From contig CM059440.1 in assembly GCA_030390025.1 (NCBI GenBank), positions 63,240,001 through 63,304,000 on the forward strand: a DNA stretch of 64,000 nucleotides, given 5' to 3'. Position 1 is the first letter of the stretch. Every line of letters begins with the position of its first letter. The position numbers and the translations under genes were made by a program. This document shows positions 1 to 64,000 of the stretch, one piece after another. Source of the stretch: Squalus acanthias. Taxonomy: Eukaryota. Below the pieces are notes generated by a model that searched no databases, was not told where the DNA came from, and saw nothing but the letters and a program-made list of their open reading frames with translations.

Positions 1-330
1 ACAAGATTATGACAGGTTTGGATAGGCTAGACGGGGAAAGGCTATTCCCACTAGTTGATGGTACAAGGACTAGGGGGACACAGATTTAAGGTTTTGGGGA
101 AGAGATACAGGGGGGACGTGAGGAAAAACTTTTTTACGCAGCGAGTGGTGAGGACCTGGAACTCGCTGCCGACGGAAGTGGTGGAAGCGGAGACACTCAA
201 TGTTTTCAAGGGAAGACTGGATAGGCACTTGAGGGAAATAAACTTGCAGGGCTACAGGGATAGAGCGGGGGAATGGGACTGACTGAATTGCGCTATAGAG
301 AGCCGGCACGGTCTCGATGGGCCGAAATGT
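1..330 (+). mobile_element. CR1-type LINE 3' fragment
   Basis: Encodes GHRFKVLGKRYRGDVRKNFFTQRVVRTWNSLP...FKGRLD, the typical CR1 ORF2 C-terminus, followed by a 3' UTR shared with other copies in the window. Confidence 0.85.
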
Positions 331-1007
331 CATCCGCCGGAAACGTTAACTCTGTTTCCCTCTGCACCGATGCTGCCTGAGCGTATTGCCAACATCTTGT
401 GTTTTTTAAGCTCTTGCAAAGAGCCGGCACAGGTCCAACGGGCCAGAATGGCCTGCCTCTGCGCTGCGGCGTTTCTGCGATGTATCCAATTCCCCTTTCG
501 GAAAATGCTGCGAGCGGCTTGGGGTGGGGGGGAAGTCCTCCGGGCCGGCAGGTGGCGCTGCGGCGGGAGGAGCGCGGGGTTGGGGGGGGGCGGGGGTTTT
601 TTGGCGGCTGTGCTGTGAGAGGAGGGCGTGGGATGAGCGGGCGGCGCTCTTGTAGCTGGGTTTCCGCTGCGGCCCATGTGAGCGGCTCCGCCATTGTGTG
701 AGGGAGTGAGAGTGAGGAGCGGCGAGACCGGGGGGGGAAAAAGAAGAAGCAGCAAACGGCGAGTCGTCGTACAAATATATATATAAAAAACACTCACAGC
801 GGGACCGCGGATCGATCCACCGGGACCCCGTCCGGTCGGTCAGGAGAAGAAAAAATAATAATATAGCCGCGCGGCGCCCTCCCGCACCCGCTTCAGTCAG
901 CGCGCTGTGCAGGCCGCTGGAGCCCAGCCCACAGCCTCGGGACTCGCGTACCAACTCTTTCCCCCCCCTCCCCTTCCCCACCCCCCCCGGCCTCGGTTCA
1001 TGAAGAA

Positions 1008-1034
1008 ATGTCGGCCACCAGCGTCCTGGACCAG
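1008..1034 (+). CDS. YTHDF2: YTHDF2 coding exon 1 (MSATSVLDQ)
   Basis: ATG with G at -3; 9 codons resembling the vertebrate YTHDF N-terminus (human YTHDF2 MSASSLLEQ); followed by CAG|GTAAGG donor. Confidence 0.93.
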
Positions 1035-1231
1035 GTAAGGGTCGAAACATGTATTTAACCAACCGGTAAATCGGGCCGAGGGTTTTTTGCGGAGTTTCTC
1101 CGGGCCCGGCCTTCCCTTTGCACCGGGTGGGTTTAGGCCACAGCCTCGGCACTCGATTAATGCTCTTCCTTTTTTTTCCCCCCTTCTCTCCCTTCCCCTC
1201 CCCCCTTCTCGATGGAAACCGACTGACGCAG

Positions 1232-1256
1232 AGACCGAAAGGCCAAGGAAATAAAG
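1232..1256 (+). CDS. YTHDF2: YTHDF2 coding exon 2, 25 nt (RPKGQGNK + first base of V)
   Basis: CAG acceptor at 1229-1231 and AAG|GTAAGC donor; the peptide matches the YTHDF2 RPKGQGNK motif. Confidence 0.93.
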
Positions 1257-4040
1257 GTAAGCAAGTGCGGCGACCTCCTCTAGCCGGCTCCCGGGGGAAG
1301 GCCCTGCAGCCTCGGGCTGTTCTGTGTACTTTATTTTTTTTAAATATTGGCTAGACCGCGGGTACTGGGGGCGGGGGGGATTTTTTCGGGGGGTGGTTTA
1401 TTTAGAATTAATTCGTCTCCATAGATCTGCACCTGGGGTAAGGAAAGCTCGTGTGTTTGGGGAAGGGAAGCAGCACAGGCCTCAAAGCCTGGGACTCGAG
1501 TTGGGCCGAGCCTCCAATGGATGTGTTGAGTTTTACCCCTCCACTCCTCCCCCTTCATTTTTTCCCCTCTTTTCCCCCTCTCTCCATTTCTCTCTGTTGG
1601 GGGAATCTGTGACGGGGTTTTGATTTTTAATTTCAAAAGATCTATGATATAAAATACACGTTTCCCTATGAACAGGAAGAATGACTAATGCATTTCATTG
1701 CCATCTTCATTCCAGATTTTTTTCTTTTAACTAAGACAATTGCACTGTTGTTCGTAACTACTTTTTCTTTTGGGGGGTTTCAGATTTTTATTCCCCAAAT
1801 ATACACATTACACTAGACAAGGGTTTGAAATGAATTGTACAAATTGTAGTATTTGCAAGACACTCCCTTAATTGGGGGGAGGGGAGAACATTTCACCATT
1901 TTTGTTGAATGATTTTAGAACCAGTTTTTGCAATCAAATTTTTACAGCGTGCTTGTCAATAAAAGGATTGCCTCTTTGTATGTAAATTTGTAAATTCATT
2001 AACTTTCAACTCCTTTCAGAGTTCAGTTGTAAAGATTTCATTAATAGTTTTGACATTTCTTGTAACTAGGCTGGCCAGAGATTCTTGCTATTGTGCTTTT
2101 CCCATACCAAATCCTGGATCTGCCCACCCTTTGTTTCTACTTCAGTTAAAAGTCTTCCCACTATTAGCTTTTGTCTTCATGTGGTCTTTTCTTAGCAAGG
2201 GACCACTGACTTGTCAACTCGCATTCATTTGGAGCGAGCTCATTCATATCATTGAACAAAAATGGTGAAATCTTCTCCCCTCCCCCAATTAAGGGAGTGA
2301 CTTGCAAATACTACAATTTGTACAATTCTTTTCAAGCCCTTTTGATGCATCTCTGGTAAAATAAACACCACTCCAATTATGTAAATATGTTTACAGCTAC
2401 AATGCTGCCCTTTTTAATCATAGCTATATAACTCCCAAACGTTTCCCTGATACTGACTGCTCACTTGAGAGGTAATTGATCTCCGACCGTACAGCATGTG
2501 TCCCCTGCCCATCACAAATTTATTAAGTGTTAATCACTCTGACCTCCCAGACAATTTACAACATTCTCCTTCTGTGAGGCCATTCCAAAAGCATCCATCT
2601 TTTGCTTGTGTTTTGCTGTATCAAAATGCTAACTGGTCACAAGTCTGAGGAAACTATTAATGTATAGGCGAATTAAAGGAAAAGGCCTGTTAGAATGATC
2701 ATGCCACATTCTCAGACTTGTGTCTGGTAAATTAATATGGTCTCTGGTATCCAGTCTATGGAAAAATCCTTCTGGATTCTCTACTAGCTTAGCTGTATGA
2801 ACTATAAACACAGGGCCAGCAGATAGTCACAAATGCTTCTATTGGTCCACATCTATGATCATAAAAACACGTGGGTCATATCACCTTCTGTTTGCTACAG
2901 GGCTCGCTGCAGTCATTGGTTTATTTTTTTAAAAATGCAATGATTTACCATTCCCAATTAAAATACTGGCTTACTTAGTCAGAGTTTCGAGTTGATAATG
3001 CAAACAGTGATTGGGTATGTCTTGGGAGATGTCTAATCTAAAACTTTTTGGTTTAGTTTTTTTTTCCCCTCCTCCTCCTTCGCGCCCTCACCCCCAATTT
3101 TTCTCTGCCCCTTTTAAAGGTGCTGACTCGTACTGGGGTACAATTCCATGTGCATTGGCCACTTGTGTGTAAGCCCAGATGTTGTGTTGGTATGCTGTTC
3201 GACTGCGGGGGCCATCGCAACTGGGCCAAATCCTGTACTTGGCTGATGCCCAGAGCTGTGCACTTCCCAGCAAATTGTAGAACCTCTTGCTTGTGCCCCG
3301 GCATAGATTGGGTGACTTAATCCAGATTGGGACTGTCTGATGTCTGGCTAAGCACCACACTAGGCAGTGCATTTATCAGCTGCCCAGTGAAGTCTTCTAC
3401 TTTTACTTAATGCATTTTCTTTCTTGAGTCTGCAATTCATGTTGTAAAGGTGTCCGTGTAATAGAGCCCTCTATTTATTGCAACCAATATATTATATTTA
3501 CTTTAAGAGCTGGTTGAGGCATTTGTTCGTGAAAGATCCCTGGGTTTTGTAACTGAGAGTATGCCCATTTAACAAAAACATGTGGCGGGAAAGCGAAGCT
3601 GCTATTCATAGGCCTTCAGCTTGTTATCTTGGCAGGAATGCTGTATCTTTGAACGGTTGCTTGTCTGTCCTGCTGAGTAAATACACTGCATGGTGAGCTA
3701 GTGAGTCATGCTGACCAGACTCTTGCTTGAAAGTGCAGGAGTAGGTGTCCAGTGAGGATTAGAATGGGATTATGATTCCCTACTTCCTAACAGTTGCTAT
3801 CTAGGCACATGACTTCAGGAGAGGATACAATTGGAGGGGGAGCGAGCGAGAAGTGTGTTGGGTTTTTGTCTTCACCTGATTCTATTTCAGCTCTTGATTA
3901 TATTACATGTACTGATCCAGCGTTCATTTAGTCTTTGAGGCTGACCCTGCTCCAGTCTGCTATCGGAGGGCAGCTGCTGTTATGACCTAATAAGATTTCC
4001 AGTTTTCATTCAATCTTTTTCCCCCCCAATTCTATTATAG

Positions 4041-4120
4041 TGCAAAATGGAGCAGTTCACCAAAAGGATGCACTAAACGACGACGATTTTGAGCCTTATC
4101 TGAGCACTCAGACCAGGCAG
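4041..4120 (+). CDS. YTHDF2: YTHDF2 coding exon 3, 80 nt (VQNGAVHQKDALNDDDFEPYLSTQTRQ)
   Basis: TAG acceptor and CAG|GTGAGT donor; phase fits exon 2 (25+80 = 35 codons); matches human VQNGSVHQKDGLNDDDFEPYL. Confidence 0.95.
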
Positions 4121-4865
4121 GTGAGTGTGCGAGAATTTTTTTCACGCGGTGGGAGGCAATGGATAATGCTCGATCGATTTTACAATATGAAACACTGGAG
4201 GCTGTGATGGGAGGAGGGGGAGTTCTGTGTTCTTGCAGAATAAAATTGCCAATGGCCCAGCACTGATGGTGAATTTAATTTATTGTTTTGGGGACAGGTT
4301 TCCTCAGTTAGGTGGAAATTTGTTAGGACTTGTAGAGCAAGTCGGGGGTGGAGAAAGTCAATTTTGTTTTTTTTCCTCCAGTTTTGTTTTTTGCAACTGC
4401 CGAGCACTTGATTCCTTCCAGAGTGGAAGAGTTTGCACTGTCTTTGGGTATTGTCAATGTTCCTGGTTTTGTTGCTAGGGTGTGTTGTAGATGGGTCCTC
4501 CCTCCTGTGTACTCACCTTTTTCCATTCTCTTCAACATTTCATCCACAACCTAGACTTGGCTCAGTTCCACAGTTAAGTAGCTGAGATTGGGAATGTAAT
4601 TTTCTGTGAAGGCGAGGAGAAGAAGCCTAGGTACAAATGCCAGTATAGGATTTAGAATTGGGGCCTGTTCTCCATAGCATATCAATCCAAATTTTCCCCA
4701 AAATATTTTCTCCCAATTTTTCCCTCCCCTCTTGAAAGTGTTGATCCCTTGCAGAGTTGCAGTTCCAATTATATGCTCTGGTACAGTGCTTAGCCATTCT
4801 TCATTTGTGAACCTTGGCACTGAGTGACAACAGGCTATTTTCTGTTTGGCTGTTCCCCTCGCAAC

Positions 4866-5043
4866 CTCTCTCTCCACCTTTAAGACGCTCCTTAAAACCT
4901 ACCTCTTCAACCTAACTTTTGGTCACCTGTCCTAATATCTCCTTATGTGGCTCGGTGTCAAATTTTGTTTGATAACCCTTCTGTGAAGTGCCTTGGAACG
5001 TGTTACTGCATTAAAGGTGCTATATAAATGCAAGTTGTTGTTG
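4866..5043 (+). mobile_element. L2-type LINE/SINE 3' tail
   Basis: CCTTAAAACCTACCTC...GGTGCTATATAAATGCAAGTTGTTGTTG, repeated at 36150-36347 and 43570-43765. Confidence 0.7.
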
Positions 5044-5404
5044 ACGGGCATCACAACTGAACCTGAGTTTTCGCTTGATATCCGTACATGTACTTGCCAG
5101 TAGGAATCACTGGATAGTGATTTGGACGAGGAAGTCGGACTCACTTCCCACAGTCGGGACTCTTAAGGTCAATTATGCCCCACTATTGCCCTGAGTGAGA
5201 CATTAACGGCACCATAACAGGCAGTGCATTTATTCACTCCGCCACCAGGACAGCTCTGGGCTTTTATTATATCCTGCAGTAAAATAGTTCCATTTACCAA
5301 ATTAATATACAGTGAGCATATTTCAAAGTTAGATCCTTGACAGGTTCATTATACCAATTAGAAACAATACCATTGATATGGTGCATTAACATTTCCCCAG
5401 GATG

Positions 5405-5735
5405 ACTGTGCTTCACAACCAATTACTTTTGAAGTGAATTGGTTGAGGGAAGAATGCTACCCAGGTTGCTCAGAGAACAACCTGCTTTTCACATAATACC
5501 GTGGGATTTTTAAGTCCACCTGTCCACCAAATGATCGGTCCAGTTTTAGACCAATCATTTAAGTCCACACTCCATGTGGCGTTGCTTTAACGTCTAATCT
5601 GAGAGACGGCATCTCCAACAATGCAGCACTCGCTCAGTACTGCACTGGAGGGGCAGCTTAGATTACCTGTTAAATCCTTGAGTGAGTCTTGAGCCCATGT
5701 TTTTCTGATCAGAAGCAAGAGTGCTACTAATGGAG
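5405..5735 (-). mobile_element. Degenerate Deu-domain SINE
   Basis: Reverse-complement similarity to the copies at 31392-31775 and 35735-36035. Confidence 0.6.
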
Positions 5736-7049
5736 TCAAACCATGTTGAGGACAGATGTGTCACTGGTCTCTCGAAGTTTGCAATGAGTCCTGATATGCC
5801 TCTTTAAGTAATTGTATCTTTCAGCATCCCTTTTCCTTGTCTGCTTACTAGAAGCTTTGTTGACGAATTCTGAGCTGCCCATTTGTTTTGAAGTTATGGC
5901 CAGTTCTAGAGTACAAGAGCTCAGTAAGTAGACGAGCTCATTCTACACATTGGCAGTGCATACAAACTCCTGAGGTATTTTTGCCCATCCAGGTGTGTTT
6001 AGCTGTGTCTTTGGGGAGTTCAGTTGCTAAATTTAGCTAGAAAATCATTTTCCGCTGCCCCCCATAGCCATTAATGGTCTTTAGCGATTTGTTAGGGAGG
6101 AGGATTTGGCTATCTGTTGGATGGTGGCAGCATCGGGGAGCTAAGCAAACACCGAGGAGAGACAAAGCACTGTTGCGGTGTACCAGTTTAATTGTATCTC
6201 ATGAAATAGAGGAGTGGCAGGGTTGGAAGTGGTGGCTCTCATTATTGAGTGGTTTTATTCCCTCCTTGCTTTTGTCACTTTAATTTTTCTGAAAACTTCT
6301 CCCAATTTTTCTAAAAACTTCTCCCAATGAAAAGAAGCTAAAACTAATTTTGGTTTGCTAATCTGTGCATTTAAACAGATGCTTCAGTGTGCGTGAAAGA
6401 TGTCTGAATATATTTTAAAAGATAATCCCCACCCAGATGTTTGGAATGTCTTTCTCAATGTTTGAGACAGGCTAATGAGATTGTGGTTACCTGGAATGAG
6501 AGAAATTAAAATCCAAACAAAGGGCAGATTTTAAGATTAAAGTTTATTTGCCTATAATTCAGAGCTTCAGTGTGTTGGAGGCTGAGACAGGGTAGATTAG
6601 AAAGGTGGAGTCTGTTACAAAGGCTGGTTACTCCATTTCTAAAATGTTTTCTGAAAGCTCTTCTCCCCCCCCCCCCCCCCCCCCCCCCCCCAATAGCCTA
6701 GTTGGTACTTAGCCATCTAGACCATAATAACCCTGGTTCAATTGTGGGACTGTGCTGAGTTATCTGATGTAAGCCAGAGCAGTATGAAACAGGCTAAAAT
6801 AGGCCTCACTGTTCCTAGCATAGGGATAGGAAGAATCTGCTGAGGTTCCCACTCCTTTCCAGTGACACCCCTGCTGGTTGAGTGGACATTTAGTGAGGAT
6901 AGCATTGGGTTTAGTTGTGATCGTCGGTGCACATGGGGTCAGCTTCTATATATGTCAATAACATCTGGCTCTGCTTCTGTGCTGCATCCCTTCACTCTCT
7001 CTGCTGTTGGACTGCTTGTCCAATATCTAGTCTTGGATGATTGGCAACT

Positions 7050-7680
7050 CGCCAGCTCAACAGCAGGAAGATCAAAGCTATCATCTTGAGCCCAAACCAC
7101 AAACTTTGCTTGCCACTGATTCTCCATCCCTGTGCCCCTCCACGGCCACAGTTTCAGGCTCAACGGAGCCTCTGTCCTGCTGAGCCTTGAGCTCAGCTTT
7201 AGACCCATATTCTATCCACAACATTGCCTTCGTCCTTAGTTCAGCATCTTAAATGCTGAAAACCTATGTGCTCTAGTCACTTCCAGAGTTCCTTACTGGT
7301 CTCCTTTTCTCCGCCCACCGTAACTCAAGTTGTCTAAAAGTGTGCCGCACACATCCTGTCCTGTACGAAGTCTCACTCGCTCGTTACTGCAGTCCTCACT
7401 AATCTACATTGGCTCCATGTCACTAATGCCATTCAATTTAAGGTCCTCATCCTTGAATCCCTCCATGAGTCCTGCAACCTCCTCCAGCCTGAGATTCCAC
7501 TCTCTCCTCCCCTTTACCCCCCCCCCCCAGCATCACCATTCCTCTGACTCTGGCTTTTTGTACATCTACCCACCCCCTTTGAACCACTGTTGGTAGTAGA
7601 GCCTTTGACTGCCTGGTGCCTTTTCTTTGGAATTCCCTTCCTAATCCTTTCATTCTCCTGATCCTCTTTAAAAAGCTTCT
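7050..7680 (+). mobile_element. Decayed L2-type LINE 3' region
   Basis: C/T-rich sequence similar to 43105-43765, with remnants of the L2 ORF2 C-terminal coding region. Confidence 0.5.
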
Positions 7681-10523
7681 CCCATCGTTTCAATCTTTCG
7701 GGTTCACCACAGATACCCTCTTGCCTTAAGTGGGGTCAGTCACTCTTGCAAGCATTCCCACTCTTGCGTGCTGCAGTAGACCTGTGCAGCCCAGTATGTA
7801 CCTGGATAATGGCATAACCCAGTGGTGTAACAATAATGTCCCCATGCCTTTTACACATTCCCCAATCGGTGGACTGAAAACATCAGGAAGACGAGACCAG
7901 ATCAATCAGTACAACTTGTCTTTGCATAATAATACAAAGTAATGAATGTGCTATGCTCCTCCATGTCAGTGGATTGTCTTTTTGGACCGCTAACTACCTT
8001 GCTGCATTCTCCTTCTGAACAAAGCCTACCCTTCCTGCTTGCTGTTTAAAACTTGACTGACTTTGCAGCGTTTGCTGGACCTGACTCCTAACACATGGGT
8101 GGGTGTTCTCCTGTTTCCTGTCCCTTGGGAAGTTGTGTCTTGGTTTCTGACTAGTGATTCACTGAAGTACTGCTCATCAGGCCTGCTACCACCTCTCTTT
8201 CTCTTCCACACACATCCCCCCCCCACCCAACAAAACTGGCTTAATGCAAAGCTCAACAGAAAGGGACATAATGTTTGCTCGGAGCACCTGATGTGAGATA
8301 ATGACTGCTCCTGATCATCATAGGTAGCAGCTTCAATGTCTGGGTTTAATGCACATTCTCTAAATGCAAGCAATCTGTTGCCATTTTCTTCTAACCCAGT
8401 GCATATTCACTTTGTTTTAAAACATGCCGCATAAACGTAGCTCAATCCCAAAATCCTTTCCGTGGAGGAGATAGATCAAAAATTTCAATGTGGCACTGGC
8501 TTGATGTCGGTTTTCATTGTGGCTATTCTGAAGTACCCTGGGGCGTTCTTTGTTAAAGGTGCTGTATAAATGCAAGTTGTTGATGAGCACTCATTGGGCT
8601 CGCACAAGATGACTGGTCACTTTCTGGCGCTCTTGCCATATTTTTTGATGCCTTTGAGAGGAAAGGGGGGAAATTACTGGTGCCCCTTCCTAGTCATTTA
8701 CCTGGGGGTGGGTAGAGTGGGATAGTACAGGAGTCATTTTTTCCCCGAATGTCTGACAGTTTCATTTGTTGGGAAGTTGACTGTACGATTAAGTTATTAG
8801 TGGGACACAATGGGAAACCCCAAGCTGTATTGTTTCCTCCTTCAAATAAAGTAACAGTTCTTTGTTCTGTTTTGCTAGTAAATGGTGCAATGGTTCCTCC
8901 TTTTGAGTTCTCAACTTTCCAAATGAACGCTTAATGGGAGTTGTGGCAGCAGGATTGAATAGAAGGCTTGTGCCATCTCTCCATTACAGTCTTGTAATTA
9001 TAATGCAGTATAATTGTGCATATAGTTTGGGCTTTAGCAATTGGAACAAAGACTACATTTGTGTACTTCCATGGCGATGTTTTCTGGCCAAATTACTTTG
9101 CAGAATTAAAACTACTTGATCAAGCAAAGTCCTTTAAAGTTATTTATTTAAAAAAAAAAAATGTTTTTCTAGTTGGATTAATCTTTTTTCCTTTGTCTCA
9201 TGTTGAGCCATTTGTTGTAAAGTGATTTATTTTAACCGTTTGTATGTTCTGTATTGCTGATATTTGTTTCTGTTTATCTGCTGTTTCTCTTGTAATTAAT
9301 CAGGTTCGTGTGGTCTCAATATTGTGTGGGAGAGTAAAGGAAGAATTTCACATTTTTAAACAGTGCTTGTCTAGTTGAGGGATATCAGTGGAAAGAAATG
9401 GAAGTCTCACCCATTGTCAACAGCCAACACTCCCGGGTTGTTATAAGCACAGCCAGATGCAGAGTAAAGTTCCCTCAACTCTGCCCCCAACCATGTACTT
9501 CAGCTCCTGTTGCAGAAGAGCATCCCCTAATGTACTGCACCAGCCAGCCTGAGGTCAGAGTAAGATTGACAATTAGTGTTCAATTAAGGACAGCATTGTG
9601 CTGGATCTAGACTGCCCAAACTCACTTCACAAAGGACACATGCAGACAGAAGAGACTTTAATCCCATCAGTCTTGTCGTGTTTAGCCCACTGTGCCACCC
9701 AATAACCTGATTTCACACATAGAAGCTCCCAAAATTCCTGGCAGTATAATTGCATACGTGTTATCAATGTTTTTAAGAGGATCGAAGAAAATCTTTGCTG
9801 TGCCATTGTAAGTTTTAATTCAGATTGACACCACTAATGGTCTTTACACAGATGTTTAGAATTTAGGATGGTAAATTGGATCTCTATAATGCTTAGTATT
9901 AAGATTTGGGTGTGCATACGATTTCTCCACATGCTGAGTTCCCAACCTCAAGTTATGCTCTAGGAGGCACTAGACGGAGTAAAGGGGGAGATCATTGGGA
10001 GGGGGTAGCATTGAATTATGTAACGTCTCAGTTACAAACTGTTATTGAGAGGGGCTTGGATGTTAGTGTGGAGACTGGGGAAAATTTGAGGAGGGGTGAG
10101 CCTAGAAATCTTAGTTTGTGATTTTTCCAACTTTATGAAAGGTATAAATATCTTGTGCTTTCTTTTACACTTCAGTTCCATAATTCAATGTTTTAAGCCA
10201 GGAAAGTCTCTAATACTTAAGTAATTTCCAATGGTAACTTTTGTGAGGACTGAGGGAGTTTTCTAATCATGGGGTCATAATGTGCCTACTGTATAGTTCA
10301 GAGTTTCCCGTGGGGGCTTTCTACTCCCTAGTAGTATTGACGGTTACAGTAGACAAACTTAACAATGCATTGTGAAAATCCCAGTGACAGTGCTGAACAC
10401 TTCATTTGCTTTCTGGCAGCTGTAGGCTGAATTTTGGAAGACTACTTAGGCTGTTCAGATACTCAGTACTTGTAATCTATGCAACTTCTTTCATTACTGA
10501 TTATTTTTCTTTTTTCTTTACAG

Positions 10524-12089
10524 AACAATACCTATACTGCCATGTCTGACTCCTACCTACCAAGTTACTATAGCCCATCTATAGGGTTCCAGTATTCATT
10601 AAGTGAGGCTGCCTGGTCGACAGGAGGGGATCCACCTATGCCCTATCTGACATCGTATGGACAGCTGAGTAACGGAGAGCATCACTTTCTACCTGATGCA
10701 ATGTTTGGACAGCCAGGGACTTTGGGGAACACTCCTTTCCTGAGCCAGCATGGGTTTAACTTCTTTCCTAGTGGTGTGGACTTCTCAGCTTGGGGAACCA
10801 GCAGTTCTCCGGGACAGTCCACTCAAAGCTCAGGCTATAGCCCTAGCAGCTATGCCTACCCTCCTAGCTCTCTCGGCGGAGCTATGATGGACGGACAGTC
10901 AGCTTTTGCCAACGAGACACTGAATAAAGCACCAGGTATGAATAGCATTGACCAAGGTATGGCAGGACTGAAGATAAGCGGTGGTGAGGTTGCTAGTAAC
11001 GTATCTAAAATGGTAGGTTCTGCTGTTGGGAGTAATCCTATATCGACTATTTCAAATAACGCGATACCTTCTAATCCCATGCCACCAACTACTATCGCTC
11101 CCCCGAAGCCAACTTCATGGGCTGACATCGCAAGCAAGCCGGCGAAACCCCAACCCAAGAAGGCAAAAGGTGGGTCCAGTGGGCCATCCCTTCCACCCCC
11201 TCCAATTAAGCATAATATGGATATTGGTACCTGGGATAACAAGGGGCCTGTGGCCAAAAGTGCTCCTCAGCCGTCCACTCAAGCCAGCGGCCAGCAGCAA
11301 GGCCAGCCACCTCCGCTGCCAGTGAACCAACAGGTGGTGAACATGCAGCCTCAGCAGGTGCCCTCGGGCCAGCAGCAGCAGGTGCCGCCGCAGCCAGTGC
11401 AGCAGCAGCCGCAACCAAACCGCTGGGTTGCACCCCGCAACCGGGCAGCTGGCTTTGGCCAAAATGGAGTGGATGCTGGAGGCATTGGGCTGACACATGG
11501 GAATTCAAACTCTGCCTCTGCGGAAGCGCATCCAGTCTTGGAGAAATTGAGATCCGTCAACAACTACAACCCCAAGGATTTTGACTGGAACCCCAAACAC
11601 GGACGAGTTTTCATCATTAAGAGCTACTCGGAGGATGACATCCATCGCTCTATTAAATATTCCATTTGGTGTAGTACCGAGCACGGCAACAAGAGACTGG
11701 ACGGAGCCTACCGTACCATGAACGGCAAGGGCCCCGTTTACCTCTTGTTCAGCGTCAACGGGAGTGGCCACTTCTGTGGCGTCGCCGAGATGAAGTCAAC
11801 TGTGGACTACAACACTTGTGCTGGGGTGTGGTCTCAGGACAAGTGGAAGGGACGGTTCGACGTGAGGTGGATATTTGTGAAGGACGTGCCCAATAGTCAA
11901 CTGCGGCACATTCGCCTGGAAAACAATGAGAATAAACCTGTCACCAACTCCCGAGACACTCAGGAGGTGCCCTTGGAAAAAGCCAAGCAGGTTCTGAAAA
12001 TTATTGCCAGTTACAAGCATACGACCTCCATCTTTGATGACTTTTCTCATTACGAAAAACGTCAAGAGGAGGAGGAGTGTGTTAAAAAG
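10524..12089 (+). CDS. YTHDF2: YTHDF2 coding exon 4, 1566 nt: low-complexity P/Q/S/G region plus complete YTH m6A-binding domain
   Basis: Polypyrimidine tract plus CAG at 10521-10523; AAG|GTTGGT donor. YTH motifs [24 protein letters not shown] and [10 protein letters not shown] (aromatic-cage tryptophans) are present. [17 protein letters not shown] and GRFDVRW match YTHDF2 better than YTHDF1/3. Confidence 0.97.
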
Positions 12090-12809
12090 GTTGGTCACGC
12101 TAAAAATTGTTAATTGGAAGATTGTAATGCGCTGAAAATTGTCAACTTGGAAAGTCTCTGAAAACATTTGAGTACTGAGTGTTAAGTTTCTTTTTTTTAT
12201 ATACAAAAAAATCCTGTTTACTTAAACCCTGTTGATTCTCATTCTGTCTGAATTGATGGCTTACAGAATTAGATTTATCTAAGTAATGTCACTAGAATTT
12301 CAGTAAACATTGTGGGAGGGATGTGAAATGTTCAGTGTCCACTTGAACTGTAACCCCTCTCCTTGGCATTAACATTATAGGTTTTGTCCTTCCAAACTTG
12401 GGTAGAGTCTGGAGAGCATTTTGAGTTGTGTGACAGTAGGATGAAGCGGTGAGAGATTTAAGGCGATGAATTCAGGGTGTCGCACAAGAAGTATATCATA
12501 ATAAAAGTGTATTGGCTCAAATGTGATTTTTCTTTTCACTAATAGTTTGCAAAAATAAGACTAGTGACCATGCTGGCCACTGAAATGTGGGGTTTGAGTC
12601 TGGCCACTTGCACAGTTTAATGAACGCTGTGGGTAAATTGGTTCGAAGGATTGTGGTGCAGCTCCACACCAGGCTTAAAGATACATTGCCCGCAGAGATT
12701 TCCCCAAAAATGCTAGTGTGCATTCAGCTCCGCCTTCATTTGTCGAAAGTAGAAAAATGTACTAAGCACCACCCATTTCAATTGACTATAAAGACCCTCT
12801 GAAATCCAG

Positions 12810-13200
12810 GGGGAGAGTTGGTGCAATGGGTTAGTCTCTGGATTCTCACCACTGGGACTTAGTCTTAAGTTCAGCCCAGACTGATGGGCTGAATGTTCTA
12901 ACTGTGTGAAATGATTTTGTGGCAGTCTTAGCCCCATTCTGGATGTGCATGGATCCATAGTGCACAATTACCCCATATTTGGGATTGTGTTGGCAATCTG
13001 GGATAACCAGAGTGGCTAGTGTAGTAAAAGGAAATTCGTCATTTGAACTACAGGGGGCACTTTTCTAAAGTTGGGGCACAGTAAAGGGACCATTTCTCCA
13101 CATCCAAGCATGCTACACCTGATCCGAGTGTTTGAAATTCTGACATGAGGTGAATGAAATGCCACATGTTCCATCCCACAGCATTAACATGCTTCATGAT
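12810..13200 (+). mobile_element. LF-SINE-like ancient tRNA-derived SINE
   Basis: tRNA-like head, then TGTGAAATGA and GTTGGCAATCT blocks resembling the LF-SINE consensus as I recall it; related pieces at 31865-32160 and 43040-43090. Confidence 0.4.
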
Positions 13201-13371
13201 GAGCACTAAAAAGTAAAAGCACAAACATGGATGGATGTCTAGGGTTGTGTTATGGCGGCAGTGCCGATCTGGTGCTGTTCAGGCAGTCACATACAGATAT
13301 TGTAGATAGTTGAATATGAAGGTAACATTATAAAAAATAAAAAAAAATACTGCATAGCAAATTACATACAC

Positions 13372-13780
13372 TATCCAGGACAAAGCAGTCCACTTGATCG
13401 GCACCCCATCCACAAACTTAAACATCCACTCCCTCCACCATCGGTGTACCATGGCAGCAGTGTGTGCTATCTAAAGGATGCAGTGCAGCAACTTGCCAAA
13501 GCTGCTTCGGCAGCACCTCCCAAACCCACAACCTCCACCATTTAGAAGGACAAGGGCAGCAGGTTGATGGGAACACCATCCCAATGTCACCATCCTGCCG
13601 TGGGCATATATCGCCGTTCCTCCATTGCCACTGGGTCAATATTCTGCAACTTCCTATCTAACTGTATTGTGGGAGCACCTTCACTGCATGGATTGTAGCT
13701 GTTTAAGAAGGCGGCTCACCGCCACCTTCTCAAGGGCAACTCGGGGTGGCAATAAATTTGTCCAGGGAATGAATTAAAAA
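13372..13780 (+). mobile_element. 3' fragment of the non-LTR retrotransposon also found at 47335-48520
   Basis: ATCCAGGACAAAGCAG...CACCTTCTCAAGGGCAACT matches the reverse complement of 47340-47790. Confidence 0.8.
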
Positions 13781-14271
13781 AATTTGCTATAGTCCAATTC
13801 AAAATGATTAAATAACCACTAAAGGATAATTATTTTGGAAAATGCATTCAACTGAAGTATTTTGAACAAATGAAAATTAAATGTTGAGGCTGGCTTATGT
13901 CTTCCATCTGTATCGGATAAAATATTCATTAACATTCTGGGTGGAGCAGTGTTTTGAACCTGGGTTAAAATCTGATGTGAAAGCACTTTTTCCTCTGGCT
14001 GCTGGTTTGTTGGAGGAATGAGGTTAGGTAGTTTCAGGTAGATCCAAGTTCACAGCACACAAAAATGCCCACAATTGAGTCAAATGGATTCTAGTTACAG
14101 GATTGTTGGTATGAAAAATGTCAAACTGATGCACTGGAAGCTACTCTTCCCAAAGTTTGTTGGGGTGGGAACGTCTTTACTTTCTATCTAACCCTTGCTA
14201 CATCTGATTTGAAAAGTGCCTGACGTTGAGACTAGGTGCTGAAAATGTGTCCTTTCCTCGGGGCTAACGTT

Positions 14272-14570
14272 GCCCGAGGTCAGAAGGTTGTGGGTTCAGT
14301 CCTTGCATCCAAGGCTTGTGCACATAATCTTGGCTGACACTTGAGTGTCATGAATGAGTGCTGCATTGCCAGAGACACCATCCTTCGGGTAAGTTGTTAA
14401 ACCGAGATCCTGTGTGCCTTTTTTGGGTGGATGCTGAAGATCCCATGGCACTATTTGAAGTGTGGGAAATCTAGCTCATTGCTGTTTGTGGCACCTTGCT
14501 GCATAATTAATGGATTGGCTGTGAAGTGCTTTGGGCATCCTGAGGATGTGAAAGGCGCAAGTCCTTGTGG
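14272..14570 (+). mobile_element. Deu-domain SINE with internal deletion
   Basis: CAGAAGGTTGTGGGTTCA head remnant, GATCCCATGGCACTATTTGAAG core, L2-like tail. Confidence 0.7.
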
Positions 14571-14687
14571 CCAGGATTGCTCCTTTAGCCACAGCACCAA
14601 AAAGTCAAATTAACTGGCCACTGCCGTTTGTGGGATATTGCTGATATAGAATGGCTGCTATGTTTGCCTATGTAACAAACTGGGTGT

Positions 14688-14965
14688 CATAAATATAAGA
14701 GTCCCTCATTAATCCAGTATGGAATTCAGGAGAAACTTCTTTACCTAGAGTGTGGTGAGAATGTGGAACTTGCTACCACAAGGAGTAGTTGAGGCGAAAA
14801 GCATAGATGCATTTAAGGGGAAGCTAAATAAGTACATGAGGGGGAAAGGGAATAGAAGGATATGCCGATAGTGAGATGAAGAAGCGTGGGAGGAGGCTCG
14901 TGTGGAGCATGAAGACCGGCATAGACCAGTTAGGTTGAATGGCCTGTTTGCTGTTAATTCTGTGT
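14688..14965 (+). mobile_element. CR1-type LINE 3' end
   Basis: GAATTCAGGAGAAACTTCTTTACC...GAGGAGGCTCGTGTGGAGCAT; same family as 51085-51360 and 63105-63415. Confidence 0.85.
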
Positions 14966-16292
14966 AAATCTGCAACAATCGGCACATTTGGGGAAAAAAA
15001 TATCTTGTTCAGTGCTTTGATGTGCTACAGTTCTGCCTAATGCAAGTATTTATCTTCTGTATCTCACTGTCAATACAAAAATTTCCCCCAAGAGTTAACC
15101 AGCCCGAATCGTCAATCTGTGTAATTGGAGTGAGTGAAGTCAAATTTAGAAAGCATTTTGTGATGGCTCAGTCTGAAATGGCTGAACGCTCTACTCAACC
15201 CTGTGTACCTTTTTTAAAAAAAAAATGTTGATGTGCTTTTCAAAGCAGAGGTTGACACTGCTTCAGGCACTTACCAAGTGAGTAATCTAAAATGTGCCCT
15301 CGCTTCACTTGACTGTTTGGATTTTATAACCGTATGCTGTTCGACTGCACCTTTCCACTTACTGAATTTATCACTGATGTGGTTGTGTATTCACCATCAT
15401 CTGGGCACTGGAAACTTAAAAAATCAAAACCTTCAATAAACCTGTAGTTTTGAGGGGGCTGTATAAGAATAGAACACTTTCTGACTTTATACTTGCAAAT
15501 AGCGTGCAGCATGAGTTAGATGCAGACTAAAGCTGACATTTGTACTCCAGCAATGTACCTGGAACCGAGCCTCAAGTGTCACTGTGCAGCAGTGTGATTG
15601 CCATTTGCCATGCAACCAATCTGAGTGAAAGTATCATGGTTTGTGCATAAGAAATAGGAGCAGGAGTTTTGAGCCTGCTCCACCATTCAGTAAGATCGTG
15701 GCTGATCATCTACCTCAACTCCACCATCCTGCACTATCCCCATATCCTTTGGTTCCCTAAATAGGAACTGGGTTGAAACTAATTTCACTTGGCTGTCTCC
15801 CTCAAAGAGGGGAGCCTTTAATCCATCAGTCTAGGTTGGATTTGAGTCCAAAGAAAGATTATGTACTTTTTGAAATGTTAGCTAATGGTTAGTGAACTGG
15901 GCATGTTAGTCAAGCTGATCTTGAGTGGATGCATTTGTCACGCTGGTGCCTCAGTCTTTGATTTTTCTGTGCCCACCTCCACTCCTTTGGGGGGAAATAA
16001 CTGATTCCTGTTTGGTGCCTCCTCATACAAGTGCAGCTTTGGGAAGCTCTGGACTTTATTGGAGCATTTTTTTTTAAATTGAAGTATTTTGTGCTCCAAA
16101 TCTGTTTGCATACCTACGATTTGCAAAGGTGGGAGACCATATGTCTGAAAATGTTATTTTCTGCTAACCAATTTACATCCTTAACCTGAAATTCTGTTTA
16201 GGCAGATGAGTTTAAATTTTCATTCATGCATAGAATTCAAAACCATAGTCCTCATTTGCAAGTCCTCTGCAATCTCTCCAGCTCTCTGTCCC

Positions 16293-16622
16293 AGGCCTAC
16301 ACTTCAGTGCAGTACTGAAGGGAGTGCTGCATTGTCAGAGGTGCTGTTAAACCAAGGCCTCTTCGGTGGATGTAAAGGATCCCACGGCACTATTTTGAAG
16401 AGCAGGAGAGTTGTCCCTGGTGTCCTGGTCAATATTTATCCAGCAACCAACATCACTAAAACAGATTATCTGCTTAGTATCACCTTGCTGTTTGCAAATT
16501 GGCTGCTGTGTTTCCTACATTACAGCAGTGACTGCACTTCAAAAGCTTCATTGGTTGTAAAGCACTTTGGGACATCCTGAGGTTGTGAAAGGTGCTGTGC
16601 TATAGAAATGCAAGTTCTTTCT
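16293..16622 (+). mobile_element. Deu-domain SINE (5' truncated)
   Basis: Near-colinear with 31392-31775; ends in CTATAGAAATGCAAGTTCTTTCTTT. Confidence 0.8.
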
Positions 16623-18829
16623 TTCAGGCCTTGTTTTTTGGTCCCCCTCATTCTGGCCTGTGCATGCTGCACTCCCACCATCGGTGGAAGAGTTTTCACG
16701 GATCTCTGCCCTGCTGTCTGGCGCACTCTTCCCAAAACGAGCTGTCTTGCTACTTCTCCCTGCATTCAAAAGCCTCCTTGAAACCTCAGCCATGCTTTTG
16801 ATCTTTTCTAACTCTTCTAATGTTCTCCTATGAAGCACCATTGGAAACTTTCAACATTAAAGTTGCTATATAAATGCGACTCTATTATCTGTAAGGGAGA
16901 GTAGAATAACACTAGGAACAGTAGAAATTGCTATAGATCCAAATGATAGGCTAGGTACTGTCCGATTTGTAAAATGTGCCACAAATGAAACATTCCAGTC
17001 ATCTGAAGTGCTAGAAGTTGTGTTTTGCCACTTTGCACATAACAAAATCGTGCTTGGTATAGTAAGACTGCTATCTAATAGACATTGACCCCAAGAATAC
17101 TGGAAGGGGGGGATAACAAATTGTGAACTGTTCCACCACTTGGTTGCATGAAAATCTGTATAAAGCTCATCAAAATAGGACATGGATTCTTCACTGTGAT
17201 TCCTTACATAACAAATGCACAATCCTGGCTGTGGAATTAGGAGCCAGGGAAGAGCCTGAACATGGGGAAAAAACACATTGTTCCTGACTCTTCTGCCCTG
17301 CCCTTTGGGCTGCTTGAGAGCCCTGTTGGGAGTCACTTGCTCACCCTCTTGGATAGAGAACTGAAGAAATGAAAAACAATGAACCTGCATTTATATAGCG
17401 CTGTCACGTCCTCAGGACATCCAAAACACTACACGTCAAACAAATTACTTCTGAAGTGTGGTCACTGTTTTGTAGGTAAATGTCGCACTAAAGAAGGAAA
17501 GATATTGAACAATTCCTAATTGGCCAAAGAAAATGTTACCTAAATTAACAAAATATCTAAATAATGTAACTGGCTAGCTTGTATTGAAATTAAACCATAT
17601 TTGGCTGACATTTGGTATGCTGCCCTCTTGTGCCATATTTACAAGAACTAAGCTCTGTTTTGCTAGCTCTTACATTTTTGCCTTCTCCTTGGTGATCTTG
17701 GTGGCATTGCTAGGAGTTCTGTTAAACGCTGCTGTAATTGTGCCCCTAGTGTATGTTCAGTGAGAACATTGTCGAGGGTCGGAAAATAAAGATTCTGAAA
17801 ACGTTGGGTTTGTAATAAATCTTTATCAGAACTTAAAATTGTCAACTTTTGCTTCATCAATAACTATGAAGCAGAGATCGTGTTTATTCAGCCGTGATGG
17901 AGTGTGTAACAATAGGTGCTGCTCTGTGACAAAGAGCTGCTTTTATACAGAGCCACCTCCTTTCAGATTCTGGGAGACTGGCATCAGTGAGCTGACTTCC
18001 TGTGTTTGAGCTACTAACTCGGTTCTTCCAGCAGACTTGTAGGTCCAGTTTTCCAAGGGTTTGCCTTTAGGATAAGGAAGGGTGATTTAGTAAAGTAGAT
18101 GGCGGTTGCCTGGAACCCAAACTAAGATGGTGCTCATACAAAGCACCCATATTAACTTGTAATTGTGAATGGAGCCTCTTAGCCAATGGTTAGTGATTAA
18201 TTGTGTTCTAACGATACTTTTGTTGGAAAGGAGTGTTCCTCTATTGATGCTCCCAAATCTAAATTGAGACCTTTAGAATGCCAATGGCATTGCAGATGTT
18301 CATGGGTCTTGCCATCTGTTGTCCATTTGAAGTGCCTGCTATCCTGCTCAATGCACAAAGCCATTTCTGTACATCTGTGTGCTAGTGAAATGATGCAAGC
18401 ATACATTTATATATAAAAATAAGATCGAATGCTAACCACGGAAAGTTGGGCATCAGGCCTGATGAAAGCTGTGAAAATTCAGCTGCTGCGTTGAGACTTC
18501 CCCAATGAAACATCAGATAATACATGCATTGTATCAATACTGTAGAGACACGACCAGGTGAACAGTACAGGGGGAATATTTCTGCCACAACTGCCCTCTT
18601 GTTTGTTTTTTTTAGCTCACTTGATTGATGGCATGACTAAAAAAAATTGTATTGTGCATCCTGCACTCCTGAACCCAATTAAGCCCTTGAAGGAAGAAGA
18701 TGGTACAACTAGTGATTATTTTCTGTGTGCCTTGAAAAAGAAAATGCTGACTTGCTAACCAATTACTGTATTATGTTGAATATCTACGAATCTTTGAAAT
18801 TGGTGTAGAGCTGTTGGTTGTTGGATTTA

Positions 18830-19250
18830 AAGGTGCTGAAAATCCTGGGACAGATGCCATATATCCTAGGGTGCTAAAGAAGGTCTAGTTCCATGAGGAA
18901 CTGGCTATAGTTATGAAAAAAAAACTGGATGCTCAGGTTCTGTAGATGCAAACGCAACACCTACATTTAAAAATAATGGGGACAGATCTGACCCAGGAAA
19001 AGGCAAATTAAGCCTCCGTAACGTCAGTAGTGGGTAAAAGTTTACAAAGGGCCGGGCTGGAGGAGTACATTTAAAACAACAGATCGGTAAGAAACAAGAT
19101 GGACTTAGGAAGAGGGCTTCCTACTTGACAAACTTCTGATTTATGCTTTGAGCATGTTGCGAATGATGTAGATAATGGCACTGTGTGCAAGATGTAGTTT
19201 ATTTGTAATTTTGGAACGGTATTGACCAAATTCCGGACTATTAATAAAAC
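18830..19250 (+). mobile_element. Highly decayed CR1 ORF2 (N-terminal part of RT) fragment
   Basis: Remnants readable as PG.D.IYPRVLK, ANATPTFK, GDRSDPG and TSVVGK across frameshifts. Confidence 0.55.
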
Positions 19251-20841
19251 TAAATAACTAGCGAGTCCAAGGTAGTACGTGAGACCAATTAAGTCGACAC
19301 TTGATGCCAAGGCTCTCGTGTGAAGATGACTGTTGGCATCCATGGAACTAGGCTCAGTATGTGTCAGCGCCTTAGAACAAATGATTATTGGAGGGCTGAT
19401 TTTTTTTTGAAGAGTCTGGGGTACTTTCTCACCTCCAGATGGTCTAGGTCACTGTCTGACTGAAGTCAGCCTGGACAGGAACACATAGTTAAACTGAAGT
19501 GACTCACAAAGTAATTTTAGTTGTATCATCGAATAAGTGAACTACTTCCAGGAGAGAAAAAGTACAGTGCTTTTTGGGCCATAAACAATTTGCACGTAGA
19601 ATAATAAACTGCAAGATGTCAAAGGCAGTAACTCTTGAGGCATTAATATATTCACTGCTATAAATAAAACTTCAGGAACTATGTGTAATGCTCACAAAGG
19701 AATAAAAGCAACTTTCGTGTGAGGTAATGCAAAAAGTGTTTTGTGAATTAAGTGTAGCGAAATGGATGTGGTGAGAACACTTGAGATGAAAATAAATCAA
19801 TGTGCTGGAAATCTCTAACCCAAGTGCTGGAAATGCACAGCAGGTCTCTCAGTATCTGCGAGACACAAGACTAGTTAATGCATTGAGCAGAGATCCTTTA
19901 TTAGAAGATCCTGTTCTCTTTAGATGCTGATGGACTTGATGTGTCCTTCAAGCATTTACTGTCTCCTTTCCATTTCTCTTCTCCCTTTCCCCCTCCCCAC
20001 AATCAATTTACTTTTCTCCCCATCTCTCCTGAAGACATTTACTTTGCTGAAGTACTGGTCCATAGGCTCCCAGCCCTCCGGTTCCTCGCCAGAGTAGCCA
20101 TTCTTTATGTGGGAGCTAGACAGTGTGTACTGAGCAAAATATCAAACTAAGAATTATTTGAGTAAATATAGAAAGTTAAATCTTTAGACATAATTTAAGC
20201 AATATTGTAAATTGGGGAGTCAATGGAATGCAATTAAACACATTTGGGGTGGAATATGGCATTGCACTACGGAGCATTCCAAGGCACTGTGGAATGGTGC
20301 TGTCTAGCCTACACCAGTGCCAGCAATGCAAGGCTTCACAATCGACCCTGATTTCTTTTATCGGCAGATGCCCCTACACATGCTCTTTGCAGCAGAGGTC
20401 AATGGATAGCCATTGGCTGTGAGAACGCTGGCTAAGTTTTTTTTTCCTCTCCTAGTCAAGGGACACTGAGTGGATTCACAGCACAACAATCTAACGCTGG
20501 CTGAGATCAACCATCTCGACACAGGCCAGGAAACGAACATGGGACCTTTTGGTCTGTATGGCTTAGCACGACAGTGAGCAGTGTCTTTACCCACTAGGTC
20601 ATCGGGGTGCAAGGACTGTGTTCTGTTTTTATTCCCATGGAAGCATCTCGCCAACATTGAGGCTTCTTATGCTCTGGAATTTGTCCTGTTTACATTGCAG
20701 CCTGCATCTTTGAAGCACCGATGCCATATTCAGCACTACAATTTTAAAGCAACTTTACAGCTTCAGTACCAGAGAAAGGTGTGCACAGATCATAAATGGG
20801 AGGGTGCGCACAGATTATCAATGCAGAAACTGAGCAAAATC

Positions 20842-21112
20842 ATAGGAAAAGGAGGAGGCCATTCAGCCCTTCGAGCTTGTTCCACCATTCAATTAGATCG
20901 TGGCTCATCTGTATTTTAACTCCATTTACCCACCTTGGTTCCATATTCCTTAATACCCTTGCCTAACAAAAATATATAAAATCCCAGTTTTTGGGGGGAG
21001 AGTGTTCCAGATTTCCTCTACCCTTTGTGTAAAGAATTCCTGACATCACCCCTGAACGGCCTAGCTTTAATGTTAATGCCCCCTTGGACTCACCCACCAG
21101 AGGAAATAATCT
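20842..21112 (-). mobile_element. CR1-type LINE 3' end
   Basis: Reverse complement of the family at 41930-42255. Confidence 0.75.
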
Positions 21113-21644
21113 TCTACACTCCGATCTTCTATACAAGCCTAGTCTGCAGCCTGCGACATCCCGTGCCACCTGCGGCATGTGATAAGCCACTTTGAGGTGG
21201 ATCTACACACTGCCAGAAACATTGGCGCTGCATTGTTTATATTAGTGTTTGGTGACTGCCGCAAACACCTCGCTAATCTCCCTTTTAATTACCCTCGGGG
21301 CGCATAGAATTCAGGCACTTTGACTGAAAGGCTGCTGATTGCAGATGTGTAGGTTTTGAGTGGTCGACTGAAGTCGGCCATATAAATGACCGCTTCCATA
21401 CAGGCAGGTGCAGCCACTTTTTGTGGAACTAGTGATCTGCCTCGATCTCTTCCTGCGGCCTACTAAACACATGATTCATTGTGTTGCCGCGCTTGAGCCC
21501 TGATGTAAAATATCACGATGCAAGCATGCCGATGTACAGCACTAGTCTAGCATTAAAATAAAAGAGCTCCTGGCAATTGCACAACCTTAAATTGATGACC
21601 ATCTGATAGACACTAAATGTGTTTGTTTATCTTGTAATCCAGAA

Positions 21645-21940
21645 CTGAGAAGTTATACCTATCAGGAATGGTTGAACAGGCTGTGGGGCTCTTTTCTCTA
21701 GAAAAGAGAAGGCTGAAGGGTGACCTGAGAGGTGTCTTTAAGATTATGAAAGTGTTTCATAGGGAGTAATTGAGGCGAGTAACAGATGCATTTAAGGGGA
21801 AGCTAGATAAATCATGAGGGAAAAAGGAGTAGAAGGTTATGCTAATAGGGTAAGATGAAGTAGGGCGAGAGGAGGCTCGTGTGGAGCATAAACACCGGCA
21901 TAGACCAGTTGGGCCAAATGGCCTGTTTCTATGCTGTACA
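21645..21940 (+). mobile_element. CR1-type LINE 3' end with internal deletion
   Basis: LFSLEKRRL.GDL coding remnant joined to the family 3' UTR. Confidence 0.8.
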
Positions 21941-22044
21941 CTCGATTTAGCATCAAATTCCTGTCTACTGTGTGCATCATGACTGGCTGTGACTGTGTTG
22001 ATTCGATAGTCTCCAATTTTGGTGTTTGCTTTCAGAGACTAAAG

Positions 22045-22345
22045 AAAAGACTTCCATTTATATTGCACCTTTCGCTACCTCCAGACATCCCAAAGCATTT
22101 ACAGCCAATGAGTCACTGTTGTAATGTAGGAAACGCGGCAGCCAATTTGCACACTGCAAGCTCCCACAAACAGCAATAAGATACATGACCAGATAATCTG
22201 TTCTAGTGATATTGGTGGAGGATAAATGTTGGGCAGGACACTGGGGAGAACTCCCCATCTCTACTTCAAAATAGTATGGGATCTTTTATGACCACATGAG
22301 AGGGCAGACGGGGGGGGGCCTCAGTTTAGGGCCTCATCCGAAAGA
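22045..22345 (-). mobile_element. Deu-domain SINE, 3' portion
   Basis: Reverse complement of 31480-31775. Confidence 0.8.
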
Positions 22346-25300
22346 CTAATTAATTATATATATATATATTTTGGTGGAGCATGATACATATAGATTGACT
22401 TTGCTGTCACAAGACCCAGCGTAAACATAAAATCACTTTTAAATACAACTGTCCTCTGAACAGTTGAGATATAAGTGGACTCTTGTGCTGCAGGTAAGTC
22501 GGAACTAGCCTGCTGAGCCTATTAAACTGTGTCTTTTGGACATAGCTCAAATTAAAAGTACAATCCAAAATGTTGCCATCGGTATTGTTGAAAAAGCTTG
22601 TATGCAACATGTATGCACAGTCATAAATATAATTTTTTTTAAAATCTGTGAACCTTTGATCTACAGTAAACTCTTGGGAGAAAGGAGGTTTAACTGCATA
22701 GATTAAGTCTGCAAAGGGTATAATAAGATAAATTGTGTCTTTAAGCATTTGGGTGAGCGACATTATGAAGGAGGTAGACCGCATGTGGATGTGTTCTGGA
22801 ATGAAATCTTTCCTAATTGTCCAAGTTGGGATAACTAACCTAAACACAGCCTGGCCCTGAAAAGCAAATTTTGGGTTTCTCTTCCCTCAGCCAGGATGCC
22901 GAGGCCTGTTGTTTCATCCTTGTTGCTGCCCTGTATTTGATCAGCCGCTCCTTGGTCTGAATAGCTCAGTGACTAAGCTCAATGCGTCATTGAGGGACCC
23001 AGAAAAACACTGGCTTTTGCTTGTGGGTGGAGTTGATAAGTAGGTAAGAAGGAATGAAGTATGCTAGCACTTGATGGATTTTCGAGAAGACGTGCACTGT
23101 TTTTAATAGGGATGGACTACACCTAAATGAGAATAGATAATTAGGTCACAAATTCTGTGATGTGGTTAAGGAAGTAATTAATACTGTGTAAGGAAGGAAT
23201 TACTTGCCTTGGAAAATAGTCAAAAGAAATTCCATTACCTCTGTTCATTGCCGATACCCCATTTTGGTTGCTGTGCATTGCAGCAGTTGCATTGAATAGG
23301 GCTAGGAGAATACTGATAAATAGAATTAACCTTTTATTCAGGTTATACCTCTTCTCCATTTCCTTCCTTTCGCCCAATTTTCTACAGTTCCATCAGTACC
23401 TCCCCCCCCAACCTATAGTTTTGTGTGTATATATTATACGCACGCAATCGATTTTGTTTTTATACACATACTTGATTCAGACTTACAGCTGTGATTTTTC
23501 CCTCTTGGGGAATAGCAAACCGATTTGAGCATGAGGTTGTGATATCATCAGAGGCTTATAGAGCCAATTTAGGAAGAAACGCCCAGCCGATAGACTCGTT
23601 TGATTTTTTCCACTGTTGTCTGGGTGTAATTCTGAGTGTGCTGTGAGTATACTTGTACAGTGCGTAAATGACCTGAACTTTCAAATGAAAGTTTACTTCA
23701 TGTCAGAGCCACTAACATCATTGCTAATGGCAGTAAATGCTGGTGTCTGTATTGTACAGTATGTATTCACATTAATACGGAATTATTTTTAGTTTTCCAA
23801 TGGAAGCAGCCTAGAAGCCTTTAGTATTGGGGCTGGGTGCATGGTAATGGAGAGATTAAGGCAACCCACTTTCTATTTGTCAACCAGATGTCTGATGCAC
23901 ACACAAACCCATCACCGCTTGAGTCTCCAAACCAAACTACAGAGAGTTCCATACCAATGGAGTCCCAGTTTGCCCGATAGAATACACGCTGTCGTCCCCA
24001 AAGAAGCACACCCACTTACATAGTCCAGAGTTTAGGTGAGGTTGGCAGAACCAAGGCCTAGGGATGATCAAGTGTGCGCAGCAGTACTGCTGGGGTTTAA
24101 CCAGATAAAAGTGCACAAAGCCTTGGCAGGCTGCTAGCTGCTTGTTCAGCCAGTACCACATTGATTTGCAGAGTTATCATTGGCTTGCATGGTTATCAGG
24201 AGCCAAAAGGGAATAATTCCAGCCCTCCGTGATTGATCTATCAGGCAGGCTGGTCAATTGTCAGTGGTATTCTGAAGTGCTGCCTGGCTTGGGTATTGGA
24301 TTACTGAGCCTGCCACAGAGGTTTGACTTGGTTCCAAAGTCTATGAAGCCTATGGTGTTTTATACAACTTGTGCCAGTTTGGTGATTTTTTTTTAAATAA
24401 AAACTTTGCTTGCCACTTTTCCTTTTGCACTCCTCCTTCTCTGAAGACATTGACTCTTGCAAGGGTACGGCTTAATGATTGCACTCTGATATCCTAAACC
24501 AAGTGGCCATTCTTCATGAGCAATTCTTGGCAGGCTGTTTTACTGATGTGTTGGGGCCAACCTAGCTGTGCCTGACCCTGCCCTCACCTGACATCCAGCT
24601 CTGGGCAATGGACGGTGATCAAGAGCAGGAACTCTGGCTGATTTCCAAAACCTAACTATTACCTTTTTATTAAAATGTTATTTATTGGTGTTAAAGATAT
24701 CTACCTCCAAAACAAATTGCACCCGATGCCATCTGCTTTCAAAAAAGGACTGATGGCTTCAAGAACCTAATTGTACAGCAGGGGTGTTTTTTCTTTGTGG
24801 ATTTCCTGATGCAATTCATGGAGCCTTGAAGCTACATACAAAGTGTAAATCCACATTCTCGTGAATTTGCTTTTATCTCCGAGATAAGAAAGTGAAGCAG
24901 AAATAGTAGTTTGAAGGCCAGTTACCAAGGCTTGGGGGCTGCATGTAGCAGTGGGACTGAAGGTTGGGCAGCCATGGTGTGTAGGACATGAATTGTCAAC
25001 TCCAAAATTGCCTGTGCAGTTAGACCACTTGCCACTATGTTGAACTCCATTGCATTGATGGACTTAGTAATGCCTCCAGTCCTCGGGTATCGTCAGTACT
25101 CCGATTAAACAAATATTCAAATCGCTAGAAAAATCTCAATGGATATTGAAATTTATTCATTCTTTCGTTTCCTCGACCGTTTCATCTGAAGGCTGAGACT
25201 GTGGCTGGAATGCCGTTCCAGCGGGCTTGTACCATGCGGGAGTGGCCAGTTCTTAACGAGCCAGTCTGGATAATGAATGCTCGCGGGTTATTTTACTGGA

Positions 25301-25490
25301 AGGGCAACGCAATTGAACCTGATCGTGTCCTCTCCTCCCAACACATGCATACAGTCTCTTAAGAAGGAGTCACTGTGGTGATCAAAATTAGGAACCCTGG
25401 CTTTATTCCCATCCCATCCATCCCCCTAATAGTGAGGTACTGAGGCCATTTGAAGGGCTGAGGTACTGTTCTCTTGCTTCAATTTTTAGA

Positions 25491-25720
25491 GGTGAGGACT
25501 TTTGGATAAGAAAATTGGAGTTAACCAACCCAAAAGATTTGAAAATGCAAAAATTCTGATTGCAAACACTAGTATGGATACAGACAAAATTAAGATATTT
25601 GGTTGTCGTGTGCGAGTAAATTCTACAGCAAAAGTTGCAGAGATTGAACTGGCTGAAAAGAAAAAGATGAAAGAGAAGGTGGATCAAATCCTGAAACATG
25701 GGATTAATTCTTTTATCAGT
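25491..25720 (+). pseudogene. CCT2: Intronless internal fragment of CCT2 (TCP-1 beta chaperonin) inside YTHDF2 intron 4
   Basis: Translates as [73 protein letters not shown], closely matching human CCT2 [73 protein letters not shown]. No other CCT2 sequence was seen in the window. Confidence 0.88.
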
Positions 25721-27479
25721 TGTTTTAGCTGATGCATATTTCTGTTCTGTAGTGAATACAGTCACCACTGCAAAAGTAGCAATAGAGTGAATGGCCGTGA
25801 TGTGGGGGCAGTGATGTGTGAGGTTTAATTCGGGCGAGGGAAACAAGTTTTCTTTTTTTTACCTCTTTCCCTAAGAACATTAAGCTGTAAATGCTAATTA
25901 ATCACTGCAGATAAATAGCAACAATCATCCACTGCAATGTACCCTTCCAAAATTGCAAGGATTATACAAACTAGAGATATTTGAGTTTTTAAAATCAAAC
26001 TTCCATGCTACATTAGCCCTTATGTCAGAAATATTTTCATCTCTGAATTGCACCTTTATCAAATGAGAGGATCAGTTTCTAAACTTCTAAAATTGAAGAA
26101 ATAATATATATTTGATTCAGAAGCTTCTAGGAATAAAAATGAGAACATCGTGGCTTTTTGGTCCTCAATGTTCTGGCAGTCTTGAGATTTATTTGAATTT
26201 CTTTGGTAATCTGATAAGTGATGTCATTTATTGGGTTACCCTCGGGTTCAAGAAACTCAAACTCTTGGAATTGCTCAGACCCCTGGCTTGCTGCTTATTG
26301 ATCTTATTGAATGGCGGAGCATGCTCGAAGGGCCGAATGGCCTACTCCCGCTCCTATTTCTTATGTTATAAACAAAAAGGATAAAGTCAATGGATTATAC
26401 AGTGGACACCACAGGTGACATCTATACTTCTGTAGCGGCGTCTCCTGTATGCATAAGAAAACTGTTCATTGTAAAAAGTGAGTGCCAATTTTTGTAAACT
26501 GCACACACAATTAAAGCTGTTAATTCACCAAAGGCTGTTAAACGTTCCGACGCTTATGGTGTGAAATAAACACTGCACAGTACCAGTAAGACTGAGTGGG
26601 ACACATTTTGTAAATGGGGAGAAGTCTTTTAGGGTTTCCAACCATTAATGTCTCCTTGCTTTAAGGATCTGTTTGTGCAAGAGGGGAAATGTGGTTTTGT
26701 GACACTAGGCTATAAATCCAACTCGTGCTCTCCTTAGGCAATGACTTCTGATGCCCAGAATGCATGTTTTTTTTTTCTTTCCCATTTCTGTCCTGGTTGT
26801 ACCAGGAGGATATCTTGTAATTACCACTTGCACTGGCGTTGCAAAAAACTTTTAATAAATCACAAGTGCCAATCACCTCAACACATGCATCATCACATGA
26901 GATGCATTCTGCAGCATGTAGTCTGGACTCCCAGACTAGTTTGCAGTTGTACTGTGATCTATAAGGTCAGCGTGATGTTCCATTCTTTGCCAGTTCGAAC
27001 TGGCCGTACTGGAATCTGCACTTTGTCCAAATAATGAGTTCTGGTGTAAGCCATGGAGTGTAAGTGAAGTGTAAATGTGCCCCAGCTGGGCAACCTGCTT
27101 GTGGGTTTCACATCCTGGGAAAGTGACATTTTGCAATTCCCCGATGTCTGGAGCTGTGTAAATCGGTTACAGTGCAGACTGATGCACAAAAATGGTAGCG
27201 GTGAGAAAAATGAAAATGCTCAGGTGAGCTAAGCTAACGAGAAAACGAACCACGAGGGATGTGTCCCAGGAGAAAGGCATATGTTAGGATAACAGGAGAG
27301 ACATGATTGTAGGCTTAATTACAACTGGATTTTGCCAATGCAATTTGCAGTAGTTAGTTCTCAAATTTGATCTAACTTTGGGAAAAAATGATCCATGGTA
27401 TTTATTCTTTGGGGTTTGTTTTGCGCATTAAGAACAGTTTTAAAAGGATATATTTAAGAATCTTTTACCAATGCAAAAA

Positions 27480-27695
27480 AGCCGGCGGGGAGATGAGGAG
27501 AAATTTTTTTATTCAGCAAGTTATGATCTGGAATGCACTGCCTGAAAGGGAAGTAGATTCAATATTAACTTTCAAAAGGGAATTGGATAAATACTTGAAA
27601 AGCCTATGGGGAAAGAACAGGGGAGTGGCACTAATTGGATAGCTCTTTCAGAGAGCCAGCACAGGCACAATGGGCCGAATGGCGGCCTCCTGTGC
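27480..27695 (+). mobile_element. CR1-type LINE 3' end
   Basis: GEMRRNFF...IWNALPE...FKRELDKYL coding remnant plus 3' UTR. Confidence 0.8.
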
Positions 27696-28894
27696 TCATT
27701 CTATGTTTATGTAATAAATCAGTCTCTTTCTCATTGGCTCGTTCCCTTTCCCTCCTGAAGGTGTTGACTGGGGTGCAGTTTGAGAACACACCCCCCCCTC
27801 CCCCCAAGGATAACACACTAAGGTTATATAATATCGCACCAGAATACCAGAATGCATAAAAGTACAAAACAGTATGACTGCTGATATATGTAATAAATAT
27901 AAAGATTGAAACAAATCTGCAGATAGTGTGTTGTAAACTCATTCAAAGCTAGTGTTCCTAAGCCACAGTGACGCACCAGTGAATGGCAATCGCAAAAGAT
28001 TTCTTTAGTTTTAAATGTAACTATAATTCAGCATTTCTAAGCAGTTGGGTCTGAATGACCAGCGTCAGTGTATGCACACACTACCCTGTGTAGGAGTGGC
28101 TGGCTGAGTGCCCTCTTGCTATGCCCTGAAACCTGTCGAGGTAAGCACCATTGGAGCTGTGTAAATGTGAAATCAGCCCCAATAAAACAAAGCAAACGAT
28201 TGATTTCAATGCAGCCCAGAATAAACTTGTCATCCAGGGTCTGAGGTTACTCACCTTGCCAACAATCCCTGTTGAATAAACTTGTCAAAAGATTAGCAGG
28301 ATTCTGTCTGTGACTTGTCCATAATATTTGGAGTTTTACTTTTTGGCCGTAGAAAAATAAATTGGCATTTTGTTGATAAAATAATTCCCAGGTTGTTTCC
28401 ACCATCTCTCTCTTCTCCCCCTAAATAGATGGTGGAAGAGAGGGGCAGAAGAACAGAAGTAAATGTCACGCTTTTTAAAGCTTCTTTCATTTGAAAAAAT
28501 TAAGTTAGTATATTAGGGTAAAATTGAAGTTCGAATGACAGATTGGGGAATGACTGGAACAGCAGGTTTAAAAAGTGACCACAGGGTGAGCTGAAATGTT
28601 ATTTTGTCTAAAATGTTTACAGTTGAGATTAAGGTAGTAAGTTATTTTTGATAGGGATGGCGTTATCACTAAAGAGCCTTTTCATTGTTAGCACGAGCTA
28701 AAAACATGCCAAACTGGTTAGTCCAGGAAGACAGGAAAAAATAATTCGAAAATTAGGCATTTGGAGTGACACATATTTCGTTTTATTTTCCTTGTCCAAA
28801 TTTGCTCCTATCCATGGCTTTTTTTGGGGGGTTGGGTGCAAGGTTTCATGGGTTCCTCTTGCCTCATCCTAAATGGGCATTCATTACCTAAAGA

Positions 28895-29345
28895 CTTAAG
28901 AACATATGAAAAATGATAGACAGGAAAAAGACCTTCTGGTCCATCCAGCCTGTCCCACACAGTAGTGATGTTTTGTGCATAACAATACAGACACTCCCCA
29001 CCCCACCTCTCGGAGCCATGTAATCTCCTGGGAGAGGCGAAAAACCAGATTAAAAACCCAGGCCAATTGGGGGAAAAGCTCTCGAATTCCTCACTGATGC
29101 CCTTAGGCCATCAAAGCCAGTCCAGGAGTCCGCCCTGGTCCTGATTAGCACAATGTACCTACCTCTTGTACAAGGTGATCTCCCTCCACCCCAGCCAGAA
29201 AGAGGTTGAAGGAATTCAGTGAGCTGGTAACCTGTTCCACAGGTCCACTATTCTCTGATATAAAGAAACACCTCCTGGCATCTAACCTAGTTCTGCCCTG
29301 ACATAACTTGTAAGAGTGGCCCCAGGTCCTCCTTAACCTATTCAG
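28895..29345 (-). mobile_element. Probable LINE 3' fragment (CR1-like, different subfamily)
   Basis: TAAGAACAT...CTGGTCCATCCAGCCTGTCC terminus and minus-strand RGHSYKL / FFISENSGPVE-like remnant of the CR1 C-terminus. Confidence 0.45.
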
Positions 29346-30252
29346 TTGAATTAGTCAATGAATGGCAAGTTAATCTACTGTGGAAGCATTACATGTAGCC
29401 CTATACTTATCCAACACCCACACTTTCCAGCAGGGGCTACTGATGGCAATTAGGATTTTAAGCCTGAGCTGATATTTCATAACCCTCCTCTCATCTTCAT
29501 GTCCTTATTCTCTATCTCTTCCCCCCCCCCCCCCCCCCCCCCCCCCAACCACAAGCCCAGGGCACTGAGAGCAATTGTTGCATCCTCCTTGTCCTGGTCA
29601 ACATTTCTTCCTCAGTTGGGACCACCGAAAAGCAGATGAATTGGGCATTGATCTTGTTTGGTTGAGAGAACATGCTACATGCAAATTGTCTCCATGTTTT
29701 CCTACAAAGGTGGCAGCCTTTCAGAAGTAATTCATTGGTTGTGAAGTGTTTTGGAGTGTCCCGAGGATATTGGACATTGCTTAAAAGCAACTTTGTTCTT
29801 CATTTCCCACCTTTGCCAATAGATAATACAGCTCATACTAGACGTTGAGCCATCAACAGATTTTAATTTATCGTCGCCAATCAGAGAAAATTGGGTCCTA
29901 GGTTTATCAAGACCTGATTGATAATTAATAGAATCAAAGATTGTTCCAACACAGACACAGCCCATCGAGTCTGAGCCGGTTCTCCACATGAGTCACACAG
30001 TCCAATCCCCCTCTCCTGCTTGCTTCCCATAGCAATTTGGAAAAGAGGAATATTAAAGGATATCTATCTTCCCCTTTAAAAGAATTTACGGACTCTTGAT
30101 TCAACATTCTAACCGCCCAAGGTGTAAAGGTTTTTTCTCCACAGAATTTCTCTTTTTTTTATTTTAGTTGTGTGATTGTATTTTGTTGTCACTGAAACAT
30201 GAAGCAGCTTTGGGAAATATGTATTAATTGAATTGTTTCCTTTTCTTTACAG

Positions 30253-30276
30253 GAACGTCAAGGTCGTGTCAAGTAA
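30253..30276 (+). CDS. YTHDF2: YTHDF2 terminal coding exon 5 (ERQGRVK-stop)
   Basis: Strong acceptor TTTCCTTTTCTTTACAG; phase 0 continuation of ...VKK; matches the human C-terminus ERQGRGK. Confidence 0.93.
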   Translation, partial: ERQGRVK

Positions 30277-31165
30277 CGATGTATTCTCTGAAAATGTGAC
30301 GTCGACCTGAATGTCGTGTCCTGAATTTTCTTCAAGAAATTGAGTGATAATGAAGACCCCCCCCCCCCCTCCTCCCGTCCCTTCCTACCCGCCCACCCTC
30401 TTTCATTTTCAGTAAATTCTGCGACTTTCAGACTTGTAGTTGTCAAACTTAATCCTCTTCTATAGAACTATGGTAATGATAGCAAGAACTAGGTGGGGGG
30501 GAAAAAATGTTTAAAAATCCTTTCTCAACTATCGGTTGTGACTTTATAAAGTGGTACAACTTGTTTTCCTTCTGTTTAAAAAAAAAATTATTAAAAAAAA
30601 GAATCATTTTTTGATTTTTTATGGTCCGTGGGCTACATTTAAATGCATTTCCTGGGGAAAGAAACCAGCTGCCTCACAGCATCCGAATTGTCATCGCACA
30701 GCTGGGTCAGCACGTGGACAGATTCCTTCTCCGACTCACTCGAGAGGTTTCATTTATGGAGCCCAAATTGTTTCATCCAGGCCCTTTTGAGAGAGCCTCT
30801 TGCCCCACCTTTTCCTGAAAATGCTGCTCGTTTCGTTTTGAAAGCGCTCCGGGAAAGAGCGGTTACTTTTCTGTTTCTCCCTCCTTTTGTTGCAAAAAAT
30901 AAAAAAATGGTTACTGTTCACAAATGTTAAAGTGAGCAAGTTTTTTTTTAAATTGCTGCCAATTAAGTCTAAATCCACCTAATTAAAAAAAACAAGACTG
31001 GACTAAAGGAATACTGTAAAAGGAACCTTTTTGGACACTGAACTTTGAGAAACAAAAACTGCTTAGAATCTTTTTTCAGCCCTCATCAACAGTGAAAAGC
31101 TGGGAATTTACCCTTTCTTCATTATTAATCACTTCTCAGTAATAAATGTGATATCCTGTTCAGCA
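30277..31165 (+). other. YTHDF2: YTHDF2 3' UTR (about 0.9 kb)
   Basis: Repeat-free AU-rich sequence from the stop codon to AATAAA at 31141; interspersed repeats resume just afterwards. Confidence 0.7.
31141..31146 (+). terminator. Polyadenylation signal of YTHDF2
   Basis: AATAAA followed about 30-50 nt later by a GU/U-rich tract (GCGTTTGATGCTTTTTTTTGG). A second AATAAA lies at 30898-30903. Confidence 0.7.
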
Positions 31166-31391
31166 GAATGATTGCGTTTGATGCTTTTTTTTGGTCTTCA
31201 CCTCCCTTCCCTGTATTTGTTTTCATGTTGGTGTAGTAATAGGCTGTTGGGGGAGATTAGAGGGAGCTCTACTCTGCATCGGCTCTTGCTATACCTGACC
31301 TGGTAATGTTCAATGCTAACACAAGGTGCCTGAAACGGACTAACATCCCTCATCTTGAAGACAAAAATTCAGAGTGGGTGGGCGGGGAAAT

Positions 31392-31775
31392 CTCCAGAGA
31401 CTTGAGCACATAAGCCAGGCTGACACTTAAGATCAGTACTGAGGGAGTGCTGCACTGTCGGAGGTATTGTCTTTCAGATGAGATGTAAAACCAAGACCCC
31501 GTCTGCCCTCTCAGGTGGATGTAAAAGATCCCATGGCACTATTTGAAGAGGAGCAGGAGAGTTCCTGGCCAATATTTATCCTTCCACAAACACCACTAAA
31601 CCAGATAATCTGGTCATTTATCTTATTGCTGTTTGTGGGAGTTTGCTGTGCACAAAGTGGCTGCAGCATTTCCTACATCACAACAGTGACTACACTTCAA
31701 AATTATTTAATTGGCTGTAAAGCGCTTTGGGACGTCCTGAGGTGGCGAATGACTCTATATAAATGCAAGTTTGTT
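31392..31775 (+). mobile_element. Deu-domain SINE (SacSINE1-like), well preserved
   Basis: CAGTACTGAGGGAGTGCTGCACTGTCGGAGG, GATGAGATGTAAAACC...GATCCCATGGCACT core and TATATAAATGCAAGT tail. Confidence 0.8.
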
Positions 31776-31864
31776 CTTTCTATTATGTCAAATTTTTGAT
31801 GTACCCATTGATTCGGGCTCTGGGTGTTCCCATGAATTGGATCTTCAGTGTATTGCAGTCTGTT

Positions 31865-32160
31865 CCTGCCCCAGACCAATGGGGTTAAAGTTTGCTCTCT
31901 CTCTGGCAGTCACAATCCAGTTCCCAGTGGGTCTGTGTCCGTAACACAAAACGACCTAATTCAACATTGCCAGTCTTGCTCAGAGGGGGCTGTACGAGTG
32001 CTGATGTGGGAAATGCAAAATGTTGCAGTGCTAGGATGGTGGTCTGCTGCTAGGTCAGATTAGAGGGAGCTCTACTCGGCATCTATCTCTTGCTGAGAAT
32101 GTTTGGCACCAGGTGCTAAAATGGGCGAACGTCCCTCATTTTGAGCACACAGATTCAGGG
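31865..32160 (+). mobile_element. LF-SINE-like fragment
   Basis: TCCAGTTCCCAGTGGGTCTGTGTCCGTAACACAAAAC resembles the LF-SINE core as recalled; its tail is shared with 31240-31370 and 13070-13215. Confidence 0.4.
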
Positions 32161-34464
32161 AAGGAAAAAAATCCTGATTGTAATCTGAGCTGTTGGTTTC
32201 TTTAACGTTGGGATTACATTTCTCTTATGGAACTGTACATCTAGGGATGCACAATCTTTACAGTAAAATACCACTGCACCACCTGCGATGAGCAAAGTAT
32301 TGCATATCCATGCATGTAAGTAGTGAAATTTGCATGCCTTTTGGGGGGTAAAAGGGCGGGGGGCGCTGCTTTATACACCCGTCGTCCCAGTGGAGCAATT
32401 TCTGCGCAGGTGATGGGAGCCAGCGGCACCTTGCGATTGTGTTTCTGTCAGTTGTTCTCCTGCCTCTTTGGCACCGTGATACTTAAATGGCAATTCTTTG
32501 TCCCAACTCCTCGCTTCACATCTGATTTAAAATCAGAGACAGTCCAGCAGGGAAGACTTTGGCAGGGAAGAAGGTAAGCTTTGAGGGGGGGAAGCACTCC
32601 TGCTCCTCCTAGCCCACAAGCAGTGCTGTCAAGGCACTTAATTTTTCCCCGAAGCTGTCCTCGCCTCCCTTGAGCTGCCGGGTTTGGGAAACCCGGCCGG
32701 CCAGGGTTAAACCTGTAAGACAGGTTAAATATGAGGCCCCCCCGCCTCATTATAAAATTTAAAGGTCCAACCCGTATCCTGGGAGCGGGTTGGTTGCCCA
32801 TCCCGTCTCTGTTAAACTGGAAGTGGGCGGGTTGGGGTCGGGTTTGTGGCTTTTAAAATTTTTACATCTCACCCAACCCCAACCCACCTGTTTTTGGGGG
32901 TTAAAATTACCCCCAACATATCTGAACACTGGTGAGAATTATGATGGATAAAAGCTTTGCAATGTTAACACTTAGGAGTCATGTATTTCCATTTTATCTT
33001 GGAATTTGAGCAGTCACCTTCTGTGAGTATTTACGGTTACAGTATTTTTGCCGAGGAGGAGAGCATGTTATGTGAGCCCATAATGTTTTTTTTCTTAAAT
33101 TCCACTTGCACACAGTTCTATTGATCAGGTATTTGACCTTGCTCCCGTCCATACTGTGGCTGTGAGGCAGAGATTTTGTTCCAGAGCCTCCTATTGCTGC
33201 TTTGTAACAGGCTGATGTTTGGTGACTGACCCAGTGAGAATTACCACTGGTGTTTTGTCCTTCCCTCCCTGTGGGGGTCACCCATCCTCAGCTCAGTATC
33301 TTTCCCACAGGGGAGATAAAAACTGAGAATTGAAACTCAGCGTGCAAGGAATTCCAGATCACACCCAGGCCACTCAGCGGTGTCATTAGAAGGCCACTTC
33401 TTTCGGAAACTTCTGTGGTAAAGCTCCAGTATAGAGATTATTCAAGCTTTTGGGGTTCATGTGGTGTCTGTGCTGAAACTGGGAATCAACCCTGATGCTG
33501 TGTTGATTGTATTGATCCATCAGCTCGATTTAGGGCCTATGTGAAAAGTTGCTCATCAGCTTTTGCAAGATCAAACTCTCTGGTGGTATGTCATCATACT
33601 GCTGTGGCTCATGGGCAGCAATTCAATCGGGTAACTGTCCCTCTATATAATAGATTAAAAATCTCACGTCTGTAGGCACTTCCATTATAAATTCCTATGT
33701 AAACCTTTATAATAGGAACTGCCTATGTAAACTGTCACGCTGTAATTGCAAGCTCCTACCAATGGTGATGCCGTAGCCCCTCAGTTTTGCGACTCCCAGC
33801 CCCTCAGCCTGTACTGCAGAAAACTTTCGTGCTCCAACCAACTCTACTCTGCTTTGCAAATTGCTGCAGGTTTTGCTGTTTAACTATAAATGCAATGTAA
33901 AATCAAAGTGTGATAGGAAAATAAGGAGAGTATGACTTGAAAATGGGGACTGAATCCTGTCTGTGCGTGCTGATCTAATTATCTCCTGCCCTCCAATTCA
34001 CCTGAAGCCTACATTTGGTCTCGAGTCCCCGAATGCAATGTCATGGGAGCTGGACTACTTCCTATAGCTACTTAAATAGACCCTACAAAATGCAGTTGTC
34101 AATTTTCTAAATCGCAGCCTGCCCATGGTTTACCTCCAACTGCTGTAGGTCTTTATGTGCTGTTGAAAGCTGGTAGTGCTGTATTTACCTGCTGTGTGTT
34201 ACGCTAGCAAGACTTTTGGGCAACTTTTTTCTCGACTTACATAATTGCTCACTTACTAACAGACAGATAACAGCTAGTTGCATTGCAAAATTAGTTACTG
34301 CCACACCAATGTAAATGTTACAGCCATAAAGTTGGGTGGTTGAATTTTTATAAAATCACTGCGTGCGAGTCTTGCTTTCTTCTCAGACCTGTCGATTATA
34401 AAGTGTGCTGGATTTATAGTAAGTGTTACCTTTGATTTCAGAATAAGCCACCGAGTCCTGGTTA

Positions 34465-34900
34465 GAATTTACAGCACAGATACAGTCCATTCCAGACAAC
34501 TGGTCTATACACACGAGCCTCCTCCAACTCTACTTCATCTCACCCTATCAGCATATCCTTCTATTCCTTTCTCCCTCATGTGTTTATCTAGCTTCCCCTT
34601 AAATGCATCTATGCTATGCGCCTCAACCATTCCCTGTGGTAGCGAATTCCACATTCTCACCACTCTCTGGGTAAAGAAGTCTCCCCTAAATTCCCTATTG
34701 GATTTATTAGTGACTATCTTATATTTATGGCCTCCAGTTTTGGTCTCCCCCACATTTTCTCTATGTCTACCCTATCAAACCCTTTCATAATTTTAAAGAC
34801 CTCCATCAGGTCACCCCCTCAACCTCTTTTCTAGAGAAAGGAGCCCCAGCCGGTTCAGTCTTTCCTGATAGTTGTAACCTCTCGGTTCTGGGATCAGCCT
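34465..34900 (-). mobile_element. CR1-type LINE 3' end
   Basis: Minus-strand ORF GHKYKIVTNKSNREFRGDFFTQRVVRMWNSLP. Confidence 0.85.
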
Positions 34901-35734
34901 TGTAGAACAATGCTTTCTCCGCTGGGGCTGGGATTTGACTCAAACAAATTCATGAACTCTTAAGATTATTACAGGAATAATACATAGAAACATAGAAGAT
35001 AGGAGCAGGAGTAGGCCATTCGGCCCCTCTAGCCTGCTCCGCCATTCAATGCGATCATGGCTGATCATCCAAATTCAGAACCCTATCCCTGCTTTCTCCC
35101 CATATCCCTTGATCCCTTTAGCCTTAATCTATAATAGATTTATATTCAGAATATCAAATGCAATCATACAGAAATTAACTTCAGTAATCTGGATTTGTAA
35201 ATTTCTGGAGATAAAATCGCAAGTGAGCTTGAGAAGTGTTCAAGGTTGAAGGTTTTGCACACTTGTCCTTAGTTCTACATTCTGTTTAGATGAGTTGTGG
35301 GCATTTGCAGGTTGGTTGGTTTGCTTTAAAGGTGCAATTACCATTTACAAATGTGAAGAATTTGTTTTTGAGGTAAATCTCTGTAATGTGTCTTAATTTT
35401 TTTTTCTTTCTCCCAACTCTGCTGAATCTGAGCGGATCCGTGCTGGAGTATGATGTTATCATCGCCAAGGACCCATCTTTCATAGGCGAATCGGAATGTG
35501 TTGGGAGGCCTGCCAGGACTGTGCAGGAGTTACTGGATAATAATCAGGAACCCAGGCTGACTTTTCTGTCCTTCCCCCCACCCCCCACAACTGCTCCCCC
35601 TCGCCTTCTCTCCCTACAGCCTGGAGACACTGAGAACAATTGTAGTACCCTCGCAACACAGGCTGAAATCAAGCTACCTCAGCACAAACCCTGGCAACAG
35701 CTTGGGCTGTATGGGCTCCCACAAACACCAACGT

Positions 35735-36035
35735 GATAATGATAAGATAATCTGTTTTGGGTGATGTTAATTGAAGGATAAATGTTGACCAGGACACTGA
35801 GAGACTCGCCTGCTCTTTAAATAGTGCCGTGGGATCTTTTGCATTCACCTGAGAAGGTGGGCAGAGCTTCAGTTTAACACTCCATCTGAAAGACGGCGCC
35901 TCCGACAGTGCAGCACTCCCTCAGTACTGTTCTGGGAGTGTCAGCCTGGATTTTGTGCTCAAGTTTCTAGAGTGGGGCTTGAACCCACAACCTTCTAACT
36001 CCAAGGCAAGAGTGCGACCCACTGAGCCAAGGCAG
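35735..36035 (-). mobile_element. Deu-domain SINE 5' part including tRNA-derived head
   Basis: Minus strand TGGCTCAGTGGG...GGTTGTGGGTTCAAGCCCC (A/B-box-like) followed by the SINE body. Confidence 0.8.
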
Positions 36036-36149
36036 CCACTAGGAGCAATTAAATAGGTGAGCCAGTGGCCCAATCACCCATTTCCTTTAGTACTGTACTC
36101 TTGGTTAAATGGCATTAGGGTCAGCAGCCCTTGAGTGCCTTAATCCTAA

Positions 36150-36347
36150 CTAATTCCCTCCCTAAACATCTCCGCCTCTCGACCTCTCCTCCTGAAAGAC
36201 GGTCCTTAAAACCTACCTCTTTGACCAAGCTTTTGGCCACCTGTCCTTATAGGTCCTGCTTGGTGTCAAATTTTGTCTGCTAACGCTCCTGCGAAGCACC
36301 TTGGGATGTTTTACTATATTAAAGGTGCTATATAAATGCAAGTTGTT
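36150..36347 (+). mobile_element. L2-type 3' tail
   Basis: Same sequence as 4866-5043. Confidence 0.7.
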
Positions 36348-36864
36348 AAAAAGCATCCCTTGTTAGCACCTTAGCATCATCTTCAATCATGAAAACAGAT
36401 GCAAAGTATTCATTTAGCACTTTAGTTTTATCCAAATGCTCGACATGTCTCAAGTCTCTCAAGCAATGCACACACCAGTGAACGCAGTGGGTTGGGCAGT
36501 TTTTGATACGCCGTGCAATTCTAAATTTGCTGTCCAGGTGGTCTCAGTTCTACAGTGATTGTTGTAACATACAGGAGGTTTGTGATCACCGCGAGCCACG
36601 GCTGACAGTGTACGGGAGATGTGTTCCGCAGCACGGGACTCTGCCAGATTTTTGCCTTTGTGGAACATTTAAATGTGTAGCGTGGAGTCTTGGGGACCAC
36701 ACATAAAGTTTAAATCCCAGTTCTCATTAATTTTCCATTTATCTCAAGCTGCTGATATTAAAGGAGCTTGGGGTTCTGATTTAGGATGTATTGAGCAGTG
36801 TGCCAACAGCCTTTTACAAATGTCCAGGCCCATGAACTTTAAATAGGACAAAAATAGTGAATAA

Positions 36865-37140
36865 AAAACTGTTTCCAGTAGTAGGAGGGTTGGTAACCAG
36901 AGGACACAGATTTAAGATAATTGGCAAAAAAATCCAGGGGGAGATGAGGATAATTTTTTTTAAGCAGCGAATTGTTATGATCTGGAATACACTGCCTGAA
37001 TGGATGGGTGGAAGCAGATTCAAGAGTAACTTTCAAAAGGGAATTAGATAAATACTTGAAAAGGAAAGATTTGCAGGGCTATGGGGAAAGAGCAGGGGAG
37101 TGGGGCTAATTGGATAGCTCTTTCACAGGCATGATGGGCT
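36865..37140 (+). mobile_element. CR1-type LINE 3' end
   Basis: KLFP...TRGHRFKIIGK...QRIVMIWNTLPE. Confidence 0.85.
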
Positions 37141-37822
37141 TCCTAACATCCTATATTGTGAGCCCATTGAATTAAGTACCAATTGGTTTGAAACTAATAC
37201 CAACATAAAATATTGGCTTTGGTCGTACTGGACGGTAGCTTCTTGCTCAGTTCAACAACCCCCCCCCCCCCCTCCCTGCCCCCCGGTATAAAGGAACTCA
37301 TGACACAGCTTGAAGTACTTTATTTCTGTCACCAGAGGGAGCCACTCTCCAACTTTCTGATGTGTGTTACACTTGTCTCTGATCTGAGGCAGCATCACCA
37401 CTCCTAACATCTGTCTCTTTGTTGGTGCAGTAGGACCATGGATCCAACCAACACTATCGTGAGGGAGCATTATAGAAAATAATACTGACTTGAGTTGGCC
37501 TTTGGTCGATATATGTACAGCTATGCATGCACACACAAGCCTGCAATCAATAAGGGACACCCACATGCAACTTTCTAATTCATTTTGTGCCTGTCCATTA
37601 TCTTGGGCGATGTGCTCTGCTCTCATTATAACAGTCCTCAGTAGACAAGCATTTATTGCATTATAATGAGCTGCACATTATAGTTAATTCTCCTTCACAT
37701 AGCATATTGTGTTAACATTAAAATATTGGCTGTACCCAGCAATCTTCCATGGTCGAAATGCTAGAATGGAAAGTGATTTTATTCTCTTTGTTGCCAACTT
37801 TGTCTGGGAGGGAGGGGATGGA

Positions 37823-38402
37823 CATGTGACATCACGAATCCAGCTACACAGTCAGTGTGTGACATCACAGATCCAGCTACACGATAGGTGTATGACATCA
37901 CAGATGCAGCTGCACGATAGATGTATGACATCACAGAGCCAGCTACACGATCGGTGTGTGACATCACAGATCCAGCTACACGATCAGTGCGTGACATCAC
38001 AGATCCAGCTACACGATTGGTGTGTGGCATCACAGATCCAGCTACACGATCAGTGCGTGACATCACAGATCCAGCTACACGATCAGTGTGTGACATCACA
38101 GATCCAGCTACAGGATCAGTGCGTGACATCACAGATCCAGCTACACGATCGGTGTGTGACATCAGAGATCCAGCTACACGATCAGTGCGTGACATCACAG
38201 ATCCAGCTACACGATCGGTGTGTGACATCAGAGATCCAGCTACACGATTGGTGTGTGACATCAAAGATCCAGCTACACGATCGGTGTGTGACATCAGAGA
38301 TCCAGCTACACGATTGGTGTGTGACATCAAAGATCCAGCTACACGATCGGTGTGTGACATCAGAGATCCAGCTACACGATTGGTGTGTGACATCACAGAT
38401 CC
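37823..38402. repeat. 33-bp minisatellite, about 17 copies
   Basis: Unit GTGACATCACAGATCCAGCTACACGATCGGTGT with minor variants. Confidence 0.95.
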
Positions 38403-38771
38403 ACTCTATCCCCAAAGCTCTGAACTCTTTCGACTCTGTTCCTTCTTCCTATCAATGGCCTCATCCACTCACATACACCCCTATCCACTCTTTTGCTGAT
38501 AATTCCATTCATTTTTCATCACCTTCCTTGAGATCACACAGTTTCAGTGTTCACACCCTCCAGGTTTCTCCTAGTGCAATATCTCTACCCAGTGCACATT
38601 TGTCTCCTCCATTGCTCCCTAATGGACCAATGAAAATCTCTTTCAGTTCTTCAAAGAAAGTTTCTTCATGTCTCTCACAAGTCCAACCAACAACCCCCAT
38701 CTTCTCCCTTTGAGGCCCAGCATTTAGTTCCTGTTGATCAATTGACATAATTGGCCTCCTGAGGTGTCAGC

Positions 38772-38773
38772 AC

Positions 38774-38813
<40 letters not shown>

Positions 38814-39140
38814 CTGTGGGTTTGTCCCACTCCAGCGACATGAGCACAAAATCTTGGCGGACACTCCCAATGCAGTAATGAGGGAGTGCTGCACTGTCGG
38901 TAGGTGCTGTCTTTCAGGTGAGATCTTAAACGGAGAACCTGTCTGCCCTCTTAAAAGTTCTCATGACACTATTTGAAGACTAGCCGGTGAGTTCTCCCCA
39001 GTGTCCTTGCATTTAGATCGTGCCTTTCATGACCTCCGGGCGTCCCAAAATGCTTTACAGCCTACTTTTGAAGTGCACACAGTAAGGTCCCACAAACAGC
39101 AATGTGATAATGGCCAGATAATCTGTTTTAGTGATGTTGT
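38772..39140. mobile_element. Deu-domain SINE: + strand 5' half joined to a - strand 3' half
   Basis: 38772-39006 matches the SINE head and core; 39007-39140 matches the reverse complement of the tail. Confidence 0.7.
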
Positions 39141-40914
39141 TACATACATGGAGCAGGGGCCGTACCTGGGGAATGCTGCAATGTAGGGTTGAGAGAACTC
39201 GGTGCACTGCGAGTGTCTGTTTGGTGCCGACTTGCAGCAAGATTGTAAATACAAAAAAAAAATGAAAATATTACACCTGACGCCGAGCTCGTGCGTTCAA
39301 CTCTCGCCTTCAAGGGAGCAGGAGGTGGGTCTCATGGATGGAGATGAGTTTGGAAAGAATAAGAGGGGTGAAAGGGGCGAGAAACTGCAAGGTGATGAGC
39401 TTTCAGGACTCGAGTGCTTGGGAGACTGGGGGAGGGGGAGAGGAAGGGGAAACTGTAGATTGTTTAGTGAGATGTTACTTGGTGTCAGTTTTCCCAAGCT
39501 TTGTTCAGTACTTCCAAGTTAGCCACAGTACCGGATGCACTTTTGGGACATTCCGAGGGAGCTGGAAGGCGCTGTCTGAAGGCAAGTCTTTCCTGATGGA
39601 GTCCTGCAGCAATGGATCTGGATTCTACTCCTTGAGTTTCTCAGTTTAGTTCCTTCTCTGGTCAAGGAGTGGAGTTTACAGCTGATTGGGAAACGACTGA
39701 ATTGTTGGGAGGAAATGAGAAACCTGGAATACCGAGGAAAGGAAAATGGTTTCTGTTTATTTTTAAAACGCTTATTTTTTTTTTTAAGTGCAGTCATTAT
39801 TTCCTTTTGTTTTCAAAGTCAGACATTCACAGTGCAGACTGTAGTCGTCGTTGTCCTGGCGATCGCACCGAAGCGCCCATTCATTCATTCCCTAGGAGGG
39901 AAGAGAGAGCAAAGTTTGTAGGAAAACTTTCTTGTTTTTTGTAGATAGCGTTCGAAAGATTATTTTTTTAAATGCAAGTCAGCTAGCAAGTGGTGATAAA
40001 ATGGTTGGGGTTGGGGGGGGTGGGAGGCGGGCAGGGATCTGAACCGACCCCAAAACCTCTGCTCAAACCCCCGCCACAAGTAGAGGGGGAGAGGGTGAAG
40101 ACAAACAGGGCGAACAACACAGTCGAAATTGACTCTGAAATTGAAACTGCTCAAAGGTAAGATGGTGCAAACTGGAGATAAAAGCGCAGTTTAAAGCCGC
40201 CGCGGATGTAAGCAGAAGCTGAGGGGAAATGCATCGACTGGAATTAATCTCCCACATTATTCCTGGGGCTCCGACTGTCTGAAACAAGACAATATAGGCC
40301 GCCCAGTCGCTTGCAATTTTTAAAATCTGGCTCTTAATGTTATCCCTCCCCAGTCCCTTGGTTTCACCTCCCCTCTCCCTGCAGATAACGTTGCGGTGTC
40401 CACGTTCGCTTCTGATATTTCTAATAATCTGTGCAATTAAGAAACGCAAAAATTGTTCAATAATTTTTAATATTTCAGTCTCTAATTTGAACTGAGTGGA
40501 TCGCTGCCACTACCTTGTGGAAATTACCGGGGGTGGCGGCGGTGCTGGCATATGGAAACATGCACAGAGGACAATGCAAGCTAGGGGATAATTACAGGGG
40601 CTTTATTCAGTCAATCCTCTACTTTATTAAAATTAAATATGTAAATAATTATTCGTTAAAGGAGAATCTGTCGCCTGTGCTCAGTGAGGGCTGCAGTTAT
40701 CTTCAGTCCCTTGGGCTAGGAATCAGCCGGGGGTTCCTGCTCCTTACCCGGTGACACCTGCTGGAGAGGGTGTGGGTGTGGGGAGGTCAAAATCGGGCTG
40801 GGCTGTGATACCCCAATGGTCGAAGAGCCTGCTCACTGTCGAGGCCCGCACGTGAATGGTCAGTGGGTGAGGGAAATGCAGAACCATATCCCAACATCAG
40901 TCAGTACCTTCAGA

Positions 40915-41340
40915 AGAAGAGATTGAGTAGAATGGGCCTATATTCTCTGGAGTTTAGAAGAATGAGAGGTGATCTCATTGAAACGTATAAAATTCTGAGC
41001 GAGCTTGACAGGGTAGATGCTGAGAGGCTGTTTCTGGCCTGGCTAGAGAGTCTAGAACTAGGGGTCATCGTCTTAGGATAAGAGGTCGGTCATTTAGGAC
41101 TGACATTTTTTCACTGAGGGTTGTGAATCTTTGGAATTCTCTACCCCAGAGGGCTGTGGATGCTCAGTCGTTGAGTATATTCAAGACTGAGATTGATAGA
41201 TTTTTGGATACTAAGGGAATCAAGGGATATGGGGATTGGGTGAGAAAGTGGAGATGTAGAAGAAGATTAGCCATAATCTTATTGAATGGTGGAACAGGCT
41301 CGAGGGGCCGAATGGCCTACTCCTGCTCCTATTTCTTATG
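40915..41340 (+). mobile_element. CR1-type LINE 3' end
   Basis: RLSRMGLYSLEFRRMRGDLIETYKIL and NLWNSLPQRAVDA...FKTEIDRFL. Confidence 0.88.
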
Positions 41341-41679
41341 TAAGAGAAGCTGTCTGATGTCACTAATGCAGCCTAGGGGTGACACTGATCAATTTTAACC
41401 CTATGCTGTCCTTGTCTCCACGCATTGCCGCCTTTTGTAGACACTGGATACAAAAATCAGCAAACTTACTGCGGCAATCAGAAAATATCACAGTAGCTTT
41501 GATTTTGAAGTAATATCACTGAAAGTAACTGGTGGCTCAGTCTCCGCTGAAACCAGCTACTTATAAAATACACAGACTATGCTTTCCTCTGACAGACTAC
41601 AGGCCAGACTCAATCCCCGTTCAGCCTTCATCTCAAGATAGCTGGAACACAAAGGGGTGTAATGTATGCTTCAGTTATA

Positions 41680-42255
41680 TAAAGCTCTGGTTAGACCCCA
41701 TCTGGACACTGCATTCAGTTCTGGGCATCGCACCTCAGGAAGGATATATTGGCCTTGGAGGGGGTGCAGGCAGCACAGATTTACCACAATGATACTGGGG
41801 CTAAAAGGGTTAAATTATGAGGCCAGGTTGTATAGACTAGGCTTGTATTCCCTTGAGAATAGAAGATTAAGGGGTGATCTAATTGAGGTGTTTAAGATGA
41901 TTAAATGAGTTGATTGGGTAGAGAGAATCTATTTCCTCTGGTGGGGGAGTCCAGAATAAAGGGCCATAACCTTAAAATTAGTGTTCTTCTGTTCAGGGGT
42001 GATGTCAGGAAGCACTTCTTCACACAAAGGGTAGTGGAAATTTGGAACTCTCTTCCCCCAAAAAGCTGTTGAGGCTGGTGGGGGTGGGGGGGGTCAATTG
42101 AAAATTTCAAAAGTGACTGATAGATTTTTGTTGTGCAAATGTATTAAGGGATATGGAACCAAGGCGGGTAGATGGAGTTAAGATACGGATCAGCCATGAT
42201 CTAATTGAATGGCAGAACAGGCTCGAGGGGCTGAATGGCCTCCTCCTGTTCCTAT
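41680..42255 (+). mobile_element. CR1-type LINE 3' end
   Basis: LYKALVRPHL...LNYEARLYRLGLYSLENRRLRGDLIEVFK. Confidence 0.88.
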
Positions 42256-43104
42256 GGTCTAAGTTAGCTCAACTCAGCCAGGACATTGCTGCAAGTGGTT
42301 TCAGCACACTTTAGCAAGACGTGGAGCAAAATCTCCCAGGGCACCTGCTTCTAATTGTGTTGGAAAATGGCTGAAGACGGTTGACTTGGGTGTCTGTGGA
42401 ATGCTACCCCAACAAAAGTCAGCACCTTCAGGAGAGAAGGGGAGAAAATTAGGGTGGAAAAAAAGCAAATGCCATCGGAGACATCTGCTCTCGCTCCCAT
42501 GCAACTGGCCTGTAACTATCTTTGGGTTCTTAGTGAGGCCAATTTAGAGTAACTTGCAAGATTTCTTTTGCCTCCTTGGAGCTGGTGCCTGCACTTAACT
42601 TGGTATCGGTGTGGAATGACCTGGATTACATAGAATGTACAGCACAGAAAGTGGCCATTTGGCTCAACTGGTCCATGCCAGTGTTTATGCTCCACACTTG
42701 CCTCCTCCCAGCCCTCTTCCCACTATTGGATAAAATTAACTGTTGAGAGTGGGTCTCACAAGAGCACCACATGCATTGGTCCAATGGAGCACCATTTAAG
42801 TAGCAGGGTATTTCTGTGCTTGTGGCTCCCTATCTCATGCCATTTCTCACTTATTTGTGCTTCTGTTGGTTTCTGGAGCAGTTTCCACCTCCCCCCCCGC
42901 CCCGATACAGGGCATCCTCCCAAACTCAGGTCTTGCACAGCCAATAAGTAGCATTGACGCAGAGTAAATTACAAGGTGCTGCCTGAGTTTTTATGGTTTC
43001 TTTCACTTATAGTGCACTGAATGTGAAGTTCTTGCAGGTTATTTCACCTCTGTAGCCTAGGTTCAAATCCAGTCTGGACTGATGTGATGCACCTCTTCTC
43101 TATC

Positions 43105-43765
43105 ACAAAGACCACCTAATTCCACCTCCGTAACATCATCCACCTCTGTCTCTACCTCAGCCCATCTACTGCTGGAACCTTCATCCACGCATTTGTTACC
43201 TGCAGACACAACTGTTGCAATGCTCTGCTGGCCGGCCTCCCATCCTCTATGAACTTCAGCTCATCCAAAATTCTGCTGTCCGTATCCAATCTCGCACTAT
43301 CTCACTTGCCCATCACCCCTGTCCTTGCTGACCCTCATTAGCTCCCAGTCCCCCAATGCCTTAAATGAAAACTTCTCATCCTTGTGTTTATATCCATTCA
43401 TAGCCTCACCCCTCCACATCTCTGTAACCTCCTCCAGCCCAACAACTCGCCCCCCCCCCCCCCCCCGCCCCCAATCTCTCCATTCCTCTGGCTCTGGCCT
43501 CTTGCGCATCGCCACCCATTTTACCCAACACTGGTGTCTGTGCCTTCAGCTGCCATGCTCTGGCATTTTCTCCCTAATTCCTTAGGCCTCTCAATCTTCC
43601 CCATCTCCTTTAAGGCTTTGCTTAAAAAAAAAAAACCTCTTTGACCAAGCTTTTGGTCGCCTCTCCCAATATCTCCTTTCTGGCTCAGTTTTTCAATTAT
43701 GCCTCTATGAAGCACTTTGGGCTGATTTTCTAAGTTAAGAATGCTACATAAATGCAAGTTGTTGT
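43105..43765 (+). mobile_element. L2-type LINE 3' fragment
   Basis: HLRNI...IHAFVT...LAGLP...LQLIQNSA remnants typical of L2 ORF2, ending in the AAATGCAAGTTGTTG tail. Confidence 0.75.
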
Positions 43766-43909
43766 TACACCAGTGCTCTTGAAGGGGGTGGGGGGCGGGG
43801 GGTCTTCTGAATTTGCAGCACTGTGGAGTGATCTTTACTCCACAGCTAACCTCTGCCATACCTAAAGCAGGGGTGCTTGAAATGGAAAGTGCCTCATTTC
43901 CCAGCACAA

Positions 43910-44520
43910 ATGAGGTTAGGCCTCAGCTGGAGTATTGAGTACAAATCTGGGCACCACACTTTAGGAAGGACATCAAGGCCCTGGAGAGGGTACAGAGGAG
44001 GTTTACCCAGATGATGCCAGGGATGAGGGAGTTCAGTTATGTGGCGAGATTGGAGAAGCCGGGATTGTTCTCCTTAGAGCAGAGAAGGCTAAGGGGAGAC
44101 CTAATTGAGGTATTCAAAATTATGAGGGGTTTTGATAGAGCAAGTAGGGAGAAACTGTTTCCTCCAGCAAGTGGGTCGGTAACCAGAGGTCACAGATTTA
44201 AAATAATTGGCAAAAGAACGAGAGGGGAAATGAGAAATTTCTTCATACAATCCTGTGAAGTGCCTTGGGATGTTTTACTATGTTAAAGGCACTATATAAA
44301 TACAAGTTTTTGTTGTTGTTGTTAAGATCTGGAACGCACTACCTGAAAGTGTGGTGGAAGCAGATTCCATAGTAACCTTCGAAGGGCAATTGGACATGCA
44401 TTTGAAGAGAACTAATTTGCAGGGCTGTGGGGAAAGAGCAGGGGAGTGGGACTAATTGGATAGCTCTTTCAAAGAGCCGGCACAGGCACGATGGTCCTTC
44501 TGTGCTGTAAGAGTCTATGA
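43910..44520 (+). mobile_element. CR1-type LINE 3' end with a nested L2/SINE tail at about 44250-44322
   Basis: VRPQLEY...GLFSLEQRRLRGDLIEVFKIMRG...TRGHRFKIIGKR; CR1 sequence resumes after the insert. Confidence 0.88.
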
Positions 44521-44661
44521 TGCTATGAAATATCAAGTGGAAAAGGACACGGACACAAAACAAACTGATGCCTGAAATAATTTTGCAAGTGGTGCACTTG
44601 TTCAGTGTCGGTTGCTAGACTGTTGAGTTGGTTGTTGAAGTATATGTCAATATAAGAGATA

Positions 44662-44850
44662 GAAAGACTTGCATTTATATTGTGTCTTTCATGACCTCAG
44701 GACACCCCAAAGCACCTCACAGCCAATGAAGTACTTTTTGAAGTGTAGTCGCTGTTGTAACCTAGGAAACGCGGCAGCCAATTTGTGCACAGCAAGCTCC
44801 CACAAACAGCAATGAGATAATGACCAGATAATCTGTTTTAGCGTTGTTAG
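44662..44850 (-). mobile_element. Deu-domain SINE 3' portion
   Basis: Reverse complement of 31570-31775. Confidence 0.8.
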
Positions 44851-45569
44851 TTGAGGGATAAATATTGGATTCCAATAGACAGTGCCTTGTTGCTGTGTGC
44901 TGTTATATAAACATTAATCTTCTCATTTAAGCTTATTGCATGATTGGTTTCACCTGGGTCCTGTTATATTACAGATTCCGCCTGTTCTGCACGTGGAGAG
45001 AGAGCGCACGATTGGAACTGATGGGATAGAGTAGGTGCATTAATTTGTGTTATTGCAAAACGTATTTGGATTATAGAATTCTGGCAACAACTGGAATAAT
45101 TTCTTAGCTGGCATGTAGAATCTGACCATAGAATAAGTTCCAGTTTACTTGTATTGGGGTGTATGGACAGTCTGTGCTTGTAATGATATTCTGCTCACCC
45201 ATGGGGAGTGCTGATGTTAACGCGGGTGTTGCACTCACCTGTTTGCATGGTGGAGTAGGCTTAACGAGTCGAATAGCTGACTCACGTTCCCATCAGGATC
45301 CCTCACAGAGTGAGTATCATTATCCCTTGTAGAGACAGAGCCATCATCAGCACCCAGGAGAGAAGGAGTACCCCATAGTGTAGCCCTCAATGCTCTATAA
45401 ATAGAAAGTGTACTCCTCAGTACCCTGTAACTAGCAAGTGTCCCCTCACCCTCCGAACCCCTTAAACAGTAAGTCTCGCCCCTCAGTACTCTTTAAGCAA
45501 GTGTGATCTTCAATATCTCGTTTTAAAAAAGATGTTATTCATGGCCCAGTGCAATACAGATAGGTTCTA

Positions 45570-45910
45570 GGTTTGATTCCTGATCCATGTTGAGTTAGCT
45601 GACCAACTGCGTGACTTTAATTTCCCTACAATGGACTTCATCATCCCTGGGATAGGGAGGAGTAAATCATCCAGGATTTCTGCTCCCGAACTGCTGACCC
45701 CCACCCCACCGTGGAAAGTGCACGTTTCGGGTGAGAACAGGATTGAGCTTGCCCGTGATGCCCTCTGTGCTAATAGCCTCCCATGCCAAGATCAGCACTC
45801 GCTGCGCAAGCTCATGCATGAAGAATGGCTGAATTGGGTTGGGTACCAGAAAGTCCTTGGACCCTTAGAACCGCACAGCAGGATAAATCAGCACCTCCAG
45901 GAAAGACGAG
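45570..45910. repeat. Unclassified interspersed SINE-like repeat
   Basis: Related copies at about 6720-6930, 19990-20140, 24430-24650, 25170-25430, 40680-40870 and 63530-63790 share motifs such as CAAGTGGCCATTCTT and GATCAGGAGCAGGAA. Confidence 0.55.
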
Positions 45911-45924
45911 GAAGTGGGGAATTG

Positions 45925-46175
45925 TAGGGAAAAGGAGAATTATTTTTATGCAGTGAGTTGTTGTGATCTGGAATGCACTGCCTGAAAGGGCGGTGGAAGC
46001 AGATTCAATAGTAACTTTCAAAAGGGAGTTGGATAAATACTTGAAGGGGATAAATTTGCAGCACTATAGGGGAAGAGCAGGGGGAGTGGGACTAATTGGA
46101 TCGCTCTTTCAAAGAGCAGGCACAGGCATGATGGGCCGAATGGCCTCCTTCTGTGCTGTGTCATTCTATGATTCT
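45925..46175 (+). mobile_element. CR1-type LINE 3' end
   Basis: IWNALPERAVEADSIVTFKRELDKYL; ends in TTCTATGATTCTAT. Confidence 0.85.
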
Positions 46176-47334
46176 ATAACTGTTTTATTACAGTATGTAA
46201 ATATTAAATATGGAATCAAAGAAACGCAACCAGCAAGTCACATGCTCGAGACCGCAATGTTCAGAAAGTGCTTTAAAGCGTTATTCCCACAAAATAGTCA
46301 AATTTGAAATGGAGGATTACTGATTTTTTTTATATATACTTTCAAGACGATGTGAAATATTTTAATTAACTGCGGCCCAAACGCAGCTGTTTTTGATGTG
46401 ATTCTGGGCTCAAACCTCAAACTGGTCCCACGGGACAGTCACTTCCCCAGGAGAGCGAGCAGAGATACGGTCCATCAAACCCCAGGACACATCCGCCGTT
46501 ATAAATATGGATAACCCACCGCGGCGAGTAAAGCTTTGAAAGGAAATTGCGAAAACGCCTGGCGTTTGTTGTCTGCACCTGTTTCTGTGTGTGTGCAAAA
46601 AAAAACAGCGATCCCTTTGGCGCTGAATTGTGTAGAATAAAGCGTGAATCTAGAGGGAAAAATCGAGGGAGGAAAACAGCGTCCCACCCCTGATTGATGG
46701 ATATGCAAATATTAAAAATAAACGAGTCAGATATTCTCAGCTGTAAACTGACTTTGACTGCTTGAAGCCCTCGGGGAGCCCTTTCTACCACGAGTTCCAT
46801 ACATTTATGCATTTATTCAGTTCCTGATGGAAATCTACATCCAAAGCAAGAGAGAGAGAACAGAAACAAATACACAGAATAACAAAATTGCATGTGCTGA
46901 CTTCGTTTGGCCACAGAAAGTATTTGACATTTATACTTAGAAAATTCTTGGCTATTTGGTTAATCTGGGTATCACGCGAAATAATTTATCTTAAACTCCG
47001 AGGTATATCTACTGCACAAAAGCATCCAGAAAACGGCAGCAGAATGTGCAAAGTGATTTTCATAGTTTATTTATTAGCATTTGTTCTGTGTGCATAATAG
47101 ATATTCCAGTGAAGCAAGGCTAGATGATGGCGATAATTGGACCAGTCCCCAGTTTAAAGTCATACATTCCATCCTTACTTTTATATTTCCATTATAAATC
47201 TCCACGTCCACTTTAATAATGGAACCTGCCTGTGTAAAGTTGTCACGCTGTAATTGCACCATCCCACCAGTAGTGGCAGCACTGCCTCCACTGGCAGGAA
47301 AGTGTGACACATTTACAAGGTAACATACATAGAG

Positions 47335-48520
47335 TTTTTTTATTCCTTCATGGGATGTGGGCGTTGCTGGCAAGGCCAGCATTTATTGCCCATCCCTAGT
47401 TGCCCTTGAGAAGGTGATGGTGAGCCACCTTCTTGAACCGTTGCAGTCAGTGTGGTGAAGGTGCTCCCACAGTGCTGTTAGGGAGGGAGTTCCAGGATTT
47501 TGACCGAGCGACGATGAAGGATCGGCGATATACTTCCAAGTCAGGATGGTGTGTGACTTGGAGGGGAACTTGGAGGTGGTGGTGTTCCCATTTGCCTGCT
47601 GCCCTTGTCCTTCTAGGTGGTAGGGGTTGTGGGTTTGGGACGTGCTACTGAAGAAGCCTTGGCGAGTTGCTGCAGTGCATCTTGTAGATGGTACACACTG
47701 CAGCCACGGTACACCGGTGGTGGAGGGAGTGAATGTTTAAGGTGGTGGATGGGGTGCCAATCGAGCGGGCTGCTTTGTCTTGGATGGTGTCAAGCTTCTT
47801 GAGTGTTGTTGGAGCTGCACTCATCCAGGCAAGTGGAGAGTATTCCATCACACTCCTTACTTGTGCCTTGTAGATGGTGGAAAGGCTTTGGGGAGTCAGG
47901 AGGTGAGAAACTCTCCACAGAATACCCAGCCTCTGACCTGCTCTTGTTGCCACAGTATTTATGTGGCTGGTCCAGTTAAGTTTCTGGTCAATGGTGACCC
48001 CCAGGATATTGATGGTGGGGGATTCGGCGATGGTAATGCTGTTGAATGTCAAGGGGCGGTGGTTAGATGCTCGCTTGTTGGAGATAGTCATTGCCTGGCA
48101 CTTGTGTGGCACGAATGTTACCTGCCACTTATCAGCCCAAGCCTGAATGTCGTCCAGCTCTTGCTGCATGCGGGCATGGACTGCTTCATTATCTGAGGAG
48201 TTGCGAATGGCACTGAACACTGTACAGTCATCAGCGAACATCCCCATTTCTGACCTTATGTTGGAGGGAAGGTCATTGATGAAGCAGCTGAAGATGGTTG
48301 GGCCTAGGACACTGCCCTGAGGAACTCCAGCAGCGATGTCCTGGGGCTGTGATGATTGACCTCCAACCACCACAACCATCTTCCTTTGTGCTAGGTATGA
48401 CTCCAGCCAGTGGAGAGTTTTCTCCTGATTCCCATTGACTTCAGTTTTACTAGGGCTCCTTGACGCCACACTCGGTCAAATACTGCCTTGATGTCAAGGG
48501 CAGTCACTCTCACCTCACCT
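47335..48520 (-). mobile_element. 5'-truncated non-LTR retrotransposon (CR1/L2 group) with a largely open reverse transcriptase frame
   Basis: Minus-strand ORF with RT motifs ALDIKAVFDRVW, GVPQGSVLGP, FADD and ILGVTID, one frameshift near 48430, and a 3' UTR ending in GAATAAAAAA. Confidence 0.92.
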
Positions 48521-49916
48521 CCATTATAAATATGAACATTATAATTTATAATGGAGTAGGTTGACAGGAACTGTGCACAGAATATGCATGTATGCACAGA
48601 TCTCAGTGGGTAGGCTGCTTTATAACAATACAGTGTTATCAATAACTGGTGATGAGGAAAGTGTTACTGGAAAAGTATTACAGGAAGTAAATGTGACAGT
48701 TACATAAGTGCATGCTATATATAAGAAAATATTATAGATCTATATTCCTCCAGTTGTTATATGCGACCCTGTATGTAGCAATTACAGAGTATTACATAAT
48801 ATTTACAGCACACAAACAGGCCATTCTCCCTAACAGGTTCATGCTGGGGTTAATGCTCCACACGAGCCACCCTTCTTCAACTAACTCCATCAACATATCC
48901 TTCTATTAATTTTTCCCTCATGTGCTTATCCAACTTCCCCTTAAATGCATCTACTCTATTCGCCTCAGCAATCCATTAATTAATTAAGCATTTCTAAATG
49001 CACTGACCCTGTTCTGCAGGATCAGTAGTATCTCTCAGGTTATTTTTTTTTAACGTACTGCATGCTAGTGGAACTATTATGTGCATCAGCCCAACCTTGG
49101 CCCATGTGGGATCAATCCGCCAGGCTCCTCTCCCGACGTGGAGCCTAACTGGACAAGAGGTACAGATTGCAGAATCGGCCCTATAGTGTTAGAACCAAAC
49201 CTCGGACACACACTCCAGTCCAGTGAGGCTATGGGAACAAAGGCACGGAATTGCTTTAAGAGTCTGTTGCCATCAGTACTCGGTATATTTGGGTAAAGTG
49301 GTAGTATTTCAATCCCCTGTGGTTTTGTGTCAATGGGAATCCACTGCTGGGATGCGAAGCTGTTCTCTCTGATGGCTGTCACTGATGCCCGAAATATAGC
49401 ACCGTTTCCTAGTTCTAGTGGAACTGTAAAAATGTTCTGAAAGAGCATTTGGAAGAATCCCTCTCGTTAATATGTGTTAGGGGCATGAGAACTGCACTCG
49501 GAAAGATTTATTTCTGCTGGTAATTCCGGCGACACTGCAAACATCCCTCAGAGGGAATCTCCATGTGCAGTTTCAATTTCAAGACTCAGGTTGCTAGATT
49601 TGTTTAGGTAAGGGTATTAAGGGATGGTGGAACCAAGGCGGGTGGATGGAGTTGAGATCCAGATTAGCCGTGATCTAACTGAATGGTGGAACAGGCTCGA
49701 GGGGCTGAATGGTCTCCTCCTGCTCCTGTGTTACAGTTTTTTGTGATGTAACTGTACAAAACTCGCCACTGTGGTAACATTCCATCAGAAACAAATGGAC
49801 CAATTACCCCGCAGTATCTTATTTAAACTGCATCTATCTTTACCCCTTCCACCCCCCTTCTCTGTGTGTTCTATAAAAAAAATTACGCCACAAGAGTAGC
49901 AAAGATTCCCCATAAT

Positions 49917-50050
49917 AAAAACAGAAAATGCTGGAAATACTCAGCAGGTCAGGCAGCATCTGTGGAGAGAGAAACAGAGTTAACGTTTCAGGTCAATGAC
50001 CTTTCGTCAGAACTGGAAAAAGTTGGAGATGGAACAGGTTTTTAAGCGAG
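49917..50050 (+). repeat. Short interspersed repeat (possibly a Penelope-like element end)
   Basis: AAAACAGAAAATGCTGGAAATACTCAGCAGGTCAGGCAGCATCTGTGGAGAGAGAAACAGAGTTAACGTTTC; a reverse copy lies at about 336-407 and a decayed inverted pair at 19820-19960. Confidence 0.55.
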
Positions 50051-51084
50051 TATGGGGCAGGTGTAAGATTCCCCATATATTTCTCCCTAGAGTGGGTTGT
50101 GCACAAACTGGAATTAGCAGTAAGACTGGGCACACGGAATGTCCTATAATTATAATGACGCTAAGATCCCAGTCTTGGCTTGTTGAATTGTTTTTTTCCC
50201 TGTCGCTTGTTTCTGTTCCCTTCTGGTCCTATCCTGCCCCCACCATCTGTATTTATTGAACCCATTATTTCCCTTTTTTGGAATACCCTGAACGAAGGTG
50301 TTCAGATTCACACTGGGCGAGGGCAGGCTTAGGGAGGAGGGCGGATTGACAAAATTAAGAGTTTCGAATGTTTTGTCGTTGATAAAATAGTTATTTTGTA
50401 TTCCCTTTTCTGTTTGTCTCTCTTACAGAGTAGGATGGTGTCAGGAGCTGGTCCCTCTGAGGAAGAGTCGGGACTGAGGAGCAGGTGGAACAGAATAGAG
50501 AGTCTTCGGTTTAAGGCCACAAGCGGTGCCAGCCAAGAGAAACCGAATGGATTATATACAAGGAATAGTCATCCCGAAATACACCGGTCAGTATACAGAA
50601 ATATTCCAGTACTGAAATGTACAGGCTAGAGGGAAATATACTGAATGCAAGAGTGTGGGTCCGGATACCCCGAGATACAGGTGTGCATAAAAATAGTTTG
50701 GGACAGTGAACGAGTCTCGAAAGCTCAGAGATCCGTGCACAAGACCTGCGCAAAATAGTCTGAGATTGCGCTGTGTCCAGGAGCAGTCTGCAAACCCGGC
50801 TGAATATAAATAACCCTCTTACTGCAAAAAGTGCGGGAGAATTGGCGATCCTTGTGTTGCTTCTCCACCAACCGGGGCGGAACCGGCGGAGACTCGATTG
50901 GCGGGGCCGATCCCACACTTTAGAAGGAAGGGCGGCTTATTGTGAGGCCGGATTGATCAGTCTAACCTGGAAAGTGTGTAAAATTGTCTTTAGGCGCTAC
51001 TTTGTCAGGATCTATAAATGAAAATAAGTGATAAATGTGGAAGGTTTGTAAACGGAGACTATGCGTGTTAAAGTGGCATTTAAC

Positions 51085-51360
51085 ACTGGGGGCATAAATA
51101 TAAGATAGTCACTAATAAATCCAATAGGGAATTCAGGAGAAACTTCTTTACCCAGAGAGTGGTGAGAATGTGGAACTCGCTACCACAGGGAGTAGTTGAG
51201 GCGAATAACATTGCTGAATTAAAGGGGAAGCTAGATAAACACCTGAGGGAGAAAGGAATAGAAGGTTATGCTGATAGGGTTAGAAGAAGAAGGGTGAGAG
51301 GAGGCTCGTGTGGAGCATAAACACCAGCATGGACCTGTTGGGCCGAATGGCCTGTTTCCA
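51085..51360 (+). mobile_element. CR1-type LINE 3' end
   Basis: Near-identical family to 63105-63415 and 34465-34750. Confidence 0.85.
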
Positions 51361-51548
51361 TAAATACTATGTCATACTTTGTCATTTTTTTTCTTGAAAG
51401 TGATGAGAATTGCAATAAACGGTTCACCTCTGCTTACTGCAGGATTAAGGCGGACCCTGTACATGTAGAGTATAGGCCAACATTGGGATTAGAGGAACAG
51501 TGTTAGGGTTTGGGCTAGGCTCAGTGGTAGGGTTTAGGTTATTGATAG

Positions 51549-53138
51549 GGCTGGAGCAGGTGATGGGGTTGGGATTAACGATAGGGTTAGTGATAGGGCT
51601 AGGGCAGGTGATGGGGTTGGGATTAACGATAGGGTTAGTGATAGGGCTGGGGCAGGTGATGGGGTTGGGATTAACGATGGGGTTAGGGTTAGTGATTGGG
51701 CTAGGGCAGGTGATGGGGTTGGGATTAACGATAGGGTTAGTGATTGGGCTAGGGCAGGTGATGGGGTTGGGATTAACGATAGGGTTAGTGATAGGGCTGG
51801 GGCTGGTGATGGGGTTGGGATTAACGATGGGGTTAGGGTTAGTGATTGGGCTAGGGCAGGTGATGGGGTTGGGATTAACGATGGGGTTAGGGTTAGTGAT
51901 TGGGCTGGGGCAGGTGATGGGGTTGGGATTAACGATGGGGTTAGGGTTAGTGATTGGGCTAGGGCAGGTGATGGGGTTGGGATTAACGATGGGGTTAGGG
52001 TTAGTGATTGGGCTGGGGCAGGTGATGGGGTTGGGATTAACGATGGGGTTAGGGTTAGTGATTGGGCTAGGGCAGTTGATGGGGTTGGGATTAACGATAG
52101 GGTTAGGGTTAGTGATTGGGCTAGGGCAGGTGATGGGGTTGGGATTAACGATGGGGTTAGGGTTAGTGATTGGGCTAGGGCAGTTGATGGGGTTGGGATT
52201 AACGATAGGGTTAGGGTTAGTGATTGGGCTAGGGCAGGTGATGGGGTTGGGATTAACGATGGGGTTAGGGTTAGTGATTGGGCTGGGGCAGGTGATGGGG
52301 TTGGGATTAACGATGGGGTTAGGGTTAGTGATTGGGCTAGGGCAGTTGATGGGGTTGGGATTAACGATAGGGTTAGGGTTAGTGATTGGGCTAGGGCAGG
52401 TGATGGGGTTGGGATTAACGATAGGGTTAGGGTTAGTGATAGGGCTGGGGCAGGTGATGGGGTTGGGATTAACGATGGGGTTAGGGTTAGTGATTGGGCT
52501 GGGGCAGGTGATGGGGTTGGGATTAACGATGGGGTTAGGGTTAGTGATTGGGCTAGGGCAGGTGATGGGGTTGGGATTAACGATGGGGTTAGGGTTAGTG
52601 ATTGGGCTGGGGCAGGTGATGGGGTTGGGATTAACGATGGGGTTAGGGTTAGTGATTGGGCTGGGGCAGGTGATGGGGTTGGGATTAACGATGGGGTTAG
52701 GGTTAGTGATTGGGCTAGGGCAGGTGATGGGGTTGGGATTAACGATGGGGTTAGGGTTAGTGATTGGGCTGGGGCAGGTGATGGGGTTGGGATTAACGAT
52801 GGGGTTAGGGTTAGTGATAGGGCTGGGGCAGTTGATGGGGTTGGGATTAACGATGGGGTTAGGGTTAGTGATTGGGCTGGGGCAGGTGATGGGGTTGGGA
52901 TTAACGATGGGGTTAGGGTTAGTGATTGGGCTAGGGCAGGTGATGGGGTTGGGATTAACGATGGGGTTAGGGTTAGTGATTGGGCTGGGGCAGGTGATGG
53001 GGTTGGGATTAACGATGGGGTTAGGGTTAGTGATAGGGCTGGGGCAGGTGATGGGGTTGGGATTAACGATGGGGTTAGGGTTAGTGATTGGGCTGGGGCA
53101 GGTGATGGGGTTGGGATTAACGATGGGGTTAGGGTTAG
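51549..53138. repeat. 54-bp (early units 48-bp) G-rich satellite made of degenerate TTAGGG-like hexamers, about 30 copies
   Basis: Unit CTGGGG CAGGTG ATGGGG TTGGGA TTAACG ATGGGG TTAGGG TTAGTG ATTGGG. Confidence 0.95.
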
Positions 53139-54529
53139 TGGTGAGAGTAAGAATGTTAACTGGGTTGTTAGTGATTGGCCTGGAGTTCCTGCTGAATTGG
53201 GGTTAGTGGTGAGTGGCCCATGTGATTCGGGTTAAGGTTAGGACTAAATTTGAGGCAAATTGCAAAATAATCAAAATATCAGTCAAAGCAGATACCAATC
53301 CCAGAATGGAACCTGTATCATCCTGTGCGTGTGTTTGTTCTTGTCCTTTAGTAAATCTCCTCTAGATTCGTATTTAATATTGCGACGAATAAAACTTCGT
53401 GCAAAACAAAGGAAATCTAATAAATTGATTTTGAGTTAAAAGTCCAAATGCGCTGCGCGTTGAGATTAAAAGCTTCAGGTCGGATAATTCAGCCGCAAAA
53501 TTTTAGACTTTGCTTTGTCATTGAACACGGTTCTGAAGGATACTTGGAACCAGCGGAAGCGATTTACGCCCTGGGTCCGCCGGTTAACCGGTGCCTGTCC
53601 AATCTGTTCTAAAACATAACTGAATATTAACATATAAATTGTGTACACGACCAGTCTCCACGTATATCAACATATTTATCCACGTTAAAATCTCGTTCGA
53701 TGCGAATTTCCTTCTTGTCCTTAAATGCACTCACTGAAGGCAGAACCTCGCCCCGGGACATCTCATTCTTGATTGACCAGACCCGGCACAGCCCGTCCAG
53801 GACAAGTCGGGATATGGTGTATATACATTAATTGCATGTACAATTATTTTAATCATCAATACATTTAACTTAATCGAAATTGTAATGTAGTTTGAAGATA
53901 TGAATCCGCCCCCAATGCCCTGCCTGTGCCGGGACGCGCTTTGCGGATACTGATACCAATCTGAGCAAGACCCGGCTGTACCTGGGCCGCTTTGTATCCG
54001 CTGTGTAAAGAACCCATTTGTATATTTGGGAATACTAGCACCAGATTTACTTTTAAAGATCAGTAATCACTCTGAACTAGCGTTAACGATTCGAAACGAT
54101 CTGTGGCCAACCCATAACCGCCCTTGATCTGGGGCGGATATAATTCCCATGTTAAATTGCCCCTTTTAGTTTTGTGTAATTATCTGGTCAATTCAGCGCA
54201 GTGTGTGTGTGTTGGGGGGGGGGGGGGGTAGAATTAAATAGAAATACCTTTAAAACCCAAAGAGCGGCCAGCGTTTGCGCCATCCTACAAGCGCCTCCAG
54301 CATTATCATTTCGATTACGTTAAATGTATTTATGATTAAAACATAGAAAAAATCATTGCAAATACATTTCAAATCCTTTTTCCTAATTCACAATGTTAAG
54401 TTGTGATGAAGTGGCGTGTGGAGCTATCTGTGAACAAAGCGGCGGGACCGGGATCTTGGGCTGAGAATTTAACAAATACATTTAATAACCGCACTCAGAT
54501 CGTGAAGTTGACACTGTTTCGGCAGCTGA

Positions 54530-55570
54530 CTGTGTGTGTCTGCATGTGTGTGTCTGCATGTGTCCGTCTGTGAATGAGTGCATGAGTGTGTGTGTGCCTG
54601 TGTGTGTGTGTGCCTGTGTGTGTGTGTGTGCCTGTGTGTGTGTGTGTGTGCCTGTGTGTGTGTGCCTGAGTGTGTGTGTGCCTGAGAGTGTGTGTGAGCC
54701 TGTGTGTGCCTGAGCCTGAGTGAGTGTGTGTGCCTGAGTGTGTGTGAGCCTGTGTGTGCCTGAGCCTGAGTGAGTGTGTGTGCGTGAGTGTGTGTGAGCC
54801 TGTGCCTGAGTGCGTGTGTGTGCCTGAGTGTGTGTGTGTGCCAGTGTGTGTGAGTCTGTGCCTGAGTTTGAGCCTGTGCCTGAGTGTGTGTGTGCCTGTG
54901 CCAAAGTGNNNNNNNNNNNNNNNNNNNNNNNNNNNNNNNNNNNNNNNNNNNNNNNNNNNNNNNNNNNNNNNNNNNNNNNNNNNNNNNNNNNNNNNNNNNN
55001 NNNNNNNNNNNNNNNNNNNNNNNNNNNNNNNNNNNNNNNNNNNNNNNNNNNNNNNNNNNNNNNNNNNNNNNNNNNNNNNNNNNNNNNNNNNNNNNNNNNN
55101 NNNNNNNNNNNNNNNNNNNNNNNNNNNNTGAGTGTGTGTGTGAGTGAGTGTGTGTGAGTGAACCTGTACCTGTGTGTGAGTGAGCCTGTGTGTGTGTGTG
55201 TGTGAGTGTGTGTGAGTGAACCTGTACCTGTGTGTGAGTGAGCCTGTGTGTGTGAGTGAGCCTGTGTGTGTGTGTGAGTGTGAGTGTGTGTGAGTGAACC
55301 TGTACCTGTGTGTGAGTGAGCCTGGGTGTGTGAGTGAGCCTGTGTGTGTGTGTGAGTGTGAGTGTGTGTGAGTGAACCTGTACCTGTGTGTGAGTGAGCC
55401 TGGGTGTGTGAGTGAGCCTGTGTGTGTGTGTGAGTGTGAGTGTGTGTGAGTGAACCTGTACCTGTGTGTGAGTGAGCCTGTGTGTGTGAGTGAGCCTGTG
55501 TGTGTGAGTGAGCCTGTGTGTGTGTGTGAGTGTGAGTGAGCCTGTGTGTGTGAGTGTGAGTGTGAGTGTG
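54530..55570. repeat. Complex (TG)n-derived microsatellite array, interrupted by an assembly gap
   Basis: TG runs punctuated by GCCTGAG, GAGTGAGCCT and GAGTGAACCTGTACCT motifs. Confidence 0.95.
54909..55128. other. Assembly gap (220 N)
   Basis: Run of N. Confidence 1.
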
Positions 55571-56460
55571 GTCATAAATGCGTCTCCGTCTGTCACTGAC
55601 CCAGGGTAAATCTCAACACACGGGAACAAAATCCCTTCAAATAGATTAACTTTGAAGGAGCTCAACTGCTGAATATTTTCCCGGTTTAATTTTCCTGAGA
55701 CAATATAATCCGCACGAATATATATGGAAGATGATTTCCAAATCAATTCTCTATTTAACTGCATAGTTTCGATTATAAATCCTTGCTGACCATATACAGA
55801 TGTTTTGTATGCATTAATGCAATCTCTCTTTACATGTATGTAATTCAAATAGAGATATCACATTAATAAATGCGTCCATTTAAAATCGCCGGACTGTTGG
55901 TCCGAGAATTCCCGGCCAGATCCCATGGAACCGGTTGGAGCTGTGGGCAGATTTAGCCCTCCCGGCCCTGCGCCACCATCCCGGCCGCAAAAACATGCTC
56001 CGACTCCCTTCAAGGAAAGCAATCGGGACGCGGACACGGATAGGCACCGATTAACACCCAGCGCTTTCTATCGCACAGACCCAGCGTGACAACCGAACCT
56101 CGGGAATCTGTTGTTTCACGGTCTGCAGTCAGAAATACATGTTGGGACATCAGGCGGCTGTGTTGGGGCACTCGGTATAACCTGCATCAACTCACAGGAA
56201 GGTTTGCAAACCATGTAGAAAACGCATCAGTTAATATGATTACAAGTTCACCAAGGGCAGTATAAATGTATCCACGATTTATTTCTCTCCATACTGTCCA
56301 TGCACCAATACATTTAACAACCCCCTCTATTCTATAAACACATTCAATACTTTTAGTGAGCAATATTTAGCATATAATTGTCTTACCAGCTTGCCACGTA
56401 ACTTAGACTTGCATTATTTCGAGCAATGCATTATTTCAAGGTCGTTTTTCGATTCCTCCC

Positions 56461-56519
56461 TTGGCATTCACCGCGTGCCTTAATTGTATGATATTAAATC
56501 AAGGTCCGCCGTGAACACG
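56461..56519 (-). ncRNA. MIR124: pre-miR-124 hairpin (mature 3p at 56461-56482, 5p at 56498-56519)
   Basis: The minus strand reads CGTGTTCACGGCGGACCTTGAT-TTAATATCATACAAT-TAAGGCACGCGGTGAATGCCAA. The 3p arm is an exact miR-124-3p, the arms are complementary, the flanks extend the basal stem, and a CNNC motif (CGAC) starts 17 nt downstream of the 3p end. Confidence 0.98.
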
Positions 56520-56624
56520 GAGAGCGAGAACCGAATCTCCGCTTTCCTTCCCCAACCCCGGGGCACAGCCCGCTTTCCGCCAGCACTGTAAATATTTGCT
56601 CCGTTTTGTCTGCCCGTTTGTTAC

Positions 56625-56912
56625 CTGTTCGCTGATAACCAGCCGGAGACCTTCCGCCTCACATCCTCACTGGAAGCGTCTCTCCTACTTTGGGATCGCA
56701 ATCGGCTGCTTAAAGAGTCGGATTTCGGTCTCTTAATTTTTAGGGTTTTTTTAAAAAAAAAGGTGAACCACTTTCCAGTCCGGGCGAGAGGAGATCCATA
56801 TTGCGGGTCCTTGTCCTCCTGTGCGTCTCTCTGTTTAAAGGGAGGGCGTTGAAAGTAGGGCAATGTCCCAGGTGGCTCCGGGTCCATCTGGTCTTTTCGG
56901 ATCCGCAACATC
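56625..56912 (-). ncRNA. Candidate internal exon of the miR-124 host transcript
   Basis: Minus-strand acceptor ...GTGTGTTTCTCTCTCCAG| at 56913 and donor CAG|GTAAC at 56624; same strand as the hairpin and about 105 nt upstream of it. Confidence 0.5.
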
Positions 56913-57326
56913 CTGGAGAGAGAAACACACACACACAGACACCAAACAAAAGATTGGACAATAACTGGCGGTGGCTCTGACGGTTACCGACTATTGGATC
57001 CAGGGAAGGCGGCCCTCAGACGGCGGATCTCAAACCCCCCCCCCCTCCCCCCACTCACAAAGTTAGGCTGAGAAATGCACCATTTTCAGACTACGACCCT
57101 CAAAATGCGCCTCCCCCCCCCCCCCCTCCCCAAATCGATAACAAGCCAAGGCGACGAGGGTGCCTTTCTCATTTTGTCGTTGTTGGAAAATGTGGATCTG
57201 AAGAGTAATGTTTTTTTTGGGGGGGGGATTTTTCTTCTTATGGGAGGGGGAGAACTTGATTCTTCAGCATCCGTGGCACTCGTCCGCTTTAGACTGGGGA
57301 TGGGGCGCGCTTGCTCTCACACTTAC

Positions 57327-57410
57327 ACTGAATGGTTTGACACAGTCTGTGCACCGCAGCCCCACTGCAGCCTGATCCTAGCCTCAGGACCACAGCTGGT
57401 GGGATCAGAC
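57327..57410 (-). ncRNA. Candidate first exon of the miR-124 host transcript (TSS approximate)
   Basis: Minus-strand donor CAGT|GTAAGT at 57326, just downstream of a CRE/CCAAT cluster; would give a 414-nt GT-AG intron (56913-57326). Confidence 0.4.
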
Positions 57411-57426
57411 TCTACCCCAACGGATT

Positions 57427-57534
57427 ATTGGGCGCTTCTGACGTCAGCACCAATGCTGCCTCTTGCAGGGCCAGTCTAACCCAACAGAAACGCTTTCCTC
57501 TCAATCCCGGGACTGCGGCGGGTACAGAGCCAAT
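57427..57534. promoter_or_regulatory. Candidate promoter: palindromic CRE flanked by CCAAT boxes
   Basis: TGACGTCA at 57439-57446, ATTGG at 57427-57431, CCAAT at 57450-57454 and 57530-57534, in CpG-rich sequence. Confidence 0.55.
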
Positions 57535-58205
57535 GTTAACAACCTAGTAACACTCGATTTTTTTCTTAAGAAGGCGCCTTTGAAAGCCCACTGCAACTAA
57601 TTTCTCATCAGACCAGCAATGCTCAACGAGTCTGATCGCTTCTAATCTCATAATGGTCCTCCACCCCCCCCCCCCCCCCCCACCAAAAAAGGTCAAATAT
57701 TGTAAGGGATTCAGCGGGATAAAAAGCCAACACTTTTTATCACTGGATACCGCCGAACAAATAGGTGTGACTGATGTTTATGACTGAGTTATTTAGGAGT
57801 TTGTTCATTTGATGTCCCGTCTATATATATATATATATATATAGTTAAGTGGGTATGGAAGCAAATCAATTATTTTTATATATATATATATAGCTTTTAA
57901 AATCTGCTATATCCCTCTTCGGGATTTATATCCCATTACCTGATCCGTTCAACTTATTCCCATCCAGTTGATGTATATAATCGGGGTAGGAAACGCACCC
58001 CTAATTTAGATCTAACTGATACATTCTGTTGTTTAAGGTTTAACTCCAAGATGCTGGAAAATATTTTCTTTTGTAATTTTTAACCAAGAATCAAAACGGA
58101 ATTTTTAGCGAAGGATTTAAACAAAAACGATTATCCCTAATCCTCCAACTAAGCATTTAAGAGGGCCCAATCTCTGCGGCTACAGAATGCGCGTGTTCCC
58201 TTGCT

Positions 58206-58510
58206 NNNNNNNNNNNNNNNNNNNNNNNNNNNNNNNNNNNNNNNNNNNNNNNNNNNNNNNNNNNNNNNNNNNNNNNNNNNNNNNNNNNNNNNNNNNNNNN
58301 NNNNNNNNNNNNNNNNNNNNNNNNNNNNNNNNNNNNNNNNNNNNNNNNNNNNNNNNNNNNNNNNNNNNNNNNNNNNNNNNNNNNNNNNNNNNNNNNNNNN
58401 NNNNNNNNNNNNNNNNNNNNNNNNNNNNNNNNNNNNNNNNNNNNNNNNNNNNNNNNNNNNNNNNNNNNNNNNNNNNNNNNNNNNNNNNNNNNNNNNNNNN
58501 NNNNNNNNNN
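58206..58510. other. Assembly gap (305 N)
   Basis: Run of N. Confidence 1.
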
Positions 58511-58837
58511 CGGATATATAGATATATACCAAAGTGTCAGGATCTTGATTGATTGGAATCAGAATAGACTTGACGCCAATTATTTTTATAAATTAACTAT
58601 CTATCCCGCGGCCCTCAGAGAGTTCAGAAAGGCAGATGAAGCCGGGATCGATATGTACAATTAATTTCTTTAACTCTATTATCGTGCTGAAGAGATACAT
58701 CCATCATTCCGATTTGATTACCAAATGTATCATTTCCTCCTTTTAATCCTAAATGTATAATCCGGTGAAGGACCATAGATCAGATGGCCCGGGACTTAGT
58801 CTATATTGGAGCAGAATCCCAATTCTGAGAGGCTCGG

Positions 58838-58858
58838 CGCGCTGTCCGTGGTGCTGAG
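58838..58858 (-). promoter_or_regulatory. REST/NRSF binding site (RE1/NRSE)
   Basis: Minus strand CTCAGCACCACGGACAGCGCG versus consensus TTCAGCACCACGGACAGCGCC (19/21 identical, canonical 2-nt spacer). Confidence 0.88.
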
Positions 58859-58984
58859 CGGCGCTAGCAAATGGATAGAGAGAAGTACTGTCCTGTGATA
58901 AAGCTCTCCCTGCAACTGAGAGGTTATGGACCAGAATCATTAACGGGGTCATTTAAAAAAACAAAAATAGAGCATTGATACATA

Positions 58985-59070
58985 CCATCGCCTTCTCAAG
59001 GGCAACTAGGGATGGTCAATAAATGCCGGCCGTGCCAACGACGCCCACATCCCGAGAATGAATAAAAAAT
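58985..59070 (+). mobile_element. Very short 3' tail of the LINE family at 47335-48520
   Basis: CCTTCTCAAGGGCAACTAGGGATGG...ACGCCCACATCCCGAGAATGAATAAAAAA. Confidence 0.75.
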
Positions 59071-62000
59071 ACTTCATTGGATTGGAAGTCTAACAAATTT
59101 ACAACAAGTATGATATTGAACACACGATCTAAAATAAATGTAAAATATAGCAAAAACCAAGGAGAATATTCCTGAACAGTAATAATTCTATATTTTCGAT
59201 ATGAGGGTGAGAGGCGATTAAACTTGTGCCTTTTAATCTACCGAAATAAGAAATATTCCCCTCACAAATTTCACGAGTATGTAGTTTTTAAAGTACCACG
59301 GGCCGAGGCCGGATTAAAGATTCCTTATTGCCTGATGAAGATATGGAAGACCTATTGACTGACCTCGCATCACAGTAATGTAATATAACGCTCTCTCCAA
59401 CTTACATGGGCTCAATAGAAAGTCCATTTCGTTACAATCGGCGCAGCCCCTTCAAGCCGATTTGCCCGGCAGTGGGGATTTTACCGAGAGCCGCCGGGCA
59501 TAATTACAACGAGAAACAGCAAGCTTTTCCAATTGAGAAATCGAACAGTTCAAACATTGAAAATCTGACCTCTTACTTCTCACGATGTCCTCGGGAGGAA
59601 CAGCGCACGGTGACATTCAGATGCACCAAATTCAAATATTTGTTATTATTATTCTCCCCCCCTCCTCTTTCTCGACATCTCACTGATCCAGATCCAGATG
59701 AGATAGCTCAGAGATTACAGGCCGGTCTGTTGCGGGTCATGGCAATGGGCCGGCCTCTTTGAATTATTCCACTCTTTCTACCTCCCCACTGTGCTTTTGT
59801 TCCTATTTTTATTCTTATCGCCTGCTCTCACCATCTGCATAAATTGATGCGCTGAGCTCGGGTCAGAAGTCTGATGTGTGTGTGTGGAGGGGAGGAGGGG
59901 TATTAATGGTTGGGTGGTTGAGGGGTCTTTTCAACACTGGAAGAGGAGGGGGGGGGGAGTTGCTGAGACAAGACTAATAATTGCAGTCAGCTGCCTGACG
60001 CGTGCCCTCTATAAATCTGACACCGGGACACCAGATGGCCCAACTCCGGAGTTCCAAATCCACCCCCACCCCCCACCCCCATCCTCATCTCCCAAAATGT
60101 GCCCAGTGCCCTTTGTGGGGCTGTAGCAGCCAATGGCACAAACTCGGCCGTCCCGTTGGCAGGACAGGCGGTTCCTCGCAGTCGCAGGATGCTCTGGACC
60201 TGCCGATCTCCCCTCGCCCCTCAGCTATGCCGGGACACAGTGCAATGCAAGTGCAAAATGTTGCAGCAAATAGACTGTTCAGCTGGGAACTGGGCGGTAT
60301 TCACTTTATTGGAGCAAGATCATTCAAATAATTACCGAATCACCCACTGTATCAGTGTTTCTCTTATTGATAAATTTAGGAAAATAGGAAGATCAGAACG
60401 CAAGGTCTGTGGGACCAATTAAAACGAAACACACACATTGTTTATAAGAAAACATACCCCTCTGATACTTGTAAATTCGTTCTATTTGATATTCTAACTT
60501 TAAATTGCAAACGATTTCAGTACTTTACGTTCAGTATTTGGGGTTATGTTTTGAAACTAGCAATACAAGTAACAAAATCAGACCTACAGATTCAGACTGT
60601 TTTCTGTATTTTATATTAAAAGTGTCAACGCCACTTCAGATGCAAATTCTATGCAAACCGAAAGGGGGGACATTTAGAAGAATGTTTGAGTTATAACAAC
60701 GCGAAGCGGCGCAGCCACAATTACACCCGAATAATGAGATTCAGTGACATGATTACGCAGGAAAAAGATGTTTTTTTGAAACATATAAAGGTAAGGATTG
60801 CACGGCGCAATTCAAATACATTTCCCATTTTAAAGTATCAGGATTGAGACTCTAGCGTCCAAATTCTGATGAAAAGTTTCAAAACAATTTTTTAAAAAAC
60901 AGAACTGAACATTTGTAACTGCATCTGGCACTTTGAAGCAAGGGAATAAAACAGGCTTAAAACTCGGCCCAAAAGCAGAATTTGTAAAAAAAAATGTTTC
61001 GCCTGTTATAACCTGGCCTTGTTTAGCCAAGAAAAGTACAATTTACCGCTGGAATTAAACACAATCAATGAAGGTTTAAATGATCGACCTGGTACTGTAC
61101 CAGCGAATGGATTCGATTGAGGGGCGAATGGGATGAGATGGGGACAAAATATATCATCTTTTTGAAAGATCAACTTGTTTTTTATATGGGTGGGGTGGGG
61201 GGTGGGTGGAGGATATTGAGAAGGTTTCACCTCTCACTTGTTCTCCTGATCAGGAAACCTCTCGGTTAGGGCTTTAAAAAACCTAAATCTTTCTTAAATG
61301 TACAGAGCAATAAATGAGCAACTGCAAGCTGACAAAAGACACATCGATCTGTTTTGTATGGTAAGTATTCCCACTGCGACAGAAGGTGCTCAGCGCCTGC
61401 ATTCTCCGTCGCAGGTTGTAACCCCGCTGGCTTCTCGCCTTTAAAAGAAAATATCGAAAATTAAAACCAAAAAAAAGATCAATTCTAAGCCCAAATCTCC
61501 CATTCTTTGTGCATAAAACGTCCTCGCTGTAAAAAAATAGTTTTTCGATGCAATTGATTAAATCTACAAAAAAACACACAATTTTTTGTGGTAATTTCTG
61601 ATTTTCTTCAGGGGGAGGTGGTGGGATGAGCTGATTAGATTATTACAAATCCTAACTGCTTTACGTTTGAATACAGTCATGCAATGTAGATTATAGGCAG
61701 AGAGAAAAGCCCAGCCACAGAACAGAAGGGTTCGTTATCGATCCCAGAGTTTAACGTTTGTACATTTAATAGACTTGTGTTACTTACAGCCAGCGAACGA
61801 CGCGAAGTTGTTGCAGTCTAGAAGGCATCATTGGGAGTGTTATTTTTTAACTGTTATTTTAATGGTGAGGCTGTTTCTCAGCGGCGCAATGCCCGAGGAC
61901 CAGGCTCCGATGATGTGGTCTAATTACTTAATTTTTTTTCGCATTGTAAAAGCTATAACATTTTTTTTTTGGAACCAGGATAGGAGCTGAGAGGAAACGA

Positions 62001-63104
62001 TTCCGCGCAGAACAAAGACGGGGCGGGGGGTTTGGGGTAGAGAGACGGAGAGGGGGTTCTGGGAGAGGAGATGACTAAGTCGGCGAGCTCAGTCCCACAA
62101 CCTCAGTTTCCTTTTCTGTTTTCTCCCACTCCCCAGAGGTGGGGGCTATACATCTATAATTAACCCTTTCACCGCCTTACACAGCATACTCGGTTTTTAT
62201 GTTCAACACTGGTGCTGTGTTTACAAAAATCGCCTTTATTTCCTGGTACCTCACCTGACATGGATTCAGTCTGGCGAGATGTCAGGTGTTTTAAGACGAG
62301 GTGAGAGGTACACATGTAAATGGGATTAAAATATAGGCGGCTGTAAATCCTCATTAGATTCTAACCCCCCATCCAGTGCTTCATCGAGATGTCAGAAGGT
62401 GGAATGAGTTGGGCTGGGGCCGTAAATATACGGACTCCAGAGGAATTTCCAGATATAATCGTTAAGGATTAAGAATGAGAAAAGATACTCGGGAATCTGA
62501 GATTTAAAACTAGCCCGGCGTTTCATTCCTGCAGTCACTGTCTCGAAACGTTCCCTCATCTGGGAAATAAAACACGCTTTTCAACATATGGGGGTAAATG
62601 AAGGCACTATCTTGCAATACTGAAATTCTTTTTAATGTTAGAACTAGTGTTGTGTTCTTATTGACGAAAGAGATGAAACAGTCTTTACATCAAAGACAAG
62701 CACCAGGCAATTCTGACCAACAGCAGGGAGAATTGGGCCGCTGGCTATAGTCCAAAGCACTAGTTTAGGGAGAGTGGAGAAACGTTCTGTGAGCGATTCC
62801 CCAAACCCACTCAGTTCATGTCAGCAGTTCTAAAAGAAAACAAAAAAAATCACCAATGGTGATTTTTTTTTTTAGATTCCATAAAGTACACGAGATATAT
62901 ATTTTTTAAACCCACAGATTTCTTGTGTATATGAAAATCCGCCATCTCTTACTGATCTGTCTGGAGCATGGATCTGTTGAAAAAGTATTTCTTCTGCTTT
63001 TCCCATTTTCTTTCTAGTTTCTCCAGCTGGTTTAATATTTTCTCTACCCCCTCACACTGCCATATCATTTGTGTTGCAGTCTACATTACATAGTAAAGAA
63101 ACAT

Positions 63105-63415
63105 TTCCACTTGTGGGGGGAGACCAAAACTAGGGGCCATCAATATAAGATAGTCACTAATAAATCCAATTGGGAATTCAGGAGAAACTTCTTTACTCAG
63201 AGAGCAGTGGGAATGTGGAACTCGCTACCACAGGGAATGGTTGAGGTGAATAGCTTCCATGCATTTAAGGGGAAGCTAGATAAACACGAGGGAGAAAGGA
63301 ATAGAAGGTTATGTTGATCGGGTTAGATGAAGAGGGGTGGGAGGAGGCTCGTGTGGAGCATAAACACCAACATGGACCAGTTGGGCTGAATGGCCTGTTT
63401 CTGTGCTGTAAATTC
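63105..63415 (+). mobile_element. CR1-type LINE 3' end
   Basis: GETKTRGHQYKIVTNKSNWEFRRNFFTQRAVGMWNSLP. Confidence 0.85.
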
Positions 63416-64000
63416 AATGAAATTCTGTGTATGTTGGGATCTGACCTGTCAGGAAGCACTTTCTACATTCCATCAATCCACTGCTACTGGAAAATCAGAA
63501 ACATCCTTTAGAATGTTTTTCCCCCTCTATTTTTCTCCCCTCCTCTCCGGGTGATGCTGACTCTTGCTGGATACTGGTGCTACCAATATAGACAGCCACC
63601 TCCCCCTGCCTCACCCAAGTGGCCGTTCTTTATGTGGGAATCAAGACAGCGAGTATTGGTCGGCTATTCAACCCATGGGAGGGGTTGGGGCCCAGCAGGA
63701 CCCCAACATCCACATGCATGCACTTGGCAACAGGGTGATCAGAGGTAGGAATCCCGGCCTATTTCCCCCCTCCCTAGCCTGGTGCTGAGGGTGATGAACA
63801 TTATCCCTAGCCTCCCTAAGGGAGGGGTTAATATTAATTTACTGAAGCCATCTGAAACATACATTTTCTTTTATTAGGAAGGAGTTGCCTTGCATTAAAA
63901 ATTATATCACCACTTTGCTGGTAGTTTTTTCTTATTAAGACAATCCGTAATGACAGTCATTGAGGTCGGCTGTTAGTGATCTTCTTACATGGTGGTCCTC

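Follow-up and report, generated by a model that had tools for sequence, protein, structure and literature searches.

The window analysed here, a stretch of 64,000 nucleotides from Squalus acanthias, carries a miR-124 hairpin facing a YTHDF gene, and the locus raises the question of which vertebrate miR-124 paralogue this is and how old its position beside YTHDF may be. It is very probably the shark orthologue of Mir-124-P4 (2-beta, linkage group J; the mir-124-4 of fishes), retained in its ancestral position facing YTHDF2 and working like other miR-124 genes.

The miR-124 hairpin and its neighbouring gene

The family mir-124 (RF00239) is the sole gathering-level Rfam match across the 64 kb (56456-56526, minus strand; 81.9 bits with a cut-off of 49 bits, E-value 1.6e-17). 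The full model (1-72) is covered and the window contains one miR-124 copy. The region folds with a z of -5.17, none of 200 shuffles being equally stable, and the minus-strand fold beats the plus-strand fold at all the four flank lengths. The entire stem-loop including the basal stem spans 56448-56536 (minus) in the fold of 56445-56540, and the predicted pre-miRNA of 59 nt extends from 56519 to 56461. The arm ends have been assigned by analogy to annotated mature forms and not from reads; with these ends the duplex has 2-nt offsets at both ends in the predicted fold. The miR-124-3p arm (56461-56482, minus) has an intact seed and agrees with the Rfam consensus and with the medaka 3p mature, the first 20 nt being identical by eye. 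The 5p star arm (56498-56519, minus) is supported by the Rfam match, the comparison with medaka and the fold, and the loop is 15 nt long. A CNNC motif (56441-56444, minus) at +17 from the 3p end is the only one in the downstream 30 nt; a basal UG at -14 and a UGU or GUG in the loop are absent from the hairpin.

Compared with the RF00239 consensus the shark hairpin is full-length, but it has an A to G change at position 10 of the 5p arm and a G to A change in the loop. The G at 5p position 10 (56510, minus) is unpaired in the fold and is an A in the consensus and in the medaka copies. This variant is potentially diagnostic of the locus and together with the loop could provide a locus-specific read signature, usable for measuring expression from this single miR-124 locus. 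By family score, 3p arm, fold and CNNC the hairpin is an intact, ordinary canonical copy of a miR-124 gene. The exact miR-124-3p, 5p arm, basal stem and CNNC at +17 noticed in a preliminary description of this DNA are all present. An AATAAA that follows the hairpin at a distance of about 180 nt (56278-56283, minus) may serve as poly(A) signal for the primary transcript. Just upstream, an acceptor-like (56925) and a donor-like (56627) splice motif have been identified on the minus strand by pattern match only; a host-transcript exon of about 290 nt between them is possible, in which case the miRNA would be intronic in some isoforms.

The neighbouring gene has a coding span of five exons and 573 amino acids on the plus strand (1008-30276; exons 1008-1034, 1232-1256, 4041-4120, 10524-12089 and 30253-30276), described by the exon model, Pfam, homologues and a tree. 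All the introns are GT-AG and the frame is uninterrupted. The last intron (12090-30252) is 18 kb long and the final coding exon is made up of seven codons and the stop. The protein contains a YTH domain (PF04146, Pfam), and the top database matches of exon 4 are the YTHDF2 proteins of Carcharodon (98%) and Callorhinchus (90%). The window protein shares an identity of 74.9-96.9% with 12 named YTHDF2 proteins, 63.4-70.5% with 9 of YTHDF1 and 68.2-72.3% with 10 of YTHDF3. For a tree without outgroup the window protein was combined with 31 named proteins out of 120 matches listed (the other 89, 8 unnamed among them, were omitted), the paralogue labels being database names. Each of the three labels forms one group (100/100, 100/100 and 100/99), and the window protein falls within the YTHDF2 group at 100/100, beside the white-shark protein. 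The ray YTHDF1-like and the shark and chimaera YTHDF3 proteins fall into their own groups. The C-terminus of the window protein is of YTHDF2 type; the alternative C-terminus of a white-shark YTHDF2 isoform was not found in the six frames at a threshold of 6 of 8 residues.

If the gene were YTHDF1, the locus would be the ordinary orthologue of MIR124-3 (P3), a reading that the convergent layout and the distances of the upstream sites, near those of human MIR124-3 (-2437 and -968), would suit. The top three PDB matches by E-value are also YTHDF3 and YTHDF1 constructs. These constructs are however longer, because of which the E-value order is misleading, and over residues 331-502 of the query about 8 differences to YTHDF2 (4wqn) have been counted by eye against about 24 to YTHDF1 (4rci). 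With the tree position and the YTHDF2-type C-terminus also against it, this reading has next to no chance of being correct, and identity with YTHDF1 or YTHDF3 has been rejected. Judged from its protein sequence, the gene is YTHDF2 and not YTHDF1; the tree thus bears out the name preferred in the preliminary description, which had left YTHDF1 as the identity to be distinguished.

The miRNA on the minus strand is convergent with YTHDF2 on the plus strand. The hairpin lies 26.2 kb from the YTHDF2 stop and 25.3 kb from the distal AATAAA (31141-31146, plus; a second AATAAA is at 30898), from which the poly(A) site is deduced, in keeping with the earlier estimate of about 25 kb past the poly(A) site on the opposite strand. 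The Pfam scan covered 44 of the 80 ORFs of at least 100 residues; ORFs before 10.4 kb, in other frames over exon 4, in the satellite or containing Ns were omitted, and short exons escape such a scan. Since the matches (2 of 44) are limited to YTH and one reverse-transcriptase fragment, no further protein gene is evident between YTHDF2 and miR-124 among the ORFs scanned.

Continuity of the assembly and the choice of paralogue

The satellite and gap at 51.5-55.1 kb to which the preliminary description had drawn attention are both present between the gene and the miRNA. The gap of 220 Ns (54909-55128) lies inside a TG-rich compound array (54531-55570) recognised by repeat and k-mer inspection. 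The satellite (51530-53140) has about 30 copies of a 54-bp unit with 95% matches. Its plus strand is rich in G and contains telomere-like hexamers, and it could form G-quadruplexes. A miRNA block of another paralogon (P1, P2 or P3) might have been misjoined to YTHDF2 at one of these places, as 1.6 kb of satellite and the gap separate the two and the hairpin and its upstream layout resemble P1/P3-type loci. Against such a misjoin, the arrays flanking the gap have 19 ten-mers in common when read in the same orientation and 0 in opposite orientations. One 9-mer has 3 occurrences to the left of the gap, 11 to its right and no other in the window; the gap is accordingly placed within one array. The sequence has no Ns from the YTHDF2 stop to 54909. 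The CpG-enriched domain around the miRNA (53001-63000, one-kb bins) begins to the left of the gap, with an observed/expected ratio of 0.86 at 53-54 kb; the ratio is 0.60-0.92 in eight of its ten bins, the two low bins containing the TG array, and the median is 0.32 for 3-49 kb. Medaka independently has mir-124-4a on its ythdf2 chromosome (PMC8321539, PMC2865548). A misjoin is therefore considered very unlikely; one within the 54-bp satellite is possible and finds no positive support.

Other repeats of the window include a 33-bp tandem repeat of 17.5 copies (37825-38403), which gives rise to long spurious ORFs on both strands, and a LINE-type reverse-transcriptase fragment (47648-48475, minus; PF00078, E-value 1.8e-18). 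Visual inspection shows further LINE-like peptide remnants around 41024-41398, 43939-44286 and 45957-46307, none of which has a Pfam match. The block of 53.2-62.5 kb has a single repeat match elsewhere in the window, of 86 bp.

In MirGeneDB 2.1 (PMC8728216) Mir-124-P1 to P4 correspond to the subgenomes 1alpha, 2alpha, 1beta and 2beta (Peterson et al. 2022, PMC8789304). Mir-124 is on linkage group J, the gnathostome ancestor had four copies, and all four are kept in Callorhinchus milii (elephant shark), coelacanth and gar, the human being without 2beta (PMC8789304 SuppFile3). The loss entries of SuppFile4 score 124-P4 as lost in Theria (marsupials and placentals) and separately in Xenopus; the platypus loss is that of P2 and not P4, and no P4 loss is listed among these entries for chicken, alligator, turtle, lepidosaurs and caecilian (PMC8789304). 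Gar has four mir-124 loci including mir-124-4, which is also found in teleosts (Desvignes et al. 2021, PMC8321539), and we infer that P4 and the mir-124-4 of fishes are the same gene. The fourth ohnologue missing from human that the preliminary description had proposed is Mir-124-P4 (2beta), and its surmise that the paralogue might be catalogued in other fishes is correct for C. milii (P4) and for gar and teleosts (mir-124-4) (PMC8789304, PMC8321539). Its statement that mammals lost the miRNA holds for Theria and is too wide for mammals as a whole, the platypus being listed as losing P2 and not P4; the loss in Xenopus is a separate one. The catalogue already covers this fourth ohnologue, its occurrence in cartilaginous fishes and its loss in the human line.

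The tree and the published paralogon put the shark miR-124 locus in the paralogon that carries YTHDF2. Its 2beta placement uses GMEB1 and RPA2, which we take to be the human 1p35 neighbours of YTHDF2; YTHDF2 has been assigned to J-2beta because of this presumed adjacency and the J-2beta placement of these genes. Chicken gga-mir-124b presumably lies near 23:2.51 Mb. A GMEB copy and RPA2 are placed on J-2beta in SuppFile1 of PMC8789304. YTHDF1, YTHDF2 and YTHDF3 are part of the opioid-receptor 2R paralogon, the fourth paralogon being given there without a YTHDF gene, and YTHDF2 is located on chicken 23 (2.52 Mb), zebrafish 17 and medaka 22 (8.76 Mb) (Sundstrom et al. 2010, PMC2865548). In medaka, mir-124-4a maps to 22:9.19 Mb (PMC8321539), and other medaka copies are on the ythdf3 chromosome (20) and the ythdf1 chromosome (7) (PMC8321539, PMC2865548). 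Medaka mir-124-4a and ythdf2 thus have chromosome 22 in common at about 0.4 Mb from each other across two different assemblies, which makes their true distance and order unreadable from these tables. As a separate observation, ola-mir-124-4b is on medaka chromosome 17, which is grouped beside the ythdf3 chromosome and not that of ythdf2 (PMC8321539, PMC2865548), and whether it is rightly named as a duplicate of mir-124-4 may be worth re-examining. A text search of PMC11407899 gave no passage on synteny.

Comparison by eye with six medaka hairpins (PMC8321539) gives a mixed signal. The 5p arm differs by one change from medaka mir-124-2/3/5 and by three from mir-124-4a, and the 15-nt loop and 59-nt length agree with P1 as aligned in MirGeneDB, where the P1 block is 59 columns wide and the P4 block 61. 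The first 10 nt of the 3' flank are nearest to medaka mir-124-6, a copy on the ythdf1 chromosome, and the UGU-less loop is common to the shark hairpin and medaka mir-124-4a and 4b and also to mir-124-6. The spacing of the upstream RE1 and CRE, resembling that of human MIR124-3, likewise speaks against P4. The hairpin by itself does not discriminate between the paralogues; the P4 label is the most likely one and is drawn from the synteny with YTHDF2.

Upstream sites and the proposed working of the locus

A perfect match to the RE1/NRSE, the site of REST, has been identified on the strand of the hairpin, about 2.3 kb upstream of it (58839-58857, minus) and beyond the second N gap (58206-58510) relative to the hairpin. 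The pattern used, which was set against the NRSEs tabulated in PMC1794552, has one match in the window with 0.02 expected, and 2 of 100 shuffles contain a match. A palindromic CRE, the site of CREB, lies about 0.92 kb upstream (57439-57446) and is the sole copy in the window. One such copy occurs in 35 of 100 whole-window shuffles, and in 3.6% of 3000 simulated 5-kb regions, and the evidence of the CRE by itself is weak. The human MIR124-1, MIR124-2 and MIR124-3 have NRSEs at -21721, -3795 and -2437, and CREs are given for MIR124-2 (-1913) and MIR124-3 (-968) (Wu and Xie 2006, PMC1794552).

The RE1 and CRE together point to a probable REST-gated neuronal expression. Expression, processing and binding of REST and CREB at the shark locus are predicted by analogy with the known loci, as follows. 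A Pol II primary transcript would arise from the minus strand; REST bound to the RE1 would keep it off outside neurons, and CREB would activate it in neurons through the CRE. Drosha/DGCR8, aided by the CNNC, and then Dicer would release miR-124-3p, which would join the pool common to the other three loci and repress non-neuronal mRNAs. The redundancy of the P4 locus could have led to its loss in therians and Xenopus.

The locus might instead be intact in sequence and silent or weakly processed, as a decaying copy of the beta subgenome. The miRNAs of the beta subgenome are on average more weakly expressed and more frequently lost (PMC8789304), and the missing basal UG and apical UGU would be in line with decay. 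The perfect 3p arm, the pairing that has been kept, the CNNC, the perfect RE1 and the CpG-rich domain argue against it, as does the brain-enriched miR-124-4-5p of gar, from the orthologous locus (PMC8321539), and we consider a silent or failing locus improbable.

Sites matching the miR-124 seed as 6mer or 7mer-m8 are absent from the five YTHDF2 exons and the 3' UTR to 31170, and direct targeting of YTHDF2 by miR-124 has been rejected. From the AATAAA on the minus strand, 180 nt beyond the hairpin, it appears that the two transcripts do not overlap. Because YTHDF2 has no seed site and the transcripts apparently lack overlap, the nearness of miR-124 to YTHDF2 is best read as inherited synteny and not as direct regulation.

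Age of the YTHDF-miR-124 linkage and comparison with known loci

The strand of human YTHDF1 is presumed to be that which makes it convergent with MIR124-3. By published coordinates, about 17 kb separate MIR124-3 from YTHDF1, and about 1.2 Mb separate MIR124-2 from YTHDF3 (PMC2865548, PMC1794552), which fits the earlier description of MIR124-3 as lying beside YTHDF1 and MIR124-2 in the YTHDF3 region. The linkage of YTHDF and miR-124 is seen in the paralogons 1beta and 2beta, which suggests its origin before the first duplication; from these two paralogons we infer a pre-duplication linkage. The RE1 and CRE are at -2.3 kb and -0.92 kb in the shark and at -2437 and -968 in human MIR124-3, in paralogons that split at 1R, and the layout upstream of miR-124 may, by this analogy, be as old as the vertebrate genome duplications. 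Such a pre-duplication origin is of limited weight unless a constraint on function can be demonstrated.

A functional constraint would mean that YTHDF and miR-124 formed a regulatory block before duplication, the enhancers of miR-124 lying within or near YTHDF, or convergent transcription tuning YTHDF in neurons. The close linkage in two paralogons separated at the first duplication (26 kb here and about 17 kb in human MIR124-3-YTHDF1) and the similar RE1/CRE layouts speak for it. However, YTHDF2 is without a miR-124 seed site, the position of the minus-strand AATAAA suggests non-overlapping transcripts, MIR124-2 is far from YTHDF3 (PMC2865548, PMC1794552), the fourth paralogon is listed without YTHDF (PMC2865548), and therians lost P4 and retained YTHDF2 (PMC8789304, PMC2865548). 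Linkage kept by function is an unlikely explanation. The same small chance is given to the fuller proposal that RE1, CRE and miR-124, with a YTHDF m6A reader opposite them, already formed a unit before the first vertebrate duplication and have been kept together as a regulatory block. In that case enhancers or a chromatin state might be common to a neuronal miRNA and an mRNA-decay reader. In the open-access literature, most subscription journals being outside this scope, no paper was found that explicitly describes the YTHDF-miR-124 linkage or the RE1/CRE layout common to the paralogons.

As a new finding the locus carries small weight, since published tables already include the fourth ohnologue and its loss in therians and since the mature product is identical to that of the other loci. 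The analysis gives the P4 label a defined setting in a shark, next to YTHDF2. New detail, which the preliminary description does not mention, is the perfect RE1 about 2.3 kb and the CRE about 0.9 kb upstream, with a spacing near that of human MIR124-3.

In relation to the known control of miR-124 by REST and CREB (PMC1794552), the shark hairpin is alike in having an RE1 and a CRE upstream; the loci treated in that study are mammalian only, and the shark sites are known as sequence motifs. With Mir-124-P4/mir-124-4 (loc-mir-124-4, dre-mir-124-4a, ola-mir-124-4a/b) it shares the 3p seed, and the medaka copy is on the ythdf2 chromosome. Unlike medaka mir-124-4a, the shark 5p arm has its three differing positions and a loop shorter by 1 nt (by eye). 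The locus resembles human MIR124-3 in lying near a YTHDF gene and in the distances of its NRSE and CRE (-2437 and -968 in human, about -2.3 kb and -0.92 kb in the shark). It differs in that the shark neighbour is YTHDF2, of the sister paralogon, which makes the two loci ohnologues and not orthologues.
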